NCBI GenBank assembly: GCA_049840735.1
Contig: JASGJN010000022.1
Coordinates: 352,001 to 416,000, forward strand
Direction: 5' to 3'
Source: Anaeromyxobacter sp.
Lineage (GTDB): Bacteria > Myxococcota > Myxococcia > Myxococcales > Anaeromyxobacteraceae
DNA: 64,000 nucleotides
Shown here: piece by piece, positions 1 to 64,000 of the stretch
Position numbering within the stretch: the first letter of the stretch is position 1
Layout of the letters: each line of letters opens with the position of its first letter
Notes under the pieces: generated by a model
Database searches by the model: none
The model's input: the letters and a program-made list of their open reading frames with translations, nothing else
What the model was told of the DNA's origin: nothing
Program-made: the position numbers and the translations under genes

Positions 1-5
1 CGGCG

Positions 6-236
6 GTGAAGCACGAGACGCTGACGGCGATGGAGCGGGAGCGCAAGGCGGCCGCCGCTACCGTGGAGGTCACCACGGCCGGCGCCGTCCGCGGCTTCGA
101 CGCCATGTACCTGGCCACCACCGCCGGCCGCCGCTTCGCCCTGGTCGCGGCCGACGCCGCAATGCCCTACCGCACCACCGCCGCGGCGGTGCCGGCCTAC
201 GACGGCCACGCCGTGGCCGCCCACGCTGGCTCATGA
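6..236 (+). CDS. Hypothetical protein (small; may begin before the window edge)
   Basis: 76-aa ORF with G/C-ending codons; its stop overlaps the next ATG (ATGA at 233-236). No recognisable motif. Confidence 0.35.
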   Translation: MKHETLTAMERERKAAAATVEVTTAGAVRGFDAMYLATTAGRRFALVAADAAMPYRTTAAAVPAYDGHAVAAHAGS

Positions 237-728
237 CTTCGCTATCCACGGCGCGCCTCTGGTGCTGCGGGCGGACCGTGCCAAGTGTCACCGGACGGCC
301 GAGGTGCTGGACGTGCTCCGGAGCCACAAGTGTCCTGCTGCTGTCATGGCCCGCCAAGCGGCACCCCGGCTACTACGGCCAGCTCGAGCGCCAGAACCGG
401 GAGCACCGGGAGTGGCTCTTTGCCCAAGATAGGGCAATCCCGGAGGATGACCTGGAGCGGCTGTGTGAGGAGATGCTGCTGGCATTGAATGGCGCCTGGC
501 CAAGGCATAGCCTGGGCTGGCGCACCAGCGAGGAGGCCTGGCAGGCGCGCCCGGAGCTGCACGAGGACCGCGACGCGCTTCGCGAGGAGGTGCAGGGACC
601 GAGCCGCCCGGATCAGGCGGCGCGTGGAAGGCCGCGGTGCGACCGCGGCGATGGCCGAGCGCCTCGCCATCGAGTGGGCGCTGACGAAGCGCGGCTACCT
701 GCGCTGCGAACGGGGAGGCGGATGCTAG
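233..728 (+). CDS. Hypothetical protein, probably frameshifted near 565
   Basis: The 233-frame reads plausibly to ...RPELHE, then the 489-728 frame continues TATRFARRCRDRAARIRR...LAIEWALTKRGYL. N-terminal Cys residues (WCCG, CWTC). No family recognised. Confidence 0.3.
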
Positions 729-732
729 GTGA

Positions 733-1440
733 TTGAGGCCGGATCAAACGGCTGACTCCGGCGGCGCGGCACACCGGTACAACGGACGGATATACGATTC
801 CGGAACCGGCTTCCATGACAACGGCGCGCGGATGTACTGGCCAGAGATTGCGAGGTTTGTCAGTTCTGACTCGTACCAGGGAAGCACCGCAAGCCCGGCA
901 TCGATGAACCGGTATAGCTATGTAGTTAACAATCCGTACAGGTACACGGATCCGACGGGGCACAAGTTCGTCGAGATCGATGCGAGCGTTGAGCCGGTGC
1001 TTCGCGAACTTAGGAAGACCGAGACAGGGAAGGCGCTCTACGACAAGTTGGAAGGTTCCGCGCACGAGTTCCGGATTAAGGAGGAGAAGGGACCTGACGT
1101 TACGCGAAGCGTTCCGGACTCCCCCGACCTCGCCGAGTATCGCAACCGCAAATTGGGCGGCACGGGCGGCACTACGCGTTTGAGAATGGACGTTCGATAC
1201 AAGTTTGAGGACGAGAAGGGTCAGTGGCAGGAGGCTCCTCTATCTGAGGTCCTGGCCCATGAACTCAATCATTTGAGTGACTTCGATTCGGGGATGGAGG
1301 ACAACAATCCAGATCACAGTCACAGGGCGCGGACCACGAAGGAGCGGGAGGCTATGGATACGGAGAACAAGGTCCGCAAGGAACTGGGGCTGCAGGGGAG
1401 CAGGATTCAATATGATCGTTCTGTGCAAGAGCCGAAATAG
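733..1440 (+). CDS. Orphan RHS core fragment with C-terminal HExxH zinc-metallopeptidase-like toxin domain
   Basis: RYNGRIYDSGTGFHDNGARMYWPEIARFVSSD...NRYSYVVNNPYRYTDPTG is the RHS-associated core ending in the DPxG motif, followed by a tip with VLAHELNH and a downstream E (KEREAMDTENKVRKELGL). No upstream RHS repeats; the TTG start is weak. Confidence 0.85.
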   Translation: MRPDQTADSGGAAHRYNGRIYDSGTGFHDNGARMYWPEIARFVSSDSYQGSTASPASMNRYSYVVNNPYRYTDPTGHKFVEIDASVEPVLRELRKTETGKALYDKLEGSAHEFRIKEEKGPDVTRSVPDSPDLAEYRNRKLGGTGGTTRLRMDVRYKFEDEKGQWQEAPLSEVLAHELNHLSDFDSGMEDNNPDHSHRARTTKEREAMDTENKVRKELGLQGSRIQYDRSVQEPK

Positions 1441-1960
1441 CCTTCTTCTCGTGATCGGGTTGGGGATCGGGGCCGCGTGTGTGACGCCCATCGATCGTCC
1501 GTGTGACTATGGCGGTGTCATTTCCGTGGTCGCTCCGAACACGCATGCCGATCGGCGCCCCGAGATGCGGAGGTGTGTAGATGGGTGGCGGCCGTGGCAT
1601 GCGTTCCGCCAGGACCTCTTTCGCCGCTTGGGTGCGAGTCGTGCGGCTGGGGCCCGCACGGTAGTCTTGATCGAGAGCGGGCACCCTGCCTGGGCCGGAT
1701 ATGGGTACGCTCTTGTGGTCGATGGAAAGGTGGAAGGCGTTCCGCCCGCATCAGGAAGCGTCGAACGGATGCCGCCAGTAGAAGGGCTGGTGAGCGTAAT
1801 TCGGAGCGATATCGAGGACGGCGGGTGTTGGTTCTTGACGGTCTCTGAAAACGGTAAGACGTCACAGGCGATTGTCTACGGAGAGTTGGGCGGGACGGAC
1901 AGTACAAGTAGGTTGGCAAGGTGGATGGCTGAGCGAGAAAGGCGCGTCCCGTTGCCGTAG
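1412..1960 (+). CDS. Putative immunity protein (predicted lipoprotein) for the orphan RHS toxin
   Basis: ATG overlaps the toxin 3' end; hydrophobic stretch and lipobox-like LLLVIGLGIGAAC. Position is typical of polymorphic-toxin immunity genes. Confidence 0.6.
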   Translation: MIVLCKSRNSLLLVIGLGIGAACVTPIDRPCDYGGVISVVAPNTHADRRPEMRRCVDGWRPWHAFRQDLFRRLGASRAAGARTVVLIESGHPAWAGYGYALVVDGKVEGVPPASGSVERMPPVEGLVSVIRSDIEDGGCWFLTVSENGKTSQAIVYGELGGTDSTSRLARWMAERERRVPLP

Positions 1961-2538
1961 GTCGGCCTGGGCCCAGAGGTCGGACGGGGGTGAAGCACTG
2001 GGATGCCCCCGAAGGCGCCGACCGCCTCCTCGGGCAGAGTAAGGTGCATGCGGGGACGTCGCTCAGGGAGGTGCGGAGCGGAATCCATTAGGCGGGCATG
2101 AGCGCGACGACAACCGTCTGCGGGGGAGATGCTGGCAGTCCTGGAAGGCGAGCATGGTTCATGTCTCGCGTGGTACTAGAGGTTTTCGGCGTGAGCTCGG
2201 CCGCGGTGCTGCCGAGCGGGTTTCCTGGGGTAGCCAGCGCGTTCGCGTGGCAGTGATCGGCGCCCTTTCGCGTCGCCCCGGCCAACTCCGTCTGCTGACG
2301 AGGAGAGTTGCCGGGGCGGACCGGTCCCGATTCGGTATCCGCGAGAACCGACGTGGCGAGTAGGTCGTCAGCGACCCCGGAAACGCGAGGCCGGAAACGC
2401 GAGGCCGCTGTGTGCGGCTCGACGAGGGAGTGCATCGGCCTAGGCGAGCGGGCGAGTGCACCTGACCCGACACTGAGGATCTGATGGCCGGGCGAAGAGT
2501 TCCGGAATCTCGTTGACTTGCCGCGCCGCTGCAGGTCG

Positions 2539-2602
2539 GGGCAAGGTATTCGCCTTGCCCGGGAACGACGAAGGGCCTCCAGGTCACCCTGAAAGCCCCG
2601 TC
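2539..2602 (-). promoter_or_regulatory. Inverted GGGCAAG/CTTGCCC site and hairpin immediately 3' of the tRNA fragment (module C end)
   Basis: GGGCAAG at 2539-2545 and CTTGCCC at 2554-2560; minus-strand hairpin GACGGGGCTTTCAGG-GTGA-CCTGGAGGCCCTTCGTC at 2567-2602. Homologous to 18493-18556. Confidence 0.6.
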
Positions 2603-2616
2603 GATGCACCAGGATT

Positions 2617-2661
2617 TGGAGCGGGAAACCGGGTTCGAACCGGCGACCCTCAGCTTGGGAA
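2617..2661 (-). repeat. att-like direct repeat: 3' 45 bp of tRNA-Gly(CCC)
   Basis: TGGAGCGGGAAACCGGGTTCGAACCGGCGACCCTCAGCTTGGGAA is identical to 18571-18615 and 7901-7945; identity ends in the anticodon loop. Confidence 0.95.
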
Positions 2662-2776
2662 TTTGGTCGGGCACGGAAGATCGCGCGGAAATGGGCGCAA
2701 AACGCAGGGTAGCGCGCTGGTTCAGTCCCGCTGAATCCTCTTCGGCCGGAACAGACCTTGCCCAGACCTTGCCCAG
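2662..2776. repeat. Conserved att-flanking element with tandem 11-bp repeats (putative integrase arm sites)
   Basis: Clearly similar to 7946-8059 (TGGTCGGGC...AAATGGGCGCAAAACGC...GCTGGTTCAGTCCCGCTGAATCC); ends in AGACCTTGCCC x2 at 2753-2774. Confidence 0.8.
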
Positions 2777-2791
2777 GTCAGCGGCCCCCGC

Positions 2792-5137
2792 TCAGTCCGC
2801 GCGTGCGTCGTCCTTGGGCCTCCAGGCTAGGCGCGTTCGATGCGCTTCGGTGCGCCGAAGCGCTGCTTCGAAGGCGGCGGTAGAGTCGGCGCGAGTCCTG
2901 GCCACGATTCCGTCGTGCGACACCAGCGCTTGCAGGCGCGAGAGCGTCTCCACTCGCGGCGCGCGACCGGCAAGGACGTCGCGAATGTCGATGAAGGCCC
3001 GTCCGCGCTGCCCGGCGATCTGGGTCTGAGCGCCGAAGTGCACGAGGTTGCAGTAATCACCGCCGCCCATCGCCGGTCCACGTAGCCCTCGACCGATCAT
3101 CTGAGCGTAAAGCCGGAGGCTCAGGGTGGGGCGTGCGAGAATGAGCGTTTGCACCGGCGGAAGGTCGAGGCCCTCAGAGACGATGTCAACGCCGATGAGT
3201 ACCGCCTGTTCATCCTGCCGGGCGCGCATCAGGAACTCGTCCCGCCTGAGCTCCAGCTCGCGCATCCGCGGATGGGGGCCGAGCACTGAAATCCTGGAGT
3301 GGAACTGCCGGACCCATACATCACGTCCGAGGCCCATGAACATCGTGCGGAGCCCGCGCTCCAGCCGGGCGGCATGATCAACATCGACTGCGAAGAACAG
3401 AGTGGGGCCAAGCGGACCGATCTCGTCCGCGTACCGGGTGAGCAGCAGTCGATAGACGGTGAGAACGAGCGGCGTGTAGTTCTTCGCGAAGAGGCCGAGC
3501 TGGCGGCGCTCTTGAAACGCCAGCGACCAGGGGTCATCGGCCACCGCCTTCAGCACCCAGCCCGTTTCGACCGAGACGTGCCGGACGTGTGCAAGGACAG
3601 GCCGACCTTGTTCCTTCAAGCGCAATGCCGTGGTCAGTGGCATCCGCTGCACCACCGCGTTCCTGGGGAACTGGATCTCGAAAGCGCGCCGTGACAGTCC
3701 GCGTCCTCGCCGCCCAGGTGTCGCGGACAAGCCCACGAGCATCTGAGTGCGCAACGCATGGGCGATCGCGCGATACCGCTTGGCCCCGAATCGATGCGCT
3801 TCATCGATGATGATGGCGCTGAACTTCGAGCGTCCAATGGCAGGCAGGTGGTGGGCCGCTGAAGCATCGGTCGCCAGGAGCACCGACGGAGGATCGGGCA
3901 CGGTCGAACCCTTGCCCTTCAAGGTGTGAATACCCACCCCAGGTCCGAGTTGCCTTGTCAGCGTCATCGCCGCTTGCTCCAGAAGCAGTTGTCGGTGCGA
4001 GAGCCAGAGAACCCGCCCACCGCGATCGACGATGGTACGTACGAACTCGGCGGCGATGAGCGTCTTGCCCGTGCCGGGAGGCATCTCGATTGTGTAGCCG
4101 GGCAACCCTTCGGCGTGCTGAGGTCTCCCCTGGCTGACAGAATGCCAGATCGCTCGGAGTGCCTGGATGCGTGCAGCCTGCCAGCGGTACGGGCGAATCC
4201 TTCCCCGGGAAGGCGCATCAGCGCCCAGCGCCAGTTGAACGGGTGCCGCCTCGCGCCAGAGTGCTTCGGCCAATGCCTCGAAGCCATGTGGGTCGCCGAA
4301 TCGCCATGCCAGGGCGACGTTCAGTTCGCAGTTCTCGATGTACCCGGCGAAGGTGGCATTGGACGAGCCGACGATCGCGATATGGTGACCAGTCGCGAGC
4401 CGGAGTAGCAGAAGCTTCGCATGGAGCGGCGCGTCGGCTGATTCTTCCGTGCGCATCCGAATGCAATGCCGGAGCACCTGGCGCCGGGACCATCGACGGA
4501 TCGATGCGAGTCGTTGCACGACCGGATCGAGATCCGATGCAGGATCACCCACGACGATGCGCACGCTGTCGAATGCGGGTGAGCAGGTTGACAGCGGCTG
4601 CGCGAGCGCGAGATCGCTCAGCGCTCCGGAGGAGCAGGTGAAAGTGGATAGGAACGCCTGGCGGACTGTCGTTGCCCTGCATAGGCCTCGCAGCAGCACC
4701 GCGAGCGGGACCCATGGAGTGCTCAAGCCTGGGGGGCCAACAAGGGTTCGAGTCAGCGCGTCCAGGAGGACTGCGGGCTGTCCTCGATCGGGAACACCTC
4801 CGTACAGCGGCGTCTCTCGCTTTCGAGCGTTGGTGCTCTCGCCCGCCGCGAGGACCTCGAATGCGGAGTTCCCCATCTCCAGAAGATCGCCTCTGCGGAG
4901 CAGGTGCTGCCCGACGATTCGTCGACCGTTGACGTAAGTGCCTCGCTCCGAGTCGAGATCCCAGACCGAAGCAGAGCCGCCGCGAGGAGCGAGGGCCGCA
5001 TGCCGTTCGGATGCAAGGGGATCGACCAACACCACGTCGACCGACGGGCTTCGTCCGAAGACCATGCGCTTCCGGACCGCGATGCGTGCAACAGGCGATA
5101 CGCCCTGAAGAACCGATAGGGAAAGCGGACCGGGCAT
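2792..5137 (-). CDS. FHA domain + PLD-like (HxK) nuclease + superfamily 2 DEAH helicase fusion
   Basis: FHA: FGRSPSVDVVL...SERHA...DLDSERGTYVNG. PLD: LHAKLLLL...IVGSSNAT...NCELN. Helicase: MPPGTGKT, IIIDEAH, LSATP, EGLDLP, QMIGRGLR. Alternative TTG start at 5143. Confidence 0.85.
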   Translation of the reverse strand: MPGPLSLSVLQGVSPVARIAVRKRMVFGRSPSVDVVLVDPLASERHAALAPRGGSASVWDLDSERGTYVNGRRIVGQHLLRRGDLLEMGNSAFEVLAAGESTNARKRETPLYGGVPDRGQPAVLLDALTRTLVGPPGLSTPWVPLAVLLRGLCRATTVRQAFLSTFTCSSGALSDLALAQPLSTCSPAFDSVRIVVGDPASDLDPVVQRLASIRRWSRRQVLRHCIRMRTEESADAPLHAKLLLLRLATGHHIAIVGSSNATFAGYIENCELNVALAWRFGDPHGFEALAEALWREAAPVQLALGADAPSRGRIRPYRWQAARIQALRAIWHSVSQGRPQHAEGLPGYTIEMPPGTGKTLIAAEFVRTIVDRGGRVLWLSHRQLLLEQAAMTLTRQLGPGVGIHTLKGKGSTVPDPPSVLLATDASAAHHLPAIGRSKFSAIIIDEAHRFGAKRYRAIAHALRTQMLVGLSATPGRRGRGLSRRAFEIQFPRNAVVQRMPLTTALRLKEQGRPVLAHVRHVSVETGWVLKAVADDPWSLAFQERRQLGLFAKNYTPLVLTVYRLLLTRYADEIGPLGPTLFFAVDVDHAARLERGLRTMFMGLGRDVWVRQFHSRISVLGPHPRMRELELRRDEFLMRARQDEQAVLIGVDIVSEGLDLPPVQTLILARPTLSLRLYAQMIGRGLRGPAMGGGDYCNLVHFGAQTQIAGQRGRAFIDIRDVLAGRAPRVETLSRLQALVSHDGIVARTRADSTAAFEAALRRTEAHRTRLAWRPKDDARAD

Positions 5138-5298
5138 GGCCAAGGGTCCTCCAGCGTCCTTTGTCGTGCATGCGTCTCCTTAACGCAGTCTCGGCAGAGG
5201 AGCAGCACGCGCTGGTCAGGGGCGACGAGCGCGCGCTCGTGAGGGCGCAAGACATCTGGGGAGTTGACGCGTCACTGGAGGCTGAGAACGCTCGTCCC

Positions 5299-5844
5299 AT
5301 GACCACATCGGAACATCCGAATGAGCAGTCAGGTCGCCGCCGTCCGCCCGGTGCGTCACTCGGAGAGGAGGCGGAAATCCAGGCGCTCGTCAAGGTTCAG
5401 CGGGCCTTGGCGCCGCTGCGCCCTGAGTCTCGTACCAGGGTTCTCGCGTGGTTCTCTCAGCCGAGCGCGCCGGGTGGGCTGAGTGTTCCCGCGTCGAACG
5501 CGGAATACGAGGACCTCAGCGCGCTATTCGAGGCGGCAGGGCCGAAATCGGAGCCGGAGCGTGTACTGGTGGCGTGCTACTACCACCTCCAGACGCGAGG
5601 CGAGTCCGACGTGGGTGCGAGGGTCATCTCGGACGAACTAAAGCAGATGGGACACGGCACGAGCCACGCATCATGGATTCTGCACCAACTCAACGCGCGC
5701 GAGCCCGCCCTCTTGATGGTGGCGTCGAGGAGTGGCTCTGGACGGGGCACGAAATACAGGTACCGCCTGACCTCGGCCGGCGCCAAACGCGTGTCGCAAA
5801 TGCTCCAATCACGCACCGATGGCAGGCCGTCAAGCAAGCACTAA
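5299..5844 (+). CDS. Small putative winged-helix DNA-binding protein
   Basis: ATG at 5299 with TTGACG upstream; C-terminal ...VISDELKQMGH...YRYRLTSAGAKRV resembles a wHTH wing (YxLTxxG). Divergent from the helicase gene. Confidence 0.55.
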   Translation: MTTSEHPNEQSGRRRPPGASLGEEAEIQALVKVQRALAPLRPESRTRVLAWFSQPSAPGGLSVPASNAEYEDLSALFEAAGPKSEPERVLVACYYHLQTRGESDVGARVISDELKQMGHGTSHASWILHQLNAREPALLMVASRSGSGRGTKYRYRLTSAGAKRVSQMLQSRTDGRPSSKH

Positions 5845-5932
5845 GGCAGCCGGGGAGAATCGGCGGCCCCACAGGCTCAGTAGCCGGCCTGGGGTGGCTC
5901 GGGCGATCGTCGGACGCATGCAAGCTTGCATG

Positions 5933-7666
5933 CTACTTGGAAGTCGGGGGGCGCTTACCCGAGGCCACGCGGTACTTGGTATTCGGCGAGCGCGGGCTAC
6001 TCGTCGTGGTCGTCACCCGGCCTTCCTTTCGCAAGATACGAAGCCATCTGCGAACCGCCTCGGAGCCCAGGGCGAGCGCTGCCGCCAGTTCCCCGGCTGC
6101 GAGGTCCCCGCGCTCTCGCAGAACCCGCACGATGTCGTCCCTTCGGTCCTTGCGCTGACGCGGGGGCGCGTGGAGGACAGGCTTGAACTCATACGTTGCC
6201 CACCTCCGCGTGCCCTTCTGCAAGATGATACGGCGCGACACGAGATCGCTGAGTTCGCGGGTTGCGAGGCGGCTGTCCAGGCCAAGCAGTTGACGGTACT
6301 TGGCGTTTGTCAGTACCTGCCCGTGCTTCATCATCGCCAAGCCCATTCGTTGGCTGTCGGTGAGCTGGCCAGGGATGGTCGAGAGCCAGGCCACGGTGGC
6401 ATCGTCCAAGAGAGTCTGGTTTGGGAAGGTCACGCGAAAAGTCGAAACCCCGTCTTCGAAGACGGGTGGAGTCATGCCCGACTGACGAAGGGCGGCCACC
6501 ATGGCGCCAATCCCGGAGCCGCGATTCTCGCAGACCGCGAAGCGGTCGCCAGGCGTGGCGACATCTTCCAGCAGTCTCATGAGCACCTGGTTGCGGGCGG
6601 ACGAGACCCCCTCCTCGCCCAAGCGTTCCAGAGATACTGGACCGTGAAGGCCACCGGGATTGACGACTGCCAAACGGTCCGGGAACATCTGAACCTGAAC
6701 TGGAGAGCTCCGGCCTGGTCCGCTCAAGTCGCGATGGACCAGCGCGTTGACGAGGGCTTCGCGAAGCGCTGTCTCCGGATACTCCCAAAGGTCCTGGCGA
6801 AACCCCTCGTGCACGATCGCGCGCCGCTTCATGTTCCGTCGAAGGGCGTCGAGCAGCGGCCCGATCATCCTCGGAACCGGGCCGTCGACCCTTCGGTTGT
6901 CCAGGAACCGCTCGCCTCCGGGTCCGGATTCGCCAACGCGTGGTGTCGGGTAGGCCACGAAGGTCGCGCCCAGGGCCGGATAGAACTGTTGCGGGTACTT
7001 CCCCAGCGCGAGTAGGCCGCCAAGAGTCGGATGGATTCCGGATTCGACGCGCGCCGCCGCCTTCAGTGTCAACAAGGCGCCAGCATCATCGAGCTTGCGA
7101 AAGGCGCTGCCTTCCGGCTCGCGCTTCCGGGCAAGCAGCGCTCCCACGAGCTCCGGATCGAGATCTTCGAGGGTTGCCTCCAGCACTGGCGTCTCGTCTT
7201 CGCGAGGTTGTCCACGAGACGCGAACAGCAGGTGCACCTCGTACTCGCTGAGCTTCCTGTCCCCGTCGCCAACGCGCAGGAACGCGCCGTTCTTGAGTCC
7301 CGCGGGGACGTAGTAGCAGGGCTTCTCCGAACTTGAGAGCTCGGGAACAGCGCAGGTGACCAAGGTCTTGCCTTCGAATCGCACCGTTTCGATTCGGGGG
7401 CTGAGTCGTGGCTGCATGTCGGCGCACATCGAGGCCAGATCGCCCTGGACCTTGCGCGCATCCAGGACTCCGACCGCAGCAAAGCCGTCGTCCTCATCGA
7501 GGCCGAGGATGATGAGTCCGCCGCCGGGTGTATTCGCAAAGGCGGACAGCGTCTCCCAGAGCCGCCTGGGAAGCTCGCGATGTGCGCGCTTCGCCTCGAC
7601 GTGCTGGTGGTCCGTCGTGAAGACGCGCAGCTCCTCGATGGCCCGATCAAGGTCTTCGGTACTCAT
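5933..7666 (-). CDS. AlbA_2 (Schlafen-like) + RecG-C/HATPase_c_4 + HTH putative regulator/nuclease
   Basis: VEAKRA...ETLSAFANTPGGGLIILGLDE (AlbA_2); YPETALREALVNALVHRD, FPDRLAVVNPGGL, ARNQVL, ENRGSGI (HATPase_c_4/RecG-C); two C-terminal HTH-like segments. Confidence 0.9.
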   Translation of the reverse strand: MSTEDLDRAIEELRVFTTDHQHVEAKRAHRELPRRLWETLSAFANTPGGGLIILGLDEDDGFAAVGVLDARKVQGDLASMCADMQPRLSPRIETVRFEGKTLVTCAVPELSSSEKPCYYVPAGLKNGAFLRVGDGDRKLSEYEVHLLFASRGQPREDETPVLEATLEDLDPELVGALLARKREPEGSAFRKLDDAGALLTLKAAARVESGIHPTLGGLLALGKYPQQFYPALGATFVAYPTPRVGESGPGGERFLDNRRVDGPVPRMIGPLLDALRRNMKRRAIVHEGFRQDLWEYPETALREALVNALVHRDLSGPGRSSPVQVQMFPDRLAVVNPGGLHGPVSLERLGEEGVSSARNQVLMRLLEDVATPGDRFAVCENRGSGIGAMVAALRQSGMTPPVFEDGVSTFRVTFPNQTLLDDATVAWLSTIPGQLTDSQRMGLAMMKHGQVLTNAKYRQLLGLDSRLATRELSDLVSRRIILQKGTRRWATYEFKPVLHAPPRQRKDRRDDIVRVLRERGDLAAGELAAALALGSEAVRRWLRILRKEGRVTTTTSSPRSPNTKYRVASGKRPPTSK

Positions 7667-7752
7667 ACAAGCAGCATGGTATCATCATGTCAGCTTGTAT
7701 GCTTGCTCGAAGCGGCGCTTGGGACGGACACTGGGTACCGAGGCCGGACAGG

Positions 7753-7774
7753 AACCTTGCCCAGATCTTGCCCG
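7753..7774. repeat. Tandem CTTGCCC repeats with 11-bp period (putative arm sites, other end of module B)
   Basis: AACCTTGCCCAGATCTTGCCCG; CTTGCCC at 7756-7762 and 7767-7773. Confidence 0.7.
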
Positions 7775-7857
7775 GCCGAGAGGCGCTCAGATGGCTCCAT
7801 TGCCTGCGAGAGAAGGGGGACGGTGGTGTCCCGCAGAGCCGCGACCGTCAACCCCAA

Positions 7858-7892
7858 CGAGAAAGGGGTCCCGCCGGTGGACGGAACCCCTC
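7858..7892 (-). terminator. Intrinsic-terminator-like hairpin 3' of the tRNA fragment
   Basis: Minus strand GAGGGGTTCCG-tccaccgg-CGGGACCCCTT followed by TCTC, ~9 nt after the CCA end. Confidence 0.6.
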
Positions 7893-7900
7893 GGAAGAAC

Positions 7901-7945
7901 TGGAGCGGGAAACCGGGTTCGAACCGGCGACCCTCAGCTTGGGAA
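7901..7945 (-). repeat. att-like direct repeat: 3' 45 bp of tRNA-Gly(CCC)
   Basis: Identical to 18571-18615 and 2617-2661. Confidence 0.95.
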
Positions 7946-8059
7946 AGTGGTCGGGCGCGGAAGACCACGCGAAAATGGGCGCAAAACGCGGGGTCGAGGC
8001 TGGTTCAGTCCCGCTGAATCCCGTTCGGCTGGGACGGACCTTGCCCGGACCTTGCCCGG
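7946..8059. repeat. Conserved att-flanking element with tandem 11-bp repeats
   Basis: Similar to 2662-2776; TTCAG-N5-CTGAA palindrome at 8004-8018; GGACCTTGCCC x2 at 8036-8057. Confidence 0.8.
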
Positions 8060-8502
8060 TGGGCCGCGCGCCGCCGTGCCTTCGAAGAGCACGAGCACGC
8101 GCAGCGCCGGAGACGCGTCTCAAACTTGCTGCCCTGTCGCGCCGAGGCGTCAAGAAGCCGCAGATGGCCGGGTGCTTTGGGCTGCGGCCGCAGGCGTTCA
8201 GCGGGTCCTGCGGCAAGACCCGGAGTTCACTTCGCATCTCGGTCTTCGTCGCTCTGCTCGCCGTCTGCACGAGTTCACCAAACGCGAAGCGGTGCTCCTC
8301 GATTCAGCGCCTCTTTTGGAAGGCCGTTGACCCTTCGCGGCCATCCTGCTGACATCCCCGCACCGCAGCTGCAGTTGGGGGGGGAGCGCTGGGACGGACG
8401 GGCCGCGCCCGTGGACCTCAGCGCCCCTCGACAGAACACTACGTAGATTCCTCGCCCGGCCGAGGGCGCGACTCGTGTGCGCGTCGCCTGCCTGGAGGAC
8501 GA

Positions 8503-11500
8503 ATGAACCGCTTGCTCCAGGCTGTCGGAGTTGTGCTGCTGCTCGTGTCTACCGCGAGTGCGGCGTCCCCGTCGAAGCCGAACACCTCGCGCCTCGAGCC
8601 GGCGGCGCTAGCGAGCCCGGGCAACGCGCGGGTGGGTGACGGGTTGCGCCTCGACTACGCCGTGAGGAACCCCACCGCGCTGGCATCCGCCCGTGGCCAG
8701 GTGACGTTCTCGCTGTCCTCGGCCACGAGCACGGCCGCCTCGCTGCAGGCCAGCGGGGCAGCAGCCCCCAGCGCTGTCGCGGCGGGAAGAAGCTACCGGC
8801 TCACCAGCGTTTCGCTGGAGGGCCTGGCGGCGGGCCAGACGGTGAGCGGTTCCGTGGTCGCCGCGGTGCCCAACATGGCCGCGGGCGAGTACAACCTCGT
8901 GGCCGTGGTGCACGAAAGCGGGCACCCCGTCACCGACGATCGGGCTCTGACCTCGACCCACGTGGTCACGGTGGCCGCCCGCACAAGCGTGCTGCCGAAC
9001 CTCTCGGTGGTAAGCGTGAGCGGCCCGACCCTGGTAGCGACCGACACGACCATCACCGGAACGGCCATCTTCGCGAACGATCCGGCCGGCTCGGTCGCGG
9101 CCGGTGACTTCGTCTCGGAGTTCCAGCTGGCGCTCGATGGCTTCCCCGAGGTGATCGCTGCGGCGGAGCAGCCTACCGTCGCGGGCCCCCTCAGCCCGGG
9201 CGCCCAGGTGCAGGTGCAGGCCGCCCTGGCCGTGCCCGCGAACGCGACACCGGGGACCTACCGGATCCTGGCCCGGGCCGACGTCACCGACACGGTGCTG
9301 GAGTCCAGGGAGGACGACAACCAAACGGCGGGCGCGGAGATCCAGGTGGTGGTCGACGCCCTGCCGCCGGAGCTCCACGTGACGGCTCCAGCGGATGGGC
9401 TGGTCCTGTCCGGCACCGAGGCGACCGTGACCGTGAGCGCCACCGACGACGCCGGGGTCCGCGCCGTCACAGCCAACGGCCTTCCGCTGCTGCCGAACCC
9501 TAGCGGAACTTGGAGTGGGGCCGTGCCACTGCTCGAGGGCCCCAACGCGCTGGTGGTGACGGCGACCGATCTCGTCGGACACGAGACCACCCAGGAGATC
9601 CACGTCCGGCGAGACACCATCGCGCCTGCGCTGGAACTCACCTCGCCGGCGGGCGGCAGCGAGGTCTACGCAACCTCAATCAGGTTGGCGGGCCGGTTGG
9701 TCGACGCTGGTCCTGTCGCTTTGCAGGTTGCGGGCGCAGCGGTTCCAGTGGCGGCCGATGGATCCTTCGGCGTCGACGTGCCCCTGGCGATGGGGGACAA
9801 CGCGTTCACGCTGGTGGCGGTCGACCAGGCGGGGAATCGGGCGTCGGCCATCGTGCATATCCAGCGGGTGACGCCGCCGCTGCGCGTGACGGTGAGCGAG
9901 CCGGCGGCAGCTTTCGTGGTGAAGTCGGCCTTGCTCTCGGTGCGTGGCGTCGTCACGGGTGCGCAGGGCACGGCTACCGTGACCGTGAACGGTACCCAGG
10001 CGCCGCTCTCCGGCGACGGGTCCTTCTCTGCGATGACCACGGTTGCTGTCGGGCAGGTCTCCGTGGAGGTGGCTGCAGCCGACGCCTCGGGGCAGACCGT
10101 TCGCGTGGTGATCCAGGGGACGCGCGTCGGGGCCGGTACCGACGGCGCTGCGGCGGGCTGGTGCGACTCGAAGCCTGGGACGGCCATGACCTATGACCCG
10201 GCCGGGAACCTGACAGGCATCTACGACACGGCCAACGACGTGTCCAACTGCGGCTGCCCGGGCCACGCCTGTGCGCCGAGCGCCGCGGGCGCTGCGGCCT
10301 GCAGCAAGGGCGTTTGCGGCGTGGTCGCCGGAGCGGGGTTCATCGGACTTTCGAACGACCCGACCAACTGCGGCACGATCGGGCACGTGTGTCCGGCGGT
10401 CGCGAATGGTGGGGCCACCTGTGAGAACGGCTCCTGCGCTGTCGAGTGCGCCACCGGCTACGCGGCCATCGGGAGCGGGTGCTTCGACATCCTGCGCGAC
10501 CCGCTCAACTGTGGCTCGGTCGGGAACGTGTGCCAGGCCACCACCATGGGCGTGCCGGTGTGCACCGATGGTCTCTGTGGGCTCGAGTGCCGGCCGGAGC
10601 ACGTCTCGGTGGGCGGGCGGTGCATCGACATCAACACCGACCCGCAGAACTGCGGGACCGTCCAGAACGTTTGCCCCGGGACGGACAACGGATCGGGCGT
10701 CTGCGTGGACGCTCGCTGCGGCCTGCAGTGCGACCCCGGGTACGTGATGAGGGGTTGGTACAGCTGCGTGGACCTTTCCACCGACCCCGAGAACTGCGGA
10801 GCGGTCTACAACCAGTGCCCCACGTCCGATCACGGCACCACGACCTGCTCGAACGGAGTCTGCAACCTTCAGTGTGAGCCGCACTACTTGCAGCAGGCCG
10901 GGGCCTGCATCGACGTCGCGGTCGATCCCGCGAACTGCGGCGGAGCCGGCGTGGCCTGCTCGGTTCCCCGCAACGCGTACCCCACCTGCACTGACGCGGT
11001 CTGCGGCTTCGCCTGCAACCCCGGGTACGTGCTCCGCGGAGGTCAGTGCGAGCCGCGCGATCCGACCTCGGATCTGGACTACTGCGGCGCGGACGCGGTC
11101 CAGTGCCCTCCGGACGAGCACGGCGTCGCCGATTGCGACAACGGCGTCTGCGGCGTGACCTGCAACGCGGGTTACGGGCTGTACGGGGGCGTCTGCGTCC
11201 CCTCGACCGACCCGGCGCACTGCGGGACGCGCACCACGGCCTGCCCGACCGTGGCGCACGCGGTCGCGCTCTGCATCAACAACACCTGCGATCTCCGCTG
11301 CGCCGACGGCTACGAGCGTTCCGGCAACACCTGCGTAGCCGTCGCGGCGGACCCGCTCAACTGCGGCTGGGTGGGCCACCGCTGCACGACGCCGGCCCAC
11401 GGAACGGCCGTGTGCGAGGCCGGCGCCTGCGGCGTGAGCTGCAATGCAGGATATCCCGAGCAGGACGGGGCCTGCGTCGACGTCCAGACTGATCAGTGGA

Positions 11501-12987
11501 ACTGCGGGGCGCTGGAGAACATCTGCCCGGGGGCGTACGAGAACTCGGCCACGTGCTCGGCGGGCGTCTGCGCGACGGTAGGCGCGCCCTCGATCACCGG
11601 GGTAGCCCGGATGCGCACGGTGTTCGCGATCAGCTACACCTCCTCCACGGGCCTGCTCGCCCTCCAGGACGATCTGACGAGCAATCCCCCCTCCTCGGTG
11701 ATCGGCGGTGACGGGACGACCGAATACCAGGTCCTCTCGGTCTCGCCGGCGGGGCTGATGCTGGCGCGCGGGCTCGATCCCGCGGTGGTGCTCACCGGCG
11801 AGGAGTGGGCCGAGGGCACCTGGTGGAAGGCGAGGCTCGTGTTCCCGCCGTCGGCCAGCGACACGATCGACCTCACCCGCAATGACGGCCTCGTCGTGCG
11901 CGGAACGGGCCTGCGCGCCGATGGGCAGCTCGGGCTGATGACGACCGCAGGAGACGTCCCCGGCGACCTGTCCTCGGCCATCTACTCGGCCGACAAGGCC
12001 GTGGTGCCCGAGATCCGCGACATCACCGAGCGCTTCGCCTTCGTGGCCTTCCGATCGGTTCGCGGGGACGCTGCCACCTGGAATCCGGTCAGGTGGAGTG
12101 ACGCACCGCGGATCACGAGCATCCGGGCCGAGGGCGACTACGACTGCGGAGCGGATACCTGGGCGTGTCCTTCCTACGTGGCCTACGGACGGCAACTAGC
12201 GGTCGAGGGCTACTGGCTCGACAACGTCAACCTGGTGTCGTTCGAGCATGTGGTGTCCGGGGACAACGCGGAGGAACTGGTGCCTGCCCGCGGCTCCGGG
12301 AGCGCGTCTCCTGACTGGTATCAGGTGACCGACGCCAATCACCTCACGCTCTGGCTGGATGTGGACGGCGGCCCGGTGGCGCGCGGCCTGTTGCTGAGGA
12401 GCACCTACAACGGGTCCTACACCACGTATCTGCAGGAGCCGTATCCGGGGCTTCGGTATCTGTCGTTCATCCAGTCCGATGAGAACGGCCTTCAGGGCTT
12501 CTCCGTGGCACTGACTGCGGTGCCCCCGTCCACTAAGGCGATCAGCTACGGTCGCGTGCTCACCAACCGGGGCTATCGCAGCGATTGGGACTCGTTCGAG
12601 GTGGGCACCGTCAGCCCTCTGGACGACGACCGCCTGCTCTTCCGCGCAAACGCCTTCACGGCTGGAGACGTGGACTCCATCCGCTTCGTCTCCCACTGGG
12701 GTGGCACGCCATGCCCGGCCGCGGTGAAGAGCTTCGGGGGCTCGCCCATCGTCGTGCGCTTCGAGCCGATGGACTACTTCCCGTCCGCGTACTGCCGCAT
12801 GGTCGTCCGGCTAAAGGATGGCTCGGAGATCTACAGCCCGTTCACCTTCTGGTTCGCCAGCAAGCACGCACCGCTGCCCCCGACGCCCGATCCGGGTGAT
12901 CCCGGGCCGGACCCTGACCCGCAGCCGTTCCCGATGCCCCAGCCTCGCACGCCGGGCCAGGGCTCGACCAACACGGTGATCCCGTGA
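8503..12987 (+). CDS. Large secreted surface protein: CARDB/Ig-like domains, Cys-rich D(P)xNCG repeats, Pro-rich tail
   Basis: GGAGG RBS; signal peptide MNRLLQAVGVVLLLVSTASA; CARDB-like PNLSVVSVS...VLESREDDN; Ig-like D..PP.L.VT.P..G repeats; about nine DPxNCG-type repeats; C-terminal PTPDPGDPGPDPDP. Confidence 0.85.
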   Translation: MNRLLQAVGVVLLLVSTASAASPSKPNTSRLEPAALASPGNARVGDGLRLDYAVRNPTALASARGQVTFSLSSATSTAASLQASGAAAPSAVAAGRSYRLTSVSLEGLAAGQTVSGSVVAAVPNMAAGEYNLVAVVHESGHPVTDDRALTSTHVVTVAARTSVLPNLSVVSVSGPTLVATDTTITGTAIFANDPAGSVAAGDFVSEFQLALDGFPEVIAAAEQPTVAGPLSPGAQVQVQAALAVPANATPGTYRILARADVTDTVLESREDDNQTAGAEIQVVVDALPPELHVTAPADGLVLSGTEATVTVSATDDAGVRAVTANGLPLLPNPSGTWSGAVPLLEGPNALVVTATDLVGHETTQEIHVRRDTIAPALELTSPAGGSEVYATSIRLAGRLVDAGPVALQVAGAAVPVAADGSFGVDVPLAMGDNAFTLVAVDQAGNRASAIVHIQRVTPPLRVTVSEPAAAFVVKSALLSVRGVVTGAQGTATVTVNGTQAPLSGDGSFSAMTTVAVGQVSVEVAAADASGQTVRVVIQGTRVGAGTDGAAAGWCDSKPGTAMTYDPAGNLTGIYDTANDVSNCGCPGHACAPSAAGAAACSKGVCGVVAGAGFIGLSNDPTNCGTIGHVCPAVANGGATCENGSCAVECATGYAAIGSGCFDILRDPLNCGSVGNVCQATTMGVPVCTDGLCGLECRPEHVSVGGRCIDINTDPQNCGTVQNVCPGTDNGSGVCVDARCGLQCDPGYVMRGWYSCVDLSTDPENCGAVYNQCPTSDHGTTTCSNGVCNLQCEPHYLQQAGACIDVAVDPANCGGAGVACSVPRNAYPTCTDAVCGFACNPGYVLRGGQCEPRDPTSDLDYCGADAVQCPPDEHGVADCDNGVCGVTCNAGYGLYGGVCVPSTDPAHCGTRTTACPTVAHAVALCINNTCDLRCADGYERSGNTCVAVAADPLNCGWVGHRCTTPAHGTAVCEAGACGVSCNAGYPEQDGACVDVQTDQWNCGALENICPGAYENSATCSAGVCATVGAPSITGVARMRTVFAISYTSSTGLLALQDDLTSNPPSSVIGGDGTTEYQVLSVSPAGLMLARGLDPAVVLTGEEWAEGTWWKARLVFPPSASDTIDLTRNDGLVVRGTGLRADGQLGLMTTAGDVPGDLSSAIYSADKAVVPEIRDITERFAFVAFRSVRGDAATWNPVRWSDAPRITSIRAEGDYDCGADTWACPSYVAYGRQLAVEGYWLDNVNLVSFEHVVSGDNAEELVPARGSGSASPDWYQVTDANHLTLWLDVDGGPVARGLLLRSTYNGSYTTYLQEPYPGLRYLSFIQSDENGLQGFSVALTAVPPSTKAISYGRVLTNRGYRSDWDSFEVGTVSPLDDDRLLFRANAFTAGDVDSIRFVSHWGGTPCPAAVKSFGGSPIVVRFEPMDYFPSAYCRMVVRLKDGSEIYSPFTFWFASKHAPLPPTPDPGDPGPDPDPQPFPMPQPRTPGQGSTNTVIP

Positions 12988-13046
12988 AGCGCCCAGCGGC
13001 TGTGTCCCGTCCTTCGCGTCCTGAACACCGAGGCCTCGAGGCTCTC

Positions 13047-16000
13047 ATGAGAATCAAGTCTTTCTGCGGATTCGCCCTCCTCGCCCTCCTCGCGCTGCCG
13101 CTCGGCGCCTGGGCGCAGCAGACGTCCCAGCCCCGCGGTGACGTGGCCGACGCGTTCTTCCGCTTCACCGGCACCGAGAACAAGCCCTTCGCCTCGGAGC
13201 TGCCTGGCGAGACGGTCGATCCGTTCACCGGGACGCTGCACATCGTGCAGACGGATGTGGTGCTGCCGGGGCACGGCGGGCTCGACTTCCGCATCATCCG
13301 CTCGTACAGCAGCAAGATCTGGGGCAGAGCCGACCTGCTCGACTCAGAGCCCCTGCTGGCCGAGAAGGAAGCGTCGATTCTCGGGTACGGCTGGAGCCTG
13401 CACTTCGGGCGCCTTCGTAACCCCTGGGCGACCGGGAAGAGCGACATCTGTGGCGGCGACTTCCCTGTCTTCGAGGAGCCGGACGGTACCTCGCACGTCT
13501 TCTACCCGCACCGGACCCTCGGGAACGTGTTCGTCTCCAAGGACTACTGGCGGATGGAGCGGAACTGCGCAGCGGCCGGCGCTGGCGGGACCTGCGTCTG
13601 GTCCAGCAGCGGTCTCCGCTATGACTTCCTACCGTCCAGCACGGTGGATGGGGTGGCTCGACTCAACACGTTCCAGGTGGGCGGTACCGCGGTGCTTCCG
13701 GCGGTGCGCGTCGTGGACCCGTTCGGCAATCAAATCACGTACACCTATATCGCTTCGACCGGTGCTCCCGAGTCAGTTAAGGATACGTACGAAAGAATCG
13801 TCGAATTCCGCTATAGCGTGATCAATGCCGAGCGCCGGCTCCAGAGCATCCTGCTCAACGGCAAGGCCTTCACCTACGGGTACGAGACGCTCAGACCCGA
13901 GGACGTGGCTGGCCACACTGGCCGATTTCCGCTGCCCGGACCCAGGCGCTTCCTCACGCAGGTCACTCCGCCCGCCGGCCCCTCGTCCTACTACAGCTAC
14001 TGGCTCGATACCCCCGTCGGTGAGAACCAGTATGCGCTGCGGACGATCACCTATCCTGCCGGCGGATCCACGACCTACAACTACGGCGCGGTCGCGTTCT
14101 TCACCGGACTCGAGACCGTCTCATTTGCGACGGTGACCAGCCGCGTCACCGGCGGTCGGGGAATCGCCGCAGGAGAGTGGACGTACGAATACCGATCGCC
14201 CGGCTACAAGACGTACGATTCGACTGATCCCGAGGACGGAAGCAAGTCTGACCTTCACGTCACGACGATCACGCGTCCGGACGGTCTCCACGATACGTAT
14301 ACGCTGTACGGATTCGGGTGGGCTGCCGATCAGGATCGTTTCGGCTACACCTACGCCGTGGGGTTGACGCGCTCGATAGCAAGAGCGGACCGGGCCGAGG
14401 TCGAGTACTTCGACTGGGACCTGCGCATCGAGCAACCGGTCTCCGACGCGACGTTCAGCGCTCCGGTCTACTCCACCAGCTGCGGAGCCCACTTCGTGGC
14501 GGACGGCGGCGTGTACGCGCCACAGGTCGCGCACCACTGGTTGATGCGCGACGAGGATCAAGGAACTGGCCAAGCCGCCTGGTTTCAGACGGACTACAGC
14601 AATTTCGACGCTTACGGCCAGGCATTGTCGATGGTGGAGACCGGTTACAGCGGCAGCCTTGGAGACATCCCGCCGGTCCCGGCCGTGAGGACGACCGAGC
14701 TCTCCTACTTCTCGGCTCCCGAGGAAGGCGGCCAGACGCTCAACATGGTCCGGGGGAAACTCCTGACGCAGTCGATCTGCGTGAGCGGCGACTGCTTCCA
14801 GGATGCTTGGAGCTACGACGAGCCCGGCCACCCTGTGCACCTGGAGGTGAAGAGCGGCGTCGCCACCCGGTTCGACCACTACCTCGACGGCGATTCTCAA
14901 GAGCGTGACCAACGCCGCGAACAAGCAGGTCACGCTGTCCGACTATGAGTTCGGTCTGCCCAAGACTGCTTCGGTTCGGGGCGGTCCGACCACCAGCAGG
15001 TCGGTCACCTGGGAAGGTTGGGTCAACAGCCGCACGACTGGCCGGAACTTCACGACCACGATCGATCTTGACGACGTCGGGCGGCCGCTCCTTGTGACGC
15101 CACCCGGTGCGAGCGAGCCGACCCGATACACCTACGCCGCAGATGGCTCGACGCTGACAGAGACCCGGGGCGCCTACAGCAAGGTGGCTTCTCTTGACGG
15201 GCTGGGCCGAGCCGTGGCGACGCTCGACTCGCTGGGCGTGAAGTCCAGCGTCACCTTCGACGCGATGGGAAGAACGACGTTCAAGTCCTACCCTTACGAC
15301 GACACCCGCGGCGAAGTCGGCGAGCTGAGCGAGCTTGACGGCCTCGGGCGCGTTATCACCGCGACCCAAGGTTACCGACCCAGCCGGGGAGCGTGCGATA
15401 GGCCCGGGGCTTGTCAGACGCGAATTGCCTATAAGTACAACTGCACGGAGAGTTGGGTGGAGCGCGGCCCCAAGGACGTCACCGAAACGGGCGCGTGCTT
15501 CGTCTCCTACGGTAGCCCGGACGAACAGCGGCTCGCGCAGGTGGCCGCGCGCACGGCCCCGGGCGGAGGCTGGGCCTACTGGCAGTATGCATATACCGCC
15601 GCAGGCCAGCTCAAGGGCGTGACGGCGCCGCTCGACCAGGCCGACGCCCAGCAGAACTTCGACGAGCACCAGTTCCTGCGGCGCGCTGTGAGCCATGAAA
15701 GCGGCGAGACCGTCTTCACCCCGAACGCCATCGGGCAGCCGACGTCGCGCGTGGACGCCCGCTCGGTCGCAACGCAGTATGGCTACGAGGATCCGCTCAG
15801 CCGCCTCCGCACGATCACGTACCCGGGTGACCCGGCCAACGACGTCCGACTGGACTACGACGAGGACAGCAACCTGAGCACGAGCGCCAGCGCGAATGGG
15901 GGTTCGTACAGCTACGGCTACGACGAGCGGGATCGCCTCACATCCCAGACCTGGACCATCGCCGGGCACGCCTACATCACCACGTACCACTACGATCCAA

Positions 16001-17572
16001 CGGGCTGTCTGGACTCCGTCACCTACCCCACCGGAACCACCTTGACCCAGACCTGCGACGCCGCGAACCGGGTCGCGAGCCTCACGGCCAATGGGCAGCC
16101 GATCGTGGGCCAGGTCACCTACCATCCGACCGGGCAACCTGCGACCTTCACTTATGGAAACGGCGTCGGAGACCGAGGTGGTCATCGACGATCGGGGCCG
16201 GGTCTCGTCCATCACCGCGGGCGACGTGATGGCGTTGACCTACGGCTACGACGGAGCCGGGAACGTGACGTCGCTGGACGACCGCGCCGTGGGAGGCAGC
16301 GCACGCTTCATGGTGTACGACCCCGCCGACCGTCTTCAGAGCGTATCCGCGCCCGGGCTGTGGGGCTTGGCCTTGTACGCCTACGATGAGCTCGGCAATC
16401 GGACGCTCAAGCACGTTGGCGACGACGTGACCTACAGCTACGACGCGAACAACCGGCTCAGGTCCTCGACCGAGGCGCCGAGCCGTGGGACCATGACGCT
16501 GACCTGGGATGGCGAAGGCCGGCTGGCGACGTCGTCGGACGGAGCCCTCTACCGGTACAACGGTCAAGGTCTCCGCGTGCTCAAGCGTGACGGCTCAGGC
16601 GTCACGGTGTACCACCACGATGGCGCCGGCCGCGTGATCGCCGAGACCCGCCCTGACGGCACGCTCCTCCGGGAGTATTTCTTCTTCGCGGGCCAGCTGG
16701 TCGCGGTCCACGGCTGCGTCGCGGGTAGCGCTAGCTGCAGTGCGCTGGAGTGGTATCACACTGACACGCTCGGCAGCGCCACGGCCCGGACCGATGCCAG
16801 CGGCAACGTCACGTCCCGCGTGCAGTACGATCCATGGGGCGGCGAATGGTCCGAGCAGGGCGAGATGGGCGCTCGGCGGTTCAACGGGCGGGTCCACGAC
16901 CCAGGGACCGGCTTCCATGATTACGGTGCGCGGTTGTATTGGCCGGAGATGGGACGATTCGCCAGTGCGGACACCGTTCTCGGAAAGTCGGAGAGCGTGG
17001 CCTCCCTGAACAGGTACAGCTACGCTTGGAACAACCCATACAAGTTCATCGACCCAAGCGGGCACAGTGTGTTTGTGGTAGGCGACCCTGAGGCCTACGA
17101 GACCGCTACGGCATACCTACGCCAGGACCCAGCAATGCGCGAGGCCATTGACCAACTTCAATCGCCGGATACGCCGCTGGTGACCGTTGTCGTCTGCGAT
17201 ACGTGCAAAGACTCCTACAAACCAAGTGCCAGGGAAATCAGGTGGAACCCGAAACTTGCACACACGGGGTTCGCGGATGGATCCGGGCCGCGGACAGAAT
17301 CGGGCGAGCCGGGGGTCCAAAGTCCCGCGATGGCGCTTGGACATGAACTGGCACATGCTGCTGGACACGGTGCCGGTGGCCCCGCAGGGGAGGAGATAGT
17401 CGACTACCCTGCAGGCGCATACGTTAACATGGAGGAGATGCGCGTGATCACCGGTCCGGAGGCCAGTGCCGCGCGGACCCTTGGCGAAGATGCTCGAATG
17501 GATCATCGCGGCAAATCGGTGCACGTATCTGGCCCCCTGGATCGGACGGTTCCTGATGAACACGCGAGATAA
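13047..17572 (+). CDS. Signal-peptide RHS/YD-repeat polymorphic toxin with C-terminal HExxH metallopeptidase-like tip; two apparent frameshifts (~14895, ~16168)
   Basis: Signal peptide MRIKSFCGFALLALLALPLGAWA; ETVDPFTGTL...DVVLPG..GL...RSYSS...GYGW (DUF6531-like); YD repeats across three successive frames; core WYHTDTLGS...YDPWG...NNPYKFIDPSG; tip SPAMALGHELAHA...EEMRVITGPE. Confidence 0.85.
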
Positions 17573-18041
17573 GCCAGGAGGTTGGGTCGCCCTTGGGGTA
17601 GTCCTTGTCGCGTTGGGCTGTCCTGGCCGTCCCTTGGCGGAACCGGTCAGCCCAGCGGTGAAGGCCTTTGCCGCGGCACGGTTTCAACCGCTGAGGCGGC
17701 TTGCGGATCTCCCGCAAGACGTGAGGGTGGCTGTAGACGCCGCGCTGCAGCACGAGCCGCTGGCCGATGCTGGAGAGGACTGGAACCCGACCTGTCTCGT
17801 CAACGAGGACTTGCCTGGCCAGCATCTTCTCTTTGCTGGCGGCTCGAAGGACCTCTGGTTCATCTACATCGAGATCGGCGGATACGGGTTGGGCTACCAC
17901 GTGTACACGTTCCGCCGCGCCAAGGGACGTGTGATCCTCGAGGGCGACTGGAGCGTGTCAGCCGATCCCGTCGCGTCCATAGACGCTCTGCAGACAGCGG
18001 TCCTATCTGAGGCGCAGGCTGCAGAGTTCCGGGACAGATGA
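17556..18041 (+). CDS. Putative immunity protein (exported/lipoprotein) for the RHS toxin
   Basis: ATG overlaps the toxin 3' end; hydrophobic WVALGVVLVALGC lipobox-like segment. Confidence 0.6.
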   Translation: MNTRDKPGGWVALGVVLVALGCPGRPLAEPVSPAVKAFAAARFQPLRRLADLPQDVRVAVDAALQHEPLADAGEDWNPTCLVNEDLPGQHLLFAGGSKDLWFIYIEIGGYGLGYHVYTFRRAKGRVILEGDWSVSADPVASIDALQTAVLSEAQAAEFRDR

Positions 18042-18492
18042 TCCCCGTCCAAAGGGCGCGCTTGAGCGCTTGTACAACCGACCCCGGGCCGGCTTGCGTG
18101 AATCCTTGGCCCGCACCGCACAGCGCTGGACCATCGGAACATCGGGCGTGCTCGTTATGCGTTGAGCACGCCAGCGCCTAGTGGATTCCCTGGCCAGGGG
18201 AGTTGGTCCACGTCGCCTCGTATTCCGCAAGCGGCTGCCGATCTCTATCGGCGGGCGACCAGTTCAGCGGGTTGCTAGAACCGCATCGTGGGTCGCGGTC
18301 GTACATGGTCGACAGTCGACCTCCTGGAGTCATGGGCCTGGGTTCCGTCCCGGCCAGGCCCGCCGGCCAGGCGTTCGCTCGACGCCGTAGAAGCGAGCTT
18401 GCCTGACAGCGCGCCCGGCCCGAAACTCAGGATTCTGAGGGTCGCCTGAAAACCGAAGGTCCCTCAGCCGCTTGCTGCGACCCCGCGGGCCC

Positions 18493-18556
18493 GGGCAAGG
18501 TATTCACTTGCCCGCAGAAAGACGAAGGACCTCCAGGTTTCCCCGAAAGCCCCGTC
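18493..18556 (-). promoter_or_regulatory. Inverted GGGCAAG/CTTGCCC site and hairpin 3' of tRNA-Gly (module A end)
   Basis: GGGCAAG at 18493-18499 and CTTGCCC at 18507-18513; hairpin GACGGGGCTTTCGGG-GAAA-CCTGGAGGTCCTTCGTC; homologous to 2539-2602. Confidence 0.6.
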
Positions 18557-18570
18557 GCTACATCGGAATT

Positions 18571-18646
18571 TGGAGCGGGAAACCGGGTTCGAACCGGCGA
18601 CCCTCAGCTTGGGAAGCTGATGCTCTACCAACTGAGCTATTCCCGC
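18571..18646 (-). tRNA. tRNA-Gly (anticodon CCC)
   Basis: Reverse complement GCGGGAATAGCTCAGTTGGTAGAGCATCAGCTTCCCAAGCTGAGGGTCGCCGGTTCGAACCCGGTTTCCCGCTCCA: 76 nt, full cloverleaf, TTCGAA T-loop, encoded CCA. Confidence 0.98.
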
Positions 18647-18783
18647 GTCGCGATGACCGTTTTGCCGTGAAGGGCCCCTGGAGTCAAGGAGTTCGCGGCG
18701 CCTCGGCCCGGGCGGGCGAGGGGGTGTGGGATGGCCCTGCGCGGGGGCGCGGGGGGCGCTAGGCTCACGCCGGGAGGTCGTGC

Positions 18784-19476
18784 GTGGGCGACGGGAAGGG
18801 CAGCTTGGACGCGGCCATCGCGGCGCTGCGGGCGAGGTTCGCGGCGCGGGTGGCGGCCACGCCGGCCGTCTCCGATCCGGCGCCGCAGGGGGAGGGGCCG
18901 CCGAACCGGCATGGGATGCCGCGGGTCCCGGTGGGCCAGCGCGTGGCGGCTCCGGGCAAGTGGCCGGTGCTCGATCTGGGCGAGCACCCGGACCTCGCGC
19001 CGGAGGCCTGGCGGCTCCAGGTGGACGGCGCCGTGGAAGCCCCGCTCTCGCTCTCCTTCGCCGAGCTGATGGCCCTGCCGCAGGTCGATCAGCAGGCGGA
19101 CTTCCACTGCGTGACGGGGTTCTCCGTCCTCGATTTGCGCTGGGCGGGCGTCCGGCTGGAGACGGTCCTGGCCCTGGCGCGGCCAGTGGACGCCGCCAGC
19201 CACCTCCTGGTCCACGGGGCCGACGGCTACTCCACCAACCTCCCGCTCGAGGAGGCGCTCAAGCCGGACGTGCTGCTGGTCCACGCGGTGGACGGCCGGC
19301 CGCTGCCGCGCGAGCACGGCGGCCCGGTGCGCGTGATCACGCCCCAGCTCTACGCCTGGAAGGGCGCGAAGTGGGTCTCGCGGCTGGAGGTCCTCACGGC
19401 CGATCGGCGCGGCTACTGGGAGATCCGCGGGTACAGCAACACGGCGCACCCGTGGCGCGATGATCGGAACTGGTAG
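18784..19476 (+). CDS. Molybdopterin-dependent oxidoreductase (sulfite oxidase/MsrP-like family)
   Basis: WRLQVDGAVE, DFHCVT, YSTNLPL, PLPREHGGPVR, YAWKGAKW, GYWEIRGY; GGGAGG RBS. Confidence 0.9.
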   Translation: MGDGKGSLDAAIAALRARFAARVAATPAVSDPAPQGEGPPNRHGMPRVPVGQRVAAPGKWPVLDLGEHPDLAPEAWRLQVDGAVEAPLSLSFAELMALPQVDQQADFHCVTGFSVLDLRWAGVRLETVLALARPVDAASHLLVHGADGYSTNLPLEEALKPDVLLVHAVDGRPLPREHGGPVRVITPQLYAWKGAKWVSRLEVLTADRRGYWEIRGYSNTAHPWRDDRNW

Positions 19477-19483
19477 CGGACCT

Positions 19484-19580
19484 GGCCTTCGACTTCGGGC
19501 CCGCGGACGCGGGCCCTACGCTCAGGCCGAACGGACGGATAGGAACCCGCTCGCCCCGCGCCAGGCTCGGGGCGAACGGT
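19484..19580. repeat. REP-like palindromic repeat (CCTTCGAC...CGCTCAGGCCGAACGG family)
   Basis: Near-identical to 23118-23168 except the hairpin loop; lies between convergent genes. Confidence 0.75.
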
Positions 19581-19604
19581 CGGCTGCCTGCGGGCGCCCG
19601 AGGG

Positions 19605-19985
19605 CTACTTCTTCTTCGCGAACCGCCGGAAGAAGTCGACGGTCTGGGTGGTGGCGCCCTTCCAGTCGAGCGTCTCGGCGGGCTCGTCTTCCTCGCCCTC
19701 GATCCAGATGCCGCCGCAGGACTCGCAGGTGTCGTAGTGGAGGCTGCGCTTCTCGCCCCCCTCCACGGCCACGAGGTCGACGTTGCACGCCGGGCACATG
19801 CCGGCGATCTCGTCTGGATTGGCGGTCCCGCCGATCGTCGACAGGGCCGGCAGGTTTCCGTGGAGCAGGATCTTGTTCAGATCAGTGACGTCGACCCAGA
19901 GCCCCCCGCAATCGCCGCATCGCTGGATGGCGCTCTCATCGTGGGTGATCTCCTGGAGCTCGACGGCACAACGCGGACAATCCAT
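19605..19985 (-). CDS. Double zinc-ribbon protein (zf-TFIIB-like)
   Basis: MDCPRC...CGDCGGLW and CPAC...CESCGGIW; AGGAGG RBS before ATG 19985. Confidence 0.8.
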   Translation of the reverse strand: MDCPRCAVELQEITHDESAIQRCGDCGGLWVDVTDLNKILLHGNLPALSTIGGTANPDEIAGMCPACNVDLVAVEGGEKRSLHYDTCESCGGIWIEGEEDEPAETLDWKGATTQTVDFFRRFAKKK

Positions 19986-20096
19986 GACGGTACGGGTCCT
20001 CCTAGGGACCGTGGGCACGGCAGATGAGAGAAGGGGGGTTCAAGCGGACGCCGGGGCCTGGAATCGTTGGATAGTAGTCAGAACGCCGCGCCCGTT

Positions 20097-20765
20097 TCAA
20101 CGGGCATTCTTCTGGAGGGGCTGGAGGTCCTGTCCGACCACCTGCCGGAGGGCGTCGATCAGCCTCCGGAGCCGCTCGGCATGGAGCTTCAAGGCCACCC
20201 GGTTCACCACCAGCCGGGCGGACACCTGGAGGACCTCCTCCTCGATCACCAGACCATTGGCGCGCAGCGTTTCGCCGGTCTCCGTGATGTCCACGATGGC
20301 GTCGGCCAGGCCCAGCGACGGCGCCACCTCGATGGACCCGTGGAGCGGTATCACCTCCGCCGGGACCCCCTTCTGCGCGAAGTGGCGGGCGGCCAGGGAA
20401 ACGTACTTGGTGGCCACCCGCGGCGCGACCCCGGCGGGGAGGGGGGCGGCGTCCTTGGGCCGGGCCACGATGACGGTGCAGCGCCCGATCCCCAGGTCGA
20501 GCGGCTCGTAGAGGTCCCGGGGCTCCTCCCGCAGCACGTCCAACCCGACGATGCCGACGGCGGCGGCGCCGTGCTCGACGTAGCTGGCCACGTCGCCGGC
20601 CCGGATCGAGATGAACCGCAGCCCGGCCTCCGGGGCGTCGGCGTGCAGCTTGCGCGTCCCCTCGAGCAGCTTCCGGGGGGACACGTCGAGCGCCTTCTCG
20701 AACAGCGCCGACGACTCCTGCAGCAGCCGGCCCTTGGGCACGGCCACCGTGATCAGCTCCGTCAC
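20097..20765 (-). CDS. hisG: ATP phosphoribosyltransferase (short form)
   Basis: ITVAVPKGRL, DVASYVEHG, RVATKY, GSIEVAP.LGLADAIVDITETGETLRANGL. Alternative GTG start at 20807. Confidence 0.95.
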   Translation of the reverse strand: MTELITVAVPKGRLLQESSALFEKALDVSPRKLLEGTRKLHADAPEAGLRFISIRAGDVASYVEHGAAAVGIVGLDVLREEPRDLYEPLDLGIGRCTVIVARPKDAAPLPAGVAPRVATKYVSLAARHFAQKGVPAEVIPLHGSIEVAPSLGLADAIVDITETGETLRANGLVIEEEVLQVSARLVVNRVALKLHAERLRRLIDALRQVVGQDLQPLQKNAR

Positions 20766-20803
20766 CTTTCCCGTCCTCTCGCGCGCAGCCCGCGCCGTCC
20801 CGG

Positions 20804-22072
<1,269 letters not shown>

Positions 22073-22229
22073 CGTCCTTCTCCGTTCGGGAAACGGCTGT
22101 CCGTCCGTCCGCTGGTTGCGCGAGCCCCCATGGGCTCGCCGGCGCGGGCGCTGGAGAGCGTCCTCCCGCCCTCCTGCCTTGCAGGAGCGGGGCCGCCCTC
22201 CGCGGTGGGGGGGCGAGCGGGGGCGGATT

Positions 22230-23098
22230 CTACGGGATGCGGCGCTCGCCCGCCACGTGCGCCACGGTGTAGCGGGGGAGGCCGGCCAGGTCCCGGCGGG
22301 CCTCCGCCCGGTCGAACCCGCCCTCGAGGCAGAGCCGGGGGAGCAGGGGCTCGTGCGACTCGTGCATCTCCAGCACCAGGGCGCCCCCGGGGTGCAGGCG
22401 GGCGGCCGCCTGCGACACGATGCGGCGCAGCAGGTCCAGGCCGTCCGGGCCGCCGTCCAGGGCCTCCCGCGGCTCCCGGCGCACCTCGGCCTGGAGCGTG
22501 TCCAGCTCGCCACGCGGGACGTAGGGCGGGTTGGACACGATCACGTCGAAGCGGGCGTCGGGGGGCACCGGGGCCCACAGGTCGCCCTGCAGCAAGGTCA
22601 CCGCGGCGCCCAGCCGCGCGGCGTTCTCCCCGGCCACCTCCAGGGCGGCGGGGGAGAGGTCGGTGGCGGTGACCTGGCTGCCCGGCCGCTCCAGCGCCAG
22701 CGAGACGCCCAGGATGCCGGAGCCGGTGCAGAGGTCGAGCGCGCTGCCGCCGGCAGGGAGGGCCGCCAGCGCCGCCTCGAGGACCAGCTCGGTTCGGGCT
22801 GGGGGATGAGCACGCGCCGGTCCACCGCGAAGCGGCGGCCGTAGAACTCGCGGGCGCCGGTCAGGTAGGCGGTGGGCTCGCCCTCGGCGCGGCGGCGCAC
22901 CAGCTCGCGGAAGGCGGCCAGCTCCGGGTCGCCCAGCGGCTTGTCGAAGTCGAGGTAGAGCCGGATGCGATCGCACCTGAGCGCGTGGGCCAGCAGCACC
23001 TCGGCGGTGAGGCGCGGCGAGTCCACGCCCTTGCGCGCGAAGAACTCCTGCGTCCAGGCGATCAGCTTGAGGGGGGTCCAGGGCTCGGCGGCGGGCAC
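22230..23098 (-). CDS. prmC: Release factor glutamine methyltransferase (apparent single-base deletion near 22795)
   Basis: N-half ...[19 protein letters not shown]...VLIPQPE; C-half TELVLE...LDLCTGSG...SNPPY...ALDGGPDGL in another frame; directly after prfA. Confidence 0.9.
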
Positions 23099-23117
23099 GC
23101 GGCTCCTAGCGAGGCTT

Positions 23118-23330
23118 GGCCTTCGACTTCGGGCCCGCTTCGCGGGCCCTACGCTCAGGCCGAACGGACAGAGGGCAGGGGCTCCAGTCTCCGTTCACCC
23201 TGGGCGCAGCGAGCCCGCAGGGCGGGCGCGGAGCGGAAGGGCTCAGGCCGAAGGGACGCAGGACCGGCGCTTCGGGTCCCGTTCGCCCTGAGCGAGGCGA
23301 GCCCGGAGGCCGAGCGGAGTCGAAGGGCAG
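23118..23330. repeat. Cluster of REP-like palindromic repeats (inverted units)
   Basis: CCTTCGAC...CGCTCAGGCCGAACGG followed by inverted copies CCGTTCACCCTG... and CCGTTCGCCCTGAGCG...GTCGAAGGG between prfA and prmC. Confidence 0.75.
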
Positions 23331-23333
23331 GGA

Positions 23334-24431
<1,098 letters not shown>

Positions 24432-24481
24432 GGGGGCGATTTCTTACCGTTCCCCGCAGGGTTAGGCAAGGCTCGCCTGGA

Positions 24482-26215
24482 TCAGCACTCCTCGATGCGC
24501 CAGCCCCACCCCGGCAGCCCGCCGGCGGGCTGCTCGCCGAGGTTGGCGGCCACCTTCAGCCCGGGCCGCGTGAGCGTCAGGGCCAGGCCGTCCACCTGCA
24601 CGGTGGGCCACTGCGCGCCGATGAGCCGCGCGTTGCGCCGGCGCACCGCCAGCAGGCCGCGGTGGTGGCGCCACAGGTCGCCGTGGAAGCCGTCGCGGCG
24701 GTGCGTGAGCACGCAGCGGCGGAAGGTCTCCTCGTCCTGCGGGTCGGCGAAGGGGATGTCGGACCTGAGCTGATGCTCGGCCTTGCGCCCCTGGCGGACG
24801 GCCTCGGCCAACGCGGCGTCGCCGTGCGAGGTGAAGTACAGGAAGGGCCGCTGCTCGCCGTACTCCTCGCCCATGAACAGCAGCGGGAGCCCGGGGCCCA
24901 GCGTGAGCAGCACCGCCAGCGGCGGCAGCGCGGCGCGGGGGAGCAGCTGCGCCAGCCGGGCGCCGGCGGGGTGGTTGCCGACCTGGTCGTGCGTCTGGAG
25001 GTAGGTCACCACCTGATCCGGGCGGACCCGGTCCAGCCCGTGCCCGCGCAGGCGGCCCCACTCGGCGGTGACGCAGTTGCGGACGCCGACGCCGGTGGCC
25101 AGCGCCTGCGCCACCTGGGCCACGTCGCCGTAGGCGCCCAGCGCCACGTAGCGCTCGCCGGTGAGCAGCGCGTGGGCGGCGTTGTGCAGGTCGTCGTTCC
25201 ACATCGCGCAGCAGCCCCAGCCCTCGGGCGGCGGCGCCACCACGGCGCGGTCCAGGGCGTCCACCGCCTCGGCGATCACGTGCACGGTCCGGCCCTGCGC
25301 CTGCGCCTCGGCCCGCGCGGCCTCCGCCAGCTCCAGCACCACGTGGCGCGGGCCCTGGTCGCGGAACATGTGGGCGGCGTCGATGCGCAGCGCGTCCACG
25401 CGGAAATCGCGCACCCACTGCGCCGCGGCCTGCACCACGTAGGCGCGCACCGGGGCGGCGCCGGGCCCGTCCAGGTCGAGGGCCGGGCCCCAGGGCGTGG
25501 GGTGACGGTCGGTGAAGTACGGGCCGAAGGCCCCCAGGTAGTTGCCCTCCGGGCCCAGGTGGTTCAGGACCAGGTCCAGGCAGACGGCCAGGCCGGCGCC
25601 GTGGGCGGCGTCCACGAAGCGCTGCAGGGCCTCGGGCCCGCCGTAGGCCTCGTGCACCGCGTGCAGGGAGACGCCGTCGTAGCCCCAGTTGCGCGCGCCG
25701 CTGACCGGCGAGAGCGGCATCAGCTCCACGCAGGTGATCCCCAGCGCCGCCAGGTCGGGCAGGCGCGCCGCGGCCGCGTCCAGCGTCCCGGCGCTGGTGA
25801 AGGTGCCGACGTGCAGCTCGTAGAAGACCAGCGCCTCGCGCGGGATGGTCACCGCCGCATGGCGCCAGCCGTACCGGGACGGATCCCAGAGCTGCGCGGC
25901 GCCGTGCACGCCGTCCGGCAGCCGCCGCGCGCCGGGATCCGGCAGGGCGCGGCCGTCGGGCAGGACGAAGGCGTAGCGGTCGCCGGGGCGCGCGCCGGCC
26001 ACGGTGGCGCTCCACCAGCCGTCGGCGGCGCGCGCCAGCGGCAGCGTGGCCTGGCCCAGCCGCAGCTGCACGCGCGGCACCTCGGGCGCCCAGACGTCGA
26101 ACCGCACCCGCCCGGCCTCGAGCGTGGGGCCGTGCGCGCGGTGCGCCCCGAGGCGCGGCGCGGGCGTGGACGTCCAGGGGATGGGCGTGGCCAGCGAGCT
26201 GGACGTGGTCGACAC
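24482..26215 (-). CDS. treZ: Malto-oligosyltrehalose trehalohydrolase (GH13)
   Basis: FDVWAP, YELHVGTFT, RNWGYDGV, LNHLGPEGNY, DALRIDAAH, IAE, WNDDLH, QTHDQVGN, LLFMGEEYG. Confidence 0.88.
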   Translation of the reverse strand: MSTTSSSLATPIPWTSTPAPRLGAHRAHGPTLEAGRVRFDVWAPEVPRVQLRLGQATLPLARAADGWWSATVAGARPGDRYAFVLPDGRALPDPGARRLPDGVHGAAQLWDPSRYGWRHAAVTIPREALVFYELHVGTFTSAGTLDAAAARLPDLAALGITCVELMPLSPVSGARNWGYDGVSLHAVHEAYGGPEALQRFVDAAHGAGLAVCLDLVLNHLGPEGNYLGAFGPYFTDRHPTPWGPALDLDGPGAAPVRAYVVQAAAQWVRDFRVDALRIDAAHMFRDQGPRHVVLELAEAARAEAQAQGRTVHVIAEAVDALDRAVVAPPPEGWGCCAMWNDDLHNAAHALLTGERYVALGAYGDVAQVAQALATGVGVRNCVTAEWGRLRGHGLDRVRPDQVVTYLQTHDQVGNHPAGARLAQLLPRAALPPLAVLLTLGPGLPLLFMGEEYGEQRPFLYFTSHGDAALAEAVRQGRKAEHQLRSDIPFADPQDEETFRRCVLTHRRDGFHGDLWRHHRGLLAVRRRNARLIGAQWPTVQVDGLALTLTRPGLKVAANLGEQPAGGLPGWGWRIEEC

Positions 26216-26717
26216 CGCTTCCCCCCGGGCCTTCCTGGGCGGGAGTCGTTCCCGCCGCGAGGTCCGGCCATCGCGCAGCTGCGTGCGCCCGATCCCCCGT
26301 GCCGCCGATCGGGGAGCGGTCAACGCTAGGCGGGGGGCGATTGCCTGGGCAAACCGGCCAAGACCCTGCTGGGCGCGAACATCGGCGCTCGGCACGCACA
26401 CGGGGCCTGGCGGGCCCACCTCGCCGGGCGAGGCCAAGCGGCCGTGATCGCTGGAGACGGCCGGCTGGCGGAGGAGCGCGACGCGAGCCGCGGGTCGTCC
26501 AAAACCCCCGTTAAGAGGTAACCCGTAATGCGGCCACCGGTCGGGCCAGGGGGTTCACGGGGGGTGGATGGACTCCCGGACCCGGCGATCGACCCGCCCC
26601 GCGGGCCCGCGCGATCCCCTGGTTCGATGACGGCCACCTGGGTTCACCCGAAAGAGTGTAGGCGGGTTGGAGCGGTTGCGCGGCGCCGTCGCGCCCGAAG
26701 AAAGCCAAACATCCTTG

Positions 26718-26730
26718 TTTCAATCACTTA
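26718..26730 (+). promoter_or_regulatory. IHF-like binding motif in the AT-richer divergent treZ/amylase intergenic region
   Basis: TTTCAATCACTTA is one mismatch from the WATCAANNNNTTR consensus. Confidence 0.3.
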
Positions 26731-26941
26731 CACGACCAGGCTCATACTTCTTAGGGGTCAAAGATGTCGGACAAAGACCGACATCTTCACGTCTCGCCGG
26801 AACCTCCCGCCCATTGCCGGTGCCCTGCCCGGCGCCTACGGTGGGCCCCCTCTTCCGTGAGTTGGGGTTCGTCCGATTCGGTGCGCGCTGGGCGCAACGA
26901 GGGTCCGCTCTCCGCTCCGGGATGGATGGCTGGGAGGCCGG

Positions 26942-29900
26942 ATGAAGGCGAGCGTGGTCCGCGTGTCGCGCGCGGCGCTGGGGATGCTGGTCGTGGCGCT
27001 GGTGGCTTGCGGGGGGTCGGGCAAGAAGGGCACGACGCCGGTCGATCCGGGCGGCGACACCACGCCGCCCTCGATGCCCGCCGCCGTGCTGGCCGTCTCG
27101 AGCGGCACCACCAGCATCACGCTGACCTGGTCGCCCTCCACCGACGACGTGGGGGTTCAGCGGTACGCCGTCACGCGCACCGGCGGCACGCAGGGCGAGG
27201 AGATCCACTCCACGACCGGCACGGCGGTCACCGCCGGCGCCCTCACGCCCGCGACCACCTACACGTTCACCGTCCGCGCCTACGATGCGGCCGGCAACGG
27301 CTCGGAGGTCACCGCGCCGGTCAGCGCCACCACCGACCCCGAGCCGCCGGATCCGGAGCCGACCAACTCGGCCACGGTCTACTACGCGCCGCAGTCGGGC
27401 TGGACCACCGTGAAGATCCACTACGGCATCGGCTCCACCTGGACCACGCCGCCCGGCGTGGACATGGACGACGCCTGCACCGGCTGGAAGAAGAAGCTGG
27501 TGGACCTGGGGACCGCCAGCACCTTCGCCGTCACCTTCAACAATGGCGCGGGCGCCTGGGACAACAACGGCGGCAACAACTACACGCTGGGCACCGGCGT
27601 CACCACCGTGCAGGACGGCACGGTCACGGCCGGCGCCACCAGCCCGTGCGGCGGCACGGACGTGGACACCACGCCGCCGTCGGTGCCGCAGGGCGTGAGC
27701 GCCGCCGCGAACGGCACCAGCGTCACGGTGACCTGGTCCGCCTCCACCGACGACCACGGCGTGTCCGGCTACGAGATCACCCGCACCGGCGGCGCCGAGG
27801 GCGCGGTGGTGGCCACCTCGGCCTCCACCAGCTTCACCGTCTCGGGCCTCACCGCCAGCACCACCTACCACTTCACCGTGAAGGCCTTCGACGCGGCCGG
27901 GAACCAGTCCGCCGCCAGCGAGGGGGCCGACGCCACCACCGGCGCGGTCTCCACCGCCATCCGCATCTACTACAAGGCCTCCTCCGCCACGACCATCTGG
28001 ACCTGGGAGCCGGGCTACCGCGCCCTCAGCCAGCTCGCCGGCCACAGCTGGCCCGGGCCGGCCATGACGGCCGACCCCGAGAACCCGGGCTGGCTCTACT
28101 GGGAGCTGCCCGCGGCCTACGCGCCCTTCGAGCACGCGCTGGCCTTCCTCTTCGCCGGCACGCAGAACCAGATCAACCTGCCCGGCCCGGTCACGAAGTC
28201 GATGTGGTGGAACGGGACCGCCTGGTCCGACCACAACCCGGATCCGCCGGCCGCGCCGGTGGTGGTGGTGAGCCCGAACGGCGGCTGGTTCGGCACGGCC
28301 ACCTCGACCAGCGCCACCATCACGGTCTCGGCCAGCGCCCAGGCGCCGGTCACCGCCATGACCTACCGGATCGGCACCGGCGCGGTCACGCCCTTCTCAG
28401 CGAGCCCGTTCACGGTGGTCGTGCCGCTCTCGGCCACCCCGGTCACGGTGACCGTCGCGGCGACCAACAGCGTCGGCACCACCAGCGTGACCACCCAGGG
28501 CTTCCAGCAGGGCACGCAGCCGGTGCCCAGCTTCAGCTGGCGCAACGCCACGGTCTACTTCGTGATGACCGACCGGTTCGTCAACGGTGACCCCGCCAAC
28601 GACGGCGCCTACGGCCGCGTGAAGGTGGACGCCACGGGCTCGAACATCGGCACCTTCCACGGCGGCGACCTCAAGGGCCTCAAGCAGAAGGTGGACGACG
28701 ACTACTTCACCAGCCTGGGCATCAACGCCATCTGGATCACCGCGCCCTACGAGCAGATGCACGGCTGGACGGGCGGCGGCGACGCCGGCGACTTCGCGCA
28801 CTTCGCGTACCACGGCTACTACGCGCTGGACTGGACCAACCTCGACGCGAGCATGGGGACCCCCGCGGACCTCAAGGCGTTCGTGGACGCGGCCCACGCC
28901 AAGGGCATCCGCGTGGTGTTCGACGTGGTGATGAACCACACCGGCTACGGCACGCTGCGCGACATGGCGGACTTCGACTTCGGCGGCAAGAAGGCCAGCT
29001 TCGATCCGGCCTGGGTCCCGGGCGCGGGCCAGACCTGGCACTCCTGGAACGACCTGATGATCGACTACGCGTCGACCTCGGTCGAGGCCGCCTGGCAGAA
29101 GTGGTGGGGCAAGCCCTGGATCCGCTCCGGCATCGTGGGCTACGACGCCTGCGGGGGCGGCGACATCCTGAAGTGCCTCTCCGGCCTGCCGGACGTGAAG
29201 ACGGAGAGCGCCGACCTGGTGGGGCTGCCCGCCTTCCTGGCCAGCAAGGCCACCTTCGGGAAGGGCTACCTCCAGGCCTACTCCGCCAGCGGCACGAAGC
29301 GCCCGCGCGACTGGCAGGTCGAGTGGCTCTGCCGCTGGGTGCGCGACTACGGCATCGACGGCTTCCGCGTGGACACCGTCAAGCACGTCGAGAACGACAC
29401 CTGGGGCGCCATGAAGACGGCCTGCGTCCAGGCGCTCAAGGACTGGCGCACCGCCAACCCCACCGCCGCCGGCGCCGGCTGGACCGACGACTTCTGGGAC
29501 ACCGGCGAGGTCTTCGGGCGCGGCGCGGTCGGCTACGACTCGAACTTCTACGGCACCGGCAAGTTCGACAGCCTGCTCAACTTCGGCTTCGGCGGCGCGG
29601 CCTCCGGCGCGTCCGGCTCGGCCGCCGCCCTGGCCGGCCTGGAGTCCACCTACTCCGGCTACGCCGCGCAGCTCAACACCGACAAGGGCCAGACCTGGTC
29701 CATCCTCACCTTCATCGACAACCACGACCAGCCCAGCCTGTTCTTCAACGGCGACCTGGAGCGGCAGAAGCGGGCCGGCAGCGCGCTGCTGATGTGCCCG
29801 GGCCCGGTGCACCTCTACTACGGCGACGAGTACGGCCGCGCCTACGGCGCCACCGGCTCGGATCCGAACCAGGGGACGCGCTCGGACATGAACTGGACCA

Positions 29901-30235
29901 CGGTCACCGCGCAGGCGGCCGACGCCGCCTCGACGCTCTCGCACTGGCGGAAGCTCGGGAGCTTCCGCAAGGCGCACATCGCGGTCGGGGCGGGTGACCA
30001 CAAGCAGGTCACCGACGTCACCAGCGGCTACGCCTTCACCCGCAGCTGGAACGCGGACAAGGTGGCGGTGGTGCTGGGCGGCAGCGGCAGCGTCACGGTG
30101 AACGTGTCGACCGTCTTCGGCGACGGCGCCTCGGTCCGCAACACCTACGACGGCACCACCGCGACGGTGAGCGGCGGCCACGTCACGTTCAGCGCCGGCA
30201 CCAACGGCGTGATCCTCATCGAGGCGGCGAACTAG
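26942..30235 (+). CDS. Lipoprotein alpha-amylase: FN3-CBM25-like-FN3 modules + MalS-like GH13 domain
   Basis: Lipobox LVAC; DTTPPS...TLTWSPSTDD FN3 repeats; VTFNNGAGAWDNNGGNNY (CBM25-like); FHGGDLKG, DVVMNH, DGFRVDTVKH, GEVF, FIDNHD. Confidence 0.9.
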   Translation: MKASVVRVSRAALGMLVVALVACGGSGKKGTTPVDPGGDTTPPSMPAAVLAVSSGTTSITLTWSPSTDDVGVQRYAVTRTGGTQGEEIHSTTGTAVTAGALTPATTYTFTVRAYDAAGNGSEVTAPVSATTDPEPPDPEPTNSATVYYAPQSGWTTVKIHYGIGSTWTTPPGVDMDDACTGWKKKLVDLGTASTFAVTFNNGAGAWDNNGGNNYTLGTGVTTVQDGTVTAGATSPCGGTDVDTTPPSVPQGVSAAANGTSVTVTWSASTDDHGVSGYEITRTGGAEGAVVATSASTSFTVSGLTASTTYHFTVKAFDAAGNQSAASEGADATTGAVSTAIRIYYKASSATTIWTWEPGYRALSQLAGHSWPGPAMTADPENPGWLYWELPAAYAPFEHALAFLFAGTQNQINLPGPVTKSMWWNGTAWSDHNPDPPAAPVVVVSPNGGWFGTATSTSATITVSASAQAPVTAMTYRIGTGAVTPFSASPFTVVVPLSATPVTVTVAATNSVGTTSVTTQGFQQGTQPVPSFSWRNATVYFVMTDRFVNGDPANDGAYGRVKVDATGSNIGTFHGGDLKGLKQKVDDDYFTSLGINAIWITAPYEQMHGWTGGGDAGDFAHFAYHGYYALDWTNLDASMGTPADLKAFVDAAHAKGIRVVFDVVMNHTGYGTLRDMADFDFGGKKASFDPAWVPGAGQTWHSWNDLMIDYASTSVEAAWQKWWGKPWIRSGIVGYDACGGGDILKCLSGLPDVKTESADLVGLPAFLASKATFGKGYLQAYSASGTKRPRDWQVEWLCRWVRDYGIDGFRVDTVKHVENDTWGAMKTACVQALKDWRTANPTAAGAGWTDDFWDTGEVFGRGAVGYDSNFYGTGKFDSLLNFGFGGAASGASGSAAALAGLESTYSGYAAQLNTDKGQTWSILTFIDNHDQPSLFFNGDLERQKRAGSALLMCPGPVHLYYGDEYGRAYGATGSDPNQGTRSDMNWTTVTAQAADAASTLSHWRKLGSFRKAHIAVGAGDHKQVTDVTSGYAFTRSWNADKVAVVLGGSGSVTVNVSTVFGDGASVRNTYDGTTATVSGGHVTFSAGTNGVILIEAAN

Positions 30236-30246
30236 CAGCAGCTCTC

Positions 30247-30284
30247 GCCCGGGCCCGCCACCAGGGAGGCGGGCCCGGGCGGGC
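30247..30284 (+). terminator. GC-rich hairpin between the two amylase genes
   Basis: GCCCGGGCCCGCC...GGCGGGCCCGGGC inverted repeat; no U-tract. Confidence 0.4.
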
Positions 30285-30346
30285 GCAGACCCGGCGCGGT
30301 GCCGGGCGCGCCCGGGCGTCACCCAGAATCGGCTGGAGGCGGGGAA

Positions 30347-33300
30347 ATGCGGACGTTCAGGCCCTTGGTGCAGGTGCTTCTCGCGTTCACGCTGGCGGCG
30401 CTGGTCGCCTGCGGCAGCTCCGGCGGCGGCCAGTCGCCCGGCGGGGACACCACCCCGCCCTCGATGCCCGCGCAGGTGACGGCGGTGGCCAGCGGCACCA
30501 GCATCACGGTGATCTGGGCCGCCTCCACCGACGACACCGGCGTGGACCACTACCAGGTGACCCGCACCGGCGGCACCGAGGGCCTGGTCGCGGCCACCAC
30601 CGGCGGGACGACGCTCATCGTCACCGGGCTCACCGCCGCGACCACCTACAGCTTCACCGTCCGCGCCTACGACGCGGCCGGCAACGCCTCGACCGCCTCC
30701 GCCGCGGCCAGCGCCACCACCGACGGCGGCTCGGGCGGCGACACCACGCCGCCGTCGATCCCGCAGAGCGTCAGCGCGGTGGCCAGCGGCACCAGCATCA
30801 CCCTGATCTGGGCCGCCTCAAGCGACGACACCGGCGTGGACCACTACCAGATCACCCGCACCGGCGGGACGCAGGGCACGGTGGTGGGCACCTCCAACAG
30901 CACCACCTTCACCGCCAGCGGCCTCACCGCCGCCACGCCCTACAGCTTCACCGTGAAGGCCTTCGACGCGGCCGGCAACGGCTCCGACCCGTCCGCCTCC
31001 GCCAGCGCCACCACCGACGCGGATCCCACGCCGGACCCCGATCCGGACCCGGCGCCGGGCACCGCGGTGGTCTGGTACGCGCCGCCCACCAGCTGGGCCA
31101 GCGTCAACATCCACTACGGCATCGCCGGCGTCTGGACCACGCCGCCGGGCGTCGCGATGGAGGCCGGCTGCGCCGGCTGGGTGAAGAAGTCCGTCGACCT
31201 GGGCACGGCCACCACGTTCGCGGTGACCTTCAACAACGGCACCACCTGGGACAACAACAACGGCAACAACTACACGCTGGGCCTGGGCATCACGCGGGTG
31301 AGCGGCGGCGTGGTGACCGCCAACTCCACCAGCCCCTGCACGCCCGACGTCACGGCCCCCAGCACGCCCACCAACGTCCTGGCCACGGTGAGCGGCGGCG
31401 TGAACGTCACGGTGAGCTGGACCGCCTCCACCGACGACCGCGGCGTGACGGCCTATGACCTGGTCCGGACCGGCGGCACGCAGGGCACCTCCGCGCTCAC
31501 CGCGACGTCGTCCACCTACGTGGACCTGAACCTCGACGAGAACACCACCTACGCGTACACGGTGAGGGCCCGCGACGCGGCCGGGAACGTCTCCGGCACC
31601 AGCGCGTCGGCCTCGGGCCACACCACCACCAAGCCCATCATCATCGTGCCGGACGCCTCGGAGCCCATCGGCACCGACCCGCGCGAGGACTCGATCTACT
31701 TCGTGATGACGGCGCGGTTCTATGACGGTGACCCCAGCAACAACCGGGGCGGCAGCCAGCACACCAAGTCCGGCAACGCGGCCAACAACGACCCCATGTA
31801 CCGCGGCGACTTCGCCGGGCTGATCGAGAAGCTCGACTACATCAAGGCGCTGGGCTTCTCGGCCATCTGGATCACGCCGGTGGTGCTCAACCGGTCCGAC
31901 TACGACTTCCACGGCTACCACGGCTGGGACTTCTACCGCGTGGACCCGCGGCTCGAGTCCCCCGGCGCGACCTACCAGGACCTGATCAACGCGGCCCACG
32001 CCAAGGGGATCAAGATCATCCAGGACGTGGTCTACAACCACTCCAGCCGCTGGGGCGCCAAGGGGCTCTGGACCACCAAGGTCTACGGCGTGCGTGACTC
32101 GCAGTGGAGCTGGTACTACGACCAGCCGGTGCCGGGCTTCGAGTACGACGGCCTGACCATCGAAAGCACCACCGGGAAGAGCTGGTACAACGGCGACCTG
32201 TGGTCGACGGCCGAGCCGGCCGGGAACACCTGCGTGAACTGGGGCGTGGTCACGCAGTACTACAGCGCCGAGGGCTACCACATCTACAACTGCCAGTGGC
32301 CCAACCCGACCTCCAAGATGTTCCCGTCGCAGTACTACCACCAGTGCTGGATCGGGAACTGGGAGGGTGAGGACTCGCGCAGCTGCTGGCTGCACGAGGA
32401 CCTGGCCGACTTCAACACCGAGAGCGCGGCGGTGCAGCAGTACCTGATCGGCGCCTACAACAAGTTCGTGGACATGGGCGTGGACGGCTTCCGCGTGGAC
32501 ACCGCGGTGCACATCCCGCGCGTCACCTGGAACCGCCGGCTGCTGCCGCCGCTCTACGCCCACGCGTCCTCGAAGTGGGGCACCAAGGGCCAGAACTTCT
32601 TCGTGTTCGGCGAGGTGGCCGCCTTCGTGAACGACAAGTGGAACCGCGGCTCGGTCAACCACTCCGCCCAGTTCTTCACCTGGAAGGAGCGCAAGGAGTA
32701 CACGCAGGACGACGTCCAGGCCGCGCTCGACCAGTTCAACTACGAGAACACGCTGGGCACGGGCGGCCAGCCCACCAGCACCAACGCCTTCCTGAGCGGG
32801 AACGCGTACCACACGCCGGACCGCAGCCAGTTCTCGGGCATGAACATCATCGACATGCGCATGCACATGAACTTCTCGAGCGCCGGCAACGCGTTCGGGA
32901 ACGGCATGGACTCGGACGACTCGACCAACGACGCCACCTACAACGTCGTCTACGTCGACTCGCACGACTACGGCCCCAACATGGCGAAGAACGCCTTCTC
33001 CGGCGGCACCGCGACGTGGGCGGAGAACATGAGCCTGATGTGGACGTTCCGCGGGATCCCGACGCTCTACATGGGCTCGGAGATCGAGTTCAAGGCGGGC
33101 GCCCAGATCGACTGCGGCCCGACCTGCCCGCTCTCCACCACGCGCCGCGCCTACTACGGCGACAACCTGGCCGGCGCCGTGACGGCCAGCGACTTCGGCG
33201 TGACCGGGAGCGCCACCGGCACCGTCGCCACCACGCTCAGCTACCCGCTGGTGAAGCACGTGCAGCGGCTCAACCAGATCCGCCGCCGCATCCCGGCGCT

Positions 33301-33607
33301 GCAGAAGGGCCAGTACTCCACCTCCGGCGTCAGCGGCAGCATCGCCTTCAAGCGCCGCTTCACCGACACGGCCAAGGGCGTGGACAGCTTCGTGCTGGTG
33401 ACCATCTCCGGCGGCGCCACGTTCAGCGGCATCCCCAACGGCACCTACAAGGACGCCGTCACCGGCGACGTGAAGGTGGTCTCCGGGGGCTCGCTGACCG
33501 CCAGCTGCAGCGGCCAGGGCAACCTGCGCGTCTACGTGCTCGACCTGGGCGGCGCCAACGCCGCGCCCGGGAAGATCGGCGCGGACGGGCCGTACCTGAA
33601 GCCGTGA
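30347..33607 (+). CDS. Lipoprotein alpha-amylase: 3x FN3 + CBM25-like + GH13 domain
   Basis: Lipobox LVAC; FN3 repeats; FNNGTTWDNNNGNNY; IYFVMTARFYDGD, DVVYNH, DGFRVDTAVH, FGEV, YVDSHD. Confidence 0.9.
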   Translation: MRTFRPLVQVLLAFTLAALVACGSSGGGQSPGGDTTPPSMPAQVTAVASGTSITVIWAASTDDTGVDHYQVTRTGGTEGLVAATTGGTTLIVTGLTAATTYSFTVRAYDAAGNASTASAAASATTDGGSGGDTTPPSIPQSVSAVASGTSITLIWAASSDDTGVDHYQITRTGGTQGTVVGTSNSTTFTASGLTAATPYSFTVKAFDAAGNGSDPSASASATTDADPTPDPDPDPAPGTAVVWYAPPTSWASVNIHYGIAGVWTTPPGVAMEAGCAGWVKKSVDLGTATTFAVTFNNGTTWDNNNGNNYTLGLGITRVSGGVVTANSTSPCTPDVTAPSTPTNVLATVSGGVNVTVSWTASTDDRGVTAYDLVRTGGTQGTSALTATSSTYVDLNLDENTTYAYTVRARDAAGNVSGTSASASGHTTTKPIIIVPDASEPIGTDPREDSIYFVMTARFYDGDPSNNRGGSQHTKSGNAANNDPMYRGDFAGLIEKLDYIKALGFSAIWITPVVLNRSDYDFHGYHGWDFYRVDPRLESPGATYQDLINAAHAKGIKIIQDVVYNHSSRWGAKGLWTTKVYGVRDSQWSWYYDQPVPGFEYDGLTIESTTGKSWYNGDLWSTAEPAGNTCVNWGVVTQYYSAEGYHIYNCQWPNPTSKMFPSQYYHQCWIGNWEGEDSRSCWLHEDLADFNTESAAVQQYLIGAYNKFVDMGVDGFRVDTAVHIPRVTWNRRLLPPLYAHASSKWGTKGQNFFVFGEVAAFVNDKWNRGSVNHSAQFFTWKERKEYTQDDVQAALDQFNYENTLGTGGQPTSTNAFLSGNAYHTPDRSQFSGMNIIDMRMHMNFSSAGNAFGNGMDSDDSTNDATYNVVYVDSHDYGPNMAKNAFSGGTATWAENMSLMWTFRGIPTLYMGSEIEFKAGAQIDCGPTCPLSTTRRAYYGDNLAGAVTASDFGVTGSATGTVATTLSYPLVKHVQRLNQIRRRIPALQKGQYSTSGVSGSIAFKRRFTDTAKGVDSFVLVTISGGATFSGIPNGTYKDAVTGDVKVVSGGSLTASCSGQGNLRVYVLDLGGANAAPGKIGADGPYLKP

Positions 33608-33617
33608 CGTGAGTGAC

Positions 33618-33649
33618 GGCCCGGGGCGGGCGCAGGCTCGCCCCGGGCC
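33618..33649 (+). terminator. Hairpin downstream of the second amylase
   Basis: GGCCCGGGGCGGGC-GCAG-GCTCGCCCCGGGCC. Confidence 0.45.
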
Positions 33650-33992
33650 AGCAGGAAAGGTTCCGGTCCGGCGCTCAGGGTCACTCTCCCCAGCCACCCC
33701 TGGGCGCCGGGCCGGGGCCCCCTGTCACCGTCCCCGCGGTGATGGGGTGGGGCGCCCCGCGCCCGGCCGTGTCATGCTGCGCTCCCCCCCGGAGCCTGCA
33801 TGACCCCGCTCGCTGCCCTCTCGCTGTAGCTCGCCGCCGTGCCGGTCGCCGTCTCGACCGCCGCGCCGGCCAGCGCAGGAGGGGCCGCGGGAGGTCGCCG
33901 TGAGGCGCGGTCGGGTGCGGGCGCTGCTCCGGATGCGCAGGGCGCGGGCCCCGGGGGTCCGGCGGAAAGTGTAATGTAGAAGGACGCGACCC

Positions 33993-34754
33993 CTACCCGA
34001 TCGGCATGATCACCCACGTCGCCTCGGGGGGCAGGCCGGGCCAGCCACCGGGGGTCCAGCGGCAGGACTGGATGGCGCGCCAGACCTCGGCGGCGACCGA
34101 GGCGGGCACGCGCGGGGTGAGCATGGTGAAGCGGGACGGGGTGCCGTCCGCGCCCACCGCGAAGCGGACGCTGATCAGCGGGGAGCGCTCGGCGGGGAGG
34201 CGCTGCTGCTCGGCGGCCAGGGCCTGCTGCACGCAGCCGGGCGTGGTGGCGGGGCGGGTGTAGCCGGCGGCGGGGTAGCGCGGCTCGCCGGCGGCCGGGC
34301 TGAGGGTTCGGTCGCAGCTGCCGGCCACGAACCAGCCCAGGTCGAGGCAGGCCTCCAGCACCTGCGGCGACGCCTCGTCGCGCTCGTCCGAGCAGAGGCC
34401 GGCCGCCAGGGCCGCGCGGGCCTGGCACTGCGGGTGCTTCGACCAGTCGAGCCGCGCGGCGGCGGTGGCGCCGGGCGAGCTGCGCTCCACCAGGCCGCCG
34501 TCGGTCACCTCGAAGCAGTCCTGGAACCAGCTCACGCCCACGCGCGAGCAGACGCCCTGGCCGGCCGGGCCGGCGCCGGCGTCGCGGAAGGCGGCGCGGC
34601 AGGCCTCCACCAGCTGCTCCTGCTGCAGCGCGCAGCGCGCCCGGTCCTGCCGCTGCTGCTCCAGCGTCCGCGGCTCACCGCCCGCGCCCTGCGCCGCCGC
34701 CGCGCCGGCCAGCGCCGCCGCGGCCACGAGCCCCGCCACCCGCATCGCGCTCAT
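33993..34754 (-). CDS. Exported Cys-rich protein with C-terminal TonB-C-like domain
   Basis: Signal peptide; VRFAVGADGTPSRF...VWRAIQSCRWTPG...WVIMPI resembles TonB C-terminal domains. Confidence 0.55.
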   Translation of the reverse strand: MSAMRVAGLVAAAALAGAAAAQGAGGEPRTLEQQRQDRARCALQQEQLVEACRAAFRDAGAGPAGQGVCSRVGVSWFQDCFEVTDGGLVERSSPGATAAARLDWSKHPQCQARAALAAGLCSDERDEASPQVLEACLDLGWFVAGSCDRTLSPAAGEPRYPAAGYTRPATTPGCVQQALAAEQQRLPAERSPLISVRFAVGADGTPSRFTMLTPRVPASVAAEVWRAIQSCRWTPGGWPGLPPEATWVIMPIG

Positions 34755-34776
34755 GGCACGCGAGCCTAGCACGCCT

Positions 34777-36351
34777 TCAGCGCGTGACCGCGCCGCCGGC
34801 CAGCGCCGCCTCGACGGTGTCGGGGTCGGCCGGCAGGCCGGCGGTGAGGGGCTCGCAGCCGGTCGCGGTCACCAGCAGCGTGTCCTCGATCCGGATCCCC
34901 AGCTGCTCGCCGTCGTAGAAGCCGGGCTCGATGGTGATGACCATGCCCGGCTCGAGCGGGCCGTCGGGCAGCGGGTCGTGCACCGAGAGCCCCACGCCGT
35001 GGCCGAGCCCGTGGACCAGCGCCTGCCCGGTGCGGCGCAGCAGCTCGGCGCTGGCCTCGGCGTACAGCGAGTCCCCCTGCCGCCCGCCCAGCCGCACGCC
35101 GGGCCTGCAGCCGGCGATCGCCAGCTGCTGCGCGTCCAGCACGGCCTGGTAGAGCCGGCGCTGCTCGGCGGTGAAGCGGCCGCCCACCGGGAAGGTGCGG
35201 GTGAAGTCGGAGGTGTAGCCGTCCGGCGTGCGGCAGCCGACGTCGAGCACCAGCAGCTCGCCGTCGCCGAGCGGCCCCGGCTGGCCCAGCCCGTGGGGCG
35301 AGGCGGCGGCGCGGCCGGAGAGCACCAGCGGATTGAAGGCCAGCCCGGGGCAGCCCTCGGCGCGCCAGGCGCCCTCCAGCGCGGCGCTCACCTGCGTGGG
35401 CGTGGCGCCGGCCCGGAGCAGCGGGAGCACGGCCCGCACGCCGCCCACGGTGGCGCGCGCGGCCAGCCGCAGCGAGGCCAGCTCGGCCGGCGACTTGATG
35501 GCCCGCAGCCGGGTGAGGGGCGCGTGCAGCGAGAGGCGCAGCCCGCTGCCGTCGCCCGGCAGCACCTGCGGCCAGAGCGAGGTGCGGCCCGTCAGCCAGC
35601 GCGCCTCGTACCCGCCGGCCCCGGCGCCGCGGTCGCCGGAGAGGCCCAGCAGCACGTCCTCCGGCGCGGGCCAGACGAGGCCGCCCCCGGGCGCGGCGGC
35701 GGCCAGCTGCGCGCGGCGGCCGGCCCACGGCTCCTCCGCCGGGGCCGGCAGCGCCGGCAGCAGGCGCGGCAGCGCGACCACCAGCCCGGCCGCGGCCAGG
35801 CCGGCCGCGGCGCCCAGCCCCAGCGCGGCGCGCGCCCGGAGCGGCTCGAGCCCCACCGGCCGCCACAGGCGCAGCGACACGAAGAGCAGCAGCCCGGCCG
35901 CGCCCAGCCGCAGGAGCCAGCCGTCCAGCGCCGGCACCCCGGCCCCGAGCAGCAGCGCCCCCACGCAGGCGCCCAGCGCGTGCCAGCCGATGCGGGCCGG
36001 GCGGGCCAGCACCACCGCCGCGATCAGCGCCAGCAGCGCGGCGCCGGCGGCCAGCCAGCGGTGCTCGAGCGGGCTCACGCCCAGCAGCGCGAAGAGCGCC
36101 GGCCACAGGCCCAGGAAGAGCGCCAGCCGCGGCAGCGCGCCCACCAGCAGCGCGGCGAGCCCCACCGCCAGGCCGGCCTGCGCCGCGGCGTGCCAGACCA
36201 GCGCCCCGGCCACCCCGGCCCGGAGCGCGGCCACCAGGAGCGCCAGCAGCGCCGAGGCCAGGAGCAGCGCGGCGCGGCCGCCGCGCGGCAGGAGCACGCC
36301 CACGGCCAGGCCGGAGAGGGCCAGCGCAGGGCTGAGGTCGTCCAGGATCAT
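34777..36351 (-). CDS. Xaa-Pro peptidase (M24) with N-terminal multi-pass membrane region
   Basis: RLRAIKSPAEL, LVLDVG...YTSDFTRTF, HGLGHGVGLSVHD, TIEPGFY, IRIEDTLLVT; about 190 hydrophobic N-terminal residues. Confidence 0.85.
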   Translation of the reverse strand: MILDDLSPALALSGLAVGVLLPRGGRAALLLASALLALLVAALRAGVAGALVWHAAAQAGLAVGLAALLVGALPRLALFLGLWPALFALLGVSPLEHRWLAAGAALLALIAAVVLARPARIGWHALGACVGALLLGAGVPALDGWLLRLGAAGLLLFVSLRLWRPVGLEPLRARAALGLGAAAGLAAAGLVVALPRLLPALPAPAEEPWAGRRAQLAAAAPGGGLVWPAPEDVLLGLSGDRGAGAGGYEARWLTGRTSLWPQVLPGDGSGLRLSLHAPLTRLRAIKSPAELASLRLAARATVGGVRAVLPLLRAGATPTQVSAALEGAWRAEGCPGLAFNPLVLSGRAAASPHGLGQPGPLGDGELLVLDVGCRTPDGYTSDFTRTFPVGGRFTAEQRRLYQAVLDAQQLAIAGCRPGVRLGGRQGDSLYAEASAELLRRTGQALVHGLGHGVGLSVHDPLPDGPLEPGMVITIEPGFYDGEQLGIRIEDTLLVTATGCEPLTAGLPADPDTVEAALAGGAVTR

Positions 36352-36392
36352 CGCGCGCCTTGGGCCGGCCGCGGGCCGGCGGTGCTCGGGGG

Positions 36393-36476
36393 ACTGACGC
36401 TCGCCCTGGGCTCGTCGAAGGGCGAACGGGTCCCGTTCGTGGTTCGACAGGCTCACCACGAACGGTTGGGACCGCA
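36393..36476. repeat. REP-like palindromic repeat
   Basis: CGCTCGCCCTGGGCTCGTCGAAGGGCGAACGG and CCGTTCGTGGTTCGACAGGCTCACCACGAACGG; same family as 19484 and 23118. Confidence 0.7.
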
Positions 36477-36540
36477 GTCTCGCGCCCCGCGACCAGGCCG
36501 GCAAGCAATCCGCGCCCGCGCCGCCGCCGGTGTCCCCGTT

Positions 36541-38583
36541 CTACCCGCCGTCCGGCCCGGTCCGCTTCCAGATGGTGCCGCACCACAGGCACACCCAGCG
36601 CCGCTCCTCGCTGGCGCCCCGCGCGGTGATGTGGGCCTCGAAGCGCGAGCCGTCGGTGCGCCCGCAGGCGGGGCAGCGCTGGTCGGCGGGGGCAGCCGGC
36701 CCCGGGTCGCGGGGGGGCCGGCCGCGCCGCGGCGGGTCCTGGGCCAGCCAGATGGTGCCGCCCTGGGGCAGCTCGGGCAGCGGCAGCATCCCGCCGCGCA
36801 CCACCGCGGTGCGCCCGGAGAAGTGCTCGGTGAAGCGCGTGCCGTTGGCGATCCCGCCCGCCTCCACCGGCAGCGCGCGGGCCGGCCGCGGGCGCTCGCC
36901 GCGGTGGCCCACCACCACCGCGCGCCCGGCGCGCCCCTCGCGCTGGTAGATGAGCGTGTCCGGCTCCACCGCCAGCGTCTGGTAGCCGCCCTCGCGCAGC
37001 GGCTCGCAGCCGCGCCGCAGCGCGATCAGGCTCCGGTAGAAGGCCAGCAGCCGCTGGTCCCAGCGCGTCCGGTCCCAGACCATGCAGCCGCGCTGCTCCA
37101 GCGCCGGGTCGTCCTCCAGCCCGACCTCGTCGCCGTAGTAGACGACCGGGACGCCCGGGTAGGTGAACTGGATCACCGCCGCCAGCCGGTGCAGCGCGTC
37201 GTTGCCGCCCACCACCGTGCGGATGCGCTGGAAGTCGTTGCCGTCCACCATGCGCAGGCCGTGCAGCACGCTGGGCCAGGGCACCACCGCCCGCGCCGCC
37301 TGCCAGGCCGCGTCGAGCGCCTCGGTGGACATGGGGCCGCCGGTGACGTCGTGCACGTCGCGCTGGTGCTCCTCGTAGCCGCGCAGCCAGTGCCAGAGCG
37401 GGAAGGCGAAGGCGCCGTGCTCGGCGGCGGCGTCGAGCTGGTCGCCCTGCAGCACCGCGGAGATGTCCACCAGGCTGCGGCTGGTGAGGCAGGCGTCCGG
37501 CCGCGCCTCGCGCACCGCCTGCCGCGCCAGCCGGAGCAGCTCGCCGGCGCTGCCGGGCCGGTCGGGCTCGGAGAAGTGGAAGGTCCAGCCGTCGGCGCCC
37601 CAGGGCGGCCGCAGCCAGCGGCGCAGCACGGCGTCCTCGCCGGTGATCATGCGCCGGAGCAGCTCGGGATGGCGGTGGTCCAGCCGGCGCTGGGCGGCCA
37701 GCCCCAGCCAGCGCGCGTGGTCACCCTGGGCCACCGGCAGGAAGAAGCCGGCCTCCTCCGAGGCGGGGTCGGCCAGCGCGGTCCGGAACCAGGGGTGGGC
37801 GGCGCTCACCTGGTGGAAGTCCAGCTCCAGCAGGTAGCGCAGGCCGCGCGCGGTGAGCGCCTCGCGCAGGCGGGCCAGCGCGGAGTTGCCGCCCAGCCGC
37901 GGATCGACGTGCTGGTGGTCGGCGGTGTCGTAGCGGTGGCTGGAGGGCGAGGTGAAGATGGGCGTCAGCGCCAGCACGTCCACGCCCAGGTCGGCCAGGT
38001 GGTCGAGCCGCTGCGCCAGGCCGTCGAGGTCGCCGCCGTAGAAGGCCAGCGGGAAGGGCTGCCCGGGGGCGGGCGGCTCGCCCCATGCGAACAGCCGGGC
38101 CTCGCCGCCGTGCGGGTTCTCGCCGGGCGGGCCGGCGGCCTCGCGGTGGTCGCCGCTGGTGGCGAAGCGGTCCACCACCACCTGGTAGACCACCGCGGCG
38201 GAGAGCCACGCCGGCGGCGCGTCCTCCGCCACCAGCCGGAAGTTGGAGTGGTCGGGCGGGCTGTAGGGGAGGGCGCCGGCGGCGGAGTAGGACCAGACGC
38301 CGTCGTCGCTCTCCACCACGAACCGGTAGGGCATGAGCGCGCTGCGCACCGGCAGCGAGGCCTCGAACCAGCGCGAGGGCGGCTTGGCCGGCCCGGTGGC
38401 CATGGGCGTGAACACCTGCCACCCGTCCACCACCGTCCGCACGAACACCCGCCGCACCGGCGCGCCCGCGCCCATGCGCAGCCGCAGCGTGACGGTGTCG
38501 CCCAGCCGCGGCTGGGCGCTGGAGACGTACCTGGGCGAGCCGTCGTGGTGGATGGTGCCCAGCCAGGCGGGGGCCGTCCGCAT
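36541..38583 (-). CDS. MalZ-like (maltodextrin glucosidase) GH13 protein with degenerate catalytic motifs and C-terminal Zn-ribbon
   Basis: HHDGS, VYQVVVDRF, FYGGDLDG, LTPIF.SPSSHRYDT, YPGVPVVYYGDEVG are intact; the catalytic regions read DGWTFHFSE and LTSRSLV; C-terminal CPAC...CLWC. Confidence 0.8.
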   Translation of the reverse strand: MRTAPAWLGTIHHDGSPRYVSSAQPRLGDTVTLRLRMGAGAPVRRVFVRTVVDGWQVFTPMATGPAKPPSRWFEASLPVRSALMPYRFVVESDDGVWSYSAAGALPYSPPDHSNFRLVAEDAPPAWLSAAVVYQVVVDRFATSGDHREAAGPPGENPHGGEARLFAWGEPPAPGQPFPLAFYGGDLDGLAQRLDHLADLGVDVLALTPIFTSPSSHRYDTADHQHVDPRLGGNSALARLREALTARGLRYLLELDFHQVSAAHPWFRTALADPASEEAGFFLPVAQGDHARWLGLAAQRRLDHRHPELLRRMITGEDAVLRRWLRPPWGADGWTFHFSEPDRPGSAGELLRLARQAVREARPDACLTSRSLVDISAVLQGDQLDAAAEHGAFAFPLWHWLRGYEEHQRDVHDVTGGPMSTEALDAAWQAARAVVPWPSVLHGLRMVDGNDFQRIRTVVGGNDALHRLAAVIQFTYPGVPVVYYGDEVGLEDDPALEQRGCMVWDRTRWDQRLLAFYRSLIALRRGCEPLREGGYQTLAVEPDTLIYQREGRAGRAVVVGHRGERPRPARALPVEAGGIANGTRFTEHFSGRTAVVRGGMLPLPELPQGGTIWLAQDPPRRGRPPRDPGPAAPADQRCPACGRTDGSRFEAHITARGASEERRWVCLWCGTIWKRTGPDGG

Positions 38584-38586
38584 GCC

Positions 38587-39168
38587 TCAGCTCCGCCGCG
38601 CCAGCAGCTCGGAGAGCGCCTTGATGGGCCCGACGTCGGCGCGCGCCGAGTCCACCAGCACCTTGAGCACGCCCACGGCGGCACGGCACAGGTCGGCCAG
38701 CACCTCCAGGCGCCGCGCCTTGAAGCGGGCCAGCGCCTTCACCTCGGGATCGACGTCGGCCAGGGCGGCGCGGATCTGCTGCAGCGCGCCCTCGAAGGCC
38801 TCCAGGGCGCGCTCCACCGCCGCCTTCTCGCGCTCGCGCAGCACCCGCGTGACGAGCCGCCAGACGTTGGTCTCGGCCTCGTAGTGCTCCTTGCGATCGC
38901 CGGGGATGGTGACGCTGCGGACCACGCCCCAGTGGCGCAGCTCGGCCAGGCTCATGGAGAGCAGGCCGGTGGAGATGGCGAGGCGGTCGCACAGCTCCGG
39001 CGCGGCCAGCGGCCGGTCGGAGAGGAACAGCACCCCCCAGATCCGCCCCAGCTGCCGGCGGAAGCCCCACAGCTCCATCAGCGCCCCGACGGCCTCGGCC
39101 ACGGCCAGGTCGGCCTGCTGCAGGGCGTGGGAGCTGGGGCCGGGGCTGGCGGGCGTGACCTCGGGCAT
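38587..39168 (-). CDS. GbsR/MarR-family transcriptional regulator
   Basis: LMELWGF.R.LGRIWGVLFLS..PL...ELCDRLAISTG.LSMSL.EL..WGVV...PGDRKEHYEAE matches the GbsR-type wHTH pattern. Confidence 0.85.
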   Translation of the reverse strand: MPEVTPASPGPSSHALQQADLAVAEAVGALMELWGFRRQLGRIWGVLFLSDRPLAAPELCDRLAISTGLLSMSLAELRHWGVVRSVTIPGDRKEHYEAETNVWRLVTRVLREREKAAVERALEAFEGALQQIRAALADVDPEVKALARFKARRLEVLADLCRAAVGVLKVLVDSARADVGPIKALSELLARRS

Positions 39169-39174
39169 GGGTCC

Positions 39175-40035
39175 TCAGGCCAGGGCCAGGTCCACCAGGG
39201 CGCAGGCCGCGAACGCCACCGAGGCGAAGGCGTTGTAGTTGAAGAAGGCGACGTTGATCCGCTCGGGCCGCAGCCCGCCGCGCGGGGCCACGTAGGCGTG
39301 CTCGGCGGCGATCACCGCCGCCAGGATGGCGGTCCCCACCGCCCAGCCCGGCCCGCGCCCGGCCAGCGCGCCGGCGGCGGCGATGGCGCCCACCGCCAGC
39401 ACGTGCAGCCCGCGCGCCCACCAGAGCGCGCCGGCCACGCCGAAGCGGGCCGGGATGGAGCTCAGCCCCTCGCCGCGGTCGAACTCGGCGTCCTGCAGGG
39501 CGTAGAAGACGTCGAAGCCGGCGATCCAGGCGCCCACGCCCAGCCCCAGCACCACCGAGGCCAGCGGCGCGCCGCCGGTCAGCGCGATGGCCACGCCCAC
39601 CGGCGCCAGCGCCTGCGCCACGCCCAGCCACAGGTGGCAGGCCCAGGTGAACCGCTTGGCGAAGGAGTAGCCGAGCAGGATGGCCAGCACCGGCGGCGCC
39701 AGCACGCCGCAGATCCAGGAGAGGCCGAACGCGGCGGCGGTGAAGACCGCGCCGCTCCCCAGCAGGAGCGCCCAGGCGGCGGCGGGCGAGACCTCGCCGG
39801 TCACCAGCTCGCGCCTCATGGTGCGCGGGTTCTTCGCGTCGAAGCGGCGGTCGGCGATGCGGTTCATGGCCATGGCGGCGGTGCGGGCCGCCACCACCGC
39901 CAGCGCCACCAGCGCCAGCCGCACCGGGTCGAGCCGGGCCGACCGCGCCACCAGCGCCACCGCCGCCGCCACGAAGGGCAGCGCGAACAGCGAGTGGGAG
40001 AGCTTCACCATCCGCGCCAGGGCCGCCACCGTCAC
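39175..40035 (-). CDS. UbiA-family prenyltransferase (MqnP-like, futalosine pathway)
   Basis: VKLSHSLFALPF, ARTAAMAMNRIADRRFDAKNPRT, YSFAKRFT, WIAGFDVFYALQD.EFD. Confidence 0.9.
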   Translation of the reverse strand: MTVAALARMVKLSHSLFALPFVAAAVALVARSARLDPVRLALVALAVVAARTAAMAMNRIADRRFDAKNPRTMRRELVTGEVSPAAAWALLLGSGAVFTAAAFGLSWICGVLAPPVLAILLGYSFAKRFTWACHLWLGVAQALAPVGVAIALTGGAPLASVVLGLGVGAWIAGFDVFYALQDAEFDRGEGLSSIPARFGVAGALWWARGLHVLAVGAIAAAGALAGRGPGWAVGTAILAAVIAAEHAYVAPRGGLRPERINVAFFNYNAFASVAFAACALVDLALA

Positions 40036-41297
40036 GCCACCACCTCCGCGCCGGGGCGCTGCCGCGCCACCCAGTCGAACGGGCGCTCCTCGGCGCCGTG
40101 CGCCAGGACCAGGTACTCGAAGGGATCGACGTCCAGCATGGAGAGCTGGAGCGCCAGCATCCCGCGCAGCGGCGCGGCCAGCAGCCCGGGGGCGCGCCCC
40201 GGCGCCAGCCGCCCCACGTGCGGGGCGCCCACCGCGGCGCCGTTCCAGGCCAGCGGCATGAGCCGCGAGGACGGCACCTCCGGGAAGGCCTTGTGCAGCG
40301 CGGCCAGCTCGGAGAGCGGCGCCAGCGAGGGCGACGAGGCCAGCGAGTCGGTGCCCACCGCCAGCGGCACCCCGGCGTCGAGCAGCTGCGGCAGCGGCGG
40401 GAGCCTGCCGCCGATGTGCAGGTTGGAGCGCGGGCAGAGCACGGCGGTGGCGCCGGAGGCGGCCAGGGCCGCCACGTCCTCGGCGTCCAGGTCCACGCAG
40501 TGGACCGCCAGGTGCTGCGGGCGCAGGTGCGGGGCCACCAGCGCCACCGCGGAGCGGCCGCGCGGGCGGATGGCCTCCAGGTCCACGCCCAGCGCCCGGA
40601 ACATGCGGGCGAAGTCGCCCGATCCGTCGGCGCAGAGCTGGCGCTCGGCCGGATCCTCGGCCAGGTGGATCGAGCCGGGGCCGGCGTCCAGCAGCGCGGC
40701 GATGGCGTCGAGCGGGGTGGAGTAGATGGCGTGGGGCGTGCGGACCACGCGCAGGCCGGCCGGCGGCGGGCCGTGGCGGGCCAGGGCGGCGTCGGCGGCC
40801 GACAGCGCCGCGGCCAGCCGCTCGGGGGCGAGGCCGAAGACCTCGTGGAAGACGGTGCCGGCCAGGCCGTGGGCGGCCAGCACCGGGAGCGGGTCGAGCG
40901 AGTTGGAGACGTCGCCGATGGCCGCCACGCCGTGGAGGACCATGTCCTCGACGGCCATGGCGCAGGCCAGCGCCGGCGCCTCGGCGGCCGCCGCCCGGGC
41001 GCGGGCGGACACGAAGAGCTGGATCCAGGAGGGCAGCCCGCTCCCGCCCGGCACGCGGCCGGAGAGGTGCGAGACCTCGAGGTGCAGGTGGGCGTTGACC
41101 AGCGCCGGCAGCAGCACGGCGTCGATCCGGTCGCCCGCCCCGTAGCGCGGCTCGATCAGCGGGCGCGGGCCCACCGCCACCACGGTGTCCCCCTCCAGCA
41201 CCACCGCCCCGTCGGCGATGGGCTCGGCGGCCAGGCCGGAGGGACCCTCGGCCAGCCCCGGGAGCACCCAGGGCGCGCTGACGACTCGGACGGTCAC
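40032..41297 (-). CDS. Amidohydrolase (probable aminodeoxyfutalosine deaminase)
   Basis: LPALVNAHLHLE, PHAIYS, IHLAE, AVHCV, LCPRSN, VGTDSLAS; translationally coupled within the mqn operon. Confidence 0.8.
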   Translation of the reverse strand: MTVRVVSAPWVLPGLAEGPSGLAAEPIADGAVVLEGDTVVAVGPRPLIEPRYGAGDRIDAVLLPALVNAHLHLEVSHLSGRVPGGSGLPSWIQLFVSARARAAAAEAPALACAMAVEDMVLHGVAAIGDVSNSLDPLPVLAAHGLAGTVFHEVFGLAPERLAAALSAADAALARHGPPPAGLRVVRTPHAIYSTPLDAIAALLDAGPGSIHLAEDPAERQLCADGSGDFARMFRALGVDLEAIRPRGRSAVALVAPHLRPQHLAVHCVDLDAEDVAALAASGATAVLCPRSNLHIGGRLPPLPQLLDAGVPLAVGTDSLASSPSLAPLSELAALHKAFPEVPSSRLMPLAWNGAAVGAPHVGRLAPGRAPGLLAAPLRGMLALQLSMLDVDPFEYLVLAHGAEERPFDWVARQRPGAEVVA

Positions 41298-43171
41298 GCC
41301 TCCCTGGCCTCCACCAGCTCGTACCGCATGTTGCGGCGCCCGGCCCGGAAGCCGGCGTCGCGGATGTGCCGCTCCACCTCGTCCGAGTCCATCTGGAAGG
41401 TGGTGCCGGCGGCCGAGACCACGTTCTCCTCGATCATCACCGAGCCGAAGTCGTTGCACCCCATGTGCAGCGAGGCCTGGGCCACGCCGCCGCCCATGGT
41501 GACCCAGGAGGCCTGCAGGTTGGGCACGTTGTCCAGCACCAGCCGCGAGAGCGCGTTGGTGCGCAGGTAGGCCTGGGCGCTGGTGTCCCCGGGCGTGAGC
41601 CGGGTGTGGTCGGACTGGAAGGGCCAGCAGATGAAGGCGGTGAACCCGCGGGTCTCGTCCTGCAGCTCCCGCAGCCGCAGGAGGTGGGCCACCCGGTGCC
41701 GGGCCTCCTCGCCCACGCCGAACATCATGGTGGCGGTGGAGCGGAGCCCCTGCTGGTGGGCGGCCTTCATCACCACAAGCCACTCGTCGGTGGAGCACTT
41801 GAGCGGGGCGATGCGCCGCCGGACCTCGTCCTCGAGGATCTCGGCGCCGCCGCCGGGGATGGAGTCCAGGCCGGCCGCGATCAGCCGGCGGATGGTCTCG
41901 TCCAGCGGCAGCTCGCTGGTGCGGGCGATGTGCCAGATCTCCTCGGGGGAGAGGGCGTGCAGGTTGATGACCGGCCACTTCGACTTCACCCAGCGGAACA
42001 GGTCCTCGTACCACTCGACGCCCAGGTCGGGGTGCAGCCCGCCCTGCAGCAGGATCTCGATCCCGCCCAGCGCCACCGTCTCGTCGATCTTGCGCGTCAG
42101 CTCGTCGCGCGAGAGGACGTAGGCCTCCTTGTGGCCGCGGGGCCGGTAGAAGGCGCAGAAGTGGCAGGCCGTGGTGCAGACGTTGGTGTAGTTGACGTTG
42201 CGCGAGACGATGTAGGTGACCAGGCCCTCGGGGTGGAGCGCGCGGCGGCGGGCGTCGGCGGCCAGCCCCAGCTCCAGCAGCGGCGCCTGCTCGTCCAGCA
42301 GCTCGGCCTCGTCCGCGTCCAGCCGCTCGCCGTCGGCCCCCTTCTGCAGCGCGGTGTCGAGCGAGACGGCGCGGCGGGTGCGCTTCGAGCGGACCACGTC
42401 GTCCACGAAGCGCAGCTTCATGGGCGGCAGGAAGCCCTTCCGCGCGGCCCGGTCCAGGAACGCCTCCAGCCCCTCCAGCTCGTAGGGGCCCAGGCCGTAG
42501 CGGATGCGCTGGGTCAGGTAGCGCCGGTAGCGCTCCGGGTCGCCGCCCTTCTGCGCGGCGAACCGCTGCGCCAGCTCGGTGCGGATCCCCAGGCCGTGCT
42601 GCGCGGCCCGCGTCAGCTCCTGCACGTCCTCCGGCTTCACGGCGCCGGGCCGGGCCGCCCAGAGCGCGAAGATCATGGGGAGGCCGGTGAGGTGGTTCCA
42701 CTCGCGCCCGAGGTCGAGCACGTGGTTGGCCTTCACGTCGAAGCCGCGGTCGCCGATCACCAGCGCGCCCCTGGTCCCCTTGGCCTGGGCCAGGCCGCCG
42801 GCGGCGGGCAGCGGGGTGTACCGCGGGTGCACGCCCATCTCGTCCAGCACCAGCTTGGCCAGCACGTGGGAGGTGCGCGAGGCGGTGTCGAGGAAGACCT
42901 CGTCCCAGATGGCCGGCGACTGCTCGCCGGCCAGCACCACCGTCTGCACCGGCCCGTCGGCGCCGATGGCCATGCCGGGGACGATCTCGTACTCACCCTT
43001 GGTGAGGGCGGCGACCGAGACCAGGGCCAGGTCCACCTCGCCCGCCTCCAGCAGGGCGGCGGCGCGGGAGGGCTCGGCCGGGACGAGCTCGATCCGCTCG
43101 GAGCCCTCCAGCCCCGCGGTGAGGGGCCAGGCGTTGAGGAAGGAGACGGCGGCGGCGCGGAGCTTCGGCAT
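41294..43171 (-). CDS. mqnC: Fusion of chorismate dehydratase (MqnA) and cyclic dehypoxanthine futalosine synthase (MqnC, radical SAM)
   Basis: N-terminal VSFLNAWPL...SRTS...LVIGD...DLGREW..LTGLPMIFALW (MqnA); C-terminal RNVNYTNVCTTACHFCAF, SIPGGGAEIL, TATMMFG, FTAFICW, NDFGSVMIEENVVSAAG (MqnC). Confidence 0.9.
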   Translation of the reverse strand: MPKLRAAAVSFLNAWPLTAGLEGSERIELVPAEPSRAAALLEAGEVDLALVSVAALTKGEYEIVPGMAIGADGPVQTVVLAGEQSPAIWDEVFLDTASRTSHVLAKLVLDEMGVHPRYTPLPAAGGLAQAKGTRGALVIGDRGFDVKANHVLDLGREWNHLTGLPMIFALWAARPGAVKPEDVQELTRAAQHGLGIRTELAQRFAAQKGGDPERYRRYLTQRIRYGLGPYELEGLEAFLDRAARKGFLPPMKLRFVDDVVRSKRTRRAVSLDTALQKGADGERLDADEAELLDEQAPLLELGLAADARRRALHPEGLVTYIVSRNVNYTNVCTTACHFCAFYRPRGHKEAYVLSRDELTRKIDETVALGGIEILLQGGLHPDLGVEWYEDLFRWVKSKWPVINLHALSPEEIWHIARTSELPLDETIRRLIAAGLDSIPGGGAEILEDEVRRRIAPLKCSTDEWLVVMKAAHQQGLRSTATMMFGVGEEARHRVAHLLRLRELQDETRGFTAFICWPFQSDHTRLTPGDTSAQAYLRTNALSRLVLDNVPNLQASWVTMGGGVAQASLHMGCNDFGSVMIEENVVSAAGTTFQMDSDEVERHIRDAGFRAGRRNMRYELVEAREA

Positions 43172-43189
43172 CTTCGGTTCCTCGGTGGA

Positions 43190-44347
43190 TCAGGCGGTGA
43201 CCGGCAGCGCGGCGGGCGGGGGCGCCTCGTGCACCCTGAGGACGCGGTAGAGGCTGTCGCGCTCGGCCGGCACGCGGCCGGCGCTGCGGATGAGCTGGTG
43301 CAGCGTCTTCTCGTTGAGCCCCTGCGGCACGGTGGAGCCGGCCATGTGGTAGATGCGCTCCTCGAGCACGGTGCCGTCGAGGTCGTCCACGCCGAAGGCC
43401 AGCGCGGTCTGGGCCAGCCGCTCGCCCAGCGAGACCCAGTACGCCTTGATGTGGTCGAAGTTGTCGAGGTACAGGCGCGCCACCGCCAGCGTGCGCAGCG
43501 CGTCGTAGCCGGTCGGCTTGGGGAAGGCCTTCCCGATCATGTTGTGCTCGGGGTGGAAGGCCAGCGGGATGAAGACCTGGAAGTGGCCGGTCTCGTCCTG
43601 CAGCTCGCGCAGCCGGCGCATGTGGTCGACCCGCTCCTCCAGCCGCTCGATGTGGCCGTACAGCATGGTGGCGTTGGTCCTCACGCCCAGCCGGTGCGCG
43701 GTGCGGTGGATCTCCAGCCACTGCTCGGCGGTGGCCTTGTCGTCGCAGATCTTCCGGCGCACGCGGGGGGCGAAGATCTCGGCGCCGCCGCCGGGGAGCG
43801 TGTCCAGGCCGGCCGCCATCAGGCGGCGCAGGACCTGCTCGTAGCTCATGCCGAACTTCTCGGCGAAGAAGTGGATCTCGATGGCGGTGAAGGCCTTGAT
43901 GGCCAGCTCCGGCCAGGCCTTGCGGATGCGCGAGAGGAGCTCGGTGTAGTACTCGAAGGGCAGGTCGGGGTGGAGGCCGGAGACGATGTGGACCTCGGTG
44001 ACCCCCAGCGGCCGGCGCGAGAGCACCTTCTCGACCGCCTCCTCCAGCTTCATGGTGTAGCCGTCGGAGGCGCGCTGGTCGTCCTTGCGGGCGAACGAGC
44101 AGAACTTGCAGCTGGCCACGCAGACGTTGGTGGGGTTGAGGTGGACGTTCCGGTTGTAGAACGCCAGGTCGCCGTGGCGCCGCCGCCGGACCACGTCGGC
44201 CAGCGCCCCCACCGCGCCCAGGTCGGCGGTCTGGAAGAGCTGGAGCGCCTCCGCGTCGGTGATGCGCTGGGAGGCCAGGACCTTGTCGGCGATGGCGCCG
44301 AGGCCGTCGCGGTCGAGCGCGCGCCGGGCCAGGGTGGAGAGCTGCAT
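43190..44347 (-). CDS. mqnE: Aminofutalosine synthase (radical SAM)
   Basis: HLNPTNVCVASCKFCSF, EVHIVSGLHP, PGGGAEIF, NATMLYGHIE, HIKAYW, DDLDGTV.EERIYHMAG. Confidence 0.92.
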   Translation of the reverse strand: MQLSTLARRALDRDGLGAIADKVLASQRITDAEALQLFQTADLGAVGALADVVRRRRHGDLAFYNRNVHLNPTNVCVASCKFCSFARKDDQRASDGYTMKLEEAVEKVLSRRPLGVTEVHIVSGLHPDLPFEYYTELLSRIRKAWPELAIKAFTAIEIHFFAEKFGMSYEQVLRRLMAAGLDTLPGGGAEIFAPRVRRKICDDKATAEQWLEIHRTAHRLGVRTNATMLYGHIERLEERVDHMRRLRELQDETGHFQVFIPLAFHPEHNMIGKAFPKPTGYDALRTLAVARLYLDNFDHIKAYWVSLGERLAQTALAFGVDDLDGTVLEERIYHMAGSTVPQGLNEKTLHQLIRSAGRVPAERDSLYRVLRVHEAPPPAALPVTA

Positions 44348-44939
44348 CTACGGTTCCTCCGCGGGTTCGGGGGCGCGCGGGACGAGCCCCTCCCACCGCT
44401 TCATGAGAATCGTTGGGCAGGCCCAGGTGGTCGAGCGCGCGCGCCACCACCGTGTCCACCAGCTGCGGCACCGTCGCGGCGCCGGAGTAGAAGGAGGGCG
44501 AGGCCGGCATGACCATGGCGCCGGCCTCGATCACCGCCGTGATGGCGCGGGCGTGGACCAGCGAGATGGGCGTCTCGCGCAGCACCAGCAGCAGCTTGCG
44601 CCGCTCCTTGAGCATCACGTCGGCGGCCCGGCCCACCAGGTCCACCGACATGCCGTAGGCGATGCGCGAGAGCGCGCCCGCCGAGCAGGGGATCACCACC
44701 ATGCCGTCGTAGAGCGACGAGCCCGAGGCGAACGGCGCGGTGAAGTCGTGGTTCTTCCAGGCCTTGAAGGGGTAGCGCGGCTCGGCGCCCAGCTCCTGCT
44801 TCCAGACCTGCTTGCCGGTGGTGGTGAAGACCAGGTCGGCGTGCACGCCGTGCGCGGGGCCGTGCTCGGCCAGGAAGTCGAGCAGCCGCTTGGCGTAGGG
44901 CGCGCCGGTGGCGCCGGAGATGGCCACCACCAGCTTCAC
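44348..44939 (-). CDS. ubiX: Flavin prenyltransferase (apparent +1 insertion near 44409)
   Basis: KLVVAISGATGAPYA, PFASGS, IPCSAG, RAADVMLKERRKLLLVLRETP, PASPSFY; removing one T gives ...LPNDLMKRWEG...EEP* with a TAG abutting the mqnE ATG. Confidence 0.88.
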
Positions 44940-45748
44940 GCGCGCACCGCCGTGACCAGCCCGCACACGCCGGGGAAGAGGGTGGTGCCGCGCACGTCCT
45001 CGAAGCCGAGCCGCGCCGCGGCGGCCTCGAACTCGCGCCGCGAGGCGAACCGCTCCATCGACTCGACCAGGTAGCGGTAGGCGGCCGGGTTGGGCGAGAG
45101 GATCCGCCCCAGCACCGGCAGCGCCAGCTTGTTGTAGGCGCCGTGGACGAAGCGCGAGCCGCGCGACTCGGAGCGGAAGAACTCCAGCACGCCCAGCCGC
45201 CCGCCCGGGCGCAGCACCCGGGCCAGCTCGGCCAGGCCGGTCTCGTAGGAGTCGAGGTTCCGCATCCCGAAGGTCACGGTGGCCAGGTCGAAGGAGGCCG
45301 CCTTGAAGGGCAGGGCCAGGGCGTCGGCCTGGCTGGCCGGCAGCCCGGTCTTCTCCACGCCGCGGGCCAGCATCTGCAGGCTGAAGTCGGCGGCGAAGAC
45401 CCGCAGCCCGGGGGCGCGGCGGTGGGCCAGGCCGGCCACGTCCATGGTCCCGGCGCACAGGTCGAGCAGCCGCTCCCCGGCGCGCGGGGCCAGCGTCGTG
45501 AGCAGCCGGCGCCGCCAGGCCTGGTCCACCCGCAGCGTCATGACGCGGTTGAGCAGGTCGTAGGAGGGCGCGATCCGGTCGAACATGGCGCGCACCGCGG
45601 GGGCGCGCGGCCCCTCGCCGGGCAGCGGGACCGCCGTCTCGGGGTCGCCCTTCGACTCCGCCTGTCCTGAGCGCAGGCCCGCCTCGCGGGCCGGAGCCGA
45701 AGGACTCAGTGCGAACGGATCTGGTGATCGACCGGACGACGGGGTCAC
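44936..45748 (-). CDS. menG: UbiE/MenG family quinone methyltransferase
   Basis: VRAMFDRIAPSYDLLNR, LDLCAGT, DFSLQML, DALALPF, FGMRN, RVLRPGG, YRYLVES. Start uncertain (GTG 45748). Confidence 0.88.
   Translation of the reverse strand: MTPSSGRSPDPFALSPSAPAREAGLRSGQAESKGDPETAVPLPGEGPRAPAVRAMFDRIAPSYDLLNRVMTLRVDQAWRRRLLTTLAPRAGERLLDLCAGTMDVAGLAHRRAPGLRVFAADFSLQMLARGVEKTGLPASQADALALPFKAASFDLATVTFGMRNLDSYETGLAELARVLRPGGRLGVLEFFRSESRGSRFVHGAYNKLALPVLGRILSPNPAAYRYLVESMERFASRREFEAAAARLGFEDVRGTTLFPGVCGLVTAVRA
45647..45720. repeat. REP-like repeat inside the predicted 5' end of menG
   Basis: CCCTTCGACTCCGCCTGTCCTGAGCG...GCCGAAGGACTCAGTGCGAACGG; same family as the intergenic repeats. Confidence 0.6.
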
Positions 45749-47269
45749 TCAGGCGGCTCCCTTCTTCGGGCTCCAGGCGGGCGCGGGCGGCAGCGGGAGG
45801 TTGGGCCGGCGGAAGGGGCCGGCCCCCGGCACCAGCCGCTCGTAGAGCGCGTCCATGCGGGCCAGCACCTCCGGCGGGTGGACGCACGGCTCGGGCCACT
45901 CGCGGCCGCCCTCCTCCGCCCACTTGCGCGTGGCGTCCACGCCGATCTTCCCGCCCAGCCCCAGGTGCGGCGAGGCGTGGTCGAGGATGTCCACCGGGCC
46001 GTCCACGATCACCAGGTCGCGCTTCGCGTCCACGTTGGCGAGGGCGCGCCAGGCGGCCAGCGCGTGGTCCTGCACGTCCACGTCCTCGTCGAAGACCACC
46101 AGCGTCTTGGTGGAGGCCATCTGGCCGGAGCCCCACAGGCCGTGCATCAGCTTCTTGGCGTGGCCGGGGTACTCCTTCTTCATGGAGATGAGGCAGAGGT
46201 TGTGGAACACGCCCTCCGCCGGCATGGCCATGTCGACGATCTCCGGGAAGACGAGCTGCAGCATGGGCAGGAAGAGCCGCACCGTGGCGGTGCCCATCCA
46301 CAGGTCCTCGACCGGCGGCGGCCCGACCACGGTGGCGGGGTAGACCGGATCCTTGCGGTGGGTGATGGCCACCACGTCCAGCGCGGGGTAGTCGTCGGCC
46401 AGGGAGTAGTAGCCGGTGTGATCGCCGAAGGGCCCCTCGCGCACCAGCGGCGCGGCGGTGTCCACGAACCCCTCGATGATCACGTCGGCGTCGGCCGGCA
46501 CGTCCAGCCCGGTGGCCACGCCCTTCACCGTCCGGACCGCCTCGCCGCGCAGGAAACCGGCGAAGAGGTACTCGTCCACGTTGGGCGGCAGCGGCGCGGA
46601 GGCCGACCAGGTGAGCGCCGGATCGCCGCCCAGCGCGATGGCGACCGGCATGCGCTCGCCCCGCTTCCTGTAGCCGCGGTAGTGCGCGGTGGCGGTCTTG
46701 TGCAGCTGCCAGTGCATGGCCAGGCGGCGCGGCCCCAGCACCTGCAGCCGGTACATGCCCACGTTGCGGATGCCGGTCTCGGGGTCCTTCGTGATCACCT
46801 GCGGCAGCGTGATGAACGGCCCGCCGTCGTGCGGCCAGGTGGTGAGGACCGGCAGGATGCCCAGGTCGGGCTCGCGCTCCACCACCTCCTGGCTGGGGCC
46901 GGACGAGACGTGCTTGGGCGTCATGGTGGCCAGCTTCCCCAGCCTGGGGAGCAGCTTGAGCTTGTCCCAGAGCGACTGCGGCGGGGCCATGCGCAGCAGC
47001 GAGCGCAGCTCGGCGGCGTGCTCCTCGAAGTCCTCGGAGGAGAGCGCCCAGCTGGTCCGCCGGCGGGTGCCGTAGAGGTTCATGGCCACCGGCATCGAGC
47101 CGGGGTGGCCCTTCACGTTCTCGAACAGGAGGGCCGGGCCCCCCTGCTTGGCGGCGCGGTCGGCCAGCGCGGCCATCTCCAGCACCGGATCGACCGGATC
47201 CTTCACGCGGACGAGCTCGCCGGCCTGCTCCAGCCGGTCGAGGAACTCGCGGAGCGAGCGGTAGCCCAT
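45749..47269 (-). CDS. ubiD: UbiD-family decarboxylase (menaquinone biosynthesis)
   Basis: YRSLREFL..LE..GEL, GPALLFEN, RNVGMYRLQ, EGPFGDHTGYY, GPVDILDHA, KIGVDAT. Confidence 0.92.
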   Translation of the reverse strand: MGYRSLREFLDRLEQAGELVRVKDPVDPVLEMAALADRAAKQGGPALLFENVKGHPGSMPVAMNLYGTRRRTSWALSSEDFEEHAAELRSLLRMAPPQSLWDKLKLLPRLGKLATMTPKHVSSGPSQEVVEREPDLGILPVLTTWPHDGGPFITLPQVITKDPETGIRNVGMYRLQVLGPRRLAMHWQLHKTATAHYRGYRKRGERMPVAIALGGDPALTWSASAPLPPNVDEYLFAGFLRGEAVRTVKGVATGLDVPADADVIIEGFVDTAAPLVREGPFGDHTGYYSLADDYPALDVVAITHRKDPVYPATVVGPPPVEDLWMGTATVRLFLPMLQLVFPEIVDMAMPAEGVFHNLCLISMKKEYPGHAKKLMHGLWGSGQMASTKTLVVFDEDVDVQDHALAAWRALANVDAKRDLVIVDGPVDILDHASPHLGLGGKIGVDATRKWAEEGGREWPEPCVHPPEVLARMDALYERLVPGAGPFRRPNLPLPPAPAWSPKKGAA

Positions 47270-47303
47270 GGCGCGCGGATCTCTATCCCACCGGCCGGCT
47301 TGT

Positions 47304-47319
47304 TTCAACAATCGTTGAA
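47304..47319. promoter_or_regulatory. Palindromic operator candidate TTCAAC-N4-GTTGAA overlapping a putative -35 of the mqn operon
   Basis: TTCAAC-AATC-GTTGAA; minus strand TTGAAA-17 nt-TAGAGA then ATG 8 nt later; the same half-sites occur at 51703-51718. Confidence 0.65.
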
Positions 47320-47544
47320 GGAAAAAAGCTTCGTCCGGACGCGGGGCTTGGAGCCGCTGAGGGCTCCTTCCCCACCGCCCTTCCAGGGGCCGGACCTTGC
47401 GTCTGCGGGCGCTCACGGAGCGTCAAGGCGGGCCGCCCCGCCCGCCGCAGGGCCAAGGCGCGAGCCGGGAAGGTCCGGGCGAAAGGACGCGCCCGCGACG
47501 AAGCTTCCCCATCGACCGTCCGACCGATCTAGGCTACGCCGCCC

Positions 47545-47820
47545 ATGGACCGCCGCCAGCGCGCACGAGAGCTGATCCTGGTCGCCCTCCACGGGGTCGA
47601 GGAGGAGCTGTCGGCGCATCGCTACCCGATCTGCGCCGAGCACCTCTGCACCTGCCGCGAGAGGCTGCGCGAGTACCTGGCCTCGCTCGAGGGCGGCTGC
47701 CTGCCGCCCAAGCGGGAGCGGCCGGAGGGGCTGGGGCGGATCATCGTCGACTCCTGGGGCTACGACGTGCCGCTGGCCAACGTGATCCTGGCGGCGGAGC
47801 GGGCCTGGCGGAACGCGTAG
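47545..47820 (+). CDS. Hypothetical protein
   Basis: 91-aa ORF with strong G/C third positions; TAGGCT just upstream of the ATG. Confidence 0.6.
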   Translation: MDRRQRARELILVALHGVEEELSAHRYPICAEHLCTCRERLREYLASLEGGCLPPKRERPEGLGRIIVDSWGYDVPLANVILAAERAWRNA

Positions 47821-47852
47821 GGGCCGCCCGCGCGCGAGCGGCCCGCGCCGGT

Positions 47853-50535
47853 TCAGGGCTGCCCGGCCCCCTCCGGCAGCAGCAGCCCGGCCGCCTCGAG
47901 CGCCGGCCGCAGCTGGCGGGCGTCGCCGACCACCACGATCTGCTCGCGCCCCACGCCCAGCCCCTGCGCCACGGCCTGCAGCCCGGCGGGCTGCACCGCG
48001 GCCAGCCGGGGCATGAACGTGTCCCACTCGTCGGTGGGGAGCCGGTACAGGAACAGCTCCTCGAGCCGGCGGCCGTTGCGCTGGGAGGTGCCGAACCGGA
48101 GCAGCTGCTCGCGCGCCACGCGCTGGCGCGCCCGCTCCAGCGCCGCCGCGTCCAGCGGGGCGCGGGTCGCCTCCAGGCCGGACAGGATGGCCTGGATCGC
48201 GCCGGCGGCGCCGGCGCTGGGCACGGTGGTCCGGACGACCAGCGCGCTGCCGCGCGAGAGGTCCGTGCTCGAGGCATGGACGCCGTAGGTGAGCCCCTGC
48301 TCCACCCGCAGCCGCTGCTCGAGCGCGGTGGTGAGGTGGTCGGACAGGACCAGCCAGGCCGGCTCGTCGCGCGCGGCGCGCGGCGTGACCCGGACGCCCA
48401 GGAACAGGCTCGCCTGGGTGGCGCCGGGCTGGTCGATGATCACCAGCCGGCGCTGCTCCGGCAGCGGCGCCGGGCCGGGCAGCGCCTTCGCCTCGGCGTC
48501 GGCCGGCTTCCAGCTCCCGAACAGCTTCTCGAGGCCCTTCCACAGCTCCGCGTCGGGCTTCACCGCACCGCTGATGATCAGCACGGCGCGGTCGGGCCGG
48601 AGCGTCTGGCGCAGGAAGGCCTTGGCCTCGCCGGTCCCGAAGTCGCGGATCACGTCCGGGTTGGACGGCTGCTCGTAGCCGGCGCCGGGGAAGAGGCTGG
48701 AGAGGAAGATCCGGGTGAGCCGGTCGTCCCCCTGCACCGGGCGGCGCTCCAGCTCGTCGGCGATGGCGCGGCGCAGGCGCTCGAAGGCGGGGGCGTTGAA
48801 CTCGGGCGCCCGCGCGCCGCAGGCCATGTGGCTGAGCGACGCCGGCAGCCAGGAGGCCGGACCGTGGGTGGTGGAGAGCAGGTGCCCGTCGGCCGGGCGG
48901 AAGCGCTGCCCGCTGCAGGCGGAGCTCCACAGGGCCACGGTCTCCAGGTCCAGGTCGCGGGCGCTGACGCCGGGCGCGCGGATCACCAGCCGGGCGCCGG
49001 CCACCGGGAAGCCGGGGCGCGGCGCCACCACCACCTCCAGCCCGTTGGAGAGCCGGCGCCGCTCGATGACCGGCACGGCCGGCCGGAGCCTGGAGAAGTC
49101 GAGCCGGGTGCCTGCGTCGGGCTCGCCGTCGAGGGTGTCCCCGCCGCGCTGCTCGCCGCGCCCCATGAGCGCGCCGGTCAGGCGCGGCGCGCCCCCGGGC
49201 ACCACCAGGAGCGCCACCAGCCGCTTGTCGTCCAGGTAGCGGGCCACGTAGTCGTGGGTATCGGCGGAGAGCTGCTGTTTGATGAGCCGCTCCAGGCCGG
49301 CCAGGGCGTCGGTCATGCCGGTGGTGCGCAGCGTGGCCGCCAGCCCGCCGGTGTCCAGCGACTCCATGGCCAGCTGGTGCTCGAGCACCAGCGCGTCGCG
49401 GACGGCCTCCTTGGCGATCAGGTCCTCCTTCTCGAGGAAGCTGGTCCCGTGCCGGAAGCGCTTCTCCGACCGGAACGCGTCCAGCGCGCGCTGCGCGTCG
49501 CCGGCGTCGCGCAGCGTGAGCTGGCCGACCACCAGCGAGACGCCCTGGTGGCGCAGCGTGGTCGCGTCGCCCGAGACCACCCGCTCCTGCAGCCGGGCCG
49601 CCACGGCGGACAGGCGGTACTCCAGGTACTGCGCGGCGGCGATGGCGCGCGGGCCGCCGCCCTGGAGCTCACCGGGCACGGCCCAGGCCACCCAGAGCGT
49701 GGGCCGCTCGACCGCCGCGCTCCGGGTCTCGATGCCCTGCGCCACGGGGCCGTCCAGCGCCGGGGTGGGGGCCTCGGCCGGCTCCGGCTCCACCCAGGTC
49801 GAGCGATCCGCCGGGTCGGGTCCCGCCACGATGGCGCCGCCCAGCTGGATGGCGGTGCGGCTGACCTGCTCGCCCGCGGTCGGGCCGGTCACCACCAGGA
49901 TCACGCGCTCCGGCACGTAGTACCGGGTCACGAACTGGCGCACGTCGGCGAGCGTGATGGCGGCGAGCGACTGGGGCGTGCCAACGGGCCGGGCGTACGG
50001 GGTTCCGGGCACGGCCCGGGCCAGCAGCCACTCGAGCTGCTCGGTCTCGCTGGTCTCGTCGGCCTGGGCCTCGGCCAGCTCGCGCCGGACCACCTCGCGC
50101 TCTCGCTCGAAGTCGGCCTGCGTGATCCCCCAGCAGCGGGCTGCGCAGCCGCTCCAGCTCGACCTGCAGCAGCAGCTCGAGCTGATCCGGGCTGCCGGTC
50201 GCGAGGTAGTCGGTGGCGTCCGCGCGCGTGAACGCGTTGAAGCGGACGCCGGCCCCGAGCAGCCGGTCCCAGGTCCGCGGCCCGCCGCCGGAGCGCGCGC
50301 GGAAGGTGAGGTGCTCGACCAGGTGCGCCATGCCCTCCTGGCCGGGCGGATCGTCCACGCGCCCCACGTCGTAGGAGGCCGAGACCGACAGCTCGGTCAT
50401 GTGCGGCAGCTGGTACGCGAGCAGCCGCAGGCCCGAGGGGTAGGTCGAGGCGAAGCCGGTGTACGGGACCGGGGAGGCGGCGCGGGCGGGCGCCGCAGCG
50501 AGCCCCAGCAGCAGCACGGCGGTGAGGAGGCGCAT
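47853..50535 (-). CDS. Secreted M16 (insulinase/pitrilysin-like) zinc peptidase (apparent frameshift near 50128)
   Basis: Signal peptide; GMAHLVEHLTF (HxxEH), FNAFT..D.T.Y; second frame EREREVVRREL...YYVPERVILVVTG...RLSNGLEV...GLTYGV. Confidence 0.85.
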
Positions 50536-50630
50536 CCCCGGACGCTAGCACGCCGGAGTGAAGGCCTGCGGCGGCCGACCTGCGGCCTCCCGCCGCCGGA
50601 GCCGTCCCTGGGTACCCCGCGGAGGCGCCC

Positions 50631-51677
50631 TCAGAACGCCCGCTCGGTCAGGTGCACCGCCGCCTCGTGCAGCGCGGCGCGGTGCGGGCCCTCGGGGACC
50701 AGCTCCAGCGCGGCCAGCGCGCGGTGCGTGTGCTCGCGGGCCATGGCGCGCGCCGCGTCGACGCCGCCGACGCGCTTCACGGCCTCGATCACCTCGACCG
50801 CCACGGCGTCGGCGGGGATGTTCCCCTCGACCACCGCGGCCAGCCGCTCGCGCAGCCGCCCATCGGCCTGGCAGGCGCGGATCAGCGGCAGCGTGGCCTT
50901 GCCCTCGATGAGGTCGGCGCCGAGCCGCTTGCCCAGCAGCGCCGGGTCGGCGGCGTAGTCCAGCGCGTCGTCCACCAGCTGGAAGGCGATGCCGATCCCC
51001 TCGCCGAACTGGATCAGCGCCTCCGGCACCTTGCCGGTGAGGCCGGCCGACCAGGCGCCGGCGGCGGCGGCCCAGCCGAAGAGCGAGGCGGTCTTGCCGA
51101 TGACGACGTCGAGGTAGTCCTTCTCCGTGGCCTGGAACCCGCCGCGCAGCGAGAGCTGCAGCACCTCGCCCTCCACCAGCCGGCGCATGGTGGCCAGCAG
51201 CGAGGGGAGCGCGGCCGAGCGGGCCGGCGCGGCGGAGACGATTTCCAGCGCGCGGGTCAGCAGCCAGTCGCCGGAGAGGACCGAGACGGCGTTGCCCCAG
51301 ATGACGCGCGAGGCCGGCTGGCCGCGCCGCAGCGGGCCGTCGTCGATCACGTCGTCGTGGAGCAGCGTGGCGGAGTGGGTCAGCTCGGCGGCCACCGCGT
51401 AGGGCACCGCCTCGCGCATCTCGCCGCCGCAGGCGCCGGCGGCCAGCAGCGTGACCATGGGCCGGATGCGCTTGCCGCCGGCCGAGACCAGGTGGCGCGC
51501 CGCGGCCCGGAGCTTCTCCTCGGCGTCCTCGGTGGCGCGGGTGAGCTGGACCTCCAGCTCGAGCAGGTTCTCCGGGAGGCTCGGGACGTCGGCCAGGGCG
51601 GCCTGGGCCCGCTCAGGGCGGACCCCGCGCTTCGCGCTCGCGTCGAGCTGCGAAAGGATGGCCTGCTCTCTCGCCAC
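50631..51677 (-). CDS. Polyprenyl diphosphate synthase (IspB/HepT-like)
   Basis: GGKRIRP, ELTHSATLLHDDVID...RRG, GKTASLF, FQLVDDALD, DLIEGKATLP; GGAGGT RBS before GTG 51677. Confidence 0.92.
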   Translation of the reverse strand: MAREQAILSQLDASAKRGVRPERAQAALADVPSLPENLLELEVQLTRATEDAEEKLRAAARHLVSAGGKRIRPMVTLLAAGACGGEMREAVPYAVAAELTHSATLLHDDVIDDGPLRRGQPASRVIWGNAVSVLSGDWLLTRALEIVSAAPARSAALPSLLATMRRLVEGEVLQLSLRGGFQATEKDYLDVVIGKTASLFGWAAAAGAWSAGLTGKVPEALIQFGEGIGIAFQLVDDALDYAADPALLGKRLGADLIEGKATLPLIRACQADGRLRERLAAVVEGNIPADAVAVEVIEAVKRVGGVDAARAMAREHTHRALAALELVPEGPHRAALHEAAVHLTERAF

Positions 51678-51700
51678 TGCGGACCTCCGGGGGACGCCGG

Positions 51701-51750
51701 CCTTCAACGAAAGTTGAAGGCATATAGCGCGGCGGGCGAGCCGGGGTCAA
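51701..51750 (-). promoter_or_regulatory. Sigma70-like promoter with downstream palindrome CCTTCAAC-GAAA-GTTGAAGG
   Basis: TTGACC (51750-51745), then TATATG (51726-51721), immediately followed by a perfect 8-4-8 inverted repeat. Confidence 0.65.
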
Positions 51751-52003
51751 CGAAAGCCGGCCCCGTCCGGCGCCACGGCGGGCGCCCGTCCGCTCTCCGG
51801 GCTGGAACGGCCGCGGCACCGGCTTTCTCCGGGTGTGAAGGCGCGTGCTCCGCGGGGCGGACCCACGGTCCGCGGCGGGCCTGGTTCGCCCGCTGGCCCA
51901 GCGGCTGCACGGGAGCCGCGCGATCCCCGGGCGCCCGGCGGTCCGGCCGCCCCGGCCCGGATGGCGGGCGGCCCGGCGCGGGGACGGGGCGAGGGGGGAG
52001 CGC

Positions 52004-54073
52004 ATGCGGGTGGCGATGGTGTGGGTCGCGCTGGCGGCCGGGCTGGTGGGCTGTCCGTCCTCGAAGGGCGGGAAGCCGCCGGACTGCCCGCCGGAGCAGC
52101 AGGGGCCCGACGGCCAGTGCCTGCCGCCGGTGTGCGAGGGCTCGGGCCCCGCCTGCGGCTCGGCCTGCTGCGCCGCCGATCAGACCTGCGGCGGCGACGG
52201 GCGCTGCCACGGGCGCGCCTGCAGCGACCTGGCTCCGTGCGACGCCGGCGAGACCTGCAAGGCGGGCTTCTGCCTGTCGGCGGATCCGACCTGCGCCTGG
52301 ACCGCCGCGCCGGGGCCCTTCGCGCCGCGCATCGCCTGGCAGTGGACCGGCTCCGCCACGCTGCCGCAGTACCAGGACGTGCTCATGACGCCGGTGGTGA
52401 TCCAGCTCTCCCCGCTCTCCGGCGACCTGTTCGCGGCCCCGGCGGTGGTCTTCAACGCCATCCGTGGCGACGTGGGCGCGGCCGAGGAGGTGGAAGGCGT
52501 CATGCGCGCCGTCCGCGGCGAGGACGGCTCGGACCTGTGGACCAGCGACCCCGCCCACCTGGTCAACGGCCTCACCGGCATCGCCGCCGGCGACCTGCGC
52601 GGCGACGGCCACGTGACGCTGGTGACCGGCCGCTTCTCGCACGGCGACCCGGCCCAGGACGGCGTGGTGGCCTTCGACGAGGAGGGGCGGTTCAGGTGGG
52701 AGGTGATCGGCCCGCGGGTCCGCTGGGGCGCGCCCACCATCGCCAACCTGGACGGCGGGCCCGGCGCGCAGGTGATCGTGGGCGCCACGGTGATCGACGC
52801 CGACGGCCACGTCCTCTGCCAGGGCGCCTTCGGGCAGGGCTCCAACTTCATGGGGCCGATCTCGGCGGTGGCCGACGTGGACCTGGACGGGCGGCCGGAG
52901 ATCGTGACCGGCAACACCGCCTACGACGCCAGCTGCCAGCCGAAGCCGGGCTGGCCGGCCACCTACCCGGACGGCGCCACGCCGCGCGAGGACGGCACGG
53001 TGGCGGTGGCCGACTTCACGGGCGACGCGCACCCCGAGATCGTGGTGGTGGGCGCCGGCCAGGTGCGCCTGCACGACTGGCAGGGGAGGCTGCTCTGGGG
53101 GCCGTTCCCGCTGCCCGGCGGCGGCGCCGGCGGGCCGCCCACGGTGGCCGACTTCGACGGCGACGGGCGGCTGGAGATCGGCGTGGCCTCGCGCTCCACC
53201 TACTCGGTGCTGAAGCCCTTCGCGGCCGACCCGGTGGTCTGGTCGCGGCCGACGCAGGACCACTCCGACGTGACCGGCAGCTCGGTCTTCGACTTCGAGG
53301 GGAACGGCAGCGCCGAGGTGGTCTACGGCGACGAGTGCTACACCCACGTCTACGCCGGGCGCGACGGGGCCACGCTCTTCGAGGCGGAGAACCCGAGCTG
53401 CACCACGCAGGAGAACCCGGTGGTGGCCGACGTGAACCGCGACGGCCGGGCGGAGATCGTGGTGCCCACCAACTCGGTCTGCAACTACGCCTGCCCGTGG
53501 GGCGACCAGTACGGCTCGGGCCACGGCGTCACGGTCTACAAGGACCTGAACGACCGCTGGGTGGGGACGCGCCCAGTCTGGAACCAGCACGCCTACGCGG
53601 TGACCAACGTGGGTGACGACGGCGTCATCCCGCAGTCGGCCGCCGACTTCTGGCGGCTCCCGGGGCTGAACGCCTTCCGCAAGAACACCGAGGGCAGCCT
53701 GAACTCGGCCGCGCCCGACCTGGCGGTGGACCACGTGGACGTGTCGGTGGACCCGGGCGCCTGCCCGGACCGGCTCACGGTCACGGTGCAGGTCTGGAAC
53801 CGCGGCGCGGTGCCGGTGGCGCCGGGCGTGCCGGTCGCGTTCCGCAGCGACCCTGCCGGCGACGTGCTGGGCGTGGTCCAGACCGCGACCCGGATCCTGC
53901 CCGGCCAGGCGGAGGCGGTGAAGCTGGTGCTCCAGCACCCGAGCCAGACGCCCGCCGGCCTCGCCGTGCAGGTGGACGACGACGGCACCGGGCACGGCGT
54001 GGTGGGCGAGTGCGACGAGTCGAACAACGGCGCGAAGACCGGCGACGCCTTCTGCACGGGCAACGGGCTCTGA
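52004..54073 (+). CDS. FG-GAP/VCBS-repeat lipoprotein with C-terminal CARDB domain
   Basis: Lipobox LVGC; Cys-rich N-terminus; repeated ADxDxDGxxEIV motifs; WNQHAYAVTNV; PDLAV...VGECDESNN. Confidence 0.85.
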   Translation: MRVAMVWVALAAGLVGCPSSKGGKPPDCPPEQQGPDGQCLPPVCEGSGPACGSACCAADQTCGGDGRCHGRACSDLAPCDAGETCKAGFCLSADPTCAWTAAPGPFAPRIAWQWTGSATLPQYQDVLMTPVVIQLSPLSGDLFAAPAVVFNAIRGDVGAAEEVEGVMRAVRGEDGSDLWTSDPAHLVNGLTGIAAGDLRGDGHVTLVTGRFSHGDPAQDGVVAFDEEGRFRWEVIGPRVRWGAPTIANLDGGPGAQVIVGATVIDADGHVLCQGAFGQGSNFMGPISAVADVDLDGRPEIVTGNTAYDASCQPKPGWPATYPDGATPREDGTVAVADFTGDAHPEIVVVGAGQVRLHDWQGRLLWGPFPLPGGGAGGPPTVADFDGDGRLEIGVASRSTYSVLKPFAADPVVWSRPTQDHSDVTGSSVFDFEGNGSAEVVYGDECYTHVYAGRDGATLFEAENPSCTTQENPVVADVNRDGRAEIVVPTNSVCNYACPWGDQYGSGHGVTVYKDLNDRWVGTRPVWNQHAYAVTNVGDDGVIPQSAADFWRLPGLNAFRKNTEGSLNSAAPDLAVDHVDVSVDPGACPDRLTVTVQVWNRGAVPVAPGVPVAFRSDPAGDVLGVVQTATRILPGQAEAVKLVLQHPSQTPAGLAVQVDDDGTGHGVVGECDESNNGAKTGDAFCTGNGL

Positions 54074-56530
54074 TCAGTCCTCCACCACCACCGTGACCGG
54101 CGCGCTCACCACCGCGCGCCCGGCCAGCGCGGCGGTGATCACGTGGCGCCCCGGCACCGGCCGCCAGCGCGCCTCGTGCGGATAGCCGACCGTGGCGATG
54201 GGCGTCCCGTCCACCAGCCAGACCACCGGCTCGCCGGCCGGCGTGGCCCGCGCCTGCAGCCGGATGGTGGCGGCCTCGGCAGGCGTGTCCGGATCCCACA
54301 GGTAGCGGGCGCGCGGCCGCGGCTCGAGGATGGTGACGCCGGGCGGCTGCTCCGGGCCAGGGCAGAGCGGGCTCTCTTGCAGCGGCGCCACCTCCAGCCG
54401 CTGCCCGGCGGCCCAGGAGGCGTAGCGCGCCGGGAGGTCGAGCAGCACCGGCCGGCGCACCCAGCGGGCCGGACAGCCGGCGCCGGCGCGCAGGCCGTTG
54501 CGCGCGTCGAGGGGGACCTGGCGGTGCCAGGGGCAGCGCTCCAGGGGCTCGGTGCCGGGGGCGAAGTGCTCGCTCCGCGCGTGCGGGCAGTGGGGCCCGG
54601 CCAGGCGCCCGGAGAGCGCACAGACCGTGCGCGCCACCCAGCCGGCCGGCATCGGGAAGGCCAGGAGCGGCGCGCGCTGCGGCGCCCGCAGCGGCGAGAC
54701 GGCGTCGAGGATGGCGTGGGCCGCGCCGGCGGCGCCGGTGAGCCCGGTGACGCGGTTCATGCGCCGCCAGTCGTGGTTCCCGACCCAGACCGCCACCACC
54801 AGCCGGTCGCTGTAGGCCACGGCCCAGGCGTCGCGGAAGCCCTGGCTGGTGCCGGTCTTGACCGCCACCGCCTGGTCGTAGTCGAGCGCGCTGCCGGGCG
54901 GGAAGCTGGGGCGCCGCGCCTCCGGGTCGGCGAGGAGCTGCGCCGTGAAGCCGGCCACGTCCTGGCGCAGCAGCCGGCGCCCGGCCGGCACCGGCACGTC
55001 GGCGAAGGTCCGCAGCGGGAGCCAGGTCCCGCCGCGCGCCAGCATGGCGTAGAGCCCGGCCACCTCCTCCAGCGTGACCGGCAGGTTGCCGATGGCCACG
55101 CCCAGCCCATAGCGCCCCGGCTCGCGCGAGATCCCGGCCACGCCGCCGGCCTCGAGCAGGTCCAGCACGCGCGGCACGCCCACCTCCGAGGTGACCCGCA
55201 GCGCCGGGATGTTGCGCGAGTTGGCCAGCGCCTCGCGCAGCAGCATGGGGCCGAAGAAGAGGTGGTTGGCGTTCTCCGGCAGGAAGGAGCGCCCGCTCTC
55301 CCACTGGAAGTCCATGGGCGTGTCCTCGAGCTCGCTGGCGGCGGTCAGCCGGCCGGACTCGAGCGCGAGGGCGTAGATGAAGGGCTTGAGCGCCGAGCCG
55401 GGCGAGCGGCGCACGCGGGCGTAGTCGATGCCGCCGCGGGCCTCCTCGGCGAAGTAGTCGGCCGAGCCGACGTGGGCCAGCACCGCGCCGTCCTCGGGAT
55501 CGAGCACCAGCGCGGCGGTGTTGCCCGCGCCGGCGGCCTGCAGGCCGGCCAGGTTGTCGGCCAGGACGCGCGCCACCTTCCCCTCGATCTCCAGGTCGAG
55601 CGTGGTGGTGCGGATGGGGCGCTCGGGCCGGCGGTCGCGCAGCGCCGCCTCCCCCAGCGCCAGCACCGCGTGCAGCGCGGCGGGATCCCGGCGCGGCCGC
55701 GGCGCCAGCCCCAGGTCGCCCTGGAGCGCCTGCGCCAGCTCGGCGTCGTCGAGGTAGCCGCGGGCGTGCAGCGCGCGCAGGATGCGGTGCGCCCGCCGGA
55801 TCCCCCGCGCCAGCCCGGCCGGCTCGCGCGGGTTCATGAGCCCGGGCGCCTGCGGGAGGCCGGCCAGGTAGGCGGCCTGCAGCCAGGAGAGGTCCTCCAC
55901 CGGCTTGTCGAAGTAGAGGCGCGCGGCCCGCGCCACGCCGCGCACGTTGTTGCCGTAGGGGGCCAGCGTCAGGTAATGCCGCAGCACCGCGTCGTGGCCG
56001 TGGTGGCGCACCAGCAGCACCGCCTCGACGGCCTCGCGCGCCTTGCGCAGCAGCGTGCGCCGCCCCGGCGACTGCAGCCGCGCCGTCTGCATGGCGATGG
56101 TCGAGCCCCCGGAGACGATCCGCAGCGCCCGCAGATCCTGCCAGGCGGCCCGGGCCAGCGCGCCGGGTCGGACGCCGGCGTGCTCGAAGAAGGTCCGGTC
56201 CTCCGTCTCCAGCGTGGCGGCCAGGATCCGCCGCGGGACCTCCGGCGGCAGCGGCCAGTACCCCAGCGCCTCGCCCTGGCCGGGCAGCTCGCCCAGGTAG
56301 GCGCCGCGGCGGTCGAGCAGCAGCGTGGAGGGGCGCGGCGCGGCCAGGTCGGTGCGGAGGTCCCGGCAGGTGGCGGCCACCAGGGCCGCGACCAGCAGCG
56401 CCGCCAGGCGGAGGCGGCGCCGCCAGGCCCAGGCGGCGAGCGGCGCCAGGCCGGCCGCGGCCCGGCGCACCGCCCGGACCGCCTGCCGGCCAGCCGCCGC
56501 CACCGCCGCGCGGGCCTGGCCGAGGTTCAC
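54074..56530 (-). CDS. pbpC: Penicillin-binding protein 1C
   Basis: TEDRTFFEH.GV, SGGSTIAMQTAR, APYGNNVRG, RSPGSALKPF (SxxK), LANSRNIP, KTGTSQGFRDAW; coupled to the alpha-2-macroglobulin gene. Confidence 0.9.
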   Translation of the reverse strand: MNLGQARAAVAAAGRQAVRAVRRAAAGLAPLAAWAWRRRLRLAALLVAALVAATCRDLRTDLAAPRPSTLLLDRRGAYLGELPGQGEALGYWPLPPEVPRRILAATLETEDRTFFEHAGVRPGALARAAWQDLRALRIVSGGSTIAMQTARLQSPGRRTLLRKAREAVEAVLLVRHHGHDAVLRHYLTLAPYGNNVRGVARAARLYFDKPVEDLSWLQAAYLAGLPQAPGLMNPREPAGLARGIRRAHRILRALHARGYLDDAELAQALQGDLGLAPRPRRDPAALHAVLALGEAALRDRRPERPIRTTTLDLEIEGKVARVLADNLAGLQAAGAGNTAALVLDPEDGAVLAHVGSADYFAEEARGGIDYARVRRSPGSALKPFIYALALESGRLTAASELEDTPMDFQWESGRSFLPENANHLFFGPMLLREALANSRNIPALRVTSEVGVPRVLDLLEAGGVAGISREPGRYGLGVAIGNLPVTLEEVAGLYAMLARGGTWLPLRTFADVPVPAGRRLLRQDVAGFTAQLLADPEARRPSFPPGSALDYDQAVAVKTGTSQGFRDAWAVAYSDRLVVAVWVGNHDWRRMNRVTGLTGAAGAAHAILDAVSPLRAPQRAPLLAFPMPAGWVARTVCALSGRLAGPHCPHARSEHFAPGTEPLERCPWHRQVPLDARNGLRAGAGCPARWVRRPVLLDLPARYASWAAGQRLEVAPLQESPLCPGPEQPPGVTILEPRPRARYLWDPDTPAEAATIRLQARATPAGEPVVWLVDGTPIATVGYPHEARWRPVPGRHVITAALAGRAVVSAPVTVVVED

Positions 56531-59500
56531 TTTTCGTGCTCCCCGGTGATGCGGACGCGCAGGCCGGCGCCGCGGCCGCGGACCTCCTGGCGGTACATCA
56601 GCTCGGCGAACGGCGCGGGCTGCACGAAGGAGCCCTCGCTGCTGGCGCGGACGCGGAAGTGGAAGGACTGCGTCCCGGCCGGCAGCCGGTCGAAGTAGTA
56701 GCGGAGCTCGCCGTCCAGCCGCTGCACCGCGGTGGGCGCCAGCGTGTCTGCCTGCGAGGGCGTGCCGATGGCGCCGGTGGTCTGCAGGGCCGGGTTGAGC
56801 AGCTCCAGGCCGCCGGCGAACGGGACCACCAGCGCCACGTGGAACCGCTCCTCGGCGCTGGTGACGCGGGTGTGCAGCTCGAGCACGTCGCCCACCGCCA
56901 GGGTGCGGACCTCGCCGGCCTGGTCCGGCCGCTCGGGCGCCAGGGTCCCGTCCTGCGCCACGGCCGAGCTGGAGCGCGCCACCGAGAGGCCCTGCGCGGT
57001 GGCGGCCACGCGGTCGCCGGGCGCGGCCGGCACGTAGGCGTAGGCCACCCGGACGCCGGCCGGCGCGCCCTCCAGCTTGCCGGAGAGCGGCGCCTCGCCC
57101 CTGGCGGTGAGCGCCCCCACCTTGCGCGTGCCGTCCACGTCGAGCGCCGCCTGGCCGGTCAGCTTCAGGCTGGACGCGGGCAGCTGCGGCTGCGGCAGAT
57201 CGAGGTAGGTGGCCAGCGCCTCCAGCCCGCGGCGGGTGGCATGGGCGTCGCCGAAGCCGCGGTCCGGGCGCGCGTAGGAGAGCAGGCCGTCGCGGAGCTG
57301 CGCCTGGCGCGGATCGGTGGGGTCGAGCAGGAGGAGGCTGCGCCAGACCGCGGCCACCGCCGAGGCGTCCGAGCCGAGGTAGCCGCCGCCCCAGCCGTTG
57401 CGCCCCCAGCGCAGCCCGTCGAAGACCGGCTTGCCGTCGCGCAGCTTGAACACGACCGTGCTCCAGAGCTGCTCCTTCAGCGCCGCCAGGTTGGTCCGGT
57501 AGAGGTCGGGGCGGCCGTTCATGGCCGCGGCCAGGTCGGCCACGCTGGTCGCGTCCATGCCGGCGCGGGCCTGGAAGAGGTCCACCGCGTAGTGCTCGTC
57601 GAGGTGGCCGGTGCGGGAGAGCGCCGCCAGCGCGGCGGTGCGCTGGTTGGGCTCGAAGCCGCGCCAGGCGCCGGGGTAGTCGCTGCGCAGCGCCTTCGCC
57701 AGCGCCTCGCCGGCGCGCTTCTCCACCTTCTCGTCCACCGGCAGCCCGGCGGCGCGCAGCGCGCGCAGCAGCTCCAGCACCTGCGCGGTCAGCGCCACGT
57801 CGCCCTTGTTGCCCGGCCAGTAGGCCAGGAGCCCGGCCTCGTCCTGGTGCAGCGGCAGGTCGGCCAGGAGGCGGCGCGCCGCGGCCTGCGCCTGCGCGTC
57901 GGGGCCGGGGAGCCCCAGCCGCGAGAGCACGCCGGCGAGCCCCACGCGCGCCCAGACGCGGGCGGCCCGCTGCTCCAGGCACTCGTGCGGATAGGCGTCC
58001 AGGTAGTCCACGCCGGAGATGAGCTCCAGCACGCCGGGGACCGAGGTCAGCGCCACGTCCTGGCGGACCGTGCCCGGGCGCGGGGCCTCGGGGAACGGGC
58101 GCAGCGTGACCGGGCCGGGCGCGAGCCGCTCGACGTAGGCGAACCGCTCCACGGTCCGGTCCGGCTGCACCGGGATCTTCACCTCGAAGGCGTCGCCCAC
58201 CCCGTCGGCGGCGCGGGTGACGCCCACCTGCACCGTCAGCTCGGAGCTGCCGGGCACGGCGGCCACGGTGACCGGGGTGAGGCCGCTCACCGGCTGCTCC
58301 GGCGAGAGCTGCACCGGCACCGACTGCTTGGCCTGCGCGGCCTGGCCGTTCACCTGGATGGAGACGGTGCCGGCGCCGCCGGCGCCCTCCAGCACGCGCG
58401 CCACGCCGCCCGGCCAGAACCGGTCGCCGCTGCGCACCAGCCGCGGCAGCTGCGGCTGGATCAGCACCGGCAGCCGGACCCGCAGCGTGCTCTGGTGCAG
58501 CCCGAAGCGGGCCGTGCCCGAGGCCGCCACCGCGCGGACGCGGAAGTCGGTCAGGTCGTCGGAGAGCGTGACCGGCACCACCAGCCTGCCGGAGGCCGGG
58601 ACCTGCAGCGTGGCCTGGTAGAACGGCACGGTCTTGAAGTTCTTGCGCACGACGGGGCGCTGGGCCACGCCGCCGACTCGGGCCTCGGCCGAGAGCTCCT
58701 CGCCGTCGCCGCCCGGCTCCTCCTCCAGCTCCAGCACCCGGCCCACCGCCAGGTTGCGGGTGTCGCGCACGGTGGTGGCGCGGCGGTTGGGCTCGATGAA
58801 GCGGGAGAGCGGATCGAGGGGCCCCTCCCTGGCCAGCGACAGCACCGCCGCGTCCACCAGCCAGAGCGTCACCTCGCCCGCGAGCGGCCGCTTCGCCTCG
58901 TCGGAGAGCGTGAGCTCCAGCTCCACCCTGGCGCCCGGCCGGACCGACTCGGGGTGCTTCACCACCACCCGCACCTGGTTCTGGACCGGCTCCACCTTCA
59001 GGTCGAGCGAGCCGGCCACGGTGAGCGGCCGGTAGCGGCCGTCGTCCTGGGTCCCCTCGCCCAGCCGGCCGCGCAGCACCACCGCGTGGACCGGGAGGTT
59101 GGGCACGTGGCGGGCCTCGACGGGCAGCTCGGCCACGGCCTTGCCGCCGCTGACGTCCAGCCAGCGGTAGACGTTGCCGACGGGCTCCTCGACGATCACC
59201 AGCGCGCGGCCGGTCTGGACCGGGCTCTCGATCACCACCCGCGCCGTCTGGCCGGGCGCATGGCTGGGCCTGTCCGGCGTGAGCTGGATGATCCCCTCGC
59301 GCGGCTTCTGCCAGGCCACCGGCCCGGGGCCGCCGGCGTAGAGGTCGGCGGAGAGCGTCTGCACGCGGCCGAGGCGATCGCGGCCGGTCAGCTCCACCAC
59401 GTAGACGCCGGCCTCGGAGATGGGGAAGGCGGCCGTCACCGGGCCGGCCTCGGTCTTGATCCGCTTCTCGGCGACCTTCACGTCCTCCTGCTCGGTCAGG

Positions 59501-62289
59501 TACCTGGCCTGGCCGGTGGCGAAGGGCGTCTCGCGCAGCTGGCTGCGCCAGAGCCGCCGGTACACGCGCACCACCACCTCCTGCCCCAGCACCGGCTTGT
59601 CGTCCGGGCCGATGGCCAGGATCTCCGGGCGCAGCTCGGTGGCCTTCTCCTGGTAGCGGGCCAGCTTCATGCCCAGCAGGAAGGGCGGCAGCCCCTTCAC
59701 CTCCAGGGCCGCGCTCACCTGCTGCTGGTCCGGGCCGGTGACGGTGGCCTCCAGGTGGTAGATGCGCGGCGTGCCGTCCAGGTCGCGCGACGGATCGACG
59801 GTGATCTGGTCGGCGCCGGCCGGGTCGAGCTTGCTGGCCCGGCGCACCACCGGCGCGGGCCGGGCCGAGTCGGGGCGCGCGAACTGGGCGGCGGAGGCGA
59901 AGAGGAACCCCTCGCGCCCGGCCGGCGTGTGGAAGTACGGGCGCTGCGTCACGGTCCAGCTCACGGGCAGCCCGGCGCCGGCGCCGCCGGCGTAGTAGCG
60001 GGCCACGCCCTTCACCTTGAAGGGCCGGTCCAGCGGCACGGCCAGCGGGCTCGAGAGCTGCACCTCGAAGGTCGGGATGCGATAGGCCTCGATCTGGAAG
60101 GTCCGCTCGCCCAGCGCGTCGCCGGACTTCTTGTCGAAGAGGACGGCGCTGAAGCGGCCGGAGGGCAGGTCCGCCTCCTTCAGCTCGGCGGAGAAGCCGC
60201 CCAGCGCGGTGAAGGCGAGGGGTAGCGGGATGCTCCGCCCGTCCGGCCCGTCCACGCGCAGCGCCAGCCCCTCGCCGCCCGGGAAGACCAGGCCGCCGGC
60301 CACCTTGCGGCGCAGGTAGCCCTTCAGCTGGACGGCCTCGCCGGGCCGGTAGATGGCCCGGTCGGTGAACAGGAAGGCGAAGGTCTTGTCGTTGGCCGGC
60401 GGCGGCGGGTTCTGCGTGAGCCAGCGCAGCCAGCGCCCGGAGGTGGACCAGTGGGCGTCGGCGAACTGCGGCTGGGCCTCGCCCGGATCGAGCACCAGCA
60501 CGTCCTCGCCCTGCTGCACCGAGACCCGCAGCACCTGGGTCCAGTCCTGGAGCCGGCCCACCGCGGCGCGCCCCCCGGCGTCGGTGGTCGCCTCGACCTT
60601 GGCCGGCCGCTCCTCCTTGGTGGTGTGGCCGCCGCGGCTCACCTCCTCCACGCGCTTCCCCTCGATGCGGATGCGGGCGCCCTGCACCGGCTCGGCGCGG
60701 TCCAGCGTGCGGACGAAGAAGACGGCGCGGTCGCGCTCCTCGACGGTGGTGAGCGTGAGGTTGGTGACCTGGACGCGCACATAGGTGCGCTGCGGCGGCC
60801 CCACCAGCCGGCGCAGGCCGACCAGGTACGTGCCCGGGCGCCCCTTGCCGACCACCGGGTCGAGCAGCGCCCCCAGGTCGAGGCCGAAGCTGGTCGTGCC
60901 GGCCCGCTTCTCCAGCGGCAGCGGCACCACCTTCGACACCAGCGGCGAGCCCAGCAGCCGCAGGTGCGCGACGAGCTCGGCCGGGCCGCGGCGCTCGGCG
61001 GTGTCCGGCGCGGCGGGCTCCTCGCCGGGGAAGGGCGGCGCGCCCTCCTCGTTCACCTCGACCGGGCGGTCGGGGAAGGGCCACAGGCCGTCGTGGAAGG
61101 GGTCGATCCGGTAGATGCGCACGTCGGCGCGGGCGTCGCCGTAGCCGGTGAGCGGCAGCATCCGCGGCCCGCGGGCCTCCACCAGCGCGCTGCCCCGGCT
61201 CCAGCGCAGGAAGGGGCTCTTCCACCCGGAGTAGAAGTAGAGCTCGACGCCGCCCGGATCGCGGAGCGGCCGGCCGGACTCGTCCTTGACCGGCGCGGCG
61301 GCGAGCCGGAGCTTGTAGAGCACGTCCGGGACCAGCTTGCCGCGCAGCGTGATCCGGTCGCCCGCGGCGTCGAAGGTGAGGTCCGGGACGGCGGGCTCGA
61401 GCTGGATGAGCTTCTTGAGGTCGCCCAGCGAGGGGTCGCGCAGCGGCGCGGAGAAGTGGAGCTGCGGGCGCTCGCCCTGGTTGCCGCAGGCCAGCGCGCC
61501 GTCGCGCGGCGCGGCGGCGCCGGGGACCACCGGCAGCTCGGCCTGGCCGCAGCGGACCTTCACCAGGTGGAACGGCGGCCGGGTGGAGAGCCGGCCGGTC
61601 CAGAGCTGCGTCCCCTCCTGGCCCAGCGCCAGCGCCACCTTGACCGAGAGCTGCCTGCCCTCCGGCACGTCCTCCGGGAGCGTGACCGCGTAGGAGGCGG
61701 CCTCGCGCTGATCGCCGCGCGGCAGCTGGGCCAGCGTGAACCGGGAGAGCCGGACCACCGGGCCGTCGCCCGGGCCGGGCGCGTCGCGCAGCTCCAGCGA
61801 GAGCATGCGCCTGAGCCCGTCGAGCGGGAGCGGCTGCGGGAAGGTGAGGGTGAAGGCCCGGAACGGGCGCAGGTCGTCCGAGCCGTCCGCCGGCGAGAGC
61901 GACGACGGCGCCGACATCATGGTGGTGAGGACCCGGCGCTGGCCGGCGGCCTCCACCTGGAAGCGGGCCAGCGGCGGCCAGGGCTCGGCGGGGCGGAACT
62001 GCAGCGTCCGCTTGTCGACCCAGCTCCAGGCGCCGGGCCAGGCGGGGACCACCTGCAGCCGGCGCGCGCCGTCGTCGGCCGGCCCGCGGCCCGGCCCGGC
62101 GTCCTTGTCGAGGTGGACGGTGACCGGGTCGTAGCCGCGCAGGAAGGTCTCGGGCAGCAGGACCACCCCGCCGCCCTCCGGGCGCTGCCCGGTGTCGGCG
62201 GCCGCGGCCGGCTCGGCCGCCGCGGTGGGGTGCGGGGCCAGGGACAGCAGCGTGAGGAGCGGGAGGAGGCGGCGGGCGGCGGGCGTCAT
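56527..62289 (-). CDS. Bacterial alpha-2-macroglobulin family protein
   Basis: Signal peptide; FTDRAIYRPGE, VTLWLVDAAVLSL, LSDDLTDFRVRAVA, thioester motif YPHECLEQ, GSFVQPAPFAELMY. Confidence 0.92.
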   Translation of the reverse strand: MTPAARRLLPLLTLLSLAPHPTAAAEPAAAADTGQRPEGGGVVLLPETFLRGYDPVTVHLDKDAGPGRGPADDGARRLQVVPAWPGAWSWVDKRTLQFRPAEPWPPLARFQVEAAGQRRVLTTMMSAPSSLSPADGSDDLRPFRAFTLTFPQPLPLDGLRRMLSLELRDAPGPGDGPVVRLSRFTLAQLPRGDQREAASYAVTLPEDVPEGRQLSVKVALALGQEGTQLWTGRLSTRPPFHLVKVRCGQAELPVVPGAAAPRDGALACGNQGERPQLHFSAPLRDPSLGDLKKLIQLEPAVPDLTFDAAGDRITLRGKLVPDVLYKLRLAAAPVKDESGRPLRDPGGVELYFYSGWKSPFLRWSRGSALVEARGPRMLPLTGYGDARADVRIYRIDPFHDGLWPFPDRPVEVNEEGAPPFPGEEPAAPDTAERRGPAELVAHLRLLGSPLVSKVVPLPLEKRAGTTSFGLDLGALLDPVVGKGRPGTYLVGLRRLVGPPQRTYVRVQVTNLTLTTVEERDRAVFFVRTLDRAEPVQGARIRIEGKRVEEVSRGGHTTKEERPAKVEATTDAGGRAAVGRLQDWTQVLRVSVQQGEDVLVLDPGEAQPQFADAHWSTSGRWLRWLTQNPPPPANDKTFAFLFTDRAIYRPGEAVQLKGYLRRKVAGGLVFPGGEGLALRVDGPDGRSIPLPLAFTALGGFSAELKEADLPSGRFSAVLFDKKSGDALGERTFQIEAYRIPTFEVQLSSPLAVPLDRPFKVKGVARYYAGGAGAGLPVSWTVTQRPYFHTPAGREGFLFASAAQFARPDSARPAPVVRRASKLDPAGADQITVDPSRDLDGTPRIYHLEATVTGPDQQQVSAALEVKGLPPFLLGMKLARYQEKATELRPEILAIGPDDKPVLGQEVVVRVYRRLWRSQLRETPFATGQARYLTEQEDVKVAEKRIKTEAGPVTAAFPISEAGVYVVELTGRDRLGRVQTLSADLYAGGPGPVAWQKPREGIIQLTPDRPSHAPGQTARVVIESPVQTGRALVIVEEPVGNVYRWLDVSGGKAVAELPVEARHVPNLPVHAVVLRGRLGEGTQDDGRYRPLTVAGSLDLKVEPVQNQVRVVVKHPESVRPGARVELELTLSDEAKRPLAGEVTLWLVDAAVLSLAREGPLDPLSRFIEPNRRATTVRDTRNLAVGRVLELEEEPGGDGEELSAEARVGGVAQRPVVRKNFKTVPFYQATLQVPASGRLVVPVTLSDDLTDFRVRAVAASGTARFGLHQSTLRVRLPVLIQPQLPRLVRSGDRFWPGGVARVLEGAGGAGTVSIQVNGQAAQAKQSVPVQLSPEQPVSGLTPVTVAAVPGSSELTVQVGVTRAADGVGDAFEVKIPVQPDRTVERFAYVERLAPGPVTLRPFPEAPRPGTVRQDVALTSVPGVLELISGVDYLDAYPHECLEQRAARVWARVGLAGVLSRLGLPGPDAQAQAAARRLLADLPLHQDEAGLLAYWPGNKGDVALTAQVLELLRALRAAGLPVDEKVEKRAGEALAKALRSDYPGAWRGFEPNQRTAALAALSRTGHLDEHYAVDLFQARAGMDATSVADLAAAMNGRPDLYRTNLAALKEQLWSTVVFKLRDGKPVFDGLRWGRNGWGGGYLGSDASAVAAVWRSLLLLDPTDPRQAQLRDGLLSYARPDRGFGDAHATRRGLEALATYLDLPQPQLPASSLKLTGQAALDVDGTRKVGALTARGEAPLSGKLEGAPAGVRVAYAYVPAAPGDRVAATAQGLSVARSSSAVAQDGTLAPERPDQAGEVRTLAVGDVLELHTRVTSAEERFHVALVVPFAGGLELLNPALQTTGAIGTPSQADTLAPTAVQRLDGELRYYFDRLPAGTQSFHFRVRASSEGSFVQPAPFAELMYRQEVRGRGAGLRVRITGEHEK

Positions 62290-64000
62290 GGCGTGGAAGC
62301 TCCGATGCGCTGGAACAGGTCGCGGAGGTAGTCGTCCGGCACGCCGGCTGCGGCGCCGGCCAGGCCCAGCACCACCGGGCGGAAGCGCGCCGGCGCGAGC
62401 CCTGGGGGCGCGTGGACGGCGAGGAGGTAGTCGCCCGGCTCGAGCGTGAGCAGGGCCTGGCAGCCGGTGGCGAGCGGGCGCTGGGCGGCGTCGGAGACGG
62501 TGCAGGAGAGGACCTCGGCCTCCTGTTGCAGCCCGACGCCCACCCGGCCCTGGCCGGCGGCGCGGAAGCGGAAGACGCGCGTCTCGCCGGGGCCGAGCCA
62601 GCGCTCCGGCCCGGCGCCCTCGGTGAGGGGCTCGACCGGCTCGGTGGTGAAGCGGACGGCGCCGGCCGGCGGCTCGCCGGCGAAGGGGCGCACCGCGAGC
62701 CGGTGCGTGCCGGCCGGCAGGAGCTGGTCCAGGGCGCAGGGGCCGCCCAGGCCGCCGGCGGCCACCAGCGCGGCGCCGGAGGCCAGCGCGCAGACGCCCG
62801 CGTCGGCCCGCAGGTGGACCAGCGCCGGCGCGGCCAGCGTGAAGGACCGCTCCAGCGGCGCCGGGGTGAGGGCCGCGGCCTCGCCGGCGCGGAGCGCGGG
62901 GGCGCTCGCCGCGAGCGGCCGGCCGTAGGCGGCGGCAGGGCCGGCGCTGGTCGGGCGGGCCAGGGCGCGGAGCGGGCCGCCCGCGTCCAGCAGCACGTCG
63001 GCGGCGAGCCCGGCCGGCAGCGGGGCGGTGCAGGCCTCCCGGCGCGAGCCGTCGGAGAGGCGCACCAGGCAGCGGGCGCCGCCGGAGACCTCCAGCGTCC
63101 GCTCCGCCGGGGCGGCGGGCACGCGGAGCAGCAGCGGGCCGGGCTCGAGCCGCGCCTCGAAGGGCTCGGCGCCCAGCACGCGCTCCGGCGGCGGGGCGGG
63201 GAGGGTCACCAGCGTGGCCTCGACGCGCCGCTCCTCCGGCGCCCACAGGAACAGCTCGCCGCCGCCGGGCTGCAGCAGGCAGCGCGCGAGGCGGGCGGCG
63301 GGCGGGCAGAGATCCAGCGCGCGCCCCTCGGCGGAGAGCAGCACGGCCCAGGCCGCGGGCGGGAGGAGCAGCTCCAGCCGCGACGGGCCCGCGGGGAGCG
63401 GGAGGCGGGCGGCGGCGTCGGCCAGCGTCAGGACCTGCCGGCCCGGCTCCAGCCGGCCGCCCGGCTTCGGCAACGCGATGGCGGCGCGGGTCAGCTCCAC
63501 CTCCACCGGCGCGTCGGACGGCGCCAGCAGGCGCGCGGTGGCGCTGGTGCCGGCGGCGCCGGCGGCGTAGCAGGCGGCCTCGCCGGCCGCGCCGGGCGAG
63601 GAGACCCCGCCTTCGAACGCGCACCAGGGCGCGGCCCGCTCGCCGGGCGCGGCGCGGGCGGCAAGCAGGTGGACGGCGCTGGCGCGGCTGCGCTGCACCT
63701 GCACCAGCGGCCGGCGGGTCAGGCCCTGGCGCTCGGTGGCCGGCGCGTCCACCGCGGCGGCCAGCTCCTCCAGCGCCACGCGCGCCTCGGCGCCCGGCGC
63801 GGCGAAGAGGACCGGGCCCGCCTCCAGCGAGGCCTCGGGCCCGCAGGGCTGGAGCAGGCCGGGCTGGCCGGCGGGGGCGCAGCGCAGGCCCGCGCCGGTG
63901 CGCCAGCGGCCGGCGTGCGCCACGGCGGCGAGCCCCGCGCCGGTGGCGGCGACGGCGCCGCCGGCGGAGAGCGGCGCGGCGATGCGCACCCGGAGCCGCG
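62286..64000 (-). CDS. Large hypothetical protein upstream of alpha-2-macroglobulin (5' end outside window)
   Basis: Open frame reaching the window edge; its stop overlaps the alpha-2-macroglobulin ATG (ATGA); beta-rich repeats. Confidence 0.7.
   Translation of the reverse strand, partial: RLRVRIAAPLSAGGAVAATGAGLAAVAHAGRWRTGAGLRCAPAGQPGLLQPCGPEASLEAGPVLFAAPGAEARVALEELAAAVDAPATERQGLTRRPLVQVQRSRASAVHLLAARAAPGERAAPWCAFEGGVSSPGAAGEAACYAAGAAGTSATARLLAPSDAPVEVELTRAAIALPKPGGRLEPGRQVLTLADAAARLPLPAGPSRLELLLPPAAWAVLLSAEGRALDLCPPAARLARCLLQPGGGELFLWAPEERRVEATLVTLPAPPPERVLGAEPFEARLEPGPLLLRVPAAPAERTLEVSGGARCLVRLSDGSRREACTAPLPAGLAADVLLDAGGPLRALARPTSAGPAAAYGRPLAASAPALRAGEAAALTPAPLERSFTLAAPALVHLRADAGVCALASGAALVAAGGLGGPCALDQLLPAGTHRLAVRPFAGEPPAGAVRFTTEPVEPLTEGAGPERWLGPGETRVFRFRAAGQGRVGVGLQQEAEVLSCTVSDAAQRPLATGCQALLTLEPGDYLLAVHAPPGLAPARFRPVVLGLAGAAAGVPDDYLRDLFQRIGASTP

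What the first reader, a model, noticed from the sequence alone, without database searches (positions are those of the whole stretch)
2539..18646. Tandem array of integrase-less cargo cassettes stacked at tRNA-Gly(CCC), with shared att arms (integron-like organisation)
Seen: the 3' 45 bp of the tRNA recur perfectly at 7901-7945 and 2617-2661, and identity stops in the anticodon loop. Each copy adjoins a homologous ~115-bp element (2662-2776 and 7946-8059). The sequence 3' of the intact tRNA (~18415-18570) resembles that 3' of the far copy (~2460-2616). The two complete modules (10670 and 5284 bp) carry unrelated conflict cargo and no recognisable recombinase; in module B an ORF stop lies ~17 bp from the end repeats. 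Established: tyrosine integrases often cross over in tRNA anticodon loops, duplicate the 3' half and can generate tandem islands, which normally each encode an integrase. Inference: these are minimal cassettes mobilised in trans by one integrase, each insertion regenerating the tRNA and pushing older cassettes outward, giving a reshufflable toxin/defence array.
Basis: partly seen in the sequence, partly recalled or inferred. Interest (0 to 1): 0.88.

Follow-up and report, generated by a model that had tools for sequence, protein, structure and literature searches.

The report
Integrase-less cassettes stacked at tRNA-Gly
Behind one glycine tRNA gene this myxobacterium has stacked gene packages that keep conserved docking ends but carry no recombinase; related bacteria hold many different packages with the same ends in changing combinations, and a rare integrase found at the same tRNA is the likely enzyme that moves them.

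Summary
The 3' 45 nt of tRNA-Gly(CCC) recur exactly at 7901 and 2617 and nowhere else in the genome, and identity stops at the edge of the 7-nt anticodon loop. Modules A (10,670 bp) and B (5,284 bp) show no recombinase or remnant.

The modules belong to a family confined to Anaeromyxobacteraceae. None of 13 distinct complete X-ended modules has an integrase trace, against 8 of 10 modules of another element type at this tRNA. Near-identical modules occur with different neighbours, one with its breakpoint inside the last 19 bp of the core.

A candidate enzyme (IntB, with an excisionase-like gene) lies in relatives' modules that carry these arms, but is absent from this genome. Corrections: module B has a different proximal end (Xb, the type formed by the integrase gene tail), the cargo is only about half toxin/defence, no order reversal or circle is shown, and it is not an integron. 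The closest known kind is CIME accretion. This scan noted similar arrays on other DNA (24 findings).

The parts
18571..18646 (-). Intact tRNA-Gly(CCC) with encoded CCA; anchor and target. Its 3' 45 nt (18571-18615) are the att core
18418..18570 (.). X end of module A: inverted core-like site (~18418-18445), arm pair at 18493-18513, hairpin plus T-run at 18553-18526 just after the tRNA 3' end
8503..12987 (+). Module A cargo: 1494-aa protein with CARDB, Glucodextran_B and Stig1-like repeats, probably a surface protein
12984..17572 (+). Module A cargo: Rhs protein (DUF6531, RHS repeats, HExxH-bearing tip) read in three overlapping frames; indel errors or a pseudogene
17466..18041 (+). Small ORF after the Rhs tip; immunity candidate by position only, no Pfam hit
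   Evidence: inference
7946..8057 (.). Y end of module A, ending in the CCTTGCCC direct pair (8039-8057)
7901..7945 (-). Displaced tRNA 3' half (att core), A/B junction
7755..7900 (.). Xb end of module B: arm direct pair (7755-7773), spacer, hairpin; open in the frame that IntB genes of relatives use to read through att
5933..7666 (-). Module B cargo: Schlafen AlbA_2 plus HATPase_c_4 protein, 577 aa
5290..5844 (+). Module B cargo: ~184-aa conserved hypothetical protein
2792..5143 (-). Module B cargo: FHA + PLD-like + ResIII/helicase protein, 783 aa; defence-like by domain content only
2662..2774 (.). Y end of module B, ending in the CCTTGCCC direct pair (2756-2774)
2617..2661 (-). Displaced tRNA 3' half (att core), B/C junction
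2464..2616 (.). X end of truncated module C: degenerate inverted core-like site at ~2480, arm pair at 2539
733..1960 (+). Module C cargo: orphan Rhs tip (Peptidase_M91) and a downstream 179-aa ORF; no distal Y or core found

Best explanation
The array grew by repeated lambda-type site-specific insertion into the anticodon loop of tRNA-Gly(CCC). Each module, as a circle, would carry attP = proximal end + 45-nt tRNA 3' half + Y end. Insertion rebuilds the tRNA, supplies a hairpin behind it and pushes older modules outward (geometry shown, order of events inferred). X...Y modules such as A are a standing family of non-autonomous elements that kept the integrase core and arm sites but no integrase. 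They are most likely inserted and excised in trans by an Xis + IntB tyrosine integrase carried on rare sister elements that use the same tRNA (inferred). Xb-ended modules such as B are IntB-element derivatives in which cargo came between the arms and the integrase and the integrase was lost (seen at intermediate stages in relatives). Recombination between the similar Y ends also deletes or swaps modules. This genome has no IntB in its assembly, so its array is probably dormant until an IntB element arrives. How the modules move between cells is not known.
For: Identity ends at the 7-nt anticodon loop. The ends are conserved across unrelated cargo: 37 distinct Y ends with median identity 83.5% and 28 distinct X ends with median 70%. 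An arm motif is present in 23 of 28 X ends, which the search pattern did not select. Similarity between Y ends stops within 0-4 nt of the last arm in 437 of 465 pairs. hmmsearch --max with three integrase profiles over six frames, stops read through, found no hit in 22 X-ended rows (13 distinct modules) but hit 8 of 10 T1-ended modules, including truncated remnants. The same module end occurs with different partners: x54 beside the tRNA or beside y22; y24 beside an X or an Xb end; y39 beside a T1 or an X end, with only 19 nt of shared core. IntB reads through Xb arms and the core in G092 and G094. The arm variant follows the IntB clade: GGGCAAGG with the G051 clade, GGGCAACC with G092/G094, GGACAACC with G020, where the neighbouring X module has the same variant. 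The G051-type IntB belongs to a 36-member cluster with many full-length members.
Against: IntB is missing from all five array-bearing genomes searched (G000, G050, G011, G019, G053; completeness 56-94% for the four with figures) and occurs in only 4 of 368 class genomes. Three of the four IntB copies tied to an Xb end are broken (G051, G092, G094), which is the decay path of CIMEs. The Y end of the IntB module in G092 shares arm position and spacing with the cassette Y but only ~57% of its last 60 nt, so the direct parent is not in hand. The link between IntB clade and arm variant rests on one or two loci per clade, and the intact G004 copy could not be joined to an att site. T1 integrases are commoner and often adjoin these modules. 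In G050 the y22 module has a different Y arm from its twins, so some changes are not crossovers at the core. All adjacencies fit one order with gains and losses. Many metagenome contigs are near-identical and not independent, and they were selected by the Y pattern.
Confidence: 0.6

Rival explanations
1. Ordinary CIME accretion: each module arrived with its own integrase, lost it after insertion, and now moves only in cis with a neighbouring active element, or not at all.
For: This is the published three-step model (PMC5704250, passages). 15 of 31 Dehalococcoides ssrA islands lack integration modules (PMC3146451, passages). IntB decay is visible in Xb modules: cargo between arms and int in G020 and G051, broken genes in G051, G092 and G094. 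It fits module B well.
Against: 0 of 13 distinct X-ended modules keep any remnant, while T1 modules often do. Modules as small as 985 and 1,103 bp keep a full X end. X is a stereotyped structure not seen beside any integrase here. The ends are sharp-edged.
Confidence: 0.25
2. The modules are mobilised in trans, but by the commoner T1-type integrase at this tRNA or by a related host-island integrase, not by IntB.
For: T1 elements share the core, have 11-bp-period arms, and adjoin Yc ends in many contigs. G000 holds related integrases at tRNA-Val/Asp and tRNA-Pro, 32-45% identical to T1.
Against: T1 arms read TTGCTAC and not CTTGCCC, and T1 modules mostly have their own Yt ends. The arm sequences beside the G000 integrases differ. 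The arm variant follows IntB clades.
Confidence: 0.08
3. Dead relics: array variation comes only from homologous recombination and gene conversion between the similar junctions.
For: Y arms are swapped against identical cargo (G050 y22). Junctions share up to about 60-80 nt of exact sequence.
Against: One swap has only 19 nt of shared sequence, covering the anticodon loop. The arm sites and the inverted core-like site are conserved across 27-28 X ends.
Confidence: 0.05
4. Assembly artefact.
For: The assembly has indel-like breaks (prmC, Rhs), and no reads could be laid.
Against: The three copies share only 45-48 nt and have different flanks and cargo. The same architecture occurs in independent genomes and contigs.
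Confidence: 0.02

Closest known systems
CIMEs and tandem site-specific accretion (ICESt1/ICESt3 model; review PMC5704250, passages read)
   Same: att-flanked elements with no integration or transfer genes, stacked at one target, with the newest beside the gene
   Different: CIMEs are described as individual decayed ICEs/IMEs moved in cis. Here one stereotyped end pair frames at least 9 distinct complete Y...X modules of unrelated cargo with no integrase trace, and X holds an extra inverted core-like site.
Dehalococcoides ssrA genomic islands (PMC3146451, passages read)
   Same: Tandem islands at one RNA gene with strain-variable cargo; 15 of 31 have no integration module
   Different: There 16 of 31 carry a syntenic integration module and the boundaries are a 20-bp repeat. 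The passages read describe no conserved arm family for the integrase-less islands.
tDNA islands and tandem arrays as defined by Islander (PMC4383910, passages read)
   Same: 3' tDNA fragment, anticodon-loop crossover subsite, tandem arrays
   Different: Islander requires an integrase in each member (4 tandems of 3 or more among 3,919 islands), so such arrays are filtered out.
Myxophage Mx8/Mx9 integration, attP inside int (PMC6070905, passages read)
   Same: IntB and T1 integrases of relatives read through the arms and att core
   Different: The window keeps only the Xb-type tail as an arm. No IntB relative was found in viral contigs, phages or plasmids.
Integrons (features recalled)
   Same: Polarised array of recombinase-less units, with new units added next to a fixed anchor
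   Different: No local integrase; the sites are tRNA core plus arm repeats and not attC; the units are multi-gene, 1-20 kb, with genes in both orientations; a terminator-like hairpin follows the tRNA.
Tycheposons (bioRxiv 10.1101/2020.12.28.424599, passages read)
   Same: Cargo elements that integrate at tRNA genes and remodel islands
   Different: All 937 elements described encode a site-specific integrase, and many carry replication genes.

Membership tests
Integron | Integrase gene beside the array (recalled) | tested here: not met
   No PF00589, PF00239 or PF07508 hit on contig C22
Integron | attC sites, imperfect palindromes recombined as single-stranded hairpins (recalled) | not tested
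   No attC model was run; by inspection the junctions are a tRNA half plus arm repeats
Integron | Mostly single-gene, co-oriented cassettes (recalled) | tested here: not met
   Modules of 985-20,595 bp, multi-gene, both strands
Integron | Cassette promoter reading into the array (recalled) | tested here: inconclusive
   No sigma-70-like site at the head of the array and a terminator-like hairpin right after the tRNA; the scan's counts are at chance level
CIME | No integration or transfer genes | tested here: met
CIME | Retains attL and attR | tested here: met
   Core and arm sequences at both ends of A and B; function not tested
CIME | Arose by decay of an integrase-bearing element | tested here: inconclusive
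   Decay stages are seen for Xb-ended relatives; no remnant in 13 distinct X-ended modules
CIME | Mobilised in cis with an adjacent active element | not testable with these tools
   Needs excision or transfer assays
Islander tDNA island or tandem array | Correctly oriented displaced tDNA fragment | tested here: met
Islander tDNA island or tandem array | Integrase in each member | tested here: not met
Tycheposon | Encoded site-specific integrase | tested here: not met
Mx8-type attP inside int | Integrase reading frame crosses attP | tested here: inconclusive
   Met by IntB and T1 genes of relatives; in the window only an open tail frame at the Xb end, with no catalytic domain

The most novel reading that the evidence does not exclude
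X...Y modules are a dedicated double-stranded, integron-like gene-collection system: a reusable ~270-bp end kit that captures unrelated cargo at the outer edges of its arm block and of a second, inverted integrase site, and is loaded, excised and re-ordered at tRNA-Gly by a roaming Xis-IntB element.
Probability: 0.2. Interest if true: 0.85.

Novelty: new variant of a known kind. Interest (0 to 1): 0.62.

Why it matters
Island catalogues that require an integrase miss these arrays, so a route of gene flow in soil and sediment myxobacteria (TA systems, Wadjet, Rhs toxins, catabolic and respiratory operons) would be unrecorded. A conserved end pair, a named candidate integrase clade and arm variants that follow that clade make it directly testable whether integrase-less tRNA islands are dead relics or a live non-autonomous class. 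If they are live, the X-core-Y kit and IntB would also be a repeatable integration tool for Anaeromyxobacter.

Tried and rejected
Sequencing runs for window 2300-12000: none was listed, so circles and junction reads were not examined; this is no evidence either way. The Y-arm and X-hairpin patterns found nothing in viral contigs. IntB had no close relative in viral contigs (one search gave only distant integrases at 26-39% identity), plasmids or phages, so a phage or plasmid helper is not identified. The first pattern scans had a wrong spacer length and found nothing; they were corrected. The tblastn script timed out before the genome step; searches covered that question. The integrases on C14, C4 and C13 of the own genome were considered as helpers and set aside: they sit in islands at tRNA-Pro and tRNA-Val/Asp with other arm sequences. 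The idea that cargo is captured by strand exchange at the inverted core-like site is weakened: related X ends share its 7-nt spacer and outer half, and similarity ends about 10-22 nt further out. Linking G004 contigs C225 (intact IntB) and C246 (Xb end) failed, with no end overlap. The T4 hairpin was considered as the native tRNA flank and rejected, because an integrase reads into it in G005; a true empty site was not defined. Thirty-four metagenome loci could not be searched as whole records, so for these only the fetched DNA was scanned. Literature searches (listings only, except the five papers read in passages) showed no description of this family. The library lacks most subscription journals, and no supplements were opened.
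Full report
Observation. The window is G000:C22:352001-416000. Records of the same end family are titled Anaeromyxobacter sp. or Anaeromyxobacteraceae. One tRNA-Gly(CCC) lies at 18571-18646 on the minus strand. Its 3' 45 nt occur exactly three times in the genome, at 2617, 7901 and 18571. The shared run starts at the first base of the 7-nt anticodon loop, one of the crossover subsites listed for tRNA-targeting integrases (PMC4383910, passages). The copies bound module A (10,670 bp) and module B (5,284 bp). GC is 62-71% across the array against about 70-80% on both sides. A third module begins at 2616 but has no distal core and runs into broken, transposase-looking ORFs upstream of the window (label by inspection).

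Anatomy of the ends. The tRNA-distal end of A and B (Y, about 113 bp, 85% identical) finishes in two CCTTGCCC repeats 11 bp apart. The proximal ends are of two kinds. A and C have X: a hairpin behind the tRNA end (terminator-like in A), an arm pair, and about 137 nt from the core an inverted copy of the core half-site. B has Xb, which is no more like X than a shuffle is (51-53% against 51%). The inverted core-like site was not in the finding. It is present with at most one mismatch in 23 of 27 distinct X ends, against 22 of 10,219 cargo windows of the same size, and in 0 of 32 T1-type ends. Conservation drops to background 16 nt outside it. Its role is unexplained. Because related X ends share its spacer and outer half, it looks more like the outermost protein-binding site than a capture junction.

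No recombinase in the modules. PF00589 gave 9 hits in the genome, none on C22, and serine recombinase families also missed C22. Pfam on 13 ORFs of the region found a surface-type protein and an Rhs gene in A; an FHA-PLD-helicase, a hypothetical protein and a Schlafen AlbA_2/HATPase protein in B; and an orphan Rhs tip in C. PADLOC hits were partial-domain only, so 'defence' rests on domain content.

A family, not a one-off. In the genus, 32 of 37 genomes have the core and 5 of 37 have three or more copies. A core-plus-Y pattern gave 51 listed stretches in metagenomes (some rows repeat, and many contigs are near-identical) and 9 stretches on 6 contigs in species genomes. The Y arm block was found in 8 of 363 genomes of the order, all in the window's family. 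G050 has four X-core-Y junctions on one contig. After de-duplication there are 37 Y and 28 X ends, with median identity 83.5% and 70%. Y arms were selected by my pattern but X features were not, and 23 of 28 X ends carry the arm motif. Similarity between Y ends stops within 0-4 nt of the last arm in 437 of 465 pairs, even between ends that are identical over the last 60 nt.

Integrase census. I scanned 44 complete module rows plus module C in six frames with three integrase profiles, reading through stops. X-ended: 0 of 22 rows (13 distinct modules; two rows have unfetched gaps but a complete twin). Xb-ended: 2 of 7 distinct. T1-ended, a second element type at this tRNA with TTGCTAC arms: 8 of 10, several of them truncated. 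Three rows had unclassified proximal ends, one with an integrase. So decay leaves traces where it happened, and X modules show none. Kin are not independent, so I give no p-value.

Cargo. Pfam on 100 predicted proteins of 19 related modules (one gene could not be mapped) found no gene shared across the family. By my reading 10 of 19 carry TA, defence or toxin genes (HicB, MqsR, PIN, zeta, Wadjet JetABCD, RlaP pair, Schlafen, Rhs). Others carry a TRAP transporter with CoA ligase, an aromatic meta-cleavage cluster, Hcp/prismane, a corrinoid cluster, a sulfatase or a tyrosinase. A shared backbone, expected of sibling ICEs, is absent.

Dynamics. Of 125 junctions clustered by cargo-side sequence, 7 proximal and 3 distal ends have more than one partner; some of these are merely related ends and not the same module. 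The clear cases are these. The 3,714-bp module (99.97% identical) lies next to the tRNA in L101 and L081 but at least three modules out in G050. y24 lies beside an X end in 4 contigs and beside an Xb end in 2. y39 is identical for 600 nt and lies beside a T1 or an X end with only 19 nt of shared core, which covers the anticodon loop. Against a single mechanism, G050's copy of the 15.5-kb module has a different Y arm from its twins, which points to recombination within Y. All adjacencies fit one order with gains and losses; no reversal is shown. No reads were available.

Candidate enzyme. A second integrase family, IntB (345-367 aa, PF00589, preceded by an excisionase-like HTH by inspection), occurs in Xb-ended modules at this tRNA in G020 (intact), G051, G092 and G094 (broken), and intact but unplaced in G004. 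In G092 and G094 its frame runs through the arms and core, the Mx8 layout (PMC6070905, passages); module B's Xb end is open in that frame. Arm variants follow the three IntB clades, and the window's GGGCAAGG arms match the G051 clade, whose 90% cluster has 36 members. IntB is rare (4 of 368 class genomes at E below 1e-60; G094's fragment came) and absent from G000, G050, G011, G019 and G053. This supports action in trans by a visitor only if the modules are still mobile; it is equally what relics would show.

Verdict. The geometry, the family of ends, the absence of integrase and the gain or loss of modules at the core are shown. Mobilisation in trans by IntB is inferred (0.6). Decay to CIMEs (0.25) is the main rival and probably holds for module B. 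The array works like an integron in its polarity but fails two defining tests. It meets the sequence criteria of CIMEs (PMC5704250, passages) and resembles the integrase-less ssrA islands of Dehalococcoides (PMC3146451, passages), and it differs in having one stereotyped end kit around unrelated cargo. Eight literature searches showed no account of this family, within a library that lacks most subscription papers. The scan has noted similar arrays in at least 21 other genomes (unchecked notes, not used as support). I rate it a new variant of a known kind, interest 0.62.

Noticed in passing
window 22230-23098 (-): The prmC-like methyltransferase gene (label by inspection) is split over two frames, which suggests indel errors in the assembly; this bears on the Rhs frame breaks.
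   Followed up: partly
G000:C14:120682-134768: Tandem islands at tRNA-Pro(CGG): a 12.4-kb phage-like island with a 460-aa integrase-like ORF at its distal end, then an Xis-like gene and an integrase reading through the att repeat.
   Followed up: partly
L010:17500-20000 (just upstream of the window): Broken, transposase-looking ORFs where module C ends; they may have removed its distal end.
   Followed up: no
L155:3806-5475 and L043/L044 (G011:C2:332196-333775): Arm repeats and partial ends recur inside modules and bracket one- or two-gene blocks such as TA-like pairs, which hints at stepwise cargo addition next to the arms.
   Followed up: partly
window 5933-7666; L049:5729-7444: A Schlafen AlbA_2/HATPase protein occurs in module B and in G020's IntB module, and similar-looking proteins occur in other islands at this tRNA.
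   Followed up: no
L090, L091, L063 (next to the Y end): Fragments of an Xis-like gene and an integrase related to the C14 tRNA-Pro island lie just inside a Y end; probably nested cargo.
   Followed up: partly
window 19508-19539, 23141-23316: Intergenic REP-like repeats outside the array.
   Followed up: no
L121:435-7124: A complete Wadjet-like jetABCD cluster plus mqsRA fills one 8-kb X...Y module.
   Followed up: no
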